From contig JAUCBJ010009037.1 in assembly GCA_032718475.1 (NCBI GenBank), positions 15,644-79,643 of the forward strand: a DNA stretch of 64,000 bases. Reading direction: 5' to 3'. The notes under the pieces are model-generated. The model worked only from the letters and a program-made list of their open reading frames with translations. It was not told the origin of the DNA and searched no databases. Shown here in pieces: positions 1 to 64,000 of the stretch (positions are counted from its first letter, which is position 1; each line of letters opens with the position of its first letter). The position numbers were made by a program, and so were the translations under genes. Source of the stretch: Nemertoderma westbladi (lineage: Eukaryota > Animalia > Xenacoelomorpha).

Positions 1-127
1 TGCCCACGGGAGAAGAATTGTACCTACTCTAATCCTAGCACCGGGTGGACTCCACTTAAAATTAAATGGTATACACTTACATTTGCATTTATCCTGATCA
101 ACATTTGTACTTAATCGCAAGTTATAT

Positions 128-1600
128 TTAGCACAAAAAAATTTGACATAAATCGACCATATATTGCAATCCAACCACAGATGGGCACAATAACAGTACA
201 TCATCGGCGTATGCCAAAACACCAAAATAATAATTCCCTATAAAACAACCTACTTTGGAGTCACGTAGAGATTTAATTAGAATATTTAACACCAGAGCAA
301 ACAATGTCGGCGAGCAAACAGAACCCTGTCTGACCCCATTAGAAATTAAAAAATTAAAAGAGCTGCAATTCAACCATTTTACTGCACAAACTTGGTTTCT
401 GTATATAAAAATGAGGCACCTTAAATATAAAACTGAAAAACCCTTTTTTAATAGTTCAAGGAACAGCTTTGGCCATTCAACAAGGTCGAACGCTTTTGTA
501 AAATCTAACAAACAACCAAATACGGGCGATGAGTGTCTCATATAGTAATTGATTACTTCCGAAGCCGACCAGCTGCACATTACAGTACTAGAATTTGGAC
601 GGAACCCAAATTGTAAGTCATCAAAACATAACTTATCGCCTTCACTTAATAATAATACCCATTCAAAAATTTTCAGAATCAAAGAAGATATTGCAATTGC
701 ACGGTAATTCTTATCATCAGATATATCGCCTAATTTATTTTTAATGATCGGAATAATAGAAACCAATAAAAGACACTTTGACACCAATCCATGCGAAAGA
801 AAAGAGTTAAATAATATAGATAAATGATGTTCTAGAATATGGCCACCATTAATTAAAGACCCTGAGTCAAAACTATAACTGACATCTGATTTGGCGTTTT
901 TTAAACGCAACAATGCCTCGTGTATTATACGAGGCGACAATATCTCTCGATAACCTGCACAATTTGTACCCGATACATTATTGTTACCAATTAGGTTTCT
1001 AATTCTACAATTTATATCATTTTCGATATCATCAACACTTGTGTCACCGCTATAATTCTGATTGTACAATTCCTTGTAAATTTTGGCGAAGTTATTCGCA
1101 ATGTCACTTGGGTTATTAACACCATTTATTGATTCGCTAAGTACCTGTTGGTTACCGCGAAATTTTTTGATTTCATCAAAAAAGTTATTATTTCCGTTTA
1201 AGCACGCCTGTAAAATTCTATCGCGTTTGATGATATCTTGAGATTTCTTCAACCTACGAACTGCAAAATGATATTGTGCACGAGAAGTGCGACGCATATG
1301 AAATAAATAACTACCTGCACCAGTAGGTTTACCTGCAGCGCTCCACATATCGTGCCAAAACATCGAATTCGATTTAAAATCTTTTACTTGTTCATTCCAA
1401 CCAGGTATTATACCTTTATTACCTTGACGTTGATTTGTACCTTTCGTATTTGGCAGGCTAGACGCCGCATTATCAATTGCTTCTAAAATTTCCAAAACGT
1501 ATTTTTCAATCATTAAACGATGTTCAGGCTTAGTACATAATAAATCATTACACATATAGCACTGATTTTCCAATAAAATATCATTTAGGGATCTTTCCAA
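128..1600 (-). pseudogene. LINE ORF2 reverse transcriptase portion
   Basis: Motifs NYRAIAISS, QFGF, LDFTKAFD, GVRQGSVCSPTLF, LAYADD; the frame continues past 128 after a slip in a T run. Confidence 0.9.
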
Positions 1601-2451
1601 CTCGGAATGAAAAATATTTTTTTGCTACTAGCTTTGCCATAGCAATGCTTAATGGGTGGTTGAACTGCGGTCCCAACTGCATTAATACTATCAATGTTAA
1701 ACTTCAAATAAATGGGACTGTGGTTGGAGAGATTTTCCCCTGAATGTATTACATCGGCCTCTATACAAGCACTTACAATAGAATGACTGGCTATAAAGTG
1801 ATCGATAGTGGAGCGTTGAATTATATTATCAGACAAAAATTCGTAAGTATAGTCAATCGGAAATATATTCCATAAACAATGTAATAACATATCATCTAGA
1901 AATTCCTTCATATTACGCACATGTAATGAGTTTCGAAAAAAGTCTGCATTTAAATCACCAACCAATAGAACATTACTGCACTGAGACATCTGTATAATGT
2001 CTTTAATATCATTCAACAAAGTTAAATATTCGTCTGAGAGTGTAGCACTGTGCTGATTGTCCACCGGAAAATACGAATTAATTAATAACAGTTTCCTACC
2101 TGGCAAATTTAAAGAAATTGCCTGCAACCTTCTATTATTAGTTTTTATTACAGATACATATTTAGTAATTGATTTCTTCCATAATATGCAAAGTCCACCG
2201 CTAGGTCTCCCGCGGGTGACTTCATCATTAATGTAAGTCGCTGGTACAACACTATTATCGCAGTTCGGAAATATTTTTTTAAATTTATAACAATTACCAG
2301 ATAATAGAAAATGCTCCTGTAGGCACACAACATTAGAGCCCAATAATAGGGTATTTATAAAATCAACCTTAGCCAATCCCAAACCGGTTGGGTTATACGA
2401 GGCTACACAAAAAAGTTCAGTACTGTTAGGTAAGTTACTTTGTGACGCCAT
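1585..2451 (-). pseudogene. LINE ORF2 apurinic-like endonuclease portion
   Basis: Motifs ASYN, CLQEH, GRPSGG, NSYFP, GDLN, IDHF, SNHSP. Confidence 0.9.
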
Positions 2452-2488
2452 TGTTATTTATTATTGTCCGTATATTAACCTGATGTAC

Positions 2489-3385
2489 TTATTGCATAGA
2501 TTGTCCCATAGTGGAGTTGTTTCGAACCTGCCCGGAACCACCCCGACCGAAACTTCCAGTCTGCCTGGGTCGGTAGTCCCACTCGCGTACATAAACTCCG
2601 GTAGGCCATGTGGACGCACTGAAAGCAACGTCCAACTGGTTGGTATTGACCGAAACCCGGAAGCTCGCTGCTCTCGAATCTTGAACCGATACTTTTTTAA
2701 CACCTGAGATTGGAACTTTAACATTCTGTTTGGATAGACACTTGACAATATCGGCTTCTGTTGTCATTGGATGACACCGAAACACGAACATCTCCGTTGG
2801 GGCCGCACATAACCCACCCTCGGTTTCTCCCTCAGTCTTTCCGTTTGAACCGACAACCATACGGCCACGATTTCGATTATTACGCTGACGGCGCGACCTG
2901 GGTTCCTCCCAACGACCACCACCATCGTTATCCAACTCCTCCACCTCCTGTATATTCTCAGAATCAGAATTTCGTCGCGGACGTTTCACACTGCCTCGGA
3001 ACACCACTGCGGGTGAGGGAGAGCCAGACGGTGTCCCCCTCAACGGTGAGTAGTAGTTATTACTCTTCTGACCCAGATACCGATTACCGTATCTCCCCGA
3101 CTGTCCGTAGTTTACCGGCGGGTTATACCCTCTACCAGGAGCAGGCTGAACAGTAGATGGCTGCTGTGGCGGCCTATAGCTGACACCAGGTGGTTGCGGC
3201 ACCACAGACTGGCGCTGTCGTGATATAACAGCATTTCTGAACGAACGCTCCGTTGATGGCGGTGGCTGTAACAGTGGTAAGATATCGGTCCCGGAGGCAG
3301 TGCCGGTACCGGCACCAGCCTGTTCAGTACCGCTACCATTACTGTTGTTACTAGCGTTATGAATTGACTCACGCACCTTCACCAA
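2489..3385 (-). CDS. LINE ORF1 protein (5'-truncated), C-terminal RRM-like domain
   Basis: Lies just upstream of ORF2; C-terminus MFVFRCHP..SFRVSV..WPTGVYVREW resembles invertebrate LINE ORF1 domains; no ATG start. Confidence 0.7.
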   Translation of the reverse strand: MVKVRESIHNASNNSNGSGTEQAGAGTGTASGTDILPLLQPPPSTERSFRNAVISRQRQSVVPQPPGVSYRPPQQPSTVQPAPGRGYNPPVNYGQSGRYGNRYLGQKSNNYYSPLRGTPSGSPSPAVVFRGSVKRPRRNSDSENIQEVEELDNDGGGRWEEPRSRRQRNNRNRGRMVVGSNGKTEGETEGGLCAAPTEMFVFRCHPMTTEADIVKCLSKQNVKVPISGVKKVSVQDSRAASFRVSVNTNQLDVAFSASTWPTGVYVREWDYRPRQTGSFGRGGSGQVRNNSTMGQSMQ

Positions 3386-4457
3386 CTCGGCTACGAACGT
3401 GTTATTACGAACGAACTATGTTATTGTTGTAACTTAATGATAAAAACTATTTCAGTTGGAGTTTTACACGCCCATATAATGCAGTATAATCAAAAATATG
3501 TTAAATCAAAAAACCAAAGGTGTACATACATTTAAATCACTAGAGTATGTAGGAAAAATCAGATGGACATTCATATTGTACAGTAGGGGGCATTTATTAC
3601 AGCTACAGTAGCAATTCGTTAAGCAATTTCAACTATATATGTTATGGCAGGTCGTCCACGACTACGCTTTCCATGAGTTGGTTGCCAGAGAAGTAGATCT
3701 GGTATGACCTCGTCTTTACTTCGCCAGCAGTGCCCACTGAATCTTAATCTGCGTTCACAGAGGGTGGTTGATACAGGTGGTATTGTACCATAAAGCTCGG
3801 CGTTTGTCATGTGTTGTCTCCAGCTGATGTTTAGGGCTGCCCTTAGTAGTCTTGTGTAGCAACCATTAATTCGTTGTTCAAGTGATTTAGTCAGTGTCCA
3901 GGTCTCACCCCCGTATAAAAATACACTTTCCACTGTGGCTCGAAAGAACGTAGTCTTCAGGTGCCTGGAGAGATCTGATTTCCAGATGGTATCCATTTTT
4001 GATAGAGCTACCCAAGCCTTTGCTTTCCTAACTTCTATGTCCTTTTTGCTACTCTCTATCCATGATCCAAGGTACTGGAAGTCATCGACCTTCCTTAGTT
4101 GATTATTACCAATCATTGGTTGTCAAGTTTCCATCAACATTAAAGGTCATGAATTCGGTCTTGGTAGCATTTATATGCAATCCAACCTCCTTAGCAGCCC
4201 TCTCACACTTTATTTAGTAGAAGCTGTGCATCTGCTAGCGTATTAGAGAGCAGGGCGATGTCATCCGCAAAGTCGGTGTCTGTGACTGTAGTTGCCGGAT
4301 ATCTACTACTTCTGCATTCTTGAAGTGTGAATCCCAGATCTTCACCCTTTGTGGCCGTCCTCATTGCGTAATCCAGCACAATTACAAATAGTAATGGTGC
4401 TAATGTGTCACCTTGCAGTACACCAGCCAGGATTGAGAAAAAGTCAGTTTCACCATC

Positions 4458-5701
4458 TGTAAAAGCTTTTGCGGATATAACAAGCCATTTTTCTCCGCAA
4501 TATACTGTGTAGGTGTTTTAGCGGACATAACAAGCCATTTTTACCCACTATGTCTGCATGTGTGCTTTAGCGAACATAACAAGCCATTTTCTCCACAATG
4601 CGCTTAATACTCTAAAAGATGACTCAGATGACGCAATCTGTCAGCTGATTTACTGCCAACGCGGAACCTGAATCTCTCTTTGTTCTTTGTTCGGATCAGC
4701 CAATCAGAGCGATTTTCACTTTGTGTTGGACAGTGCCTACAGAAACCCACGCAATTCAGTCAGTGTGTATCTTTTCTAAGCCCAGAACACCGGCTTAGGA
4801 TTCTTCTGTACTTCTGTGGAAGTTTCAGACTTTTACCTAAACATCAGAAACATCAGATGGCTTTGATTACAAGAACGTAAAACTATTAACAATTCAACTG
4901 CTGAATCATTGCTGAATCATACTTCATATCTGAATCACTGAAACAACGCGGCACTACGCAACGCGATTCAACTACCGCATCACACCGCAATTCATGCATT
5001 GCTGCACATGGAACACTGCATAAGTGACACATACTGACTGTTCACCGCATTATTTGATTCTGTTATTAATTGGTGTTATGTTGGTATATATTGCTGATAT
5101 ATTTGGAGAATACCGATGAATAATCATAAAACCCTCAATCTTCTTGATTACTAAAGGTTAGAGGAACAGGTTTACCGGTAGCAACTGCGACTTACATTAT
5201 AGTGGTTTTTGTGTGAATTGAATGCTATTTCATAATCCCTACATGTGTCAGTTGCGATCCTCCTTATATATGATCAAATTCAGTGACGGTCGGCAGATCA
5301 GTGCGCAGTAGTGTGAACTAGTGTGAAGTAGTGTGAAGGTTAATAAAGCATCTCCTAAAGAATGCGCTTTTTACGAAACTCAGTAGCCATCCAGTTGTGA
5401 TTAGTATAAGTCATAACTCTGTTTTATACTTAAAGCGCCACGTCCTAAAGGAACTGTTAATATTCCCCCTGAAAGTAAATATATTGTCAGAGATTATATA
5501 TTAACGATCAATCGAATAATACAGTAGGTCTACACTGCAATCACTATCAAAGCATCCGAATCCAGTCTCCCTTAACTGTGGGTGAATGGTCGCGCACAGG
5601 CTGGCTTCGGCTGATGTAACTTCAGTACATTAAATAATTGATATACAAAAAGACAATTAAAATTGGCAGGTTAAACTGCTAAAGGTCTAAAAGCGCGAAC
5701 A
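4458..5701 (+). mobile_element. Solo LTR related to the BEL/Pao element at 37531-56272
   Basis: TGTAAAAGC...GCGCGAACA ends; 5-bp TSD CCATC at 4453-4457 and 5702-5706; shares many blocks with the full-length LTRs. Confidence 0.9.
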
Positions 5702-6183
5702 CCATCTGGTGAGAGTACCTGCGCTTCTGTGTCACAATATAACAATCCAATGCTAGCAACAATTACTTCTGGTATTCCATAAGCTCTTAGGATTTCAAGC
5801 ATTTTACTTCTATGGATGGAGTCGAATGCCTTCTTGAAGTCCACAAAAGTCATGACTGCGGGGAGATTCTTTGACTTAATTCCTTCAATCAGTCTCCGTA
5901 GTGCAAGTATCTTTTGAGCTATTGTTGATCTACTTGGTCGAAATCCGTTTTGGCTCTTACGCAGTAGTTTCTCTATGTGAGGCCTAATCCTATATAGAAT
6001 CATTTTATTGTATATTTTGGCAGCTACCACAAGCAGACAGATCCCACGATAGTTTGTTGGTATGCCGAGGTCTCCTTTCTTGGGGAGAGGCTTTAGTTGA
6101 CCTTTAGTCCAAATTGGTGGTGGCTTTTCCCCTTTTAACATCCAGTTGCAAACATTCAATAATGGTCTATTTAGCACTCCGGT

Positions 6184-7366
6184 TGTTCGCGCTTTCAGAC
6201 CTTTAGCAGTTTAACCTGCCAATTTTAGGTGTCCTCTTGTTTATAAATCGACTTTAGCCTATAACAATTATTTAATGCACATGAAGTAACATTAGCCGAA
6301 GCCAGTCTATGCGCGATCATTCACCCACAGTTAAGGGAGACTGGATTCGGATGCTTTGACCTTATTGCGGTGTAGACCTACTGTATTATTCGATTGATCA
6401 CTACTATATAATCTCTGACAATATTATTCACTTTCGGGGAAATATTAACAGTTCCTTTAGGACGTGGCACTTTAAGTATAAAACAGAGTTATGACTTATA
6501 CTAAACACAATGGGATGGCTACTGATTTTCGTAAATAGCGCATTCTTTAGGAGATGCTTTATTATCTGTCACACTGCTGCATACGATTTCACACTGCTGC
6601 ACACTGATCTGCCAACCGTCACTGAATTTGATCATATATAAGGAGGATAGCAACTGACACATGTAGGGATTATGAAATAGCATTTAATGCACACTAAAAC
6701 CACTGTAATATAAGTCGCAATTGCTACCGGCAACCGGTCCCTCTAACCTTTAGTAATCAAGAAGATTGGGGGTTTTATGATTATTTATCGATATTCTCCC
6801 AATATAACAACATATCCATCAACATATAACATTAATAACAGACAGTAAACAGAAGTACAATAATGCGGTGATATTCAGCCAGTATCGGTAGTACCGGTAC
6901 CGCAGTTACAGGTGCAGTATCAAAGTTGTTCAGTCAGTGCAGACTGCAGATAATAGATTTACGTTCTTATAATCAAGGCCGTCTAATGTTGGCCAAAGTC
7001 TGAAACTTATACCGAAGTACAGAAGAATCCTAAGCCGGTGTTCTGGGCTGTTTGGTGTTTGATACACACTAACTGAATTGCGTGGGTTTCTGTAGGCACT
7101 GTCCAACACAAGTGAAAATCGCTCTGATTGGCCGATCAGAACAAAGAACAAAGAAAAGCTCCACGCTGGCAGCAAATCAGCTGACAGATTTCTGAAACTA
7201 CACTCTATTTAGAGTATTTGGCGTATTGCGGCATAAAATGGCTTGTTATGTCCGCTAAAACACCTACAGGGTACATTGCGGAGAAAATAGCTTGTTATGT
7301 CCGCTAAAACAACTAAACAGTTAATTGCGGAGAAAATGACTGGTTATATCCGCAAAAGCTTTTACA
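6184..7366 (-). mobile_element. Second solo LTR of the same group, opposite orientation
   Basis: TGTTCGCGC...GCTTTTACA on the plus strand; 5-bp TSD CCGGT at 6179-6183 and 7367-7371. Confidence 0.9.
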
Positions 7367-9849
7367 CCGGTTTTCCATACCTCCGCTGGGATTTCATCTA
7401 ATCCACTCGCTTTATTATTGGACATGCTTTTAATGCTTCTTTGGAGTTCGGCAGGTGTGAAGTCCCCTGTTTCTATAGGTATTGTCTTGTCATATATTTT
7501 CCTTGTAGGGCTGACCTCGATGTTTGGTGGCTGCCCAAGCAAGTTGCTGAAGTGATTTTTCCACTTCCCAACACGTTCTTCAGGACTATCGGCTTTGAGG
7601 CGCCCTTTTGCACAACTTTCCCGACCAGATACCTCATTTACAGTTTGCCAGGTAAGTCTTGATTGTTGCTGTATGTGAGCAGTTGTAATTGCTTCAGTTT
7701 TTCAGAATTAACTTCAGAATTAACCTAACTTTGTATTAAATTTGAGGTAATTCCAAAATTGGGTCTATAATTTGAAATTTGAGGTATTCTCAAATTTGAT
7801 GATCTCCCTGACTGCCCGGACCAGGTATGGCATGAACAGATGAAGGAGGTGTTTACTTGCGTAGCACGCACCCCAACTGTCAGCCAACCTGCATGAATAC
7901 TAACTCAACCAGTCAACTGACTGAACTAACTTCTATAAAAACAATAAAAGATCGAGTTAGTACGGAGGTGATTTCCGCCATTTACTACTTTATCGAGTAT
8001 TTTTTTTCATTTTGTTTTCGAAAGTAAGTATTTTTTTCATTTTTTTCAGTGAGTATTTTTCATTTTTTTGAAAGTATTTTTTTCATTATTTTCAATAGGA
8101 AGTATTTTTTTCATTTTTTGAAAGTATTTTTATAATTTTTCTCAAGAGTAAGTACCGGTATTTTTTTTATTTTTTTTGAAAGTATTTTTTTCATTTTTTT
8201 ACAGTATTTTTTCATTTTTTTTTCGAAAGTATCTGTTTCATTCTTTATGTGTAGTGATTTCAGGCTTTTAGTTTTATTTCCTATTCATATGCACATGCAG
8301 TAGGCCTATAGTAATGTGGTAATGTACAGTACAGCAGTGGGACCAGGGCTGGCAAAGTAGGTTTTCTAGTTTTGTAAACGTAGGTTTTTGTCGATTTTTG
8401 TCAAAAACCTAAAATTTGAAAAATGCCTAAAACTAGGTTTTTAGGTTTTTGATCACAATAAACAAAAAAGAGCCAAATCAGTAGGGAACACATGCCCGAA
8501 ATGGCAGCACAGGCGCACTGCCATTTTTGAAAATTGCACTGCCATATTAGGCAGTTTTACCCTAAATTTTGTATAAAATTTCAATTTTTATACACTTCCT
8601 GCAGGAAGGGCCCCACTTTTATTTCATTGGATGAAAATATGATATATATTGGAGGTAAATTCAAAATTCGGTAGAGTTTCATGGTTGGGTTTCAGAGATA
8701 TTTTACATTAAAAATTGTTAGTCCAAAACATGCACTGCCTAAAATGGCAGTGCAAAACAGCCCTCCATATTTTCTGTTAACTTTATTAGGATGACCTTAC
8801 GTTTTCAGCCAATAGGAGGCCAATTACTCAGGTTACCTTCAGATCATGTGGTATGGCTGCTGCTTCCACTACAGCACTAGTATTTACATATAATATTTAC
8901 ACATAATAATTTACACATAATAATTTAGTAGGTAATATATAATATATAAGTCAGTAAGTAATACATAAGTACAGTATATTATTGCAAGAAGTGCTATATT
9001 TTGATTTACCGGTCAGTCGGTAGTATCATGAATGTCAGTGTGTTACTATTTTTGTGATTAACATATTGGTAATTTTTTTATTCTGTTCCATTTAATTATT
9101 TGTTTGCCTATTATTTTAATATACTTTTAGTTGCATTTGATTTACAGTATAGCATATTTACAATTTCCTTTAGAGGCTGTGAGCGTGGGAAGTGATAGAT
9201 TCATAATAAATTGTTTAGGGATATGTTTGTATCTGACATATAATAAACTAAATAAAGGAATAATACATTGCCGATATCTTACATGTATAACTACTGACTA
9301 CTGTACTGTAGTAAACTCAGTATTTTAATCTAATAGGCCTTCAATTATATTATATTGTATTACTATATCTTATTTTTTTATTTATTATATTCTTACGATG
9401 GAAGATGATGAAGAAGCACTTCTAATTTTTAATGATATCCAATGTGAACAGTACGAAATACAAAATAGCATTACCAATACTACAGTTGAAAATGAATTTA
9501 ATGATTCGGAGGAGGGTGAGGAAGCTGTTATGCAAACTATATCAGACAATGCTCTACAGTTGGTACTTGAAAGCGAATATGTAATGACTCGCGGCAAGAA
9601 CCAGACGATGACTGGCAGCCAGAGGTAGAAGGCTCAAGTGAAAGTAGCAATGATACATTGGTGTTGGGGAATCATGGCCGCCTGTGGACATTCTCCGAAC
9701 TGTATAGAGGATGTGAAGGAATTGAGGAGGGGAATGCTGATGCTGGTGTTGGAGGGATTGTGGTGGGTGGTAGTGGAGCTGAAGGGATTGTGGCAAGTAA
9801 TGGTCCAGGGGACAGGATTGTGGTGGGTAATGCTGGAGGTGAGGTAGAA

Positions 9850-11478
9850 TAAAACGTCTGTCCTTATCTGATCTGATCTGATCTGACGGTATCTGATCCT
9901 ACAACCAATCAGGAGAAAGATATATAATATTTACCTAACTGTCTGTTAGGTAAATAGCCAATAGCTGAATAGGGGATCACGTTTCACGTTGCCTGTTTAT
10001 TTATCAGTATTATCATATGACGTGGCAGTACAGGCATACCGGTATGCATCTAATGCACAAAGGCATATTATTATATATTAAAAATGCGATATAGGATGAA
10101 AGATGGCAGGATTGTCCCAGCAAAGATGGATAGTTTCAGATGTAAACAACTTTCGTAGATTTAGTTGGTGTTGAAACATTAAACATTTATTAAAAACAAT
10201 ACAGCCTTTGCTGCAATATTTTCGTAAATCTTTCTTGTTAACCCTATTACCTTACCACTGGGGTGTTTTGACCATTAGCACCACTGGGGGGGGGGGGGGG
10301 GATTCGGCCCACCCACTTTATTTTTGTAATCGTCCAATGAAATCCTACAAAATTTGGGCTGTTGGTGAAACAACTATAGATGAACACTCCCTACCAAACC
10401 TTAAAAAGTTAAAATTTCATAAGTAGGGACTCATAATTTTGATGAAAAATAAAGGTAATCGAATGTGATTATATTCCATTTCCAAAAATTGAAGTGGATG
10501 CTATTTTTCGTGCACCTAAGAAGTGGGTGTGGCACTTCAAATTTTGAAAAATTAGATATTCAGAAAATGCCCCTAATTTTTTACTTCAACGCATCTTTAT
10601 AGGTTTTCTGGGCCGCTGAATCGATTGAAAGTAATATAGAAGCCTGAAGACTTAGAGGTTAGCCATTTTTTGAAATCAAAACTTTTTGAAAAAAGATAAA
10701 TTTAATAAAAAATCGACCGAAAAGTGAAATCCTGGTATTCTTTACATGGGCGAAGAATACCAGACTTTATGCCGTTATATTTCACTTTGCAGTTACCCCC
10801 ATGTGAAGAATACCAGGTTTTCACCAAAAACACAGGTTACAGAACGGCTGAATATAACCAAAACAATAAACGAATTAGTATATTTACAGGTTATAAGACA
10901 TAAATAAGCTCTATAATACACTCAATAAAGATAAATTAAAAAATAATTAAAATCTTCAAATATAAAATTCCAGTAAAAGTCGACTGAAAAGTGAAGTCCT
11001 GGTATTCTTCACATGGGCGGTATTCTTCACATGGACCGACACCAAAATTTGGCACCAGCCGCTAAAAACAAATTTAAGATTTCTAGCTTATTTTATTTGA
11101 ATTCCTTTTAGTTCGTTTCAGTTAGTCTTTTAGTTAGTATCGTTAGTTTCAGAGCGAGAGGTGTTATATTGACCCCCCCCCCGGATTTAAGGGGAATACC
11201 GGGGAAACTTCACATACTGGTCGACAAGGGCAGAAAATCCAGTACTCATTTAGCTACCATTTAAGGGTGCAAGGCAGAGATGCCTCGCTAAACCCTTCAA
11301 AACATTCGTGCCGAAACGAAAACTACCTTGGCCCCCACGCCGGGGTTGAACCCACAACCTCCGAGATATGTGAATTCAATATAACCACTACACCAAGGTG
11401 CGCTCTGAACCAAGGTGGAACAAGTGTCAGATACCGTCAGATCAGATCAGATCAGATCAGATAAGGACAGACGTTTTA
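9850..11478. mobile_element. MITE-like insertion with ~47-bp TIRs containing (TCTGA)n
   Basis: TAAAACGTCTGTCCTTATCTGATCTGATCTGATCTGACGGTATCTGA and its reverse complement; possible TA TSD. Confidence 0.75.
11190..11403 (-). mobile_element. tRNA-derived SINE fragment
   Basis: A-box TGGTGTAGTGG and B-box GGTTCAACCC followed by a non-tRNA body; cloverleaf is degenerate. Confidence 0.6.
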
Positions 11479-11559
11479 GCCATCCTAGCTGGAGGTTATG
11501 GTATTGTGTCTGGTTGTAGTGGAGTTGAAGTGATTGTGGTGGGTTATAATGGAGGTGAA

Positions 11560-11970
11560 GGGATTGTGACGGGTGGTAGTGATGGGATTGTGGCAGGTGG
11601 TAGTGATGGGATTGTGGCAGGTGGTAATGATGGGATTGTGGCAGGTGGTAGTGATGGGATTATGGCGGGTGGTAGTGATGGAATTGTGGCAGGTGGTAGT
11701 GATGGGATTGTGGCAGGTGGTAGTGATGGGATTATGGCGGGTGGTAGTGATGGGATTGTGGCAGGTGGTAGTGATGGGATTGTGGCAGGTGGTAGTGATG
11801 GGATTGTGGCAGGTGGAAGTGATGGGATTGTGGCAGGTGGTATTGATGGGATTATGGCGGGTGGTAGTGATGGGATTGTGGCAGGTGGTAGTGATGGGAT
11901 TGTGGCAGGTGGTAGTGATAGGATTGTGGCAGGTGGTAGTGGATGTGATAGGATTGTGGCGAGTGGTAGT
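11560..11970 (+). repeat. 24-bp tandem repeat GGGATTGTGGCAGGTGGTAGTGAT, about 16 copies
   Basis: Directly visible; encodes GIVAGGSD in the pseudogene frame. Confidence 0.95.
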
Positions 11971-12312
11971 GGGGGGGAATATGGTTGATAGGAGTGGAGG
12001 TGGAAGAAAAATACGTCAGAAAATAACAGACCTCAAATATATAGAAAAACCGAATTCACGTTCTAGCACTAATCATAAACGAAAGGGCACGTTAGTTGAG
12101 AAGGCAAATGAGTTAGATAGATTAACTCACACTGGAACTGATTTGCTTTTTTTTATCGTACCTGGAAAATAAAAAAAAATATAAGCTAACTGTCAAATCA
12201 TCTACTCCAACAATTGATTCTAACAAAGAACCCCGCTCAATTCTAGGTGCGATTAACATGGATGTTATTAATAACACTATGTTTGAGACGCAAGCAGATG
12301 CACTGAAGACCT

Positions 12313-12807
12313 TTATGGAAGCTGGAAGCACAATGGTCCAATAAAATTGCTATTATGTAGGTAACATAACTGCTCCACTGATTTTATAATATTAAATTTT
12401 TTAGAGTTTGAAATATCAGGAAAGCACGAAAACGAAATGCCTGATAAATTGCAACAAAATTCGATTACAAATTCGTCAACCATTTTAATAATTTCATCTA
12501 GGGGAGGAAAATATCGGTACAATCCATTTAAAGATGTGACAGTTTTATCTAAGGAGTCAATGATCTTATTACTAAAGCTGTCCATAGAATATGTGGCTGC
12601 TGAAAGTGATAATTTCCCATCCTGGTAACATCCTTTACAAATATAACTCGCCCGCGATTTTAGAGTCTTACTTTCTATTAAATGGCTAATTATCTTTTTA
12701 TTAAATTTTCCATAAGTTTTTTCTGTTAATCGTATAAGTGATGCATTTGCGTCATCTTCGGCCTTACCACATGATCCACAAGATTTCTTATATAATGCCA
12801 TCAGCAT
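12313..12807 (-). pseudogene. Truncated Cys-rich ORF, possibly the N-terminus of the element's transposase
   Basis: CGSC...ICKGC zinc-binding pattern; points inward from the right TIR; ends abruptly where it meets the plus-strand gene. Confidence 0.4.
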
Positions 12808-14609
12808 TAATGAACAAAGTATAAATAAATAAATTAATAAAATTAATAAATTGCTCTTAAAAGGATATAGAGATAGGCTGAGTTGAGTAGCGAATGCTAA
12901 AACTGCATAGGATCTACGGGGTCCCTCTCTACCTGCCTACAGTACAGCAGAGTACATATAGTGATACTGTAGATAAAAATTGTAATTTCCTATCAAAACT
13001 TACAGACTGAATACCGATGATAGTGATGTAGTGATTAAGTTTTACACATTTACAAAGAGACAGAGCTGATGTAGCTGTATGGCTACTAGTAATTGTGTTT
13101 TCACACTGTTGTTTGCATACAGCTTCCAATGTGGACTTAGGTAATCCGTAATCGTAGTCAATTCGTAGTCAATAACACTGCTATTTTAGGCAGTGCATGT
13201 TTCGGACTAGCAATTTATAATGTCCAATATCTCGAAAACCCAACCATGAAACTCTACCGAATTTTGAATTTACCTCCAATATGTATCATATTTTCATCCA
13301 ATGAAATAAAAATGGGGCCCTTCCTGCAGGAAGTGTATAAAAATTGAAATTTTATACAAAATTTAGGGTAAAACTGCCTAATATGGCAGTGCAATTTTCA
13401 AAGATGGCAGTGCGCCTGTGCTGCCATTTCGGGCATGTGTTCCCTACTGCAAATTGCTTGTTTTTTTGAAAATTTCTGATGACAAAAATATTTTGGTTCC
13501 ATGTATGAATAGGGCCTATGAAACCCTCAGACTTAAGACTTTTTGAGTTTCTGCCTTTAACTAAGCCGACAATAAAACTTCACTGCTGTCAGCTGTACTG
13601 ACTAATAAGTTATAGTTCATATCCGTCAGTCGGTGAGAAGTCAAAAATTGGACTTGAGTCCAAAATTGGACTTCGACTCCAGTTCAAGTCCAAAATTGGA
13701 CTTCTGTGAGTCCAATATTGGACTTCAAATCAGCCAATTGTTCCAGGGCCTTGGGTAATAGGATCGGGCGGGATTTTTTTTCTTTAATCGAAAATATATC
13801 AAAAAATAAGAGTTTTAAACAGGCTGACAGGGGGACCTGAAATTCACCAGGCAGTCACTGATCTATGCCAAAATTGGCATTTTTCAAAATTGGAAGTTTT
13901 CATGCCAAAATTGGAATTTTTGATATATTTTCTGTCCAGGGTCAGCCAATATTGGCTGGGGTTAACTAAATTTTGCAAAAATTATATTTTAATGCATTTA
14001 GAAACTTTTGACCGAGATAAAATAAAATTCACCATGCTTTTGGTTGTTTATGATAGAAATTTTGATACTGTAACCTCTAGTTCCAAAATTTGAAGTTTTT
14101 GACCTGCCGTTTTTGGCATTTTTTATTCTGATAGAGGAAGAGCAGCTGCAGACTAGCAGCACTAGCTGCAGAGAGTGGTTGTAGTTGCTGATTTGCAGGA
14201 ATACATTGGTATATTACCGAACTTTTTTTGTAAATGTGTCACTGTCATGCTGTGAGGTGACATTCTCTGATTCTAGTGAGTTGCATGCGCTTAGTGCTGT
14301 TATTGTTATGTGTGTAGTGTACGGTAGGTACGGTGTACGGTCCCTACACATTATCACATTATCCATTTCAATACATTGTCTCTGTGTTTCTATACATTCT
14401 GACATTTTTTAACAATTCGCTATCAGCATCACCTGCTTAGCTTGAAGAAGACTCAGTTCCAGTTGTTGTGTTAGTGTTAATGGTAGGCCTAGTGTTAGTA
14501 CTTCCAGACAGCCAGAGGTGGTCATTCATTACCAGTGCCTTTTGATTTATTAAATGCCGACTTTGTGCCACACATCTACCTGTCTACTGCATAAGTCCTA
14601 CCTAAGTAA

Positions 14610-14790
14610 CCACTTTAGATCCTAGAGCACCTTAGATCCTGAACGAACTTAGATCTTGGGTGAACTTAGATCCTTCCCATTCGAACTTAGATCCTTCCCA
14701 GGCAGCCAGGCGAACTTAGATCCTTCCCATACGAACTTAGATCCTTCCCATATGAACTTCGATCCTCAACATACAAACTTAGATTCCACC
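14610..14790. repeat. Degenerate ~21-bp tandem repeat GAACTTAGATCCTTCCCAT
   Basis: Directly visible. Confidence 0.8.
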
Positions 14791-15894
14791 TTGCATATAT
14801 CAGTATATCTGTATATTGCTGTACCATAGCCTGATAGCTGTGAAATAATTGTGAACTTGATGTGAAAACGTCATCCATACTGCCATAAAGCCAGCCGACC
14901 TTGCTGTAAATATTATCACACCTGGCAGCTTGAAGGGAAGCGAACTTTAGATCCTACCACCATCTGACCATAATAATAATAAATAATACATTGCAACGAA
15001 TTAGCTATTAATTTGCAAATTATAGTTTGTTGGTGAGTAACTAATCGCAACTACTCTGAGCAGCTGAGTGTATGACTTATTTGCATTAGATCATTATAAA
15101 GTACTTTTATATGCTTAATGTAATTTTGGACGTGACATTGAGAATCGAACTTAAAGGTACCTACATGAAATTGAAGCATGACAGATGAGAGACAGCCAGA
15201 CAGCTGTTAAGTTATGGAAAGTTACCTTTGCAGCTCTGTATGTATCTTCAGTGTACTAGTACTGTAGTACTGTACTGACTGTACTGTACTTAGAATATAA
15301 TGGTACATTCTAGCATTCTAGGTACTTTGTACTTTACTTTTAGCATATTCAGATATTGTTTAGTTCACAATTTACATTCATGTTATGTCTAACCTTACAG
15401 CCTTTATGTACCCAGGACTTTATAGTGTCTTTAGGACTAGATTAGATTATGCTCCAACAAATATTTAATTACAAATTATATTTGGTGGATACTGATAGCA
15501 ATGCCAGGTTAGCCAACTACAGCTGCTGCTAAGGCTAACTACAGTACAAGCTACGATTTCGTCTAAGGCTATGGGAGCCCTATCAGAAAGAAATACTACA
15601 AGTTGATGCTACCACCATCTCTTCTAATTTTTCCATACAACAGGAAGGGTATTATAAAACAGCTGGATAACAGGATAATGAAATGGGATTAGTAACTGAT
15701 TAACGCGTTGGGGTCTCCACATAATAAGTACAGAAGTAACAAGTAACACACATCATAATCATAAACCAATTAAGGGAAAGGAACAGGTTACAGAGGCAGG
15801 CTTTTCTAACTAAAACAATAAACGGCCACTTTTGACTTTACCAATTGAAGGAGCCCTATAACCTCACCACATACTACTACTACAATCAGCATGA

Positions 15895-16315
15895 TTCATT
15901 GCAGCTGCAATATATATATCTGTATATAGCAGTATAGGCCCTATTATGTATTAAGAATGCTGTGCCGGCTTGTTGACAAAAGTGCGCCTCCACAACTCCC
16001 TTACACTCTTACAGCCTTATCACCCATGACATTTGCTAGATCATCCGCATCTTCAAGGCCAGTGTCCTTTAAGACAGTAAGAAAGATGCGTCTCAAGAAA
16101 GTTATGGGCTGTCCACCATGCTTATTCACTCCATGAGGTGCACTGGCTGGTCCTCACGGCTTAAAGCGATGTCCTGCAAAGCGGAGGCGGCTTTGTTCTA
16201 GTGTCAAGCTTGGGGGAACCAATGACTGAATGAGACACCTCCAACTCCAATGTTATATAGTGTCTGGTTGGAGATGCAGAGATGTGTGCATTGTACTTGA
16301 CTTGACACGGTGAAC
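15895..16315 (-). mobile_element. 3' fragment of an RTE-like LINE, same family as 59521-60312
   Basis: Reverse complement of about 59940-60290, e.g. the shared ACAAGCCGGCACAGCATTCTTAA. Confidence 0.85.
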
Positions 16316-18034
16316 CTAATCAAAACAATTAGTCAATAAACATTAACTCAATAACATAATAGGTTACAGTTTACAGTAGTCTTATTTTTGCCATACGAAA
16401 ATACCACAGGTATGGCAGTATGGGTATGAATGAACTATACAGCTATAACTCAACTACGCTACCACGGTATACACCGCTAAGGCAGTAAGGCTACCGCAAA
16501 GCTATACCACTAGCGCAAAAAGTAACTACTAATGTCAGACTGTACGTGTGCGATCCCTGTTTATTTATAATACATATAATACCGTAATTAATTTGATCAT
16601 TAAAATAATGTTGCATTGTAATTGTGTAATATATATGTACTGATACGGGATGCAGTTTTGATTTAAATACCGATATACAGTATGGCAGCATGGGTACACT
16701 TGGAGTTGTACTAAAGTCCAATATTAGACTTTGGAGTCCAAAATTGGACTTGAAGTCTAAAATTGGACTTGAAGTCCAATTTTTGACTTCTCACTGACTG
16801 TCCGTACCTGTCTGCCTGTCAGCCTGTGCTGCTGTGGTATTTTCGTATTGCAAAAATAAGACTATAAGTATGAAATACCCTATGTTATTGAGATATTGTT
16901 TATTGTTTTGGTTAGAAAAGCCCACCACTGTAACCTCAGAACCTGCTCCTTTCCGTTAATTAAGTAATGGAGATTAGTTTATTGTTTTGGTTAGAAAACA
17001 CCACCACTGTAACCTGCTTCTTTTGCCACAGGTACCGGTACGCATATGAATGATAACCGACTAATATTACCCTATCCCTTTTTAAAACAAAATTCAAATT
17101 GATTATTTTAATATATTGTAGGATTACCGGTATCTACTGATCTAACTGTCTAACCAGTGGTGTATAAAATACGGTCCTACGAATTACCAAAAAAAACACA
17201 AAATTACCCAAAAATACACAAAAAAATATAAAAAAAACACAAAAATTTACCCAAAAAACACAATAAAACACAAAAAAACACAATATTACCCAAAAAAACT
17301 TACCCAAAAAGACAAAAAAAAATGTATATCCTATAACAGGCAGACAGGGGTATAGCTATAGCAGTATAGGGTTGGAAAAATAAGACTGTAACCTGTGTTC
17401 TTTGGTTATCGTTTATTGTTTTGGTTATAAAAGCCTGCTACTGTCAGTTAGGGAACATACCTTTAAATAAGCTCCAAAAGTAGGTTTTTATTTAAGGAAA
17501 ATGGTTCTTATTTAGTGGTTTTTGGGCCTTTTTTGGATATTTTTTCGACATAATACAGTAATATGCAAGAACTTGTTTCAGGTAAAAATACTGCATAATT
17601 TTATTTCACAATATAAAAGTTGGGTCTTTCTTGAACATAATGCAAAAAACCAGGAAACATTTCACCGTCCGGTTTTTTTTCTACAAGCGTTTTAAAATTG
17701 CATTAAAAATACGACCAGTTCCTAAATAAGAGGGATTTTTTAAATTTACCTTATTTAAGACATCGAAATTGTACACATAAATACTAAAAGTCCTTAAATA
17801 AGAACTTTCATATTTAGGTGTACAATTTCATTCCAAAATCTTCATACTCCTTAAATAAATTAAATATTTCTCATTTCTCATAATATATTAAATTAAATAA
17901 ATTAAATTAAATATCCTTATATAATGTCTCTTATAACCTCGTCTCCCAGTCCCGTCCTCCTTCTGCCCTTAACTGCTTATGACAGTTATGACCTCCTAAC
18001 TGCCTAACCTTGACAGGACATTGCAAGATGCAGA

Positions 18035-18460
18035 GATAACAACGAGCAATAATGAGCAACAACGACTGAACGAGCAACAACGAGTTATATTGAGCAACAA
18101 TGAGCAATAATAAAGTACAACAACGAGCAACAATGAGCAACAAGGACTGAACGAGCAACAACGATTAATATTGAGCAACAACGAGCAACAATGAGCAATA
18201 ATAAAGTACAACAACGAGTAACAATGAGGAACAACGATTGAACGAGCAATAATAAAGTACAACAACGAGCAACAATGAGCAATAATGAGCAACAACAAGC
18301 AATAATAGAGTACAACGAGCAATAATAAAGTACAACTAACGAGCAACAATGAGCACCAACAAGCAACAATGAACAACAACGAGCAACAATGAGCAACAAT
18401 GACCAACAACGAGAAATAATAAAGCGCAATGAGCAGCAATGAGCAACAACGAGCAACAAA
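18035..18460. repeat. Low-complexity tandem array (AACAACGAGC/AACAATGAGC)
   Basis: Directly visible; produces spurious Cys/Leu-rich ORFs. Confidence 0.9.
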
Positions 18461-19109
18461 CTGCGTCGAACCGGATTGAATGTGGGGGAGAGCCACGTTC
18501 AAGTGAGCGATCTTTAGCATATGGGTGCTATTAACGAGTTGTCTGTCATCCTTATAAATTTTTTATCGCTAATAACTCGGTCATTCCTTGATGAAATTAA
18601 ACGAAACTTGGTATGTATGTAGTATGTCAAAAGATTAGAAATAATCTGAAGTTTGGTAAAAAACAAACGAACGCAATGAGGCAAATTAAGGAGACAAGTA
18701 TTGTGTTGAACGACCTCTGAATAATGAAAGACAACATGTTAATGGGGTGGGGCCCCTATCAGCTAGGGCTAACTAAGGCTTTGCTCACTTCATGCTGCGC
18801 AAAGGTCCCACGAATGTGTCCCACTTCTGCCTGAGCCAGTTGAGCCAAAACGTCATCCAGTCATCATCCTTAACCTTCATAACGTCTATCAGCTGCCCGA
18901 CCGAACCATCTTTCATTATCATTTTACACATAATTATTATTAAAGGGATAACAATACAGAACTATGATGCTATTTATGAATTATATGATTTTATCGATAA
19001 CATTTATTTAGAAAATTTTAGAACACGATTGCATTTTATGCATTTTATATTCGATATATTTTTAATTTATGGCCAAACACTGTACAGTATTACAACTTTG
19101 CTATTTATG

Positions 19110-19816
19110 CGGTCAGCCTAAACACCCAACTACACCCAACTTTCACCCAACTACACCCAACTTTCACCCAACTACACCCAACTTTCACCCAACTACACCC
19201 AACTTTCAGCCAACTACACCCACACAGTTCCACCCCACTACACCCAACTTCCACTGCACTTCCACTTCCACTCTGGATCCAACTTACACCAAACTATACC
19301 TACTGTATGGCACCAAATATTTAACAAATTATTATTAAATCAACATCCCAAAATTACAGCATCCATAATGAAACGCCACATCGCCAAGTGATCCACATTA
19401 AAGCCCGATGGGAAACCCCACTTGGGATCCGACTATGTAGCAACACACCTAAAGGGTGTGACATATTCCCATTTATTTTCATAATTGCAGGGCAGTGATG
19501 GCAAAATACAGTACGAGTACATGCAACTGTTAAAAGTTCATATATCAGCAATTCCTCAAAGAAGTTCAGAGTTTGTTACTTTAGGCTACATATTGTAATT
19601 TGTGGAATTTTGGTGCCATGCAGTATAGTTTGGTGTAAGTTGGATGCTGTTGGGTTGAAGTTGGGTGTAGTTGCATAGTTGGGTGGAAGTTTGGTGTAGT
19701 TGGGTGTACAGTAGTTGGTGAAAGTTGGGTGTAGTTGGGTGAAAGTTGGGTGTAGTTGGGTGTGGTTGGGTGTAGTTGAGTGAAAGTTGGGTGTAGTTGT
19801 GTGTTTAGGCTGAACC
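19110..19816. mobile_element. Mutator-like foldback MITE with 21-bp internal repeats
   Basis: Inverted arms of (CAACTACACCCAACTTTCACC)n; 9-bp TSD CTATTTATG at 19101-19109 and 19817-19825. Confidence 0.85.
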
Positions 19817-22020
19817 CTATTTATGGAATCGGTTATTATTGCAAATTTGTAATGGAAGAACTTATATTTTTGAAATTAGTACTGTTTGTTTTTTAAATAA
19901 TCGTAAATTATTTTGTGATAACTTGATGTAATAATTTTAAATCCCTTGTATTTTTAATGTGTGTTGTAAATATAAGTTTGTAATAATTAATTATTATTTG
20001 TATTTAAATAATGTGCAGAACTATACATTTGATTACGGTGCCCTCTGCATGACTAATGTTAGAAGGGGGCACGTTAATAAGCCATTATTATTATTATTAT
20101 TATTATTATATTATCTTTGTGCCTATTGACATGACATTGACATTGGTTTTTTTCACACCTTTCAAGTACAACATTGTGGACAATCCATCTAAGTGGGGCG
20201 TAAAGCGGAGCAGAAGAGGAAATGCAGGACACAAGTTAGTTTTTCGAAACTGTGCGGCGATGTCCAGTTACTTGAGTCATGTCTCATCGAAATACGTGAC
20301 AATGTATGTGCGCTCAGATGGGCGATGGTCTATTCTTTTGAATATCAATGGGCTATTCTATACTATCATGTGAGGTAAGAATGCCAGTGCTAGCAACTTC
20401 ATTATGATACGATATTCTATAGAGGATTTATAGAGTGCAGTGCAACCATTGTCCTTATCCTTAACCCAACAATTAGCAATATACAGACTGACATAAATCA
20501 AAGAATTATGAAAGAAGTGTAACACATACTGTAAGGAATAAGGAATATTTATTTTATTTAAGGATTGTGCAGATTTTGGAATACAATTGTATTCCTAAAT
20601 AAGAAACCCAGGTCAAAAAGTTCTTATTTAGGGACTTTCAGTATTTATGTGTACAATTTCGATATCTTAAATAAGGTAAATTTAAAAAATCCCCCTTATT
20701 TAGGAACTAGTCGTATTTTTTATGCAATTTTAAAACGTTTGTAGAAAAAAAACCGGACGGTGAAATGTTTTCTGGTTTTTTGCTTTATGTTCAAGAAAGA
20801 CCCAACTTTTACATTGTGAAATAAAATTATGCGGTATTTTTTCCTGAAACAAGTTATTGCATATTATATCGAAAAAATATCCAAAAAAGGCCCAAAAACC
20901 CCTAAATAAGAGCCATTTTCCTTAAATAAGAACCCACTTTTGGAGCTTATTTAAGGGTATGTTCCCTACTGACTGTAACCTGCTCCTTTCCATTAATTAA
21001 GAAATCTGATTTTGTATGCTGTCTGGCAGTCTGGGTGGGTAGGCTTACCGGTAAACCGGTAGCAGTAGGTCATTAAAGGAATCTTCAAATGAACAAAATG
21101 TAATATTTTGAAAAAAGTGAAAATTGACTGATTGAAAACTGAAAAGTGAAACTCTTCTTACAATTAATCTAAATCTTATTGTAGATACATTGTTTATGAA
21201 AAACATTTTTTTTTGTCTTTTTGGGTAGTTTTTTTGGGTAATACTGTAATATTGTGTTTTTTGTGTTTTTTGTGTCATTTTTTGTATTTTTTTGTGTTTT
21301 TTTTGTGTATTTTTTTTTTTTTTTGTGTAATATTGTTTTTTTTTTGGGTAATTCGTAGGTCCCTATAAAATATAATCTTGAACAAATGCAGCCCCATATC
21401 ATTCTGTCATTTATCTAACCATCATATCAAATGAAATGAACTGATGAACCAATCAAGCTAAGGCAGTCAGGTCAATCTAATCAATCATTATACAAATACA
21501 GCCTGACATAAATAAATACTACAAAAATCTAGAAATAACATTCGAAAACCTGCAAACACTTTCAAAAACCTACAAAAACCTAACAAAAACCCAAAAACCT
21601 AATTTTTGTTTTGAAAAACCGAAGGTTTTTGCCAGCCCTGAGTGGGACTAGGCCCTTTTCACTGTGCCAGCGCTGTGTTCCGGTCTGGCAGTCTGGTAGT
21701 AGGCATAGGCCCTAATTGTTTTGTTTACGTCCCTGTTGCCTGTCACTGCTGTCAGTAACGAATATGTAAAAGCAAAGCAAAGCAAAAAAATGAAAAGATT
21801 CCTTTCGAGATAAATGAAAAAACTACTTTCGAAAACAGTACGTAGGCCTACATACTACGTAACGTATTATATGCTGAATACTGATGTAACTTGGCAGTTT
21901 CTTTTTACAGTTATAAAGTGCTTTAAGTCTTTAGGCCCCTATTTACCGCTATTAATTTATTCATTAATCTTCACTCTGTTACTGAGTAACCAATAACCAT
22001 AGACTGATTGCTGGTAGATA

Positions 22021-23784
22021 ATGGCGGTTCAGAAGGTTCGAGTCTTGTTCGATTTCGATGAGGGACAACCCGGTGAGCTCTCTATCCACACTGACGACAT
22101 ACTAACTATCATCAACCAGGACGTAGGCGATGGCTGGTACCAGGCAGAGAACAGCTCCGGGGATGTTGGTCTTGTGCCCGAGGTTTATGTCGAGATGTTG
22201 CCCCCTAGTCTACCACCCCCGCCACTGCCGCAAATGGAGTCAGCTACTACGGGCCAAGACAGCAGCTGGGGTCAACCCGATACAGGATACTCAAGTCAAC
22301 CCGCCGCTGGATACTCAAGTCAACCGGCTGCTGGGTATTCCGGTCAACCGGCCGCTGGGTACTCCACTCAGAATCCCCCCAGCGACTGGGATTGGGACTC
22401 GCAGCCACCCGCAGCGCCGCCTAACGCCGGGCTCAACCTCGCCACAGTGGGAGCTGCGGCGGGGGCCGGCGAGGAGGAATGGTCGGATGACGAATGGGGC
22501 GACGACACCGGCGGCCAAAACGAGACAGAGAAACGCGAACGCGGCGATTCGTCGAGCATCACCTCCGGTAAAGGAACCGTTAAGGGATCCTCGAAGGGGT
22601 TTATGGGACGATTCTCTGTGTTCGTGAAGTCCGGAGGGGAATCATTCCTCTTGGGGACCACTAAAGTTCACTCGCAAACTCTCGATAAAGCGACGATATT
22701 TCTCACGGAAGATGGGCCCACATGGGAAGCAAACACCGCGGAGAACTTCACGTGCACCGTGAGCGAACCCTCGAAAGCGAAGAAGTTCCACGGGATGAAG
22801 AGTTTCATCGCGTATCAACTGACTCCCTCGAACACTTCCTACCCGGTCAGCCGTCGCTACAAACATTTCGACTGGTTGTACGAGCGGTTGGCCATTAAGT
22901 TCGCCTTGATGTGCGTGCCCCCTTTGCCGGAGAAACAGGTTAGCGGGCGCTTCGACGGCGAGTTTATCAACTTCCGGATGACGCAGTTGCAGTTGTGGAT
23001 CGCGCGGATATGCCGACACCCGGTGATCTCGCGGTGCGACGCCTTCCTTCACTTCCTTACCTGCGTCGACGAGAAGCAATGGAAGCAAGGGAAGCGTCGC
23101 TCCGAGAAGGACGAATACGTCGCCGGGGCCTACTTCCTCGCGGTGAACAAACCCAACGAGATGCTGCCCAAGGAACAAGTCGAGAACGAGACGGAACAGT
23201 TTAGTCGCTTCACTAAAAGTTTCGACGCCTCTTTAAAACTCATCGGGAACACTTTCCACGACAATGTTAAGCGACACAAAGGCCCGTTCAACAAGGAGTT
23301 CATGCGGATCAGCCAGGGGTTCCAGGCGGTTGCCAATAGTTTCGATTTGGATAACCGGGTTTATTCGAACGGCCTAACGGAAGCGATTAAAGCCACGGCG
23401 GAGACCTACAAGTCTATAAGCGAACTGTACGCGGGCCAGCCGGACGTTGACTCCACGCCGTTGCTGCATCGTCTACACGAGTACTCCGGGATTGTATCGA
23501 CATTCCCCGATATATTAGCCATCCATAAAGGTTCGCTCAGCAAAGTTCGCGAGTATCAGAAGAATCTAGACGAGGGTAAAATCGACGGGGATGAGATGGT
23601 TCTGGTAGAAAACCGTTGCGATACGGTTTCATACGTTCTCGAATCTGAGATCAACCATTTCCACAGGGAGAGGGTTGTGGACTTTAAGGAGATGATGCAG
23701 AATTATCTTCGATGCCAAATTGATTTCTTTCAGAATATTACCTCTAAATTGCAGTCCAATCTCGATTGTTACGCCAATCTCTAG
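22021..23784 (+). CDS. Sorting nexin of the SNX9/18/33 (SH3PX1) family: SH3, low-complexity, PX and BAR domains
   Basis: SH3 (VLFDF..ELSI..GDGW..GLVPEVYV), PX (VSRRYKHFDWLYERL, PPLPEKQVSGRF), BAR (WKQGKRRSEKDE, EINHFHRERVVDFKEMM); uninterrupted 587 aa. Confidence 0.95.
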   Translation: MAVQKVRVLFDFDEGQPGELSIHTDDILTIINQDVGDGWYQAENSSGDVGLVPEVYVEMLPPSLPPPPLPQMESATTGQDSSWGQPDTGYSSQPAAGYSSQPAAGYSGQPAAGYSTQNPPSDWDWDSQPPAAPPNAGLNLATVGAAAGAGEEEWSDDEWGDDTGGQNETEKRERGDSSSITSGKGTVKGSSKGFMGRFSVFVKSGGESFLLGTTKVHSQTLDKATIFLTEDGPTWEANTAENFTCTVSEPSKAKKFHGMKSFIAYQLTPSNTSYPVSRRYKHFDWLYERLAIKFALMCVPPLPEKQVSGRFDGEFINFRMTQLQLWIARICRHPVISRCDAFLHFLTCVDEKQWKQGKRRSEKDEYVAGAYFLAVNKPNEMLPKEQVENETEQFSRFTKSFDASLKLIGNTFHDNVKRHKGPFNKEFMRISQGFQAVANSFDLDNRVYSNGLTEAIKATAETYKSISELYAGQPDVDSTPLLHRLHEYSGIVSTFPDILAIHKGSLSKVREYQKNLDEGKIDGDEMVLVENRCDTVSYVLESEINHFHRERVVDFKEMMQNYLRCQIDFFQNITSKLQSNLDCYANL

Positions 23785-26010
23785 ATTAACTTTATTTTAC
23801 TGATTACATTTTTTTTATTATATTATATTATAATGGCTAGCCAAGTCTGTTGGACAATTTTTTAACCGCGTACAGTACCGGTGCTCTAAACCCATCTGTA
23901 TTAATATTCGAATATTATCGTATTATATCTTTAAACTGCCGTACCTCCGTAGCTCCTTTATTAAAACATTAGGTATTTTATTTAACAAACATTTTCCAAT
24001 ATTTATCGGATATTTTTATTCATATTAATAATGTTGTATATATTATTGTGAAAGAGAATGTAGTTCATATACTACAGATTGGTTCAGTAATTTATAAGTC
24101 TAAACATCTGGTACGTTATAGATTTATTATTTTATTAAGTAATAAATAACACTGTGTGGCGGTAACACTTGGAACGGACCAATGGGGGGGGGGGGGGGGG
24201 GGGGGGGGTAACCTACACTGTTTGTCTGTCTGCATCCCATTTTTGCTCCCAATAATAATAGTACATCCAGTATTTCTCAATCACTTCCAAAATATTACGA
24301 TTGAAATCAACTCAGTGTCCCAGAAAACTTTATATATTTAAAATTTTGGCTCATTAGGTGGTTATTTTATTTCGGATATTGGAAAATTGAAATTTGGTGT
24401 TGATTGTTGCAGGACGAAAAATAGCTGTAAAGATACCTCAGTTACGTTCAAAATACGACTGAATTCAGCATCTTATGAACTCATATAAATTGGAAGTCTG
24501 AACTTTGGAGCGCATGTTTGAAAGAAATTTAAAATTGTTGTGCTGCAACCACTTTTAGGTTACACTAATAGTACCTGATACATTTCTTATTCATGAAAAC
24601 TAATATAGAGATATTAATAAGCCTCTCGCAATGTTGAAATCTCCATATAAATTTGGGACATTATGAGATAATAAAGCGAGAATCTATTCTTATAAACTGA
24701 TTCCAACACTAAATACTAACAAAACCTCTTCCCTAGATATACGAGGCTTCGGTTCTAGTAAGTGTTACTGCCACAATTCCAAATACAATTATTGATACAT
24801 TGTGAGATTGTGAATAGCTGAAACTTCGTATTGCGTTCAAGACATTAGCAAAAATTCATATTTAAAAAAACCCAAATAATAATCAACTTCTCTGTGGATC
24901 CATATCCTTCCGCTCTATTCTTATAAATATTAATTAATAACTTATTCATACATATTAGGCTAGCGTTATTGAATTGGGGCCGATTTGGATTTAATGTTCT
25001 AGATAATTTGTGTATATATATAATAACCATTAGGTATCAGAATGTTCGCTATTTGTTCTAGAGCAAACACTATCTGTATTAGTTCAATATGTTTACTCAA
25101 TTAGGTTTGGATATATAATGGATGGCCAGTATTATTTCATTATCCCGGTAATAGCCAAATAAATCCAACAGGACTTTATTATCTCTTCACTTTCTATGTC
25201 TAGCCCAGTTTGTAGACCCGAGAGCTATTGGTGAATCCCTTATTATCTTCTAGGATTCAATCACTGTATATGCTGCCTAGGCCAGTAACATCATCATAGT
25301 AAATAGATAAGTTAATTATGTGCCTTTAGTGGCTACGGTTGTGTTATTTATTACGTGTTTTACAATATAATGATAATAGAATAATTAATAATGATAATAG
25401 AATAATTAATAATGATAATAGAATATAATAATTTTTATCTGGATTAAATATTTTGCCAATGGATATGTTTAATGTTTAGTTTATTTTGTGTGCCATCATT
25501 CCATCCAGTAGCCAGAATAATTGTGTATAAAATCTCTTTGGTAATTTGTATATCGCACTTTTTGGATAATAAACATTTTTTTAATTATTTTACTGTAATT
25601 CGTTGGAGACGGTTATTTATCTGACAACTTTACTAATTTGATTCTCAACTTTTAGTATAATGGGAAAGGCCCTATCTTCTGTATAAAATATTTTGTACAT
25701 AAACATAATACCTCTCCGCAGGGGGGGGGGGGGGGGGGGGGTGGCTGTTGACGCTTACGTAATTCAACCCTCTCCAGGGGAGGAGCTACGCAAGCAATAT
25801 TTATGATTTCAACTGAAAAAGATAGTTATCCTGTGCTATTGACTTTTGTTTGTTGTTTTGGTTGAAAACTGTGCCACTGATACATGTTCCTTTCCCTTAT
25901 TGGATATTTAACATAAAATTATTAATTCGCCGTTCGTTAATAGCCCTTCCTGTATAGTTATTTATATAATGTTAAAAATAATATAATGGAATAATAATTA
26001 TTAGAGTACA

Positions 26011-29000
26011 GTTATGTGTGATTTAGCTGTTATTACTGCCGTTATTGTGTGTGATTTAGCTGTTATTACTACCGTTATTGTGTGTGATTTAGCTGTTATT
26101 ACTACCGTTATTGTGTGTGATTTAGCTGTTATTACTACCGTTATTGTGTGTGATTTAGCTGTTATTACTACCGTTATTGTGTGTGATTTAGCTGTTATTA
26201 CTGCCGTTATTGTGTGTGATTTAGCTGTTATTACTACCGTTATTGTGTGTGATTTAGCTGTTATTACTACCGTTATTGTGTGTGATTTAGCTGTTATTAC
26301 TGCCGTTATTGTGTGTGATTTAGCTGTTATTACTACCGTTATTGTGTGTGATTTAGCTGTTATTACTACCGTTATTGTGTGTGATTTAGCTGTTATTACT
26401 ACCGTTATTGTGTGTGATTTAGCTGTTATTACTACCGTTATTGTGTGTGATTTAGCTGTTATTACTACCGTTATTGTGTGTGATTTAGCTGTTATTACTG
26501 CCGTTATTGTGTGTGATTTAGCTGTTATTACTACCGTTATTGTGTGTGATTTAGCTGTTATTACTGCCGTTATTGTGTGTGATTTAGCTGTTATTACTAC
26601 CGTTATTGTGTGTGATTTAGCTGTTATTACTACCGTTATTGTGTGTGATTTAGCTGTTATTACTACCGTTATTGTGTGTGATTTAGCTGTTATTACTACC
26701 GTTATTGTGTGTGATTTAGCTGTTATTACTGCCGTTATTGTGTGTGATTTAGCTGTTATTACTACCGTTATTGTGTGTGATTTAGCTGTTATTACTACCG
26801 TTATTGTGTGTGATTTAGCTGTTATTACTGCCGTTATTGTGTGTGATTTAGCTGTTATTACTGCCGTTATTGTGTGTGATTTAGCTGTTATTACTACCGT
26901 TATTGTGTGTGATTTAGCTGTTATTACTACCGTTATTGTGTGTGATTTAGCTGTTATTACTACCGTTATTGTGTGTGATTTAGCTGTTATTACTACCGTT
27001 ATTGTGTGTGATTTAGCTGTTATTACTGCCGTTATTGTGTATGATTTAGCTGTTATTACTACCGTTATTGTGTGTGATTTATCTGTTATTACTACCGTTA
27101 TTGTGTATGATTTAGCTGTTATTACTACCGTTATTGTGTGTGATTTAGCTGTTATTACTACCGTTATTGTGTGTGATTTAGCTGTTATTACTACCGTTAT
27201 TGTGTGTGATTTAGCTGTTATTACTACCGTTATTGTGTTTGATTTAGATGTTATTACTGCCGTTATTGTGTGTGATTTAGCTGTTATTACTGCCGTTATT
27301 GTGTGTGATTTAGCTGTTATTACTACCGTTATTGTGTGTGATTTAGCTGTTATTACTACCGTTATTGTGTATGATTTAGATGTTATTACTGCCGTTATTG
27401 TGTGTGATTAAGCTGTTATTACTACCGTTATTGTGTGTGATTTAGCTGTTATTACTACCGTTATTGTGTGTGATTTAGCTGTTATTACTACCGTTATTGT
27501 GTGGGATTTAGCTGTTATTACTACCGTTATTGTGTGTGATTTAGCTGTTATTACTACCGTTATTGTGTGTGATTTAGCTGTTATTACTACCGTTATTGTG
27601 TGTGATTTAGCTGTTATTACTAACGTTATTGTGTGTGATTTAGCTGTTATTACTACCGTTATTGTGTTTGATTTAGCTGTTATTACTGCCGTTATTGTGT
27701 GTGATTTAGCTGTTATTACTACCGTTATTGTGTGTGATTTAGCTGTTATTACTGCCGTTATTGTGTGTGATTTAGCTGTTATAACTGCCGTTATTGTGTG
27801 TGATTTAGCTGTTATAACTGCCGTTATTGTGTGTGATTTAGCTGTTATTACTACCGTTATTGTTTGTGATTTAGCTGTTATTACTACCGTTATTGTGTGT
27901 GATTTAGCTGTTATTACTACCGTTATTGTGTGTGATTTAGCTGTTATTACTAACGTTATTGTGTGTGATTTAGCTGTTATTACTACCGTTATTGTGTTTG
28001 ATTTAGCTGTTATTACTGCCGTTATTGTGTGTGATTTAGCTGTTATTACTACCGTTATTGTGTGTGATTTAGCTGTTATTACTGCCGTTATTGTGTGTGA
28101 TTTAGCTGTTATAACTGCCGTTATTGTGTGTGATTTAGCTGTTATAACTGCCGTTATTGTGTGTGATTTAGCTGTTATTACTACCGTTATTGTGTGTGAT
28201 TTAGCTGTTATTACTACCGTTATTGTGTGTGATTTAGCTGTTATTACTACCGTTATTGTGTTTGATTTAGCTGTTATTACTACCGTTATTGTGTGCGATT
28301 TAGCTGTTATTACTACCGTTATTGTGTGTGATTTAGCTGTTATTACTACCGTTATTGTGTGTGATTTAGCTGTTATTACTAACGTTATTGTGTGTGATTT
28401 AGCTGTTATTACTACCGTTATTGTGTTTGATTTAGCTGTTATTACTGCCGTTATTGTGTGTGATTTAGCTGTTATTACTACCGTTATTGTGTGTGATTTA
28501 GCTGTTATTACTACCGTTATTGTGTGTGATTTAGCTGTTATTACTACCGTTATTGTGTTTGATTTAGATGTTATTACTGCCGTTATTGTGTGTGATTTAG
28601 CTGTTATTACTGCCGTTATTGTGTGTGATTTATCTGTTATTACTACCGTTATTGTGTATGATTTAGCTGTTATTACTACCGTTATTGTGTGCGATTTAGC
28701 TGTTATTACTACCGTTATTGTGTGTGATTTAGCTGTTATTACTACCGTTATTGTGTGTGATTTAGCTGTTATTACTAACGTTATTGTGTGTGATTTAGCT
28801 GTTATTACTACCGTTATTGTGTGTGATTTAGCTGTTATTACTACCGTTATTGTGTGTGATTTAGCTGTTATTACTACCGTTATTGTGTGTGATTTAGCTG
28901 TTATTACTGCCGTTATTGTGTATGATTTAGATGTTATTACTACCGTTATTGTGTGTGAATTAGCTGTTATTACTACCGTTATTGTGTATGATTTAGCTGT

Positions 29001-29995
29001 TATTACTGCCGTTATTGTGTATGATTTAGATGTTATTACTGCCGTTATTGTGTGTGATTTAGCTGTTATTACTACAGTTATTGTGTGTGATTTAGCTGTT
29101 ATTACTACCGTTATTATGTGTGATTTAGCTGTTATTACTACCGTTATTGTGTGTGATTTAGCTGTTATTACTGCCGTTATTGTGTATGATTTAGATGTTA
29201 TTACTGCCGTTATTGTGTGTGATTTAGCTGTTATTACTACCGTTATTGTGTTTGATTTAGCTGTTATTACTACCGTTATTGTGTATGATTTAGATGTTAT
29301 TACTGCCGTTATTGTGTGTGATTTAGCTGTTATTACTACCGTTATTGTGTTTGATTTAGCTGTTATTACTACCGTTATTGTGTGTGATTTAGCTGTTATT
29401 ACTACCGTTATTGTGTTTGATTTAGCTGTTATTACTACCGTTATTGTGTATGATTTAGATGTTATTACTGCCGTTATTGTGTGTGATTTAGCTGTTATTA
29501 CTACCGTTATTGTGTTTGATTTAGCTGTTATTACTACCGTTATTGTGTGTGATTTAGCTGTTATTACTACCGTTATTGTGTGTGATTTAGCTGTTATTAC
29601 TGCCGTTATTGTGTATGATTTAGATGTTATTACTGCCGTTATTGTGTGTGATTTAGCTGTTATTACTACCGTTATTGTGTTTGATTTAGCTGTTATTACT
29701 ACCGTTATTGTGTATGATTTAGATGTTATTACTGCCGTTATTGTGTGTGATTTAGCTGTTATTACTACCGTTATTGTGTGTGATTTAGCTGTTATTACTG
29801 CCGTTATTGTGTATGATTTAGATGTTATTACTGCCGTTATTGTGTGTGATTTAGCTGTTATTACTACCGTTATTGTGTATGATATAGCTGTTATTACTAC
29901 CGTTATTGTGTGTGATTTAGCTGTTATTACTACCGTTATTGTGTTTGATTTAGCTGTTATTACTACCGTTATTGTGTGTGATTTCGCTGTTATTA
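26011..29995. repeat. 33-bp minisatellite GTTATTGTGTGTGATTTAGCTGTTATTACTRCC, about 120 copies
   Basis: Directly visible. Confidence 0.98.
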
Positions 29996-32628
29996 TTTTT
30001 TCATTTGAATCAAATCCACATTCCATATACAACCGTAAGCTAAGTGACGATCAAGAACTAAAACTCATTTTTTAAATAACTTCATTTGGCGACCTTCTTA
30101 ATTTTGGTTCTAATTTTTAAAGTCTTCGATAACAATCTTGTACACTTTGAAATTGATATATTATTCTCACTGTGCTTACGATTCCTGCGTAGTTTTATAG
30201 TTAGAATTATTATTTACTGTAGTTGTTTTTATTACGAAAGTTCACTAATTCATTGAAAATGGTGTTAATTATTTATTACTGTAGTTCAAGTTCAGCTATG
30301 TGTATAAAGGGTAAAACCAAAATGTTGAAGCGAAAATTAATAACTAGTACGTTTTGGAACCCTTTATAAACTATTTCTCTGATTATTTATTCCGAAATTC
30401 CTCTAAATTATGTTGTTTGCAATTTTAATGATGAATTCGAAATGTACCTATCCCAGATAGTAAATCTAAACGGTTTTATCAAAAATAGTTTCATTTCCCA
30501 TCACCTCATTATTACCGGACCGGTACTTACACCTAAGCACCTGTAACCTGCATGCAGCACTTCAACCTGTTTGATTATGGTTCCATTTTTTATAAATCTA
30601 TTGCTATTATTTATATGCTAGCTAAAAAAATACCCACCAGCAGTTATATTTACTTATAATTTTATATGCAATTTTTTGTTCTATAATTTCTATCACTAAA
30701 CGACATTAACGTCAGTTGAGTGATTATCATCAATAAACCGATAGATCAGGTGTAGCCATCTGTTATAGGATTGTTGGGTAATTTATGTGCTGTTTTACAA
30801 CGCGCAGTCAATAATTAAAATATTAAATGTGACAATTTTGGAATTATATATAGTTACATCATCGTGTGACTTTTCAGCCTTATGACCTGAGTGTATTTGT
30901 GTGCCGAGCGAGCGTAGTGAGTGAGTGATGTTCACGAAAATAAACGAGGGTCATTTAATGCTGGATAGTTGTCCCCTTTTCATCCTTCGATGTACGTAAT
31001 TTTCTTACATTATGCCAACTTATTGTGGTTCCGAATGCTTTATTAAACATTTTCATATTGTAATTAATGAAATGAATGTCCATTTATCCAACTAATTCCT
31101 ATCACTGTACGGTAAACAATCTTACACTTAGCATACAGATACAGCATGGCTATCATTCTCGCTAAGCTGATTGAGAATAATCACGACTTGTTCTAAAAGT
31201 TCGCTTTCCAACCTATTGGCCTCGACTTTGTAGCCTTAAGAGGATATCGCCAGAGCATTGATAAGTTAACATTATGTAACAAAGTTTTTAATAATAATAA
31301 TATTTATTAATTATAATATTAATTAATTAATCTATATAATATGTAATAACCAATCTGCAAATATTTTCATAGAATTTATAGTGCTTTTTATTGGCTGTGC
31401 TTTATGCTACGTGATTCCACTTGGGTTTCTGTGAATTTTAAATATATATTTTAAATTACTTTTCAACCGCTTGCTTACTATATATATACATGGAAAATAC
31501 AATTGACATCGAATATAGTTGACATTCATATTTTTTGTATCCTCATTCCTCCTTGTAGACTTCTTGTCTTTTTTCGTAGTTTTTTATATTTTTATGGTAT
31601 TCCTTTCTATTTAGTATACATATCAGCATATATTTTCATATCAAAGTGTTCGCCGGTTACGCCAGAAAATATATGAATTAAAAATTTATTAAAATATATG
31701 TTAAAACCGATCACATAAACACCTATATCTGATCTTTATGATATCAATCAATCACAATAATAGATGATAGGCCTACACAATTATAGATAAAATTTAATTG
31801 AAGAATAAGAAAAACTATATCATGATATCAAATATGATATCTATGTCCAGTCCATAATAAATGTTTAGGTGATACCTACCCTAATCTATGTCAATAAAAT
31901 GTAGGCCTACAAAGTTTATCTACTCGTATTCCCTTGTGCGCTTTAGTTAACTACTAAAGGACAGGTGGCGGGATTGGAAGCCGTTCTCAATGAAGTTCCA
32001 TTAAACCGTATCCTTCAGTAGGTTGCCTCCATAGTCGGGAATATTCCTTGAGGAATTTTTTGAAGAACTGAGAGGTTAGGAAATAGCATGGAGATCGACA
32101 ATGGTCGATGTTCATAGATCTTTAATCATTAAGGCTTTGAATTTCTATGTAACTAATTAATTAATTATTTATGCCGGCAGACCCAGAAACAAAACCGCCC
32201 CAAAAAAGTTCAATCCACGTGGTTGCAATTACACAAGTTTATAAACAGGGTGATGCAGTCCTAGACATGGGGAACTTGACGCAAATCACATGTCTGCGAA
32301 TTAACTTAGGGGAAGGAATTACAGTGGCGCGTTATTCTAAGCAAAACAATAAATGAAAGTCACTACCAAATTTTTTAGAGTAATCAACATGTTATTATTA
32401 TATTAGCATATTATATGAACATATTATATTGCGTGTAGAGTACCCCACACTACCTTATGCGCTAGGAGATTTATGGAAAGGGGGGGGGGGGGGGGGGGGG
32501 ACTCGTCTTGCACACCGGGAACAGCACTAATGTATCAGTCCAGTTTTATTGATTTATTGACATTTATTAATAATAATCAGTTGCAGTACAATGAATTTAT
32601 TTGATTTTTAGGCCAATTTTATTGTCAT

Positions 32629-34128
32629 TTAGTTTCTGGGATGAAACTTAACCCTGAAGTCTGCAGGCCTTATGAACATGGTTCCTTGGACCTCTTTTAT
32701 CGATGGTAATTTCCCATCGCTAGGGGGCGCTATTACGAAATTCTGAAGAAGATGACGGATAATAATCCTCATCTCGACTTTAGCCAACTGTTCCCCAAAG
32801 CAGATTCTTGGACCAAGGCCAAAGGGAATGAAACAATCTTTCTTGACAAATTGACCATCTTTATCCAGAAAGTGTTTCGGGTAAAATGTTTCTGGTTTTT
32901 CCCATACCGTTGGGTTATGGAGAATCGACCATATGTTTCCCATTATCGTTGCATTTTCCGGTAGGTTGTAGGTTTGAAACGTGGTAGACGACACCAGCCT
33001 ATGTGGTGCTGCGACCGGTCCGACACAACCGTACCTTAGCACTTCGTGCAATACCGCGTTCAAATAAGGTATCTTTCGGAACACCTCCGTGGATGGCTCT
33101 CCATCGCGGCCTATATACTCATCTAGAAGATCTTGACATCGCTTCTGAATGAAAGGGTTCTGTGCCATAACCAATACGAACCAACATATAGCGGACGTTG
33201 TGGTCTCTAAACCTCCGGAAAAGATATCTCGAATAACTGTTATCAGATTATCATTAGATAGATGTTCTATATTTACCGGGGTGTTCGATTGTTCGACTCT
33301 CGCAACTTCTTTCAGATATCCATCTATCAAATCCTCGTCTTCTTCGTCGTAGTTAATAGCAACGCGGTGTGCGTTAATTTGGAGTTGCAAAAGTTTGACT
33401 AACTTAACTTGGTTCATATAGACAATATATTGACTAGTTCCCGGAATATATCTACCGAAAGGAAACCTCCTGGCCCCGGGACCGCCGTTGTTGAGAACTG
33501 CTTGATTACAATCGCTGACCTCCCGAAAATACGGATCGTTTGAAGTAAAATGATGTCCGAAAACTATATGACATATAATGTTTGAAATGGTCAAAAATAT
33601 CGGACGGAATGGGTCTAAACCCTCCCCGTCTAGTTTCTTTATTTCGTCGCCGAGGATATTAGCCTCAATTACAACGCGTTGTTCGAAATACGATTTACCC
33701 ACTCCGATATTTCGAAGGATTTTCGAGGCCAGCTTTCTAGTAACTGTCCAACAGCTTCCATCATTAAAAATGATTCCTGTCATTTTCTTTTTGTCAGTTG
33801 CGTTTATTTTCGGTCTTCCAGAAAATATATTTGAATTGTCGACAAACGCCTTTTTGTAAACCTCGAATGAATTTAACACGAAGAGGCGTGTGGGTCCTAA
33901 TTTAAGGGTTATGACGTCACTACGAAGTTGGTTAGACCAGCGAACCATCACCGAGCCAAAAATTAGTGGAGTCACATTCCAAAGAGAAATTACATTGCCT
34001 AGGAAAGGCAGACCTTTTTTGGAGGGTGGGTAATTAGTATCCTCTTTCTTCCGATGTTGTTTTGAGTAGAAGAATGCATAACTGAATGCAATTATTATAA
34101 AGATAATTACAGGTAATATAGCAACCAT
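32629..34128 (-). CDS. Cytochrome P450, clan 2-like, 499 aa
   Basis: N-terminal membrane anchor from ATG at 34128 (MVAILPVIIF), I-helix GGLETT, K-helix EVLR, heme motif FGLGPRICFG. Confidence 0.93.
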   Translation of the reverse strand: MVAILPVIIFIIIAFSYAFFYSKQHRKKEDTNYPPSKKGLPFLGNVISLWNVTPLIFGSVMVRWSNQLRSDVITLKLGPTRLFVLNSFEVYKKAFVDNSNIFSGRPKINATDKKKMTGIIFNDGSCWTVTRKLASKILRNIGVGKSYFEQRVVIEANILGDEIKKLDGEGLDPFRPIFLTISNIICHIVFGHHFTSNDPYFREVSDCNQAVLNNGGPGARRFPFGRYIPGTSQYIVYMNQVKLVKLLQLQINAHRVAINYDEEDEDLIDGYLKEVARVEQSNTPVNIEHLSNDNLITVIRDIFSGGLETTTSAICWFVLVMAQNPFIQKRCQDLLDEYIGRDGEPSTEVFRKIPYLNAVLHEVLRYGCVGPVAAPHRLVSSTTFQTYNLPENATIMGNIWSILHNPTVWEKPETFYPKHFLDKDGQFVKKDCFIPFGLGPRICFGEQLAKVEMRIIIRHLLQNFVIAPPSDGKLPSIKEVQGTMFIRPADFRVKFHPRN

Positions 34129-34258
34129 GTTTCCAGAATTCCAGTGTTTCTTTTGAGCAGAAGGCCAAAAACAGGAAATCATAGAGTTCCACCTAGAATG
34201 CTGTAACACTTTTTGTGGCTGATATGAACCCAAATACGCAGAACTGCATTATGTCTCG

Positions 34259-35964
34259 AAATATAGTGTCGTTATTCAGGTACCTGCCCCCGGATGTAGG
34301 ACAATTCTGTCCCGGACAATTCGATCCGGACAATTCGGGCCCGGACAATTCGGTCCCAAAACACTAAATAAATGGGACCGAATTGTCCGGGACCGAATTG
34401 TCCGGGACCGAATTGTCCGGGACCGAATTGTCCTAGGACCGAATTGTCCGGGACCGAATTGTCCTGTCCCTGATAGCAACTATTTAGTGCTTTTTTTTAT
34501 ATTGGTGAATGTTCTAGAACATTACTGTAGTAGAGATATTTTTTTATGTTAGCTAGTGTTTTTTACTAGCTAGAATTTTTTGAAATTTTAAAAATACTGT
34601 ATTTTTTTTATTTTTGTTATTGGTAAGTGTTCGAGAACATTATTATATATTATTTATTAAGGCGTAGCTAGTGTTTTCTTTTACTAGCTATCATTTTCTT
34701 GAAATTATAAAAAAACTTGTGAAAACATCGATATTTCAGAATTAGGCCTAAACTGTTGCTGATTACATTAATTCCCAAAAATATTGATGATATTATAACA
34801 GTCCCTGAATGGGCATTACTGTGATAGCTATCTCCATTTTTTGTAATTCTTAAAATATGTTTAATAACTATGGTTTTTATTCTAGAAAATTTTAATAAAC
34901 GTGTTCGTTATTATTTTCATAATGACTGACCCTAACATTTCGAAATTGCATCTTTATTGGCAACAGAAGAGAGCGCTATTCGGCTATTATATATTTATTA
35001 CTTTTGCTCAATCGGTTGGATTACTACCTACTGGTAGTGACATTATTTTAATTTTCGCCATCATTTTTTTAGCTACAAGTGTTTAAAAAAGTTGTCTCCA
35101 TCGATATTGCACCACTTACACCGCAGTTACATGTATTCTTCCTTATAGTGATGCTGAATGTCGTGAAAAATAGCTGATATATATATGGGCGTTCGAAAAT
35201 TGCTTGGTTTTTCATCTGCGCGAGGCTATTTTAGAATATTTAAAAAATACACAATTTCTGAACATTATACAGTATTTATCTCAAAATAAAAGTAGCTGGG
35301 CAACACATTGTAAATCGCATCATATATTGGTTCTGAAAATTGATATGAGAAGCAATAATTTACTTTTTTCAAAATTGGCACTGCGGTTGACATTTGCGTG
35401 GAATGAGCCTGCGATATCTACTGTAAATACCATCTCCCTTTAATACAACAACCATTTTGAGAGGGTCGGAGCTACCCGGCAGTTTTTTTCAAATTTCAAT
35501 CATAATCCTCGAAATTTGGTTGATGATAGTTCGAAATTTTTTCTTACTGCTGCAGAGCCGGATTTTTTAATTTATGAGCTACAGTATTTCGATACAACAA
35601 GCCGATAATAAACGCCTTTTTAGGAATATTTAACCATCTCTGTTGGCTTAATTTTTCGTCTTTTTAATGTAATCTAGATATTATGAGAACTGCCTTTAAC
35701 TGCAGATTCCAAATCTGAAAACCGTTTTAAATTTCATCAACAATAATTGTCAAAGATACAGTATTATCAACATAATAAGGTGTACAATTTGAGACGTAAA
35801 TCGCTATAATTCTAATGTTTTATTTACTCAATTCTAGAATATTAATTACACCTAAATAAAGAAACATGATGGAGAGTTTTAAAGGCTCAAATAAATAATA
35901 ATTTATATTCTAGAATAAAGATAAAAAACAGGGGGGCAGGTACCTGAAATAAAGACACAATATT
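34259..35964. mobile_element. Possible non-autonomous TIR element directly upstream of the P450
   Basis: About 30-bp imperfect inverted repeats (..GTGTCGTTATTCAGGTACCTGCCCCC / GGGGGCAGGTACCTGAAATAAAGACAC..); TSD not resolved. Confidence 0.5.
34292..34470. repeat. Small foldback array of 15-bp GGACCGAATTGTCCG units (MITE-like)
   Basis: Left units GGACAATTC.. are inverted relative to the right units. Confidence 0.8.
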
Positions 35965-37530
35965 TCATGTAATGTAATACAGTAGCATACTTTAAATAAT
36001 TCCTCACTAGGCCTACATATTACAGTGGTCACAAGAGCTGGTTGATTACAATTTAGCCAAAATTGTGCCTTGCATTTAATTACCCGATAATGATAATACT
36101 GTAGGCCTATGTACTGTACTGTCTGTACAATTGTCTTCCTACATACCTTTTATTGTTATACATTAGAAGGCGAAACCTTCGCGACTCTTATAATTTGGCA
36201 TCGGCTTACCATTAATTAAATAATCAAACGTAAAGGGATAAATAATACAGTTTAGTAGAATGGTCACAAAAAGGGGGTGCGGGTATCGTATGTCTTAACA
36301 TTGTGGGGAGTAGGAGCGAGGAAGATTTTGCAGGTTTTCTTTCATCTTTAATGGCTTAATGCCAAACAAATACAATGAGGTGGGGAGGGGGGGGGGACTT
36401 GTCGCAAATCCCTCCTTGGCGAATTAATATCTCCTCGCTTCAATGTTAAATTAAAATTATCAATTTAGGGAAAGGAGCAGGTTACATTGGCATTGGCACG
36501 TTATTCTAACAAAAACAATAAACTAAAGTTAATAGAACAGGTTACAACTTTTTTGGGGAGTAATCAGCTGTTATTTGCGTCGAATTTCCCTAGTGGAGCT
36601 GGAGTGGGGTGAATTTTTACTAATCATGTTTCTGTACAGGGCTGGATTAAGCCAAATTGGCGCCCGGGTTTAAGCGCGACAATAAAAAATTGTAGGTCCT
36701 ACATAGTAGTGATCGGAATACACCATGTCCTGGAATTATAGTGTTGTAATTCAGTGACACGGCCACCCCCAATATCTTTCTCTAATCTTGATCAGATTGT
36801 ATGAAATTTGAAACAGAAATACTGTACTGTAGTTGCACCCCCCTCGTTGCTCGACCTTAGTGGGTGCGCAACAATTTTTATTTTTGCTTTCAATCTTTAG
36901 TTACAAGAGTTTGATATTGCACCAGACATATTGCAGAGCTATTCCTTAACCTATCCACGTCGCCCTTTCATTGGAAAACTCAGTATTCCCATCGCTTTTC
37001 ATTTTGAGAAAAACGCCAAAGACTTTGGAAGTTCTGCGATTGATGACCAAAGCAATGAATTCAACCAAAGATTTGTCAGAACCAAGCAGGTTGTTTTTCT
37101 AAATTTGTTAGTGAAATTTATAGGGCCTAGATTTCTAAATTTTTTAAACTTGTTTAGAAATATTTCTAAAACTAAATATTGAAAATAACAAATTTAAAAT
37201 TAATATATTACTTTACAGAGTTTTAAATAGAAACACATGAATCAGAATTTAACATTAACTCCTGTAATATCAAATACACTCATTTGTGGTATTGTTTTTA
37301 CGTAGATTGACATAGACTGTATACAATCATCACAGTCTAGGGGTGTTTCACTGACATTCCCGTAATTTAAAGTCTTTTTAGAGCATTTTTCAAGGAAACA
37401 TGAAAAATAATAGCTGAGGGTTGATTAGGTACAGTTAGCCTAGGCTGAGTGTGAGTCGGTCATGTGGAAAGGGACCAAGTCTGACCGGGTGGTAATCCTA
37501 CCGTGAACCTTAGGCATTCAGCGCGACCTG

Positions 37531-38803
37531 TGTACGCGCTTTTGAAGACCTTTAGCAGTTTAACCTGCCAAAATTTATATGTCTTTTGGTTTATAGATAT
37601 ACTTTAGAAGATGACAAATATTTAATACCAATAAACACAACATTAGCAGAAGCCAGCCTAGTGCGCGTCCATTCACCCGCTGGATAATCCCGGGAGACTG
37701 GATTCTGAGGGCTTAAATTATTATTGCAGTGAAGCTTACTGTATTGTATTATTCGATTGATCGTTAATAATTAATTTCTGACTAATATTATTTACTTTCG
37801 GGAAATATTAACAGTTCCTTTAGGACGTGGCGCTCTATTTAAATAGACAGAGATATGACTTATACTAATCACAACGGTAAGTCAGTAAGGCTTAAGATTC
37901 ACGTATGAGGCGCATTCTTTAGGAAATGCTTAGTTATCAATCACAATCATGCACACTACCGGTAACACACAATACTGCTCACTAATTTGCCGACCGTCAA
38001 TGAATTTTATCATATATAAAGCGAACAGCAATTGACTCATGTAGGGCTTATCAAATAGCATTAAATTCACTACAAACCACAACAATATAAGTCGCAATCG
38101 CTATATATAACCCGTCTCTCTAACCTGTAGTGTATCAAGAAAATTGGGAAATTTGGGTTCTTTATATATGTTCTCCAAATAATATTCAACCAAACACAAA
38201 AGTAAATGGCAGTATAATAATGTATATTGAACCGATAATACAAGAATAGAAACAAGTTGATATAAATTGATATATGATGTATTATGAATTGATAACAGTC
38301 ATACGCTCTATAATTTAAGCCTACTAATGTTTCTTCTAAAAGTATGAAACGAATTGATTCTAGAGCCGTTGTTCCTGGCCTAGACAGCAATAACAACAAA
38401 GTATCAAGAAAAAACAGTAAGACTGAACACTCTCCTTATGATCGACCGAAAAGCTACACGTCGACAGGAAAAATTGCTCTGATTGGTTCAAGCCAAACAA
38501 AGAACCATGCGTCCAATGGCTGTTTCCATGTCAGCAACCAGCTGTTAGATGTCGTAATATGAATCATCACGGCTAAGCTATGAAAGGTATTTGTCGCATT
38601 GCAGGTTTTTTGCCTTACCATGTCCGCTAAAACATGTATATAGCAGAATGACTTTTATGTCCGTTAAAACACCTGTAAAGGTACCTTGCGGGCGAGGGGA
38701 ATATATATACAGTTAGAGAACCCTTTTTAGAGTATTCCAGCGCCTGGGGGGAAACTGGATTGCGAAGCAAAAGGGCCAGTTATATCCCACAGAAGCTTTT
38801 ACA
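37531..38803 (-). repeat. 3' LTR (1273 bp)
   Basis: Nearly identical to 54994-56272; only a handful of differences seen by eye. Confidence 0.97.
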
Positions 38804-38811
38804 CCGCTCCC
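38804..38811 (-). other. Short polypurine tract
   Basis: GGGAGCGG on the minus strand abutting the 3' LTR. Confidence 0.7.
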
Positions 38812-38881
38812 AGAAAATGGGATTTGAGTCTATACAATATACAAAATCACAGTTTCTAATATACGTAAATACTCTAAACAG

Positions 38882-41800
38882 TTAGTCTTTCTTGCGCGGA
38901 CGGCGTTTACGCAGTTTTTTAAAGCTAGCCAGAGTCCTTTTCTCTTTGGGGCGAGCCACTTTACAAGGAGGGCTATAACTCCTGGGTGAAGGGTACAATA
39001 TGATTGCATCAGAGGGTGTAGGATTATGGTCGGTGTATCCGCCAGTCGAAGTACCGGGTTGATTGACATCAACGTCAGGTGAGAGGGGTCTAACGGCTTT
39101 GAGAGCTCGTTTCAAGACAGCCGCTCTTACGGGTCCTTTACGAGTGGTCTGAACGAGGGCCGTGGGTGGACCATAGGCAGTTAGAAACTTCCGGGGTTTA
39201 ATGGTCCTTTCCAACTCGCGTTCGCGGGCTCGGTATTCGTAAGGCCGTCGATGTACTTCCTGCAACTCGGGGTGTGAGTTAACAAACAAGTCTCCATAGT
39301 CCGGATCCTGACGGATATAATTGATTAAGTTATAGGAATGAAGGTCGCTATGATTAACACTCCTGAGAAATTTGCGTACGAATTTAGTTGAAATACATTC
39401 TCCGACGCGCTTCAGTAGCTCGTAACTTGATATGCGTGATTTCTGTTCAACAGAAGCGAATAGATAAGGATGGAACGCATAAACTCCTTCGTAAGCGCGT
39501 CCGGGATAATAGCGATGGCGCGAATCACAATGTAAATCAGCGTTCGCTTCCCAAGCTCTGATGTAACGCAGTGTGATCATTTCATCTACGCTTTCCAAAT
39601 CGTGATTAAAAGGGCAGTCGAAACTAGCATGTCCCTTTAGTTGACAATGGTGACATTGAGTCATAAATTGAGGGCAAACCGCAAAGATATGCAGGTTATT
39701 GAGTCTGCAATATGCGCAATAAATTTCCATAGTCGGTTGTTCTTGGAAATAGGAACAGCGGACGTTGGTGTCCATGGGCGTATCGTGGTCTCTCGATGCG
39801 CATAACCGACAACGTTGCCTAGAAACATAGTTGGCATGGCGATAATCGTACGCAGTGAGACACTGTGGGCCTTGATACCATTCTATGATGTAATCGTTGT
39901 CGCTGGTCCGGGGCGCGATAGGCTGAATCTCTTCAGATTCTAGACATATTGGTTCGTCTTCCAAGTGCATAGCTGAAGTGGGCGTGTCTGTCTCTTCAGG
40001 TGGACCTATCGTCTGAATTTCCACGACAGAATAACCTGTGGGAATTCGAGGTCTTTGTATAACTGAGGAGTGCAAGTTCGATATACAAATCTCTTGGAAA
40101 ATGGCGAATCCAGCGCTATCCAACTTCTCTGCAGCTGAGTTTCTTAGGCTGAGTTTGGTCAAAGCGCGGTCTTTAAATTGGCTATCCACGTTGCGGAACG
40201 GGGTTAAAAATCTCCGGAAACATTCGAAATGGATGAATTTATTATGTTCATCTAGCTTAGCGAGTTTGGTCCCAAGTATTAATGGATGGGCGCGTATAGT
40301 ACGACTGCACACATCAGCTAGCCAACCGGCAAGTGCGGTGTTTTCAAAGATCGTGTATATAGCTAACGAGGGACGGAGTGGAACACTCATGAAGCTATAC
40401 ACGGCGCCAGGTGCGGTCAATGGTCCATCAAAGTATAATCGAGAATAATGGTCTCCGTATACCTGTTGATAGTTAATGGGATTTCCGACTTTGAAATTCC
40501 ATCCGTATTCCTGAAAGGCAAGATGTCCGATGGAAGTTCGTTGCACCTTGGTAATGTTGCTAGACGTATTAGCATACATGGTGCGGAAGAAACCTCGACC
40601 TTCTGCCCAAGGAGCAATCAGCTGAGTATCAACGAAAGGGTATGGAATGTCCTCCATATTCCGAAAGTTGTTTTGTAGATCTCCATAAACAGCTGAGCCG
40701 ATTTTAAGGATTCTTTCATTGAACAACATCTCGAGTACGGGCTGGGGTAACATCGATCCATCGATGCCCATGGCCGGTTTGCGTTCGGTGTCAATGACGT
40801 AACGCTGCGCGAGTTCGAATTGTCCATGTCGGAGATTCTTTTGTGTTTCGGTAAGAGTTTCAAAAGAATAATCAATCAAGTCGGAACACGCTCGAGTAAA
40901 CACGTGGGTAGAACCAGCTAATCCGCGGATGTGGATCATGCGCGTAGTTCCTAGCTCTCCGACCGGAACGCTACCTTCATTATCGTAGGTGACAACTCCA
41001 TACATCTCAATAACATTAAGAGTTTCATTCCACTCCTTGGTGGCGTTTTCTAGGGTCATCCCTACTGGATGCCACAAAGTGGCGCATTGGTTAGCGTCAG
41101 GGAGATCACTATACTTCATATGCCGAGTGGTATATGTCTCCACATTTCCATATCTTTGTATTTTCTCTTCTTCAAATAATACATCTAGATTCCAATGGAC
41201 TAATCGAGTTTTAATAAATCCATCGAGGTTATAAGGAGGTTCTATATCTTTCTCGATTCGAGAAATGTTATATGGTTTTCTAAATGAGTTAATGTCTAGA
41301 GGATTTATTAGTGGTAGAAACTTTAAATCATGTGTCGGGTCTTCTGGTTTTACCATATAATATTGAGTCAGATTAACGTAATAAGGGTGGTCTTTAATCC
41401 CGTAAAACGAGTTCTGTAAGGGTCTAGCGCGTATGTTGACATCGTGTACCATACGACGGACAAGATCCGCTCGATTGTCCGGAGGTTCAACGAGTATACC
41501 GTCAACACGAGCGGCCTCGATCGGCGGACGCTGTAACATAGGGGCGTCAGCGATAAGGTTTTGCGATCCTGTACTGATATCAACCGGTTGAGGTTGTATC
41601 GTCGCGAAGAGTTTGTCTCCGAAATGTGGAATCATAGAGGGATGACGAACGGTTTTAGAGTAGAGGTCCGTCATGAGGATTTGAGCTTCAGGTTGGGCTA
41701 AAGCGGCTTCTTCTCTTTCTTCCAGTTTCGTGTGTTTCTCTTCGATTAGATTTTCTTCCGCTTGTCTCTGTAAGCATTCATCTAAAAATTCTTGTAGAGA

Positions 41801-43087
41801 ATACGTGCGTCCAAGCTCGATGTCTTCCTCGAGGTTTTGAATTTCTCTATCGAACTGTGGCAAGGCTAACTCCTTCACCGATTGGACTTGTTGTTGTAAT
41901 TTACGTTTCTCTAAACAATCTTGTGTTCCCTTTCCGATTTTCTGTCGAATGGCGTCTAAAGCGTTTCTTATAACGCTCTCCTCGACTTCCGTGGCGGGTT
42001 GTATCGGGTTTAATCCTGGACGATTGTAAGGATCAAAGGGTAATATTAGCTGCCCGCGTCCCAATCCGGCTAAGTAGGATGGGCGGATGTCTAACGAACC
42101 CACTACCGGAGCACCACCGATTAATTGTTCGGGTAACACTAAGTCTTTGAACAGGGAATATAGTTCGGGAGGATCAGTGATACTGTTAGGATCAAGAGTT
42201 TGAGGTCTCACGAGGGAATGAGGAGGCCTGACCGAGTATTCCGGAACTCTGATCATGGGTTTATTCAGTGATCGTTTAAGACGAGCGATCGTGGGTGGTA
42301 CGTCGAACAGGTTTCGCTCGAAACTCCCGTAAGTGTAACGCGTAAAACTATGTTTAGCGCAACGTCTCCGCGGATGTTTATGTCTTTCAATTTGTTGGTT
42401 GGGTCTAGGGCATTCGTCGCAATAATACCAAAGACGCACGTCCTGTAGAGGAAACGCGGGTGATCGTTCTCCAGTTTTGCAGTATTCTTCCATTTGTTCA
42501 AAACTATCCGGGATAACAGGTAGTGGACGATCGGCAGTAAGATACATCATAGTGAAATAGAGCCGTTTGAGTTCTACTACAGGGTCGTGATGGATACCTT
42601 GAGGATATCGAGTCTCTAAGTTCTGCTGACTAGCGACGTTGAGATAGGTTTCTCTCAAAAACTCTAAGTATTCGTTGAAGTCGATGCGTTTATCCGGTTC
42701 TTCAACGTTTTCTCTTTCCAGTCTATTACGAATAGAATTTTCGTGATCTATTCTCGGTTTATCGTTACGACTCCGCTGGGTATGATATTTAAATAGAACC
42801 ATTTCCCTTTCTGTATCTACATCGTCCGTATCATGTAAATCGATAGGATGGCCGGTCATTAGGAAGTCCATATACGTACCATTACGATTCGTATAGCGAG
42901 TGGTGAATTTTCGATAGTCCAATTCACGCGCAAGTTGCTCTTGGGACATCGGCGGTTCGATATAACGACCATCGTCCTCCGTAATGGTTGGATCGGCTTC
43001 ACCGCGTATTAAGCTATCCACAAATGCTTGTAAAGGTAGAGTATATCGCTCCCTAATACCAAGATCATCTTCTATTAACTCCGTCAT
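38882..43087 (-). CDS. ORF3, 1401 aa: DEDDy/RNase D-like 3'-5' exonuclease domain, CCHC zinc knuckles, basic C-terminus
   Basis: ExoI VVTYDNEG; ExoII LPQPVLEMLFNERILKIGSAVYGDL; FVDTQ; ExoIII-like PLRPSLAIYTIFE; CAYC..H..C and CHHCQLKGHASFDC; no obvious signal peptide or TM segment. Confidence 0.8.
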   Translation of the reverse strand: MTELIEDDLGIRERYTLPLQAFVDSLIRGEADPTITEDDGRYIEPPMSQEQLARELDYRKFTTRYTNRNGTYMDFLMTGHPIDLHDTDDVDTEREMVLFKYHTQRSRNDKPRIDHENSIRNRLERENVEEPDKRIDFNEYLEFLRETYLNVASQQNLETRYPQGIHHDPVVELKRLYFTMMYLTADRPLPVIPDSFEQMEEYCKTGERSPAFPLQDVRLWYYCDECPRPNQQIERHKHPRRRCAKHSFTRYTYGSFERNLFDVPPTIARLKRSLNKPMIRVPEYSVRPPHSLVRPQTLDPNSITDPPELYSLFKDLVLPEQLIGGAPVVGSLDIRPSYLAGLGRGQLILPFDPYNRPGLNPIQPATEVEESVIRNALDAIRQKIGKGTQDCLEKRKLQQQVQSVKELALPQFDREIQNLEEDIELGRTYSLQEFLDECLQRQAEENLIEEKHTKLEEREEAALAQPEAQILMTDLYSKTVRHPSMIPHFGDKLFATIQPQPVDISTGSQNLIADAPMLQRPPIEAARVDGILVEPPDNRADLVRRMVHDVNIRARPLQNSFYGIKDHPYYVNLTQYYMVKPEDPTHDLKFLPLINPLDINSFRKPYNISRIEKDIEPPYNLDGFIKTRLVHWNLDVLFEEEKIQRYGNVETYTTRHMKYSDLPDANQCATLWHPVGMTLENATKEWNETLNVIEMYGVVTYDNEGSVPVGELGTTRMIHIRGLAGSTHVFTRACSDLIDYSFETLTETQKNLRHGQFELAQRYVIDTERKPAMGIDGSMLPQPVLEMLFNERILKIGSAVYGDLQNNFRNMEDIPYPFVDTQLIAPWAEGRGFFRTMYANTSSNITKVQRTSIGHLAFQEYGWNFKVGNPINYQQVYGDHYSRLYFDGPLTAPGAVYSFMSVPLRPSLAIYTIFENTALAGWLADVCSRTIRAHPLILGTKLAKLDEHNKFIHFECFRRFLTPFRNVDSQFKDRALTKLSLRNSAAEKLDSAGFAIFQEICISNLHSSVIQRPRIPTGYSVVEIQTIGPPEETDTPTSAMHLEDEPICLESEEIQPIAPRTSDNDYIIEWYQGPQCLTAYDYRHANYVSRQRCRLCASRDHDTPMDTNVRCSYFQEQPTMEIYCAYCRLNNLHIFAVCPQFMTQCHHCQLKGHASFDCPFNHDLESVDEMITLRYIRAWEANADLHCDSRHRYYPGRAYEGVYAFHPYLFASVEQKSRISSYELLKRVGECISTKFVRKFLRSVNHSDLHSYNLINYIRQDPDYGDLFVNSHPELQEVHRRPYEYRARERELERTIKPRKFLTAYGPPTALVQTTRKGPVRAAVLKRALKAVRPLSPDVDVNQPGTSTGGYTDHNPTPSDAIILYPSPRSYSPPCKVARPKEKRTLASFKKLRKRRPRKKD

Positions 43088-44705
43088 ATCTGCTATCTGA
43101 GTTTATTAATATCAAATAAGTTTGTATTTAGGCGAGCGGGCGTCGCTGCCTACTTTCTTTGCCCCCGGACAGTGGGATTCTCAGCGCCGATGTACCGTCG
43201 TCGCGGTGTTTACGCCAACATGTAGCAACAGCACGACAACGATAACCGGCACAAGTCACTCCACTGTCCGTCCCAAAGGCTTGGATCCACTTAGGTTCTT
43301 TCTATAGGAGAGTTGGGCTATTTTTACAATTGCGACTAGCTACTGTAAACATACTTTAGCAGTAACATTCACCTATAAACGCACAAATTCCACACAACTG
43401 TCAACAACTGCACACACACAGGCCATTTGTCCGTTAGTCAGTGCCTTCCAGAATGTCACTTTATTACTGTGTATCCTTGGATACTAACAGTGTGCTATAT
43501 TCTATGCTATGCAATGGGACAAGCTTTCTATTGTTCTTTTAACTTGCTTCTAATTCTAGCGTGGGTGTTGCTATGGTGACATTATGGAATGCTAGCGGTA
43601 GAATTAGAGTAATTCTCATGCATACAGATCTGGGATGCTATTTAATAATAATTCTTTAATTGTCAATATCCTCTTTATGCATGATTTTGTTAATTTTATC
43701 GGCTATTGACTATATGTTGGAGATTCTCGCACTCTAATACACTCAATAGGATGAATCTCCGCTCCCATGATCTATTAATTAATGGAATTTTGGGAATGTT
43801 ATAAATTGTACAAAATGACAATTTATGAAATTCATTTAAAATATGAATTTAAATTTATTCCCGTGAATTTTATTATTTGATGTTAAAATTGACACAATTT
43901 GATTCCAGAGCAGGTCTGGGGACATAGGATCTTTAATTCTATAAAATTGTCTTTTAAGAGTATCGGTAAGTGCTGCGATATCTTAATTGACTAGAAATTT
44001 TAAAGGATCTGAATTTTACAGAATTTAATAAATATTAAATTAATATTTAAGATGGGCACCGATTTATTCCAGAACTTGTCTGGGGACGTTAACCACTGAT
44101 TCTAGAATTGGTCTTTCAAGTATATCGGTGGGTGCCGCGATATCTTAATCGACTAGAATTACAGATGGTCAAAAGGTTTAACAGATTTATTTGCGTTTTA
44201 CGCTACTGTTATAGGGACATCACGCTACTATATGTATTATTATATATGGTATGAGAGCAATATCGCACGAAGCAATGTCAGTGTGAAGAGGCAAGTCGTT
44301 TCCAAGGTCTACCCAGAGCTTGGCTTAGCCGAGACACGAGGATCTGAACTTTGCATTCCTAATACTCTGCCTACCAATAATACTTGAATATAGTAGTGGC
44401 TTTATTGTACTTTAAGAAGTACGGACATTTCATCTTACTGTAGTCACGTATTTATAATATGATACGGACAGTAAGGAAAGAGAAAATAATTATTTTCTCG
44501 CCGTCGCACTAAATATATATTATAAGTAATTACGTACGTAATAAACACTAATATATTGCACTAATCTACTAAATAATCACTAAAATAACATTCTACTAAA
44601 TAAAATTGAATAAAAACGATTATAATAAAGTACATAATAAAGTTCACATATAAAAATATAACAAAATAGATAAAATAATATAGTCATACACCCACTCCAG
44701 ACGTA

Positions 44706-47516
44706 TCACGTTAGGGAGTCCCTAGATGTTTGAGGAATTAGGGAGGTGGTCGTGGGAAGAGTGTCTTGCCTTCCATAGTTTCCAGAGAGTTCCCTGTCTC
44801 TTTCCAGTAAACATAAACGACCAACTGGGCGATTGAGTTGTTGCGTCTCAAAGATGATGCCTGGTTTCTTGAAGTTACGCCGCATGACGATGAGTTCTAC
44901 TGAGCGTACTAAACCATCATCTGAAATGTGTGTCTCGATGATACGACCTGTCTGCCACCGTTTACGTGGGAGGTCTGGATCTACAATAAGCACCATATCT
45001 CCGGTGCTGACGTTTTCTTGCTGCGCAAACCACTTAGTTCGAAGTTGTAGCGTGGACAGATAATGTTTCTCGAAATGGTCAGCGAAACGACGGGATAGCA
45101 ACTGCATAAGTTGCCAAGTTCGACGGCAGTATTCGTCTCCGTCGGCAATCTCCGATCGTGGGAGCATGGCTACGGGTTTCTTCAGTAGGAAGTGCGCGGG
45201 TGTTAGCGCTTCCAGGGAATCGGGACTCGATGAGACTGGCATAAGCGGTCTCTCGTTGAGATAGGCAGCGATTTCCTCCATTAACGTCCGCAAAAGTTCG
45301 TCGGTGAGATACGCGCGGCATGGCACTATAAAGTGAAATGCGGTTTTGACACTTCGAATTAATCTCTCCCAACTTCCTCCCCACCAAGGGGCGTCGGCAG
45401 CGTTGAAGGTCCAGCTAGACGCTGTTATCCTTAGCTGGTCGTCCACCTGTCTTTGGTTCCAGTCCTTCACGTAAGCCTGTATCTCGTTGTTGGCACCTAT
45501 GAAGTTCGTTCCTTTATCCGATCTCATGGTATTACTCGTCCCGAAGCGAGCGATCTGTCGTCGTAAACTTAAGACGAAGCTGTTAGTAGATAGATCGTTC
45601 ACCATATCGAGATGGATGGCTCTACAAGTCATGTACACGAAGATGACACACCATCTCTTGACTATAGTCCTCGCACGATATACTTCAATAGGGCCAAATA
45701 AATCTACACCAGTATTAGTAAAAGGTGGTTCATAGAAGCTTACTCGTTCCCTAGGTAATTCTGCCTCTCGCTGTGTTAAAGGCCTACTGAATGCTTTCCT
45801 ACAGGGTATGCAGTTCCTAAGAACTTGGTTCAGAGCTCTACGGGGTTTATCAAAATAATAGCGAGTTCGAATTTCGCTAAGAATTCGTTCTCTACCAGCA
45901 TGGTAAAGTTTACCGTGAACGTCTACAATCATCTTGATTTGTACTTCAAGATTTCTAATAAGTATGGGGAATTTGGTGTCAAAGGATAAGGGCGCGTTGG
46001 TGAGTCTTCCTCCAACACGTATTAACCCATCTATCATTGTGCTCGAGAATCGATCCCTTAAGCGCATCTGTGGATTTCTCAACAACAGGAAGTACTTTTC
46101 GGAATCCTCATAGCATTGCAGGAGTCTCAGTATCTGTTTATTTGTTTCTTCATACTCCTGGTGACTAATTTTCTCTTTTAGAAAACGATCAGATATCTTA
46201 TATTTGGGTAAATTCTTAATAACATGAACTTGTGCAGATGTCAATGGAGCGTGATCACTAGTGGTCTTCGTCCTGGAGTAGTGATGATGAAAACATCGTC
46301 TTAAAAATGTGACGGCTTTACAGAGCCGATTCCAGGAACTGTAATGATGCATTGCTCTCTGCAGCATGGGTGAGATTCCTTGCGAGACGTCTGGTATTCC
46401 AGATTTCCAATCTCTATCTCGAATTTCCACAACAGACTTATTTGTGTTGAGGGATTGTGGATCCGAAACATCATTCCCGGAAGTGTGTAATACGGATAGA
46501 TCGATAGTCGGTTTAAATAACTTTGATTTACTCGCCCGGGTTTTAGGTTTGACGGTCTCCGCTCCCTTGGCTTGTCTAATCTCTGCCGTAGTAAGGTGAG
46601 GAGGCCATTCATCCTCTTCCTTGCTCAGGAAGTCGGGTCCACCCAACCAATCTGGAGTATCTATCAGTTCCTGTGGAGTTGCTCCCCTGGAGGCGATATC
46701 GGCTGGATTAATCGTACCAGGGCAATGTCTCCATTGATCTATCTTTGTGCGACTAAGAATAATAGCTACTCGGTTAGTAACAAAAACGCTAAACTGACAG
46801 ACTTCATTGGTGAGATACTCCAACACGAGTAAAGCGTCGGTCCAATAAACCGTTTTCTCCAGTGGATAGTCGATTTGTTCCGTTACGTTCCGGCCGATGG
46901 CTGTAGCGTATAAAGCCGCCTTTAACTCCGCTCGAGGAACCTTTAACTTGTTGTTAATCAATGCCTTAGAGGTAACCAAGGCGACCTTGATTCCATCCGG
47001 AGTTTCGACTCGCAGATATGCTACTATACCTATTCCCATATCGCTGGCGTCTCCAAACACATGGAGTTGATAGGAATACGTAGGAAGAACATGGCCAAAA
47101 TATGCACGGGAAATTATAAAGTTCTCGATGGCAGGTAGAGAATCTTCCCATTTCATCCATTTCTTCAACAATTCTCCCTTAAGCGGATCGTCCCATGAGT
47201 GGTTTTCAAGCCACATCTGTTGTACTAAACTCCGAGCAATCAATATAACTGGGCTAATAAATCCCAATGGGTCGAAATAAGTGCTCAGGATACTTAAACA
47301 AATCCGCTTGGTCCGAACTGGATTATCTCGCTGTTTTAACTGAAAAAACAGGATGTCTCTTTCAGTGTCCCACTTCAAGCCTAGCGTTTTGGTTTCAGGA
47401 AGATCGTCCTTTATTAAGTCTAGGTCTTTCGCTCCGCGATCTTCTACCGGTATGGCTACCAGAAACTCACGGGAGTTGCTAGTGAATTTCGTCAGTCGAA
47501 ATCCACCTCTTTTCAA
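44706..47516 (-). CDS. BEL/Pao pol C-terminal part (RT thumb, RNase H, integrase); in frame with the upstream ORF after one TGA
   Basis: GGFRLTKFTSN, LHVFGDAS, ELKAAL, NPADIASRG, H..HAG..CIPC, GVDLFGP, SDKGTNF, WERL, LQLRTKW. Confidence 0.93.
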   Translation of the reverse strand: MKRGGFRLTKFTSNSREFLVAIPVEDRGAKDLDLIKDDLPETKTLGLKWDTERDILFFQLKQRDNPVRTKRICLSILSTYFDPLGFISPVILIARSLVQQMWLENHSWDDPLKGELLKKWMKWEDSLPAIENFIISRAYFGHVLPTYSYQLHVFGDASDMGIGIVAYLRVETPDGIKVALVTSKALINNKLKVPRAELKAALYATAIGRNVTEQIDYPLEKTVYWTDALLVLEYLTNEVCQFSVFVTNRVAIILSRTKIDQWRHCPGTINPADIASRGATPQELIDTPDWLGGPDFLSKEEDEWPPHLTTAEIRQAKGAETVKPKTRASKSKLFKPTIDLSVLHTSGNDVSDPQSLNTNKSVVEIRDRDWKSGIPDVSQGISPMLQRAMHHYSSWNRLCKAVTFLRRCFHHHYSRTKTTSDHAPLTSAQVHVIKNLPKYKISDRFLKEKISHQEYEETNKQILRLLQCYEDSEKYFLLLRNPQMRLRDRFSSTMIDGLIRVGGRLTNAPLSFDTKFPILIRNLEVQIKMIVDVHGKLYHAGRERILSEIRTRYYFDKPRRALNQVLRNCIPCRKAFSRPLTQREAELPRERVSFYEPPFTNTGVDLFGPIEVYRARTIVKRWCVIFVYMTCRAIHLDMVNDLSTNSFVLSLRRQIARFGTSNTMRSDKGTNFIGANNEIQAYVKDWNQRQVDDQLRITASSWTFNAADAPWWGGSWERLIRSVKTAFHFIVPCRAYLTDELLRTLMEEIAAYLNERPLMPVSSSPDSLEALTPAHFLLKKPVAMLPRSEIADGDEYCRRTWQLMQLLSRRFADHFEKHYLSTLQLRTKWFAQQENVSTGDMVLIVDPDLPRKRWQTGRIIETHISDDGLVRSVELIVMRRNFKKPGIIFETQQLNRPVGRLCLLERDRELSGNYGRQDTLPTTTSLIPQTSRDSLT

Positions 47517-50500
47517 TCACTCTACCGTTCCTTTCGCGACAGCTATGGCTTCTTCTACTGATGAAAGGGACCTTAAATTGTCGTCCATGTATATATTGCG
47601 TTTTATGTTGTCCATCACTTCTTTGGAGAAGGAGTCTCGGTTATCATTCGCAGTGGTTCGCACCACGGAGCAGGCGTTGGAAGGGCTTGATATGATCCCA
47701 AAAGCCTGGATGGTCATCCAGTACTCTACCGGTTTCTGGTTGAGGTCTCCTTCAGGCCACCACAGAAATCTCAGGCTGTCTCTATCTCTATCCAGCGCCT
47801 TGACTTGTAAGAACATTCCTTCGATATCAGAGGCGAACGCGATGGAATATTGTCTTAATCTTAATAGTATTCCCAACAAAGATTGGAGTAAGTTGGGTCC
47901 TGGTAACAACTCGGAATTGAGGGATTGGCCCATATATAGCGCAGAGCCATTAAATACGACTCGTACTTCATGGGGTTTACCGGGTTTGGGAACGTAATGA
48001 TGTGTTAAATAATACGTTCTCTCAGTCACTGGTGTTCCTTCCGGTACTCGCTCCGCGTATCCCTTTGTTATAAATTTCTTCAGCTGAGTTTGGTACATTT
48101 CTTTCGCTGAAGCATTAGCTGTAAGTCGTCGATATAATTGAGCGATTCTTTTCTCTGCCAAGGGTCTGTTATTTATAAATCTAGGTTCTCGTTTTCGAAA
48201 TGGTAGGCCGATTTCATACCTACCTTGGTCCTTTAAAAAACGTGTAGTTGTTTCCTGGATTTGCTTGGCTCTTTCTTCTTCTATCGATAGAGCCTTATCA
48301 TATGAATTGGGCTCTACCAGTTCCTGAGTAAAGAATCGTACAGCTAGTTCGTCCCGAGTTCTAGCGTTGCAGCGCTCTATCTCATCGTTTAGTTCGTCAT
48401 TGTAAGCGATGGGTTCCGATGGGTGAATCAGTTGACATAGGTTCACCTGACTTTTCCAATTTTGGTTTTCTGTAAGTAGGTCGATTGTGTTCTCTTCATC
48501 GAAGAGTTGGTAGATGTCGTCATTATCTGAGGAGTATGGTGTTCCCTCAGTTAGTTCGTCCACCTCACTGCTCTCCACTTCCCAATCGTGTACTTGGTAT
48601 GTGTGTTCTTGTGGCATTCTCTCTTCGAGAGTCCTGCGGGAAGGGCCAGTAAAGTACCAACCTACTCTAGTTCTTACTGCATAGGTTTGCAGTGGCTGTG
48701 GTTGAGCAGGCCGTTTCTCCAATGTTTCGAGCGCCTCATGCGCATTCTGGCCGATGAGGATTTGCACTCCAGGATAATCTGTCTGGAATCGAGGTATCTC
48801 AAGATGTTGGATGCTCTCATCCTCGTCCCAATTATAAAGGTCTGCTTGAGTAGTAGCGAAGTTCTTTATAGCCACCATTTTTACCGACCTTATACCTTGT
48901 GTTCCTAACTTATCCTGGGGGGTGGACAACACACCTACATAGTAATCTGCCGTTAAGGTAGATTTCCAAACCTGCATAATTCCTGACATATTCAATTTAG
49001 TCCAGAATTTGGGTTGTCCAGCAAAGATATCTTCGGCTAATTCTTGATCGATGAATGTTCCTGTGCTGCCGGAGTCAAGGAGGGCGTTCACTATGTAACT
49101 TTTGTTAAGACCGTGAACTCTTACCTGTACTACAGGAAATTCTCTGATTCCTACGTTGGAAGTTGGAGCTTTCCAAGATGGTTGTTTGGCAAAAGTAGTT
49201 GGGGGAAACTCATTGTTGGTGTCCTTTTCATAAGTAAGTGCTCGATACACTGCGGTATTGATTAGATAACAGGATTCGTTGGCGTCGGAGAATTCGTCAG
49301 TATAGAATCCTTCCATCTCAGACTCCTGATCAGTGTCGTTTACATCACTGAATTGGACATGTAGTTCGGGCTCACTTACCTGACTCTGTTTGTCTCGTTC
49401 GAACTCACTGTGTAACAAGATGTGATGTTTCGCGCCACACTTTGCACACTTTATGTCGGAGTAACAGGTTCGCCGTTGGTGTCCTGGTCTGAGGCAATTA
49501 TAGCATAACCGCTTGTCCCACACAACTGCACGTCTGTCTACAAGGGATTTCTTTAGAAATTCAGCACACGCACTCAAACGGTGGGTCTCGTCGCACAGCG
49601 CACAGTTAGGTTTTATGTTACTCACCTTACCTTGGGTAACTTGATGCACTCTCGTTTTTTCTTCGGGTTTTCTTCGGTGCATTCTGTTAGGAGACTGAGG
49701 GGGGGTCTTGGTAACCCGTTCTCTCCTATCGTTGTTTCGAGCCTTGTATTTACTTACATCTTTTGAGGTTTTGTCAACGTAGTAAGATCGCTCAGTATCT
49801 TTCCCGCTGTCCTCTTCTTGAGAAACTTGGCTTTCGCCGTCGTCAGTGTAACACACCGGTGTTATTCTTCTCCTAGAAGCGGGTTTCTCACTTACCTTAT
49901 TTTCCGATGTTTTCTCTCTGGACTGCTTGATGAGTTGTAGTTTTACCTCACCATCTAAGAAGGACATGAGATCAGCCATGGTAGGACTTCGTCGTTGTTG
50001 TTCATTCATGTACAACACTTTCTTGTCCCAGCGAGTACATACTCCACCCTTTGGTAAAGTAGAGACTACGGCTCCAATAACCATTGAACTCTGATATTCA
50101 TGAGACTTACCTAACCAGTCCAATTGTCTACAGATCTCTTGAATCTCATCGGGAAACTCTATAATCCCGCTACTAAGGAAGTGTCGGGGGGCTACTAATT
50201 TTGCATACAAATACTTAGCTATGTTATCCTTGTTACCATACCTGATGTTTAATGTATCCCATACTTGTCTTAATCCTTCTGGATGTCCAAAAAACTTTAA
50301 CGCCATTAACTTGGGAGGTCCTTCCAAGCACTTGATGAGAAACCTAAGTTTCTCTCCATTAGATAGCACAGAGTTCTGTATGCTGTCTTTGTAATATTCG
50401 TTGAAAGGTAACCATTTCATCTCATCTCCATTGAATTTGACGATCTCTCCCACTTTGACCGCTTGGCGGGCTTCTGTTCTAGCCATCTGCCGCGTAAAGC

Positions 50501-52793
50501 TTTCTTGGGCCATCGTGTTATTTAATATCGAATTATCGGTATATAAATTTCTCGGATCATTATCAGGTCTATAGGGAATATCATTAATAACAGGTCTATA
50601 ATCACCCTTAATAGGGTTTGCTATAGGAGTTTCTACTTCACTAGCAGTATAGATGCGTGTAGGCTCCACACCTTGCGCATGTAATACTTCAGACCTAACA
50701 GGTTGACACAATGTTACAGGGGGTATTGGTATTCCCTTTTGTATATTGACTAATTTGTCGCGTTCTAGCGCGATACTTTGCTGCACTTCTTGCAATTCGG
50801 CCCTACTTTCCCTTACTGTTCCCTTAAGCTGGTGGACAGTCTCCTGCATCTGTCCGAGCAGGAGATTCATCCCCCGCCGTCCCTCCTCTACCCACTCGAC
50901 CGCCGAAGCGGGAGTCGCCAACATAGTAGCGGGCTGACGCGGGATGACGGGAGACAAATCTTTGATTTCTCTCTCAGCTTCCAGGACAGGGATATTCTCA
51001 TGGACTGTTCTACTGGGTACAGGCAGTGTAGTACTGTGTAAAGGGAATTTAGAGTGAAGCTCTGGAAGTACAGGGGTCTCTAACACAGAAGTGACTTTGG
51101 GAACGACAGGCCTAATTATTTCAGGCTCATCAACTATTGTAGGGAGCCTTTTGACCTGAATAGTTTGGTAGGTGGGTTCCGTACTCGCTAAGTCTGTGCT
51201 AGCTAGTTGTCTTCTAACAGCTGGGGGCAAATCAGGCAATTTGTGACGATGAGATGTTTTTCTACGCCTGCTTAGACGAGATCTATTTCCTCCGCCTTCA
51301 GGATCGGTGGTTTCACTTTCTTCCGATGATGTGTATCCCTGACGTTTGGGAGTAGATTTTCTCATCATCTGCATGTGACTAGCAGTTAACTGTTTATTTA
51401 TGTTGTCTTGCGTCTCTTGCAGATTTTCCAACTCCAGTTGGGTAGTCTGCTCAGACGCTCTCCGTTCTGCTTCTGCCACTGCCCTTTCCGCCTTTGCTTC
51501 TGCCGCCGCTGCCTTTCTTTTTGCTTCTGCTTCTGCCGCTGCTGCCTTTCTTTCTGCTTCTACTTCTGCCGCCGCTGCTTTTCTTTCTGCTTCTGCTTCT
51601 GCCGTAGCCACCGCCTTTTGTTCCTCTATCCGTCTTTTCTTTACTTTTTCTTCTTGGACTCTAGCGACGCGGAGTTTTTCATCAAATTCTGCTTGGTTAG
51701 CAGCTAACATTTCAGCATCGATTGAATCTAACACACGCTGGGTTCCTTCACTGTTGGGGGAAAGTCCAGACAGCCGTCTCCTCAACTCTTCGTCTCCTAG
51801 GAATCGCTGATAGTCGGACTGATAAATGTCTATGGCATCTCTCATTCGTGGTTTCTCTGAGGTCTCTTCGCCTTCCACTTGAGAAAGGGTGGCATCGGTT
51901 GGTTCTTCATAAGTTAGTCTCTCAGACAGCTGGGATTTCCACTGGTCTGTTTCTTGGATTTGGAGACCTACCTGCTGGAACCAAGTTTTGACAGCAACCT
52001 GCAGCGACGTGTCCTGTCTTCTTTTGGAAGTTTCCTCAAAAGCTGATAGGATTAGTCGAATGCGTAGGGTTCTTTCGCGTACTTGATATAGCAGTTCTTC
52101 CTGCTCTTGAGGTCCTTGGGGTTGTCGAAACAGTTGTTCTTCTAATCTCTCTAAGGAGCCGAAGAATCCCTGCACATATCCTGCTGCCGACCTCTTCCAA
52201 ACAGCTGGATCCATCGTATCTTTAGCCACTCCCATCCTGTGTATATCTTCCCAAGTAGCCTCGGACAGATCTAACGGGAGTCCGGGTCCGGGAAAGTTCC
52301 ATTGTGACTCGACAATCGACATCAATTCTTCCCTGGCGTATCCCGCATAATCATCTTGGGTCGCTCGCTTATTTCTCGCCCAATCTGCTTGATGTTCCTC
52401 CACCGCAATCGATATAGTTGTTAGCACTGCGGCAGGAAGGGTGAGAAGGGGGTCCGAGTAGGCTTTAGCCGTCATCTGCAATCCGCGTTCGGGGGTCAGT
52501 TCGACAGTATCCGAACTACTGGAGCTATCGGATCGCTGGGAACAAATTTCTTGACTAGGCTGTTGCTGTTGTGGGACAGCTGCTTCCTGGTTCCGTTTGA
52601 CTTGGGCCCGAGTGCCGATGATGGACCTACGGTGTTGGATTAGCTTAGGGTCCGATATCACTACTGGAGGGATGACTTTTCTTTCAGTAGGAGGTGAGCT
52701 GAACTCCTTTCTTAAACGCTCCACACTCCTATCTGTGTCACAGATGGTTGTATCGATTAGACTGTCTGACAGGTTTTGCTGAGTGTCAGACAT
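47517..52793 (-). CDS. BEL/Pao gag, protease and RT N-terminal part
   Basis: Gag core KFNGDEMKWLPF..EKLRFL; knuckles CALCDETH, CYNCLRPGH, CAKCGAKHHILLH; protease ALLDSGS; RT RVVFNGS, PGPNL, DIEGMF, YMDD. Confidence 0.95.
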   Translation of the reverse strand: MSDTQQNLSDSLIDTTICDTDRSVERLRKEFSSPPTERKVIPPVVISDPKLIQHRRSIIGTRAQVKRNQEAAVPQQQQPSQEICSQRSDSSSSSDTVELTPERGLQMTAKAYSDPLLTLPAAVLTTISIAVEEHQADWARNKRATQDDYAGYAREELMSIVESQWNFPGPGLPLDLSEATWEDIHRMGVAKDTMDPAVWKRSAAGYVQGFFGSLERLEEQLFRQPQGPQEQEELLYQVRERTLRIRLILSAFEETSKRRQDTSLQVAVKTWFQQVGLQIQETDQWKSQLSERLTYEEPTDATLSQVEGEETSEKPRMRDAIDIYQSDYQRFLGDEELRRRLSGLSPNSEGTQRVLDSIDAEMLAANQAEFDEKLRVARVQEEKVKKRRIEEQKAVATAEAEAERKAAAAEVEAERKAAAAEAEAKRKAAAAEAKAERAVAEAERRASEQTTQLELENLQETQDNINKQLTASHMQMMRKSTPKRQGYTSSEESETTDPEGGGNRSRLSRRRKTSHRHKLPDLPPAVRRQLASTDLASTEPTYQTIQVKRLPTIVDEPEIIRPVVPKVTSVLETPVLPELHSKFPLHSTTLPVPSRTVHENIPVLEAEREIKDLSPVIPRQPATMLATPASAVEWVEEGRRGMNLLLGQMQETVHQLKGTVRESRAELQEVQQSIALERDKLVNIQKGIPIPPVTLCQPVRSEVLHAQGVEPTRIYTASEVETPIANPIKGDYRPVINDIPYRPDNDPRNLYTDNSILNNTMAQESFTRQMARTEARQAVKVGEIVKFNGDEMKWLPFNEYYKDSIQNSVLSNGEKLRFLIKCLEGPPKLMALKFFGHPEGLRQVWDTLNIRYGNKDNIAKYLYAKLVAPRHFLSSGIIEFPDEIQEICRQLDWLGKSHEYQSSMVIGAVVSTLPKGGVCTRWDKKVLYMNEQQRRSPTMADLMSFLDGEVKLQLIKQSREKTSENKVSEKPASRRRITPVCYTDDGESQVSQEEDSGKDTERSYYVDKTSKDVSKYKARNNDRRERVTKTPPQSPNRMHRRKPEEKTRVHQVTQGKVSNIKPNCALCDETHRLSACAEFLKKSLVDRRAVVWDKRLCYNCLRPGHQRRTCYSDIKCAKCGAKHHILLHSEFERDKQSQVSEPELHVQFSDVNDTDQESEMEGFYTDEFSDANESCYLINTAVYRALTYEKDTNNEFPPTTFAKQPSWKAPTSNVGIREFPVVQVRVHGLNKSYIVNALLDSGSTGTFIDQELAEDIFAGQPKFWTKLNMSGIMQVWKSTLTADYYVGVLSTPQDKLGTQGIRSVKMVAIKNFATTQADLYNWDEDESIQHLEIPRFQTDYPGVQILIGQNAHEALETLEKRPAQPQPLQTYAVRTRVGWYFTGPSRRTLEERMPQEHTYQVHDWEVESSEVDELTEGTPYSSDNDDIYQLFDEENTIDLLTENQNWKSQVNLCQLIHPSEPIAYNDELNDEIERCNARTRDELAVRFFTQELVEPNSYDKALSIEEERAKQIQETTTRFLKDQGRYEIGLPFRKREPRFINNRPLAEKRIAQLYRRLTANASAKEMYQTQLKKFITKGYAERVPEGTPVTERTYYLTHHYVPKPGKPHEVRVVFNGSALYMGQSLNSELLPGPNLLQSLLGILLRLRQYSIAFASDIEGMFLQVKALDRDRDSLRFLWWPEGDLNQKPVEYWMTIQAFGIISSPSNACSVVRTTANDNRDSFSKEVMDNIKRNIYMDDNLRSLSSVEEAIAVAKGTVE

Positions 52794-54136
52794 GTTTAGC
52801 TATACAGTTGAATGCCTACTGCTATAGTTACAGTTAAAGCAAGTCTAGTAATTCAGTATGACCGTTGGCCTAGTACCGGTAATTTATTGCAGTATATTAG
52901 AATACCGATATGCACTTATAATATATATATAAGTATTGTAAACTAGGTTTGTCACAGAGTACCGGTATATAAATTTAGCACAAATACATATAAATATATA
53001 ATAGGCCTATCGTGAATACCGGTATACAGCTTACACTTATAGTATATATAAGTATAATTATGAACTAGAATTATTACAGAATACCGGTATGATTTCAGCT
53101 CGAATTTATAGAATAAATATAATAAACCTATGGTAAATACCGGTATGTCAATTATTTTTATAATAATTGAATTTCTGAATATTTAGGGTTACTTGGTTAC
53201 TTTAACTTACTTTGTTACCGTTATTTAAGCAGTAGTCCAACTGATTTTGAGACCTAGTTGTTGTATGGCAGGCCTACTATTTATAAATCGTTTGAGTTGA
53301 TTTATAATAGATATATACCCTTTTAAAAATGGGTTTTGTCAATATTTGAAATAAATGTTATTATTTCTGGGGAAAGTCACTACACAGAAGCTGTGCGCTC
53401 TCAGTGAAGTGCTATTTATTTGACACTAAAACTGATAATTCTAATTTACCTAAGTTACTTAATACTACAAATTGCTTACGATACGGGTGAGATTAATTCT
53501 CTAATTAAACACAACAAAAATTATTACGTACGAATTTTTAGGGTAATTTTACAGGAAGTCTACAAACCAGTCTAACAAAGGGTTAGAATTCGGTTTATTA
53601 CAACGGACAGGGTACTACGGTATTTGAAAATAATAAGTAGTAGTAAATATATTGCACTGTCCAGATAGGAAAATACCACCGCCTGACGACCTATAACCGT
53701 ATCGCTATAGGTACTACGTTATGTATCACGGAGTGTTCCTACCTAGAAGTTAATTACCGCGGACTACCAGATCCAGCGTGCCTATTAACCACTTTACAAC
53801 ACAAATATACTGCCTACACACTAATTACTTTCGGAAAGCACTGTACACTAAACCCTAAATTAGGTACAAGCACTGGTACAACAAATAATCAGTAGTTAAA
53901 TATACTTGAACAGTTAAAAGAACCACGGCATCTGCTGGAGTGACCAGAGCACAAAGTCACCAGTCTTGTCCTACGCCAAGCAGCCCGTGTAGTACCGGGG
54001 TTAATTTAACTATAACGGTATGTATAACAAGCACAATTACTGTATGAATAAACTTGGGGACATGAATGTTGCGAATAATCGCATAAACTCTGAATAATAA
54101 ATATTACGCTACCCGTACAGGATACTCAAACAAAAT

Positions 54137-54670
54137 ACAGACCAAATGCTGGCAGACTACTACCAAGCCTAAATAAACTACTGTATGTGCAGATTCCAAA
54201 ACGGTTAGTTAGTATGCGTTCTAACACGGTAGTACGACTTATTCTTTAAGAGGGGATTGACCTTACAGTTATGACTGCCCCAACTTACTAACTGGCACTT
54301 TATCAGACAAACTCTACATAAGCAGCAATCTCTTCAGACCTAATAACAGCTAGACAACAATCCAGCCTACAACATATCTGAGTAATAACTATTACGGTAC
54401 CTGAACAGACCACACAAACAAGCACAGGCCAAAACGCTGGCAGAACACTGTCAAGCCTAAATAAACTACAGTATGTGCAGATTCCAAAATTGTTAGTTAG
54501 TATGCGTTCTAACACGGTAGTACGACTTATTCTTTAAGAGGGGATTGACCTTACAGCAATGGCTGCCCCAACTTACTAACTGGCACTCTATCGGACAAAC
54601 TCCACACACGCCGTAATCTCTCCAAACCCAACAACAATCTGACAACAGTCCGGCCTACAATTATCTGAAC
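54137..54670. repeat. About 287-bp-period tandem duplication in the retrotransposon 5' leader
   Basis: Two copies with an identical core GTTAGTTAGTATGCGTTCTAACACGG...GACCTTACAG. Confidence 0.9.
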
Positions 54671-54982
54671 AATCTGAGCAGACTTACACGTCTTCAGCTC
54701 AATATTAACTTACATGTAAATAAAACCGACAGAAATAAGTAAAATCTCAATAAAAACCAGGGCGGCCGTCCCTGATTAAATACTAAGACCTACCGGTATA
54801 CTATAATCAAAATCGAATAATACTAATGTACTTATACTGGAAGTACCGGTTAGGACAGTTGGGCCTACGGACCTACAGAAGTACCGGTTCTGGCAGTTGG
54901 ACCTACGGACCTACAGCAGTACCGGTTCAGGTTTACCGGTTGACCGGTACTTTCAACTTTATTGCTTACTGCAATAAAGTCA

Positions 54983-54993
54983 ATGACTGTTAT
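54983..54993 (-). other. Non-tRNA primer-binding site ATAACAGTCAT (self-priming type)
   Basis: Abuts the 5' LTR, lacks TGG, and is the exact complement of LTR positions 55757-55767. Confidence 0.75.
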
Positions 54994-56272
54994 TGTACGC
55001 GCTTTTGAAGACCTTTAGCAGTTTAACCTGCCAAAATTTATATGTCTTTTGGTTTATAGATTTACTTTAGAAGATGACAAATATTTAATACCAATAAACA
55101 CAACATTAGCAGAAGCCAGCCTAGTGCGCGTCCATTCACCCGCTGGATAATCCCGGGAGACTGGATTCTGAGGGCTTAAATTATTATTGCAGTGAAGCTT
55201 ACTGTATTGTATTATTCGATTGATCGTTAATAATTAATTTCTGACTAATATTATTTTTACTTTCGGGAAATATTAACAGTTCCTTTAGGACGTGGCGCTC
55301 TATTTAAATAGACAGAGATATGACTTATACTAATCACAACGGTAAGTCAGTAAGGCTTAAGATTCACGTATGAGGCGCATTCTTTAGGAAATGCTTAGTT
55401 ATCAATCACAATCATGCACACTACCGGTAACACACAATACTGCTCACTAATTTGCCGACCGTCAATGAATTTTATCATATATAAAGCGAACAGCAATTGA
55501 CTCATGTAGGGCTTATCAAATAGCATTAAATTCACTACAAACCACAACAATATAAGTCGCAATCGCTATATATAACCCGTCTCTCTAACCTGTAGTGTAT
55601 CAAGAAAATTGGGAAATTTGGGTTCTTTATATATGTTCTCCAAATAATATTCAACCAAACACAAAAGTAAATGGCAGTATAATAATGTATATTGAACCGA
55701 TAATACAAGAATAGAAACAAGTTGATATAAATTGATATATGATGTATTATGAATTGATAACAGTCATACGCTCTATGTATAATTTAAGCCTACTAATGTT
55801 TCTTCTAAAAGTATGAAACGAATTGATTCTAGAGCCGTTGTTCCTGGCCTAGACAGCAATAACAACAAAGTATCAAGAAAAAACAGTAAGACTGAACACT
55901 CTCCTTATGATCGACCGAAAAGCTACACGTCGACAGGAAAAATTGCTCTGATTGGTTCAAGCCAAACAAAGAACCATGCGTCCAATGGCTGTTTCCATGT
56001 CAGCAACCAGCTGTTAGATGTCGTAATATGAATCATCACGGCTAAGCTATGAAAGGTATTTGTCGCATTGCAGGTTTTTTGCCTTACCATGTCCGCTAAA
56101 ACATGTATATAGCAGAATGACTTTTATGTCCGTTAAAACACCTGTAAAGGTACCTTGCGGGTGAGGGGAATATATATACAGTTAGAGAACCCTTTTTAGA
56201 GTATTCCAGCGCCTGGGGGGAAACTGGATTGCGAAGCAAAAGGGCCAGTTATATCCCACAGAAGCTTTTACA
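54994..56272 (-). repeat. 5' LTR (1279 bp)
   Basis: TGTAAAAGC...GCGCGTACA on the minus strand; CCAATCAGAGC box shared with both solo LTRs. Confidence 0.97.
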
Positions 56273-57373
56273 ACCTGGATAAATGAAAACGGCTGGCTTA
56301 TAAGTTTGAATGCAATTTATAAGGTATTTCCATTCCATGCGCGTAAATAATGAAGGGGGAGTTTTTTTATTTATAAAGCTGTTTAAGTTCTATATTTATG
56401 CCTTTCGAAGAGTCTATTATTGGTTGCGGTAATAATTATGACTGTATGATAAAATAAAATTACCAGGTGATCTGCCTACATAATACATTTGTTACTGAAG
56501 TAGAAAAGTTAATTTAGCATCGTGGTGATAATTTGAATCAAATTTCCCTCCAGTTCTTTCTGTAACAACTATAACATAAGCATTTAATTGAATTTCAACT
56601 ACAAAAAATTTAAACGCATTTATCTCAAAATGTATTTTTTCTCATTTGCCCTTTCAACTGTGACCATCGCCAATGAGGTGGAGTGTTCCTTCACAATAGA
56701 TGGCATTAGTTTACCAAAGCTGTATTAAATTAGGCCTAATGATATTTATGATTACATGATGTACCGTATGTTAAAAAAAGTAGAAAACAAGCAATACAGC
56801 TCAGTATTGCGTGCCTATAATTTTCACTTTATCAGTTCCATTCGCCATTGAGCAAAATATTTCGGTTTCTAAACAAAATTTAGATTTCCTAAAATTTTTC
56901 AAACCGTTTAGAAAATTTTCACAGTGAACATTTTGAAAAAAAAAACCCTGGAACCAAGTGAAGCCATTGGTTCATTTAGCCAACCAATAAAAAACAGGAA
57001 TTTATTTACCAGAATTTAATTAGTTCTCATGAAATGAGGCATAGTCGTTGATACTGGGTATTGGTATGAAACTTAGGAGATATTGGGTTTTGGTATGAAA
57101 CTTTTTGGAAATACTGCGTTTTTTACCTTTGGTATGAAACTTTTTGGAGATACTGGGTCTTGGAATGTAAATTTTTGAATGCACTTGGTTTTGTATTATT
57201 ATTTAGAAAAAAATCAAACCTATGTTTCAACTAATTCAAGCTAGTTTATTATCAATCATTATCGAGAATCGACTAAGACTGTGTATAATATTATCAACTA
57301 CTGTACAACTACAAGTATACACAATTTGATTATTATCACTAATTATTCCCAAACCGCAGAGTTCTATAAAATG

Positions 57374-57695
57374 AGTTTAAAAAATTTTCCGAGTCGTCTA
57401 CCCCATTCGATTATTATCACTAATTATTCCCAAACCGCAGAATGAATTCTATAAAATTTCTATATAATGCTATATGATTCTATAAAATGAGTTTATAGAT
57501 TGCAATTGTTTCAGTGCAATTGCAATTACATTGCGCAATGTAATTGCAATTGCACTGAAACAATTGCAATCTAGAAACTCATTTTATAGAATCATATAGC
57601 ATTATATATAAATTTTATAGAATTCATTCTGCGGTTTGGGAATAATTAGTGATAATAATCGAATGGGGTAGACGACTCGGAAAATTTTTTAAACT
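57374..57695. repeat. Spacerless palindrome with ~160-bp arms
   Basis: Centre between 57534 and 57535 (TTGC|GCAA); only a few mismatches. Confidence 0.93.
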
Positions 57696-58141
57696 TTAAA
57701 CAAATTTTTTAAACCAATCGCACGATTGGTTTTAAATGTTATTCCTCAGTCACCCTGTACCGTGTATGTGTGTGTATAATGTATATAGTACATGACATCT
57801 GGCAAAGAGTAATATCAGAGAAAGAGATAACTATTTGTATAAATTTAGGAAATACCGTGTTTTAGCTGATTATAATAATTACTGCAAATATAGAAACCTC
57901 GTCCAACGGGAAATAAAAAAAGCTAAATCTGAATATTATCTGCCTCAAAAAGTACCTGTCTAGACCTAATACCTGCCCGTTTTCTTAAGGATGGTGCTGA
58001 AGTACTTAAAGTGCCTATTACTTTTATTATTAATTACTCTATCGTAGATAATGTACAGTAGTACCAGACGAACTGAAATTAGCTAAGGTTGTTCCTCTGT
58101 ATAAAAAGAATAGTAAAGTAGAATCCTGTAATTACAGACCT

Positions 58142-58518
58142 TTTGAGATCCTCTAAGGGCTATCCTACGGCCTACAAATCTACTAATATGAAGCTATAGA
58201 ATATCTCTTACTGTAGAGTCCAGTAGTATACCGCTTACCAGATCCTAGTAACGATGTATCTTACCGTAAGATCTAGTAATGAAACGGGCTCGTACAGTAT
58301 CTGACAACAAATCCCAGTCCAGGGTATCTAAACAAACAGATACAATACACAAACGACTACTGGCGAGGAGCAGAGCCTAGTGTCTATTCTATGTACGTGA
58401 GCGGGTCTAATGCCTACGAACTAGACAAAAGGAAACCTGTCCTCTAACCGGTCAAGCAGATGTACAGTTACAGTAACAGACCAAACTCACGGACCTGTTA
58501 CACTACTACTACTACTAC
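58142..58518 (+). mobile_element. Short non-LTR retroinsertion with a (CTA)n tail
   Basis: 10-bp TSD TTACAGACCT at 58132-58141 and 58519-58528 splits the host NYRP motif. Confidence 0.75.
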
Positions 58519-59520
58519 TTACAGACCTGTTAGAATCTTAAGTATTGTATCTAAAATTCTAGAACGTTCTATTTTTCTACAGCTGGAAGCACATCTTAGT
58601 AGGCTAAATCTGATCTATGAACTTCAGTCCGGTTTTCGTAAATCATATTCTACAGACACCTGCCTTATTAACTTAACTGATACAATTAGATGTAATAACG
58701 CAAAGGGTTTATATACTGGTATGGTAATGTTGGACCTACAAAAGGCTTTCGATACTGTAGATCACGAAATTCTGCTTGGTAAGTTAGGCCTGATGGGTGT
58801 AGGTTCTATAGACTGGTTCAAGTCCTACCTGTCAGACAGATGTCAAACTGTAGTCATTAGCAAATCGCAGTCTACTGTACAAGAGATTACCTGTGGTGTA
58901 CCGCAAGGTAGTATATTAGGTCCTCTGCTTTTTGTATGCTATGTAAATGATATGATAAGTAGTATAGATCCCGATTTTAAACTCATTTTATATGCCGACG
59001 ACAGTGCTCTTATTTTCTCTCATAAAGATGCTATCCATATTTCCCAAAAGTTAAGTGCAGTTCTAGAATCCTGTAATGAGTGGTTGGTTGATAATAAGCT
59101 ATGTTGTTTTGTTTGGTTCCAAAAGAAAGTTAAAGAAGGTAACTAAGTTTGAAGTCACTAGTAATGGACATAAGATTGAAAATAAAAAGGAAGTTAAATA
59201 TTTAGGCGCCACATTGGATAACTGCTTATCAGGAGAAAGTACAGTGAAAAATATTTTCTTGAAAGTTAACAGACCGACTCCCGCAAGTTACTTTGCTCTT
59301 CTTTAATACAGTGTCACATGGACTATGCATGCTCTTCTTGGTATGAAGGCTTAACCAAACAGCTTAAAATGTAAATTACAAGTAGCTCAGAATAAAGTAG
59401 TACGATTTATTAAAGACTACAAACCTAGGCACCACCTTAACTCCAGATGACTTTTCTGAATCTGGACTACTTAACTTAGATAGTAGAGTTAAGCAGCTAC
59501 GCCTTAACCATGTGCATAAA

Positions 59521-60312
59521 CGCCCAACGGAGCCCAACGGCTCCTCAGCTCATTAAAACATGCTGCTTCTAGTGTTGGTCTTTTTATTAACTCCAGAAAG
59601 ACCAAAATTCTGACCGTTAACTTTGAAAGTCCTCAGCAAGTCTCTGATCGGATGAGCATAAGCTCAAAGGATGGTATGCTTGAGCATGTGGACGACTTCT
59701 GTTACCTGGGATCATGGATCCGGAAGTCAGGTGAGGACCTTCGAATACGTAAGGGAAAGGCATGGGCAGCCTTGAATAGGCTTTCCAGGATTTGGAAGTC
59801 AGCGAGAATTAATCGGAAACTTAAGGTCCGATTATTTAGAGCAGCAGTAGTTCCAGTACTCCTCTACGGGAGTCCATGCTGGGCTCTAACTGCTGAGGAA
59901 ACCAAATCTCTGGATGGCACATTCACAAGAATGCTACGCCGGGTTCATTGTGTCAAGTACAATGCACACATCTCCAACCAGACACTATATAACATTGGAG
60001 GTGTCTCATTGGTTCCCCCAAGCTTGACACTAGAACAAAATCGCCTCCGCTTTGCAGGACATTGCTTTCGTCGTGAGGACCAGCCAGTGCATAATCTTGT
60101 ACTTTGGCAGCCTCATGGAGTGAATAAGCATGGTGGACAGACCATGACTTTCTTGAGACGCATCGTAAAGGACACTGGCCTTAAAGATGCGGATGATCTA
60201 GCAAATGTCATGGGTGATAGGGAGTTGTGGCGGTGCAATTTTGTTGACAAGCCGGCACAGCATTCTTAAAAATGCAGCTGCAATGCAGCATGCCGATCCT
60301 AGTAGTAGTAGT
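59521..60312 (+). mobile_element. 5'-truncated RTE-like LINE with an (AGT)n tail
   Basis: ORF 59652-60269 (FCYLGS, RLRFAGHCFR); 11-bp TSD ATGTGCATAAA at 59510-59520 and 60313-60323. Confidence 0.9.
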
Positions 60313-62258
60313 ATGTGCATAAAGTGTAATGGTAAATGTCCCAATTACCTAAAACAAAAATTCAACAGAGTACGCGATACACACTCTTACAGTACCAGAG
60401 CTAGTGCTTCAAACTTCTACCTCCCGAATTGTAAATCCTTTGAATCTGATACTTTCTTTTTTAACGGCATTAAAAATTGGAACGCTCTGCCTAATGAAAT
60501 TAAAAACCTAGATAATCAACATTCTTTTAAATCTGCAGTTAAATCTCACCTCCGTGTGCAATGTAAAAATAGGTACAATAGTCCTACAGTAAGTTATTAG
60601 TTTATTAATTATTTACTATTTATACTGTAATTACGTTTTATAATAAATTGTTCCTTACATTACATCTTTATCGTTGAGTCGGGCATTGTCACGCTCTCGG
60701 TAAAGTTGTACATGTACATAGTGCAATTACGTTTTATATTGGTTTTAGGTTAGCGTAGTGTAATATTGTATTTGTAACCAAGTAACATAAAGGACCCCCT
60801 TGGAAATAAGCTGCAAAGCTTTAGGGGTAATCCTATATGTTATGTTGGACAATACCTTTATACCGGTACATTGTTTGGTGTATTTGTTATTGTTTTTACA
60901 TAATGTATAAATAAATCTATCTATCTATCTAAAGTGAAACATATATTTAGGCCTAACAGTATGTACTTAAAAATCCATCAAAATGGTTAATCGTGTTTTC
61001 CGAATGTGTATAAAATGGCAAAACAGCAGGAAGTATCAAATAGTGAGAGTTAAAACTGATAATGTATTAGTTTCCTAAATAAATGAAATTTACAAAACAC
61101 AAAGTCACAATCACTATTTTAGATCTAATCTTATTATAACTATTTTATACTATTAATAAGAGGATATTTCTGTAAATATTTACTATAAAAGGAAACATAA
61201 AATAAATAAAAATAGTAAATTTCCGGAATAATGTCTAGGGAATTTCCTAACATTTCCCGACTCACACCCCTACACTTGACTTTATCCAATTATTTGCAAT
61301 TATTATTATTTTCAGAATTGCTTACATTGATTCCCCGAAATGGGCGTTCAAAATAAAATACAAATTATTTGCTACCTTTCCAAATCCATATGATTAGCGG
61401 CTGTATGGGTTGGGGATGGATCAATAAATCCATAATTTGAGAGAAACAAAGGAGGCAGATAATTCGCTGATGTTCGAAAACAATCAGATTATTTCGTTTA
61501 AGTTTTTAATAAATTTTAGTTTTATGCCACATGTGTTGGTTGTTGTCGTGTCCTCTGTATAATTGGATTTTATTGATTTATTCGGGACTGACTACGTTTG
61601 TGTGTGTCCGGTATATTGTTTGAGATTGCATCTAGTATACTATTCAATTTTTAATGTTTAAAACCGTATTTAATATTTAAAAAATGGACAGTTAGTAGTT
61701 TATTATGACTCCTCTGTCAATAACAACTAATGTTCATGATGGGTGAAGTTGTTTTATTGCCCGACACAAAATAATGAAATATCCGAGTTTATATATTTTG
61801 CGATCTATAGGACAATATAAAATGACCAAACATATTGCACACAGATACGGTTAATGTATTGATTGACACGCACATTGGGGCTAAAATAAATATACTGCCG
61901 TAACAAAATACAACTGCAATAAAGTTATAATAAAATAAGTAGATATTATAAGGGTTCACATACGTTTTATACATTTAAGTATTTTTTGTAGATATAAATA
62001 ATATAGATAATTAATATAGTTATAAAAAGTTTAAAGTTAATTACAAATTATGAGACACGGAGTGCGGGGGGGAGTGTGTACAGTGTATATGGTTGGTTAT
62101 TATATGCATTACTAACACACATTAAATGTATTAGTAGGATGGGATACTAAAAAAATTACAGGACTGCAAATACAAAATTTCAGAATATTAGATTGTTATA
62201 GGTCTGGGGCTCGCTGGCTACGGGCTAGTACCATTATATACAAGTACCAATTAGACTC

Positions 62259-63971
62259 CTAGTACCTATCCAAGTACCAATCTCGCCGCGGCGCATAACT
62301 CTCTGGCATTGGTGGATGACCTTTAAGTTTCAAACCAATGGCGACAATCTTTATATAAATGTCGATATAGGCCTTCATATCGTCTGTGAATGGATCAAAC
62401 TTATCCGCGGAGGTTGGCCGTTTAAATTGCCCTTCACCGTCTAACAGAGCGCATATGAAGCGATCTAAGTCGATCTCGCGACCCAAGAAGCCCAAAATCC
62501 GTCGCAATTGACCAGAAAGATCCGCCTTCAAGTCCTCGAAATAAACCACTAAAACCCGCGGACAGAATTCCAGCCACATCATGGCGGTGTTTGTCCAGGA
62601 GCGACTCTTACCGAGTACGAAGTCGGCCCATTCCGAGCCGACCGAGTAGCTGCGTTCCCGGACGCTTCCGGTGTGACCTGCGAACTTGCGATTGTGTTCG
62701 GAGACGATGGCCTCGTACGGGTTCCGTATTATGAGGACGGCGGCTCGGAACTTTGCGATGTGATCCGCCTCGAAGGCGTGCGACTTCACGGCGATCGTGG
62801 TCCCGCCCAACCAGGGCTCGGTCTCCCCGCGGAAGCCGCGGCCGAACAGCGTCCCGTCCGAGTAGAAGCTCCCGGTGTAGACTCCGGTGGCGATCTCCAC
62901 CAGGTTCCGGACCCACGTGTTGCCGCTCCCCGGGAAGCTGATGAGTCCGACGGGGGGCTGCGAGTTTCTCGGGACCAACTGTTTACCGCGGCATTTATTG
63001 GTCGCGATATCTGTCTTATAAACGCCGAGGGTAGAATCACTTCCGCAGCGCGAGTTGGGGATTCCCGAGCATGGATAATCGCATAAACTATCGGACAAAC
63101 GACGGAATAAATCGATGTCTATAAACGGTAAAGTCCGACAGAAACAATTCGTAGAGTTTATTAATAAATGTGTAGAATGTTTTTCTTTACAGAGTGATAA
63201 ACATGTATTAGGAGTTAATATTGTTCCTGTTGGAACTGTAACGGGATTCGTAAGAGATTCTGGGTTTGAATAACAACCGATGTATTTTGGTTCTTGTCGG
63301 GAATCGGTTTCTATAAGTTCGCGTTCGGGTAGACGGACTAAGCGATGTACGTGGAAGTAGTCAGAGTTTAATCCGGAGCAGCCCGGAGACTCAACAATGC
63401 GTGTGTCTTCCGACTCACACAAACAGACAGTACGGTTAACCGACAGCAGACAGAATTCGAAGCGTCGGGTGCTGCAGAGTGAAAGACATCCAGCGACGGA
63501 CACACCGCCAGAATTTGCCCATGTTACTCGAGGAAGACTCTGATTAGAGGGCTGTTTACAACACCCTTGGTATTTAAATTGTATTTCGTAAAATATGTGA
63601 TCAGCATTTCGTCTTCCAAATATTTCGTATTGTTCGAGTTTCATTTCGTCAGTAATTACGTTGTATTCTAAATTACCCGGGACAGCAAGGCGATGGGATC
63701 GTTCTTTCTGAATTATTATTGGAGTTCGAGTAATAAGTTTATCTTCCGCATTCGTGTTAAGGGATTTTTGCGACTTATAAATTTCGGATAATTTATTGGA
63801 TTCATGTTTCTTCCGTAATACTCGATCTATTTCTCTCTCCGTTCGAATTTGTAGGTAAATTAAAACTATGACAACCAAGGTAACCATTAGCAACGAAAGG
63901 AAAATTCGCTTCAAGACTATTGTCAAATAGTATTTGTTACAGAAACGACGATTTTCTCCAGTAACCGCCAT
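62259..63971 (-). CDS. WSC-domain-containing type II membrane sulfotransferase (WSCD1/2-like)
   Basis: N-terminal TM segment, two WSC domains (YQGCC.., YIGCY..CLSLC..C.C..CGS), PAPS motifs SFPGSGNTWVR and IRNPYEAIVSE. Confidence 0.92.
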   Translation of the reverse strand: MAVTGENRRFCNKYYLTIVLKRIFLSLLMVTLVVIVLIYLQIRTEREIDRVLRKKHESNKLSEIYKSQKSLNTNAEDKLITRTPIIIQKERSHRLAVPGNLEYNVITDEMKLEQYEIFGRRNADHIFYEIQFKYQGCCKQPSNQSLPRVTWANSGGVSVAGCLSLCSTRRFEFCLLSVNRTVCLCESEDTRIVESPGCSGLNSDYFHVHRLVRLPERELIETDSRQEPKYIGCYSNPESLTNPVTVPTGTILTPNTCLSLCKEKHSTHLLINSTNCFCRTLPFIDIDLFRRLSDSLCDYPCSGIPNSRCGSDSTLGVYKTDIATNKCRGKQLVPRNSQPPVGLISFPGSGNTWVRNLVEIATGVYTGSFYSDGTLFGRGFRGETEPWLGGTTIAVKSHAFEADHIAKFRAAVLIIRNPYEAIVSEHNRKFAGHTGSVRERSYSVGSEWADFVLGKSRSWTNTAMMWLEFCPRVLVVYFEDLKADLSGQLRRILGFLGREIDLDRFICALLDGEGQFKRPTSADKFDPFTDDMKAYIDIYIKIVAIGLKLKGHPPMPESYAPRRDWYLDRY

Positions 63972-64000
63972 TCGAGAAAGAGTTATCAGCTACTCGAAAT

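Follow-up and report, generated by a model that had tools for sequence, protein, structure and literature searches.

Exonuclease cargo in retroelements has so far been described in groups other than BEL/Pao, namely rotifer Ty3/gypsy elements and Terminons. In bdelloid rotifers, the LTR retrotransposons Juno1/2 and Vesta2/5 carry a DEDDy-type ORF3 (Rodriguez, Kenefick, Arkhipova 2017, PMC5408684). These ORF3s are low-copy, and no departure from neutrality was reported, the env and GDSL ORFs being the only ones tested; DEDDy ORFs also move between retroelement classes (PMC5408684). A role in silencing was considered for the rotifer ORF3 (PMC5408684), 3'-end processing was proposed both for it (PMC5408684) and for Dada (PMC3706591), and catalytically inactive DEDD derivatives occur in piRNA pathways (PMC5408684). 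DEDDy 3'-5' exonucleases are also carried by other large mobile elements: Terminon/Athena (PMC6431247, PMC5408684), which are Penelope-like retroelements, and Dada, DNA transposons with the domain within the transposase and all four DEDD residues (PMC3706591). Among viruses, the available part of PMC7968707 describes the arenavirus ExoN as a virus-borne DEDD nuclease directed against host immunity, and a proofreading ExoN as having permitted large nidovirus genomes.

The family described here bears on whether animal retrotransposons encode active enzymes for counter-defence or RNA processing. We report a high-copy, recently active BEL/Pao family that maintains a gene of predicted DEDDy type, ORF3, under clear purifying selection, which would add a third LTR lineage to those with an exonuclease as cargo. 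Deletion derivatives of the gene occur naturally, and a distant homolog pins down its active site. It offers a defined domain of 250 aa in which one Asp of a textbook active site is naturally replaced by Glu. No paper linking BEL/Pao to an exonuclease ORF was found in a literature search that had Repbase and most subscription journals outside its reach. As in Juno1/2 and Vesta2/5, which document the bdelloid rotifer precedent invoked in a preliminary description of this DNA (PMC5408684), the predicted domain is RNase D-like, occupies a separate ORF in the env slot and has one Asp-to-Glu change. The rotifer elements, however, are Ty3/gypsy (PMC5408684), and the motif given for Juno, Vesta and Athena in the available part of PMC5408684 is DEED, compared with DEDE, with the Glu at ExoIII, in the present ORF3. 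Compared by description only, the Juno/Vesta ORF3s are without coiled coils according to their authors, with no triple knuckle described (PMC5408684), whereas the ORF3 reported here has 1401 aa in an 18.7-kb element.

A young BEL/Pao element carries a large third ORF

The element occupies positions 37531-56272 of the window (the whole 64,000-nt stretch of Nemertoderma westbladi DNA that was analysed) and is 18,742 nt long; it lies on the minus strand, as do all features given below. It has a 5' LTR of 1279 nt with TGT...ACA ends (54994..56272), a 3' LTR of 1273 nt (37531..38803) and a 5-nt target-site duplication, CAGGT, on its 5' (56273..56277) and 3' (37526..37530) sides, so that both the paired TG...CA LTRs and the duplication of a BEL/Pao element are present. 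Because the LTRs differ by only 2 substitutions (1271 of 1273 aligned bases match) and 2 indels, the element is a young, recent insertion.

The first part of gag-pol, covering gag, protease and the N-terminal part of reverse transcriptase (47517..52793, 1758 aa; DUF1759, 3e-11), is interrupted in this copy by an in-frame TGA just past YMDD (47519-47517). The remaining reverse transcriptase, RNase H and integrase follow in the same frame (44706..47516, 936 aa), with Pfam matches to Peptidase_A17 (2.8e-36), DUF5641 (3.5e-20) and Integrase_H2C2 (3.6e-7). A pol frameshift was rejected, since the interruption is an in-frame stop. The order gag-PR-RT-RNase H-IN is present, DUF1759, Peptidase_A17 and DUF5641 passed their cut-offs, and a protein search with the polyprotein retrieved 183 BEL/Pao-type polyproteins at E<=1e-20, the best at 45%. 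The earlier assignment to BEL/Pao was thus borne out by LTRs, target-site duplication, domain order and BEL/Pao-specific domains. An Rfam scan of the whole element gave one weak chance match only.

The primer-binding-site position (54983..54993) has no TGG and instead complements the element's own LTR. The candidate self-primer (55757..55767, LTR positions 506-516) is perfectly complementary to the 11 nt that follow the 5' LTR; such a complement was present in 23 of 20000 LTR shuffles, and pairing of the two segments was predicted with high probability only for an RNA starting at 55767. This resembles Tf1, in which an 11-nt primer site lies immediately after the LTR and complements it (PMC7175516). 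Tf1, in contrast, is a Ty3/gypsy element without an exonuclease ORF (PMC7175516). In the two relatives without ORF3 that were checked, the perfect complement reached only 7 nt.

ORF3 (43087-38882) encodes 1401 aa, is intact without a stop and has no introns. It shares its strand with gag-pol, begins 1618 nt past the pol stop and ends 78 nt ahead of the 3' LTR, itself preceded by a polypurine tract (38804..38811); its described place between integrase and the PPT was confirmed by these coordinates. In env-bearing BEL/Pao elements, such as mosquito BEL elements with a Chuviridae-like glycoprotein, a third ORF likewise follows integrase (available part of PMC13524379). Unlike that ORF, ORF3 is without a transmembrane segment or glycoprotein features. 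We rejected an env identity, as signal peptide and membrane anchor features were lacking and the top 19-residue hydropathy window reached 1.2 on the Kyte-Doolittle scale, in keeping with the earlier remark that no envelope features were evident. Three further features noted at the outset were also located: an N-terminal Cys/His cluster (aa 223-247, 42347..42421), which matched no family; a coiled-coil-like segment (aa 431-465, 41693..41797), recognized by a crude heptad score only; and a Lys/Arg-rich tail (38885..38977), with Lys or Arg at 14 of the last 31 residues. The whole protein had no Pfam match at E<=1.

ORF3 encodes a predicted DEDDy-like exonuclease domain and zinc knuckles

The predicted DEDDy/RNase D-type domain spans aa 690-930 (40298..41020), with active-site codons at 40984 (D702), 40978 (E704), 40681 (D803), 40357 (Y911) and 40345 (E915), in agreement with the motif positions of about 40330-41030 first given. 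Sequence comparison supported this domain weakly but consistently. The sole NCBIfam matches of ORF3 were two RNase D models (TIGR01388, E 0.0027), and a custom RNase D profile matched aa 782-828, including the ExoII Asp and core, with 17.6 bits, a score equalled by none of 2000 whole-protein shuffles. Both results favor the DEDDy-like exonuclease originally proposed, and the profile search, chosen beforehand as a test able to refute that fold, returned an RNase D signal. A custom profile from a 29-row reference group gave no ORF3 match (-2.3 bits). D702 and E704 (ExoI DxE) fall on columns invariant across 60 PF01612 domains, and Y911 (ExoIII) lies 8 residues past a conserved Pro, as in RNase D. 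Scored in isolation against bacterial motif matrices, ExoI and ExoIII were not significant (172/1000 and 165/1000 shuffles, respectively) and the top-scoring sites lay elsewhere; their assignment depends on global alignments and on the homolog P0122. Two other placements were rejected. For ExoIII, aa 969-987 had a higher bacterial motif score, but the ExoIII of P0122 aligns to aa 899-916 instead. For ExoI, D766/E768 aligns with the third strand and leaves only 17 aa before the ExoII helix.

P0122, with 29% identity, was the sole distant homolog of ORF3 among 1.84 billion representatives. It has the same layout of exonuclease, three knuckles and a common post-knuckle motif (in ORF3 aa 1172-1205, 39473..39574; similarity judged by eye), and D702, E704, D803, Y911 and E915 correspond to its D62, E64, D130, Y229 and E233. 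P0122 itself matched PF01612 beneath the curated cut-off (E 0.2), and a two-sequence profile of ORF3 and P0122 matched RNase D with an HH probability of 91% (E 1e-6). Word-indexed protein searches at near and shorter lengths found no ORF3 homolog, protein searches found no close cellular homolog, and none was found among metagenome contigs, viral contigs and phages. Neither the word-indexed searches nor the one that yielded P0122 turned up a rotifer Juno, Vesta or Athena ORF.

ORF3 shares with RNase D, Rrp6, EXD2, Nibbler (MUT-7) and WRN (PF01612) the ExoI DxE, the ExoII helix-KxG-D-DT core and the ExoIII PL-x7-Y-x3-acid spacing. It differs from PF01612 exonucleases in scoring under every curated cut-off (far beneath those of PF01612 and TIGR01388), in the ExoIII Glu, in large insertions of about 30 aa within the nuclease domain, in an undetected HRDC and in the fusion to knuckles. 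The region after the nuclease matched neither 20 full-length RNase D proteins nor Pfam for HRDC and was predicted helical with low confidence. Searched by sequence, the nuclease domain had no match in the PDB, and its single-sequence structure model reached a pLDDT of 31. An RNase D-guided model, which is circular as evidence, had pLDDT 78-95 in 8 of its first 15 ten-residue blocks, with the ExoIII half outside the model; it matched EXD2 (Z 9.2, rmsd 4.8, 119 aligned), with Egalitarian and Exd1 also among its fold matches. The domain very probably has a DEDDy fold. Among the RNase D/WRN/EXD/MUT-7 relatives to which the motif spacing had been ascribed, RNase D gave the best sequence signal, whereas the subfamily (WRN, EXD, MUT-7 or Rrp6) cannot be called.

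The fourth acid, at ExoIII, is Glu (E915) and not Asp, which makes the domain a non-canonical, DEDDy-like variant. Glu915 was the majority state in two runs. The substitution had been recognized before and taken as a sign of possibly altered activity; the substitution stands, but because P0122 has the same Glu, it is a family trait and not decay. No passage on the effect of a Glu at ExoIII was found in the available parts of the literature searched.

Three zinc knuckles (aa 1093-1158, 39614..39811) were found in the number and place reported earlier; two fit CX2CX4-5HX4C, whereas the first departs from CCHC spacing (CX2CX4HX9C), although it aligns with a regular knuckle in P0122. The best matches were zf-CCHC_3 (E 0.0057) and, in the PDB, Air2 (E 0.047), and a two-sequence knuckle profile of ORF3 and P0122 matched HIV-1 NC (E 0.0014). 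By their similarity to these proteins, the knuckles likely bind single-stranded RNA.

ORF3 is multicopy and under purifying selection

Thousands of diverged contigs covered ORF3 in independent runs. Synonymous changes made up 24 of 33 listed variants in ORF3 and 34 of 40 in the exonuclease domain, with 22-31% expected in each case; the rough omega was 0.11-0.17 and 0.05-0.08, respectively, from tables limited to the 40 rows with the best support, out of 1723 and out of 115, and is not a phylogenetic dN/dS. The synonymous excess was significant (P<=1e-6), and all 12 listed indels lay outside ORFs. ORF3 is clearly under purifying selection.

In 3 of 4 runs, one contig passed directly from 39961 to 42718 and so lacked the nuclease domain. 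In run X4 its depth was 2918, compared with depths of 22-1817 among the remaining listed pieces of X4, contig depth not being equal to copy number. None of 78 other BEL/Pao loci had ORF3 or a DEDDy match, in line with the earlier view that this ORF is unusual for BEL/Pao. Given these loci and the existence of ORF3-deleted derivatives, ORF3 is an accessory gene that likely acts in trans, although the derivatives may be non-autonomous anyway.

Possible functions and origin of ORF3

The reading we favor, tentatively, is that the ORF3 product is an RNA-binding 3'-5' exonuclease which, likely in trans, shields element RNA from small-RNA silencing or RNA decay. Because 19 ATGs separate pol and ORF3, the protein would probably be made from its own subgenomic RNA, via an internal TATA-bearing segment or by splicing. 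Even with Glu at ExoIII, the predicted exonuclease is somewhat more apt to be active than inactive, as ORF3 and P0122 retain four carboxylates and the Tyr at 29% identity. The knuckles would hold single-stranded RNA, and the target may be host small RNAs or their precursors, degraded from the 3' end. ORF3 would not be needed in cis, since the derivative without the nuclease domain recurred among the runs. Against this reading, only a single homolog was found and Pfam gives ORF3 no exonuclease match; in addition, strong purifying selection in many copies would be expected more readily of a protein that benefits the RNA encoding it than of one whose benefit all copies share. A bolder version, which we regard as unlikely, is that ORF3 and P0122 form an undescribed nuclease family (a DEDE-y exonuclease with three knuckles and a shared C-terminal motif) and would be the first enzyme of an animal LTR retrotransposon to suppress small-RNA silencing, destroying piRNA or siRNA precursors 3' end first, which would explain the high copy number.

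The selection data fit a cis benefit, and ORF3 might instead work within its own particle, with the knuckles loading genomic RNA and the nuclease tidying 3' ends during reverse transcription; we consider this unlikely. The self-primer, the 3' end of the RNA and the ends of the cDNA could be substrates, as could misincorporated bases, the RNA being about 17 kb long. The nucleocapsid-like knuckles, the Tf1-like primer site, the 3'-end processing proposed in the rotifer and Dada papers (PMC5408684, PMC3706591) and the large genomes enabled by nidovirus proofreading ExoN (available part of PMC7968707) would all suit such a role, but 78 relatives do without ORF3 and ORF3-deleted derivatives persist. 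Primer trimming looks the least needed of the three functions proposed earlier, because RNase H alone makes the Tf1 self-primer (PMC7175516) and ORF3-deleted derivatives exist.

A doubtful alternative is that the domain has little or no nuclease activity and, as in Egalitarian or EXD1, serves to bind RNA; ORF3 would then be an adaptor by which element RNA is localized or shielded in the germline, with the coiled coil providing oligomers or motor adaptors. The Glu in place of Asp, the insertions within the domain, the additional 690 aa at the N terminus, part of them coiled-coil-like, the (circular) fold matches to Egalitarian and Exd1 and the inactive DEDD derivatives of piRNA pathways (PMC5408684) would agree with an adaptor. 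Dead DEDD domains usually lose the acidic positions and the Tyr, however, and all of these are kept in ORF3 and P0122.

The segment between pol and ORF3 bears on origin. The stretch 44365..44698 may be a relic LTR and is a candidate promoter for ORF3; it contains an internal purine tract and TGT (44698-44688), TATAAA (44456), AATAAA (44406) and a motif that starts with TGG (44376). The TGT sits 111 nt past the integrase end, and a comparable TGT occurred in 29 of 51 relatives (median 120 nt; shuffled rate 26%). These relics, lying where relatives have their 3' LTR, the Gag-like position of the knuckles close to the C terminus, together with the basic tail, and the shifting of DEDDy ORFs among retroelement classes (PMC5408684) could mean that ORF3 is the main gene of a second mobile element fused to BEL/Pao gag-pol; it would serve that lineage, for example as a Gag-like RNA chaperone, the BEL/Pao part being a later partner. 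This is improbable: Pfam found no capsid domain in ORF3, the internal segment has no second copy within the element, and contigs spanned the spacer without a break in 4 of 4 runs, with 0-9% of pieces continuing into unlike sequence. Such a fusion would in any case be compatible with the other proposed functions. A recently captured host gene fragment without function, the outcome against which the preliminary description had set its proposal, has in its favor only the interrupted pol of this copy and is hardly credible, being already refuted, unless full-length copy alignments give an omega near 1, by an intron-less ORF3 without a close cellular homolog that is multicopy across thousands of diverged contigs and constrained in both its synonymous excess and its avoidance of indels.

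Anatomy and class of the element

The element (37531 to 56272, minus strand; 18,742 nt, with a CAGGT duplication on both flanks) is bounded by a 5′ LTR (56272 to 54994, 1279 nt) and a 3′ LTR (38803 to 37531, 1273 nt), both TGT...ACA. The LTRs are nearly identical (2 substitutions and 2 small indels apart), so the insertion is recent. A 2.2-kb leader (52794 to 54982) precedes an ORF read as a 1758-aa gag-protease-RT frame (47520 to 52793). The leader has strong hairpins directly after the primer site and contains 38-nt repeats as well as a tandem duplication of 288 nt (85%). An in-frame TGA (47519 to 47517) lies inside the RT, directly past YMDD, and 3′ of it pol continues for 936 aa with RNase H and integrase, followed by a 1618-nt spacer and ORF3. 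Since DUF1759, Peptidase_A17, and DUF5641 passed the Pfam cut-offs, the element was assigned to BEL/Pao. The closest polyproteins share 45% identity with it, and those of bivalves, a sea cucumber, a tunicate, a nemertean, a barnacle, and insects at most 40%. The N-terminal part of Gag (within 47520 to 52793) is unusually long, with about 780 aa ahead of DUF1759 and an Ala/Glu/Lys repeat at 51484 to 51604.

A TGG primer site is missing after the 5′ LTR, as it is at three other BEL/Pao loci (L145:1700-1715, L167:998-1013, and L195:327-345). The 11 nt past the 5′ LTR (54983 to 54993) were exactly complementary to LTR positions 506 to 516 (55757 to 55767), a match found in 23 of 20,000 shuffles, and the pairing can be extended by 7 further bases into the LTR end. 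At L145, a 10-bp duplex with its own LTR is possible when G-U pairs are counted. The 11-nt primer site complementary to its own LTR likens the element to Tf1, whose primer is cut by RNase H (PMC7175516).

Between pol and ORF3, 111 nt past the integrase end, lies a purine tract with TGT (44690, minus strand), where the 3′ LTR of relatives starts (median 120 nt). TATAAA, AATAAA, and a TGG-starting motif follow this TGT within 44365 to 44698 (minus strand). This segment is possibly a relic LTR, a reading we only infer because the element holds no second copy of it; it may now serve as the ORF3 promoter, or it could instead be an internal plus-strand primer site. With 19 ATGs in the spacer, ORF3 cannot be reached on the genomic RNA by simple scanning.

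ORF3 encodes a predicted DEDDy-like domain and zinc knuckles

The preliminary description of ORF3 as intact, lacking envelope features, and carrying CCHC-type knuckles held up: the frame is open for all 1401 aa (43087 to 38882, minus strand; stop 78 nt from the 3′ LTR), contains no hydrophobic segment, and matched zf-CCHC_3 (E 0.0057) and Air2 (E 0.047) in its knuckle region. The whole protein had no match in Pfam or PDB searches, and no HRDC domain was detected.

The DEDDy-like exonuclease domain proposed there found weak but consistent support in profile searches. Among 18,950 NCBIfam models, the only two matches to the domain were RNase D (E 0.0027 and 0.021), independently of our choice of reference sequences. 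From our own set of 60 PF01612 domains gathered from bacterial genomes, a profile of 20 RNase D-like references scored 17.6 bits at aa 782 to 828, equaled by 0 of 2000 whole-protein shuffles, while another group of 29 PF01612 rows gave no signal in ORF3. Global alignments placed D702, E704, and D803 on invariant columns and left ExoIII unplaced; taken singly, the bacterial ExoI and ExoIII matrices gave no significant score in ORF3, their top-ranked sites lying elsewhere.

An exhaustive search of 1.84 billion representatives (E ≤ 0.001) returned a single match, P0122, a 648-aa protein encoded on a 9449-nt ENA contig. P0122 aligned with ORF3 aa 759 to 926 (29% identity, pairwise E 2e-13) and also with the knuckles (E 4e-4). 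Its motifs are more regular than those of ORF3 (SIDVE, VIKVGSNIKAD, LDTQ, and WTKPL...YIYCEN) and align onto D702/E704, D803, and Y911/E915, which settles the placement of ExoI and ExoIII in ORF3. P0122 alone matched PF01612 at E 0.2, and 0 of 2000 shuffles equaled its score against the RNase D profile; a profile built from ORF3 and P0122 together reached an HH probability of 91% against RNase D. By this alignment, Glu stands at the last DEDDy Asp in both proteins, in agreement with the replacement first read from ORF3. Structure prediction contributes little to the assignment: the single-sequence model had a pLDDT of 31. A model guided by the 60 references (N-terminal halves) had a confident ExoI-ExoII core and matched EXD2 (Z 9.2, rmsd 4.8, 119 aligned), Nibbler, RNase D, and Egalitarian, evidence that is circular and without decoy control.

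ORF3 is multi-copy and constrained

ORF3 was present, whole or in part, in six public runs from 4 studies, one possibly of the same source as the window. Over 38700 to 45200, four runs yielded 45815 (X1), 12519 (X3), 632 (X4), and 266 (X5) contigs at 80 to 100% identity, with 30/30 bins covered. ORF3-bearing elements are thus a diversified multi-copy family. ORF3 is also constrained, the opposite of the single unconstrained copy that would have spoken against the preliminary description. Among the best-supported 40 of 1723 differences, 33 lay in ORF3, 24 of them synonymous against 22 to 31% expected (P ≤ 1e-6), and 6 of the 9 replacements fell within aa 127 to 264; the rough omega was 0.11 to 0.17. 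For the nuclease domain, 34 of the best 40 of 115 differences were synonymous (omega 0.05 to 0.08), and the 6 replacements altered none of the five motif residues. These omega figures come from selected best-supported rows rather than a tree-based estimate, and the two variant tables overlap by 4 sites. No indel at ≥25% was seen in the nuclease domain, and the best 12 of 131 indels over 38700 to 45200 all lay outside ORFs; ORFs account for 72% of the stretch. At codon 915 in X1 and X3, the change-type counts are incompatible with a common Asp variant; Glu is therefore the majority state there, and in X4 and X5 the counts are compatible with such a variant.

ORF3 is an accessory gene

We compared the element with 78 BEL/Pao loci from metagenome contigs (pol 27 to 41% identical). 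None of the 78 matched ORF3, the ORF3/P0122 profile, or DEDDy profiles; 54 loci reach the integrase end, and just 14 of these have at least 2 kb downstream. A purine tract with TGT lay within 400 nt past integrase in 29 of 51 relatives (shuffled rate, 26%), which argues that their LTR directly follows pol. Family contigs bridge large parts of ORF3, and one joint (39961 to 42718), out of frame and with the nuclease domain lost, occurred in 3 of 4 runs, with a contig depth of 2918 in X4. Contig depth is no copy number, but it points to multiplication of a derivative lacking the nuclease domain. Given the 78 relatives without ORF3 and this joint, ORF3 is an accessory gene, and its protein can probably be provided in trans.

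Possible functions and known systems

What is established for ORF3 is its anatomy, homology, and constraint. We tentatively favor, as quite possible, the following model: ORF3 protein would be made from a subgenomic RNA, its nucleocapsid/Air2-type knuckles would bind single-stranded RNA, and a two-metal site of the DEDDy type, keeping its activity with Glu in place, would strip nucleotides off 3′ ends, likely of host small RNAs or their precursors, shielding the element. That ORF3 is a silencing suppressor as such is doubtful. Viral ExoN is described in two roles, proofreading and immune suppression (PMC7968707). A role for ORF3 within the particle, in 3′-end processing or proofreading, is a somewhat unlikely alternative to small-RNA trimming. 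Egalitarian and EXD1 are non-catalytic RNA adaptors, and ORF3 is unlikely to be another. It is very improbable that ORF3 is the main gene of a second element fused to BEL/Pao, and a mere passenger, set beside the constraint, hardly deserves credence.

The rotifer precedent that the preliminary description named is real: PMC5408684 describes DEDDy ORF3s in the Juno and Vesta elements and Athena/Terminons, with function not assayed there; other accounts add Terminons (PMC6431247) and Dada transposons (PMC3706591) as further DEDDy carriers. The rotifer motif reported in PMC5408684 is DEED, whereas that of the element is DEDE-y, with Glu at ExoIII. A literature search, to which Repbase entries were external, found no BEL/Pao element with an exonuclease ORF. 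This real and constrained ORF, with its conserved DEDE-y site and triple-knuckle module, is, within that search, the first predicted exonuclease ORF seen in BEL/Pao.

Other features of the window

A long fold-back (inverted repeat, 4465 to 7357) is a related LTR arranged as a palindrome: its arms (5100 to 5701 and 6184 to 6804) share ~75% identity with the 3′ half of the element's LTR. Further long inverted repeats lie at 57374 to 57695, 8479 to 13449, and 17449 to 20968, one being a perfect, spacerless 161-nt palindrome. LINE-type endonuclease and RT frames occupy 128 to 2451 (minus strand). Three genes are single, intron-less ORFs: a sorting nexin (SH3-PX-BAR, 22021 to 23784), a cytochrome P450 (32629 to 34182), and a WSC-sulfotransferase (62259 to 63971). 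As neighbors of the element, these genes indicate that the host is an animal. Their CpG observed/expected ratios of 1.1 to 1.4 show no depletion, suggesting little CpG methylation. A 33-nt tandem array (26015 to 29995) comprises ~121 copies with 96% matches, and both its strands are open over long stretches.

Follow-up and report, generated by a model that had tools for sequence, protein, structure and literature searches.

The window, i.e., the whole stretch of 64,000 nucleotides from Nemertoderma westbladi analysed here, harbors on its minus strand an LTR retrotransposon of 18,742 bp (37531..56272), flanked by a 5-bp target-site duplication (TSD, CAGGT). The 5' LTR (56272-54994, TG...CA) and the 3' LTR (38803-37531) are 1279 and 1273 nt long, respectively, and share 99.4% identity, being two substitutions and two small indels apart; this identity, together with the TG...CA ends and the 5-bp TSD, indicates a young insertion. 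The polypurine tract (PPT) GGGAGCGG (38804..38811, minus strand) immediately precedes the 3' LTR. The gag-pol gene (44706..52793, minus strand) is a single frame encoding three zinc knuckles, a DSG protease, a YMDD reverse transcriptase (RT), an RNase H and an integrase, and it is broken by one stop codon (47519-47517) within the RT region. The Pfam search retrieved DUF1759, Peptidase_A17, Integrase_H2C2 and DUF5641, with the order PR-RT-RH-IN, and no match to a chromodomain; PF05380 was present in 120 out of 120 homologues among the matches listed. The features of the BEL/Pao superfamily (TG...CA LTRs, a short TSD and a PPT) are all present. The best listed BEL/Pao protein relatives are 31-39% identical, and the element represents a long branch with at most 41% identity. 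By protein lineage, it belongs to the BEL/Pao superfamily, and the assignment made in the initial annotation is thus upheld by the Pfam domains, their order and the relatives.

Downstream of gag-pol, a third open reading frame (ORF3, 38882..43087, minus strand) codes for a protein of about 1400 residues, with a DEDDy 3'-5' exonuclease-like middle part (approximately residues 700-930) and C-terminal zinc knuckles (near residues 1100-1165). In Atlas, which compares language-model features, ORF3 scored 0.92 to PF01612 clusters, with 154 out of 256 features shared and 24 of the 30 hits belonging to PF01612; stretches resembling the ExoI-III motifs were recognized by eye only. The searches for a Pfam domain, a sequence homologue or a PDB match did not retrieve anything. 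ORF3 may therefore be a DEDDy exonuclease according to this model-based resemblance. A third ORF after pol, likely a DEDDy 3'-5' exonuclease, is described for the bdelloid gypsy-like elements Juno and Vesta in the passages of PMC5408684 dealing with them; ORF3 differs from it in its length of about 1400 residues with zinc knuckles and in that its assignment is a language-model look-alike only.

Within the leader (54993-52794, minus strand; 2.2 kb), 288 nt are duplicated (54089-54381 / 54377-54668); the other tandem repeats present there are shorter, and the word ACCGGT is frequent. Elsewhere in the window, two related LTR families are represented by solo copies, namely solo LTR A (6184..7366, minus strand, TSD ACCGG) and solo LTR B (4458..5701, plus strand, TSD CCATC); they are in opposite orientation, about 480 nt apart, and have hit the same LINE-like RT gene (window 4300-7500). 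The LTR of the element contains a sole ATTAAA, a candidate poly(A) signal (55084..55089, minus strand), which is kept in both solo LTRs. The window also embeds a tandem array of about 4 kb (26012-29995; 33-bp unit, 96% identical, frames open on both strands), a near-perfect palindrome of 322 bp (57374-57695) and three long single-exon host ORFs, i.e., a sorting nexin with SH3-PX-BAR organization (22021-23784, plus strand), a cytochrome P450 (34248-32629, minus strand) and a WSC-sulfotransferase (63989-62259, minus strand).

The primer-binding site (PBS) directly following the 5' LTR at offset 0, ATAACAGTCAT (54983..54993, minus strand), contains no TGG and is the exact complement of 55767-55757. 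Within the element, this complement occurs there and at 38302-38292 in the 3' LTR, and nowhere else; the exact match is 11 nt long, and the 3' end of the LTR segment lies 763 nt from the LTR end. The absence of TGG, the match and both its LTR copies are as the initial annotation had described them, and its loop of about 770 nt agrees with this measure. According to 20,000 dinucleotide shuffles of the LTR, an 11-nt match has a chance of 0.00075 at offset 0, the earlier rough estimate being about 1e-3, and of 0.0026 at offsets 0-5 (0.0008-0.003 being the range quoted overall); the chance rises to 0.017 under the wider rule applied to the relatives (at least 10 nt, contiguous or spliced). The previously noted hairpin after the PBS is real: it spans 54953..54983 (minus strand; 13 bp including G.U pairs), with a 10-bp Watson-Crick core at 54980-54956. 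In the local fold (z -3.7), the PBS next to it stays single-stranded. No tRNA gene was found within the 64-kb window. The element has no tRNA-type PBS, and its priming is likely tRNA-independent. The explanation that we favor, and consider reasonably probable, is that it primes with an internal segment of R, 55767-55757 (the predicted self-primer, 55757..55767, minus strand), a segment whose complement is found both in the PBS and in a guide that co-evolves with it within the LTR. A scan of many windows regularly meets events of 0.001-0.017, so that a chance match in an A+T-rich LTR has to be weighed; nevertheless, the trait is found in 24 relatives, a covarying guide targets exactly the same segment and the variation profile of the PBS matches it (see below), which makes a coincidence very improbable.

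A primer built by splicing was considered for this element and rejected, the partner being contiguous and no intron with consensus sites giving a match to the PBS; among all the GT-AG pairs of the LTR, one non-consensus donor, absent from both solo LTRs, yields 10 nt at the PBS. Moreover, an intron at 55769-55028 (a donor-like GT two bases before the 11-mer and an acceptor-like CAG/GTT at 55027), resembling those of the relatives, was ruled out because the junction has no 10-nt match in the leader, the solo LTRs lack the +5 G and the conserved ATTAAA would be removed.

We then checked the PBS of distant relatives in 98 BEL/Pao loci from metagenome and metagenome-assembled genome (MAG) contigs, and in another 14 regions belonging to two of the same genomes. 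A self-complementary PBS, with letters other than those of the window element, was found in 24 of the 98 loci and a tRNA-type site in nine, with no firm call in 65. In 21 out of 98, a PBS of 10-14 nt located 0-5 nt after CA matches only a GT-AG exon junction inside the LTR (L001, L012, L013, L021, L027, L034, L039, L050, L058, L061, L070, L073, L074, L075, L079, L082, L084, L086, L094, L095 and L096), and the introns concerned carry canonical splice signals. Three loci (L004, L083 and L064) have a contiguous 11-nt partner and a fixed LTR end. The nine tRNA-type sites, with TGG and in part identified by eye, are those of L006, L008, L010, L026, L051, L057, L065, L085 and L088. Furthermore, six loci are contiguous candidates without a fixed LTR end, and L098 has a 12-nt match located 11 nt from the LTR end. 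For 58 loci there is no call, mostly since the contig lacks the whole LTR or leader; the hits in L033, L037, L053, L018 and L092, being weak or chance-looking, were not included among the junctions. Among the 14 further regions, L140 has an 11-nt junction and L136 one of 10/11, the rest being other elements or lacking two LTRs.

In an open scan (210 draws, 14 loci), the null frequency is 11%, 4.8% and 2.4% at 10, 11 and 12 nt, respectively, and the two 10-nt junction calls are therefore weak. In nine relatives, the LTR end is fixed by two copies; six of these have exact 11-nt self-pairings (null at most 0.7%), one has a tRNA-type site and two are near misses. Pairings between the PBS of one locus and the LTR of another reach 10 nt in just 5 out of 506 cases, two of them between L058 and L094, whose 11-mer is the same; one entry is mis-anchored. 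In L095 and L096, three letters are changed in the exon end and in the PBS alike. As for the position of the primer, a poly(A) signal lies at most 50 nt after it in 14 out of 19 relatives and 667 nt after it in the window element, a difference that counts against the favored explanation. A second internal partner of the primer is not a general trait, having been found in four of the 19 relatives at p at most 0.03 (L034, L058, L064 and L098), by a contiguous-helix test that is blind to a split guide. The U5 of L058 (p 0.01) and that of L064 (p 0.005) carry, at 68-94 nt from the LTR end, a second 10-bp complement of the primer, perhaps a simpler decoy.

The two LTRs of L064 (125-326 and 6692-7103) differ in that one copy has an intron acceptor and the other the precise spliced junction. 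This is likely an intron loss through reverse transcription, in copies that are 88% identical on a contig that is possibly chimeric. Moreover, L081-L098 are BEL/Pao elements located in GTDB bacterial MAGs and in a Wolbachia chromosome record, a placement that reflects either contamination by host DNA or insertion. None of the 98 loci harbors relatives of the window LTR or of ORF3 (blastn), the 21-nt LTR-end motif is absent from the viral and metagenome contigs searched, and no relative was found in viral contigs. The idea that ORF3 trims the primer is speculation because the relatives lack ORF3; the apparent extra ORFs of L001, L019, L055, L085 and L091 turned out to be permuted gag genes.

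In the phylogenetic tree (53 of 106 rows, SH-aLRT support only, midpoint root), 22 self-pairing loci fall inside a clade of 29 rows with a support of 94. L039, with a PBS matching a junction over 14 nt, is placed among the tRNA-type neighbours L006, L008 and L026, which implies at least two switches of priming mode. The window element, on its long branch, may group either with the tRNA-type L085 or with the self-pairing clade, in a fork just outside the latter, and this position counts against the favored explanation. The independent origin of self-priming proposed in the initial annotation holds with respect to Tf1, which belongs to another superfamily, but the trait is widespread in BEL/Pao; the placement is compatible with both a shared and a separate origin of self-priming in the window element and in the clade. 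In Caenorhabditis elegans, the BEL-class element Cer7 reportedly encodes the complement of its own PBS, as a tRNA-like sequence located in the internal region and not as a segment of the LTR; this primer-like sequence could lower the novelty of self-priming in BEL/Pao.

The site of transcription start decides whether the primer would be the 5' end of the RNA. A putative promoter (55890..55955, minus strand), identified by consensus match only, consists of a CCAAT box at 55955 and an initiator-like TCAGTC at 55895 (A at 55893), and 57-62 nt separate CCAAT from the initiator-like TCAGT in each of the three LTR families. The RNA would thus probably start near 55893, about 126 nt upstream of 55767, and the primer would then occupy positions +127 to +137, within R. 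A strict Tf1 style, with transcription starting at or beside 55767 and the first 11 nt acting as the primer, had been proposed initially. The length of 11 and the position of the PBS fit it, and in a thermodynamic fold the helix between primer and PBS has a probability of 0.2-1.0 when the RNA begins at 55767 and of 0 when it begins at 55893, a result that tells against the internal primer that we favor. On the other hand, none of the three families has a TATA box or initiator at a distance of 25-30 nt upstream of 55767, and the conserved CCAAT and initiator-like spacing lies about 120 nt further up. Furthermore, the pairing segment of the 21 junction relatives spans an exon junction, so that an unspliced RNA could not simply begin with it, and five relatives (L064, L084, L095, L096 and L027) have TATA boxes 120-240 nt upstream of the segment. 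The covarying helices described below also employ bases upstream of 55767; under a strict Tf1 style, only the 3' LTR copy, whose U3 is part of the transcript, would allow them to form. On the whole, self-priming stands as the likely mechanism, but a start at 55767, in which the RNA would prime with its opening 11 nt, is not supported, and we regard it as unlikely.

A comparison of the three LTR families revealed five perfect Watson-Crick helices of at least 6 bp that are kept in each of them, and the two richest in double changes both target the 11-mer segment. Guide arm Y (55398..55403, minus strand) pairs with 55761-55756 (6 bp, two columns changed on both sides), and guide arm X (55367..55373, minus strand) pairs with 55770-55764 (7 bp, three columns changed on both sides). 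The two helices are antiparallel and adjacent, with one or two invariant bases left unpaired between them, and the arms flank a conserved hairpin (55377..55394, minus strand; loop CUAAAG). All 13 pairs of the guide are kept in the three families, with five double changes, every variable substrate position (five) being compensated; in 25 block shuffles, no helix of at least 6 bp with two double changes was obtained. If partners are exchanged between families, the pairing loses 2-10 kcal/mol relative to the native combination. The PBS proposed initially as the partner of the 11-mer stands, but a second, covarying partner inside the LTR had been missed, and this internal guide likely masks the primer. 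The guide binds the 11-mer with -14.6 kcal/mol vs -12.6 to -13.6 kcal/mol for the PBS, which counts against the transfer to the PBS that the favored explanation entails.

The guide is embedded in a conserved, structured LTR domain of about 700 nt (55103..55799, minus strand), closed just before the poly(A) signal by the helix 55799-55793/55109-55103. Further helices are 55610-05/55241-36, 55566-60/55499-93, 55558-53/55327-22 (crossing) and 55164-58/55122-16 (all on the minus strand); several of them cross, and the domain is pseudoknotted. The identity to both solo LTRs is 71-76% over 55644-55100 vs 41-55% in 55960-55800 and 55755-55645. Beside the PBS, the helix 55131-55126/55002-54997 (minus strand) has one column changed on both sides, and a candidate 9-bp helix (55192-84/54977-69) was read from the sequence. 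Over ten helices, nine double changes in 63 pairs were counted, a number that none of the 500 shuffles or of the slid controls reached; this count is partly circular because the structure was derived from the same three sequences. RNAalifold gave a zero net covariation term on the 3' part alone. When run on 795,591 bases from 83 sources, the guide-core model retrieves the four LTRs of the window and nothing else, and the five matches in Rfam 15 (E 0.3-6.7) are all far under the gathering scores. The CTAAAG word (55387, 55288, 55070 and 55018, minus strand) occurs four or five times per LTR family, several times as a hairpin loop; protein-binding or packaging loops are possible.

The organization of this domain raises the question of its function. 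A tentative proposal, which we hold to be rather doubtful, is that the R domain is a functional RNA whose two co-evolving arms dock the primer and control or catalyse its release to the PBS, replacing the spliceosomal intron with which the relatives would build their primer. In a more specific version, which appears distinctly improbable to us, the domain is itself catalytic: the arms would dock the primer in the manner of exon-binding sites, and its 3' end would be made by the RNA, with or without the help of ORF3. In favor of this version are the size of about 700 nt with crossing helices, the covarying arms that flank a hairpin and leave one or two invariant substrate bases unpaired opposite to it, and the 3'-5' exonuclease-like ORF3. 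However, the domain is unmatched in Rfam and the hammerhead core is absent; the guide arms lie in the order opposite to that of EBS2/EBS1 in group II introns; a cut at the unpaired bases would destroy the primer, because they lie in the middle of the 11-mer; and the relatives prime without either the R domain or ORF3.

The variation of the PBS was analyzed in public reads, by comparing the contigs of four runs from three samples (X1, X2, X3 and X5) over 54945-55050. The PBS is variable at 7 out of 11 positions across four readings, none of which has TGG, while the LTR end and the leader hairpin are kept. Position 9 is unlike the window copy in 73%, 94% and 100% of the depth in X1, X2 and X3, respectively, and is uncovered in X5; the commonest reading, with this position changed, keeps only a G.U with the window 11-mer, which counts against the favored explanation. 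Two classes of loose ends were also found: the first, with positions 9-11 changed, in 13, 5 and 1 contigs of X1, X2 and X5, and the second, with positions 1, 5, 6, 8 and 9 changed and carrying the LTR end of the solo families, in 11, 5 and 5 contigs of X1, X2 and X3. The partners of PBS positions 1, 5, 8, 9 and 10 differ among the three LTR families of the window, and all five positions vary in the reads (overlap 5/5, P 0.045, or 0.013 without a wobble-compatible change). The exact complements of the solo A and solo B segments are absent from the four readings. The contigs are too short to phase the PBS with the 11-mer over 770 nt, and the solo LTRs carry no PBS; contig cover is low at 55669-55839, over the 11-mers, and the depth there was not used as evidence. 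Thus, concerning the covariation between PBS and 11-mer suggested as a check of the initial proposal, the variable positions coincide, which is an indirect indication from unphased data.

These data also bear on the possibility that the pairing is an RNA switch between guide and PBS, serving folding, packaging or translation, with priming by another host RNA, a tRNA fragment or a protein. The sole covariation directly shown in the window family is indeed that between 11-mer and guide and not between 11-mer and PBS, and half-tRNA priming is known in Ty1/copia lineages according to the relevant passages of PMC6317226. Nevertheless, judging from their letters, one tRNA segment, or any one RNA segment, cannot pair with all four PBS readings. 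Moreover, the PBS of the relatives differs in almost every family and yet fits its own LTR, cross-pairs of at least 10 nt being scarce; hence we judge a switch with priming from elsewhere to be improbable.

In principle, priming with the internal R segment, i.e., the explanation that we favor, could proceed as follows. The RNA would start near 55893, and within the folded R domain the guide would first bind and mask the 11-mer; the same would occur in the 3' copy of R, which no PBS follows. Inside the particle, the 11-mer would be handed to the PBS, kept open by the leader hairpin, and cleavage at the 3' border of the duplex, possibly by the RT/RNase H of the element in analogy with Tf1, would provide the 3'-OH; RNase H reportedly makes the Tf1 primer, as Levin is said to have described in 1996. 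A minus strong-stop DNA of about 760 nt would then copy U5 and the rest of R and jump to the 3' copy of R. The primer might derive from the 5' copy of R, from the 3' copy or from a short LTR transcript, and its copying during plus-strand synthesis would keep a drifting PBS and primer matched. In such a scheme, the role of the guide would be that of the LTR intron in the relatives, namely to withhold the primer until it is needed.

The comparison with known systems places the element close to Tf1 in function and apart from it in lineage. As in the window element, the PBS that follows the 5' LTR of Tf1/Tf2, Tj1, Tosmo and the Tf1/sushi group is complementary to LTR-derived RNA of the same element, according to the passages of PMC4600332 on this group. 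The Tf1 "pretzel" has side duplexes beside the PBS, three duplexes in all, as described in the corresponding part of PMC10085805, and one similar side helix, 55131-55126/55002-54997, covaries in the window element. However, Tf1/sushi elements are Ty3/gypsy chromoviruses with a chromodomain, unlike this BEL/Pao element; the Tf1 primer is the 5' end of the RNA, whereas the primer of the window element is predicted to be internal to R, with a 763-nt loop; and a competing second guide is not described for Tf1/sushi in the passages of PMC4600332 and PMC10085805 on priming. For Tcn1 (gypsy) and for TAR/Houba/Osr-1 (Ty1/copia, plants), self-priming was predicted in the part of PMC6317226 concerned with them from an LTR complement of the PBS of at least 10 nt, so that independent origins outside Tf1/sushi had already been proposed there. 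These elements belong to superfamilies other than BEL/Pao, and neither a splice-built primer nor an internal guide is described for them in that part of PMC6317226.

The ICTV description of Belpaoviridae/Semotivirus reports an 18-nt PBS complementary to the 3' end of tRNA-Arg or tRNA-Gly, genomes of 4.2-10 kb and LTRs of 0.2-1.2 kb (PMC8742986). The window element shares with the family the order Gag-PR-RT-RH-IN, DUF1759, Peptidase_A17, DUF5641, the LTRs and the PPT (PMC8742986); unlike it, it has no tRNA PBS, in this copy or in the variants read, and measures 18,742 bp with a 1279-nt LTR. The splice-junction loci (among L001-L140) belong to the same superfamily and have a self-complementary PBS of 10-14 nt located 0-5 nt after the LTR and a primer in R; in most of them an intron interrupts the primer and the poly(A) signal follows it after 0-50 nt, whereas the primer of the window element is contiguous, 667 nt before the signal and paired with a guide. 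Hence, the element functions like a self-primer outside Tf1/sushi and is BEL/Pao by protein, and it misfits the ICTV description in PBS and size. BEL/Pao self-priming and LTR-intron primers are unreported in the openly available literature searched; a term search of PMC3118150 and PMC554778 found neither PBS nor tRNA, and the relevant passages of PMC3601003 and PMC8220671 contain nothing on BEL/Pao priming.

What is new is the second, covarying LTR partner of the primer segment, i.e., the guide; the domain around it adds a candidate to the structured RNAs, one whose target is defined and covaries with it. If this explanation is true, a large part of BEL/Pao would prime with its own RNA, against the ICTV description of host-tRNA priming, and would do so by at least two designs, i.e., a primer spliced by the host and a ready-made primer held by an internal guide. 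BEL/Pao would be, in turn, the third LTR superfamily with self-priming, which would explain the missing PBS calls in the annotation of many BEL/Pao elements.
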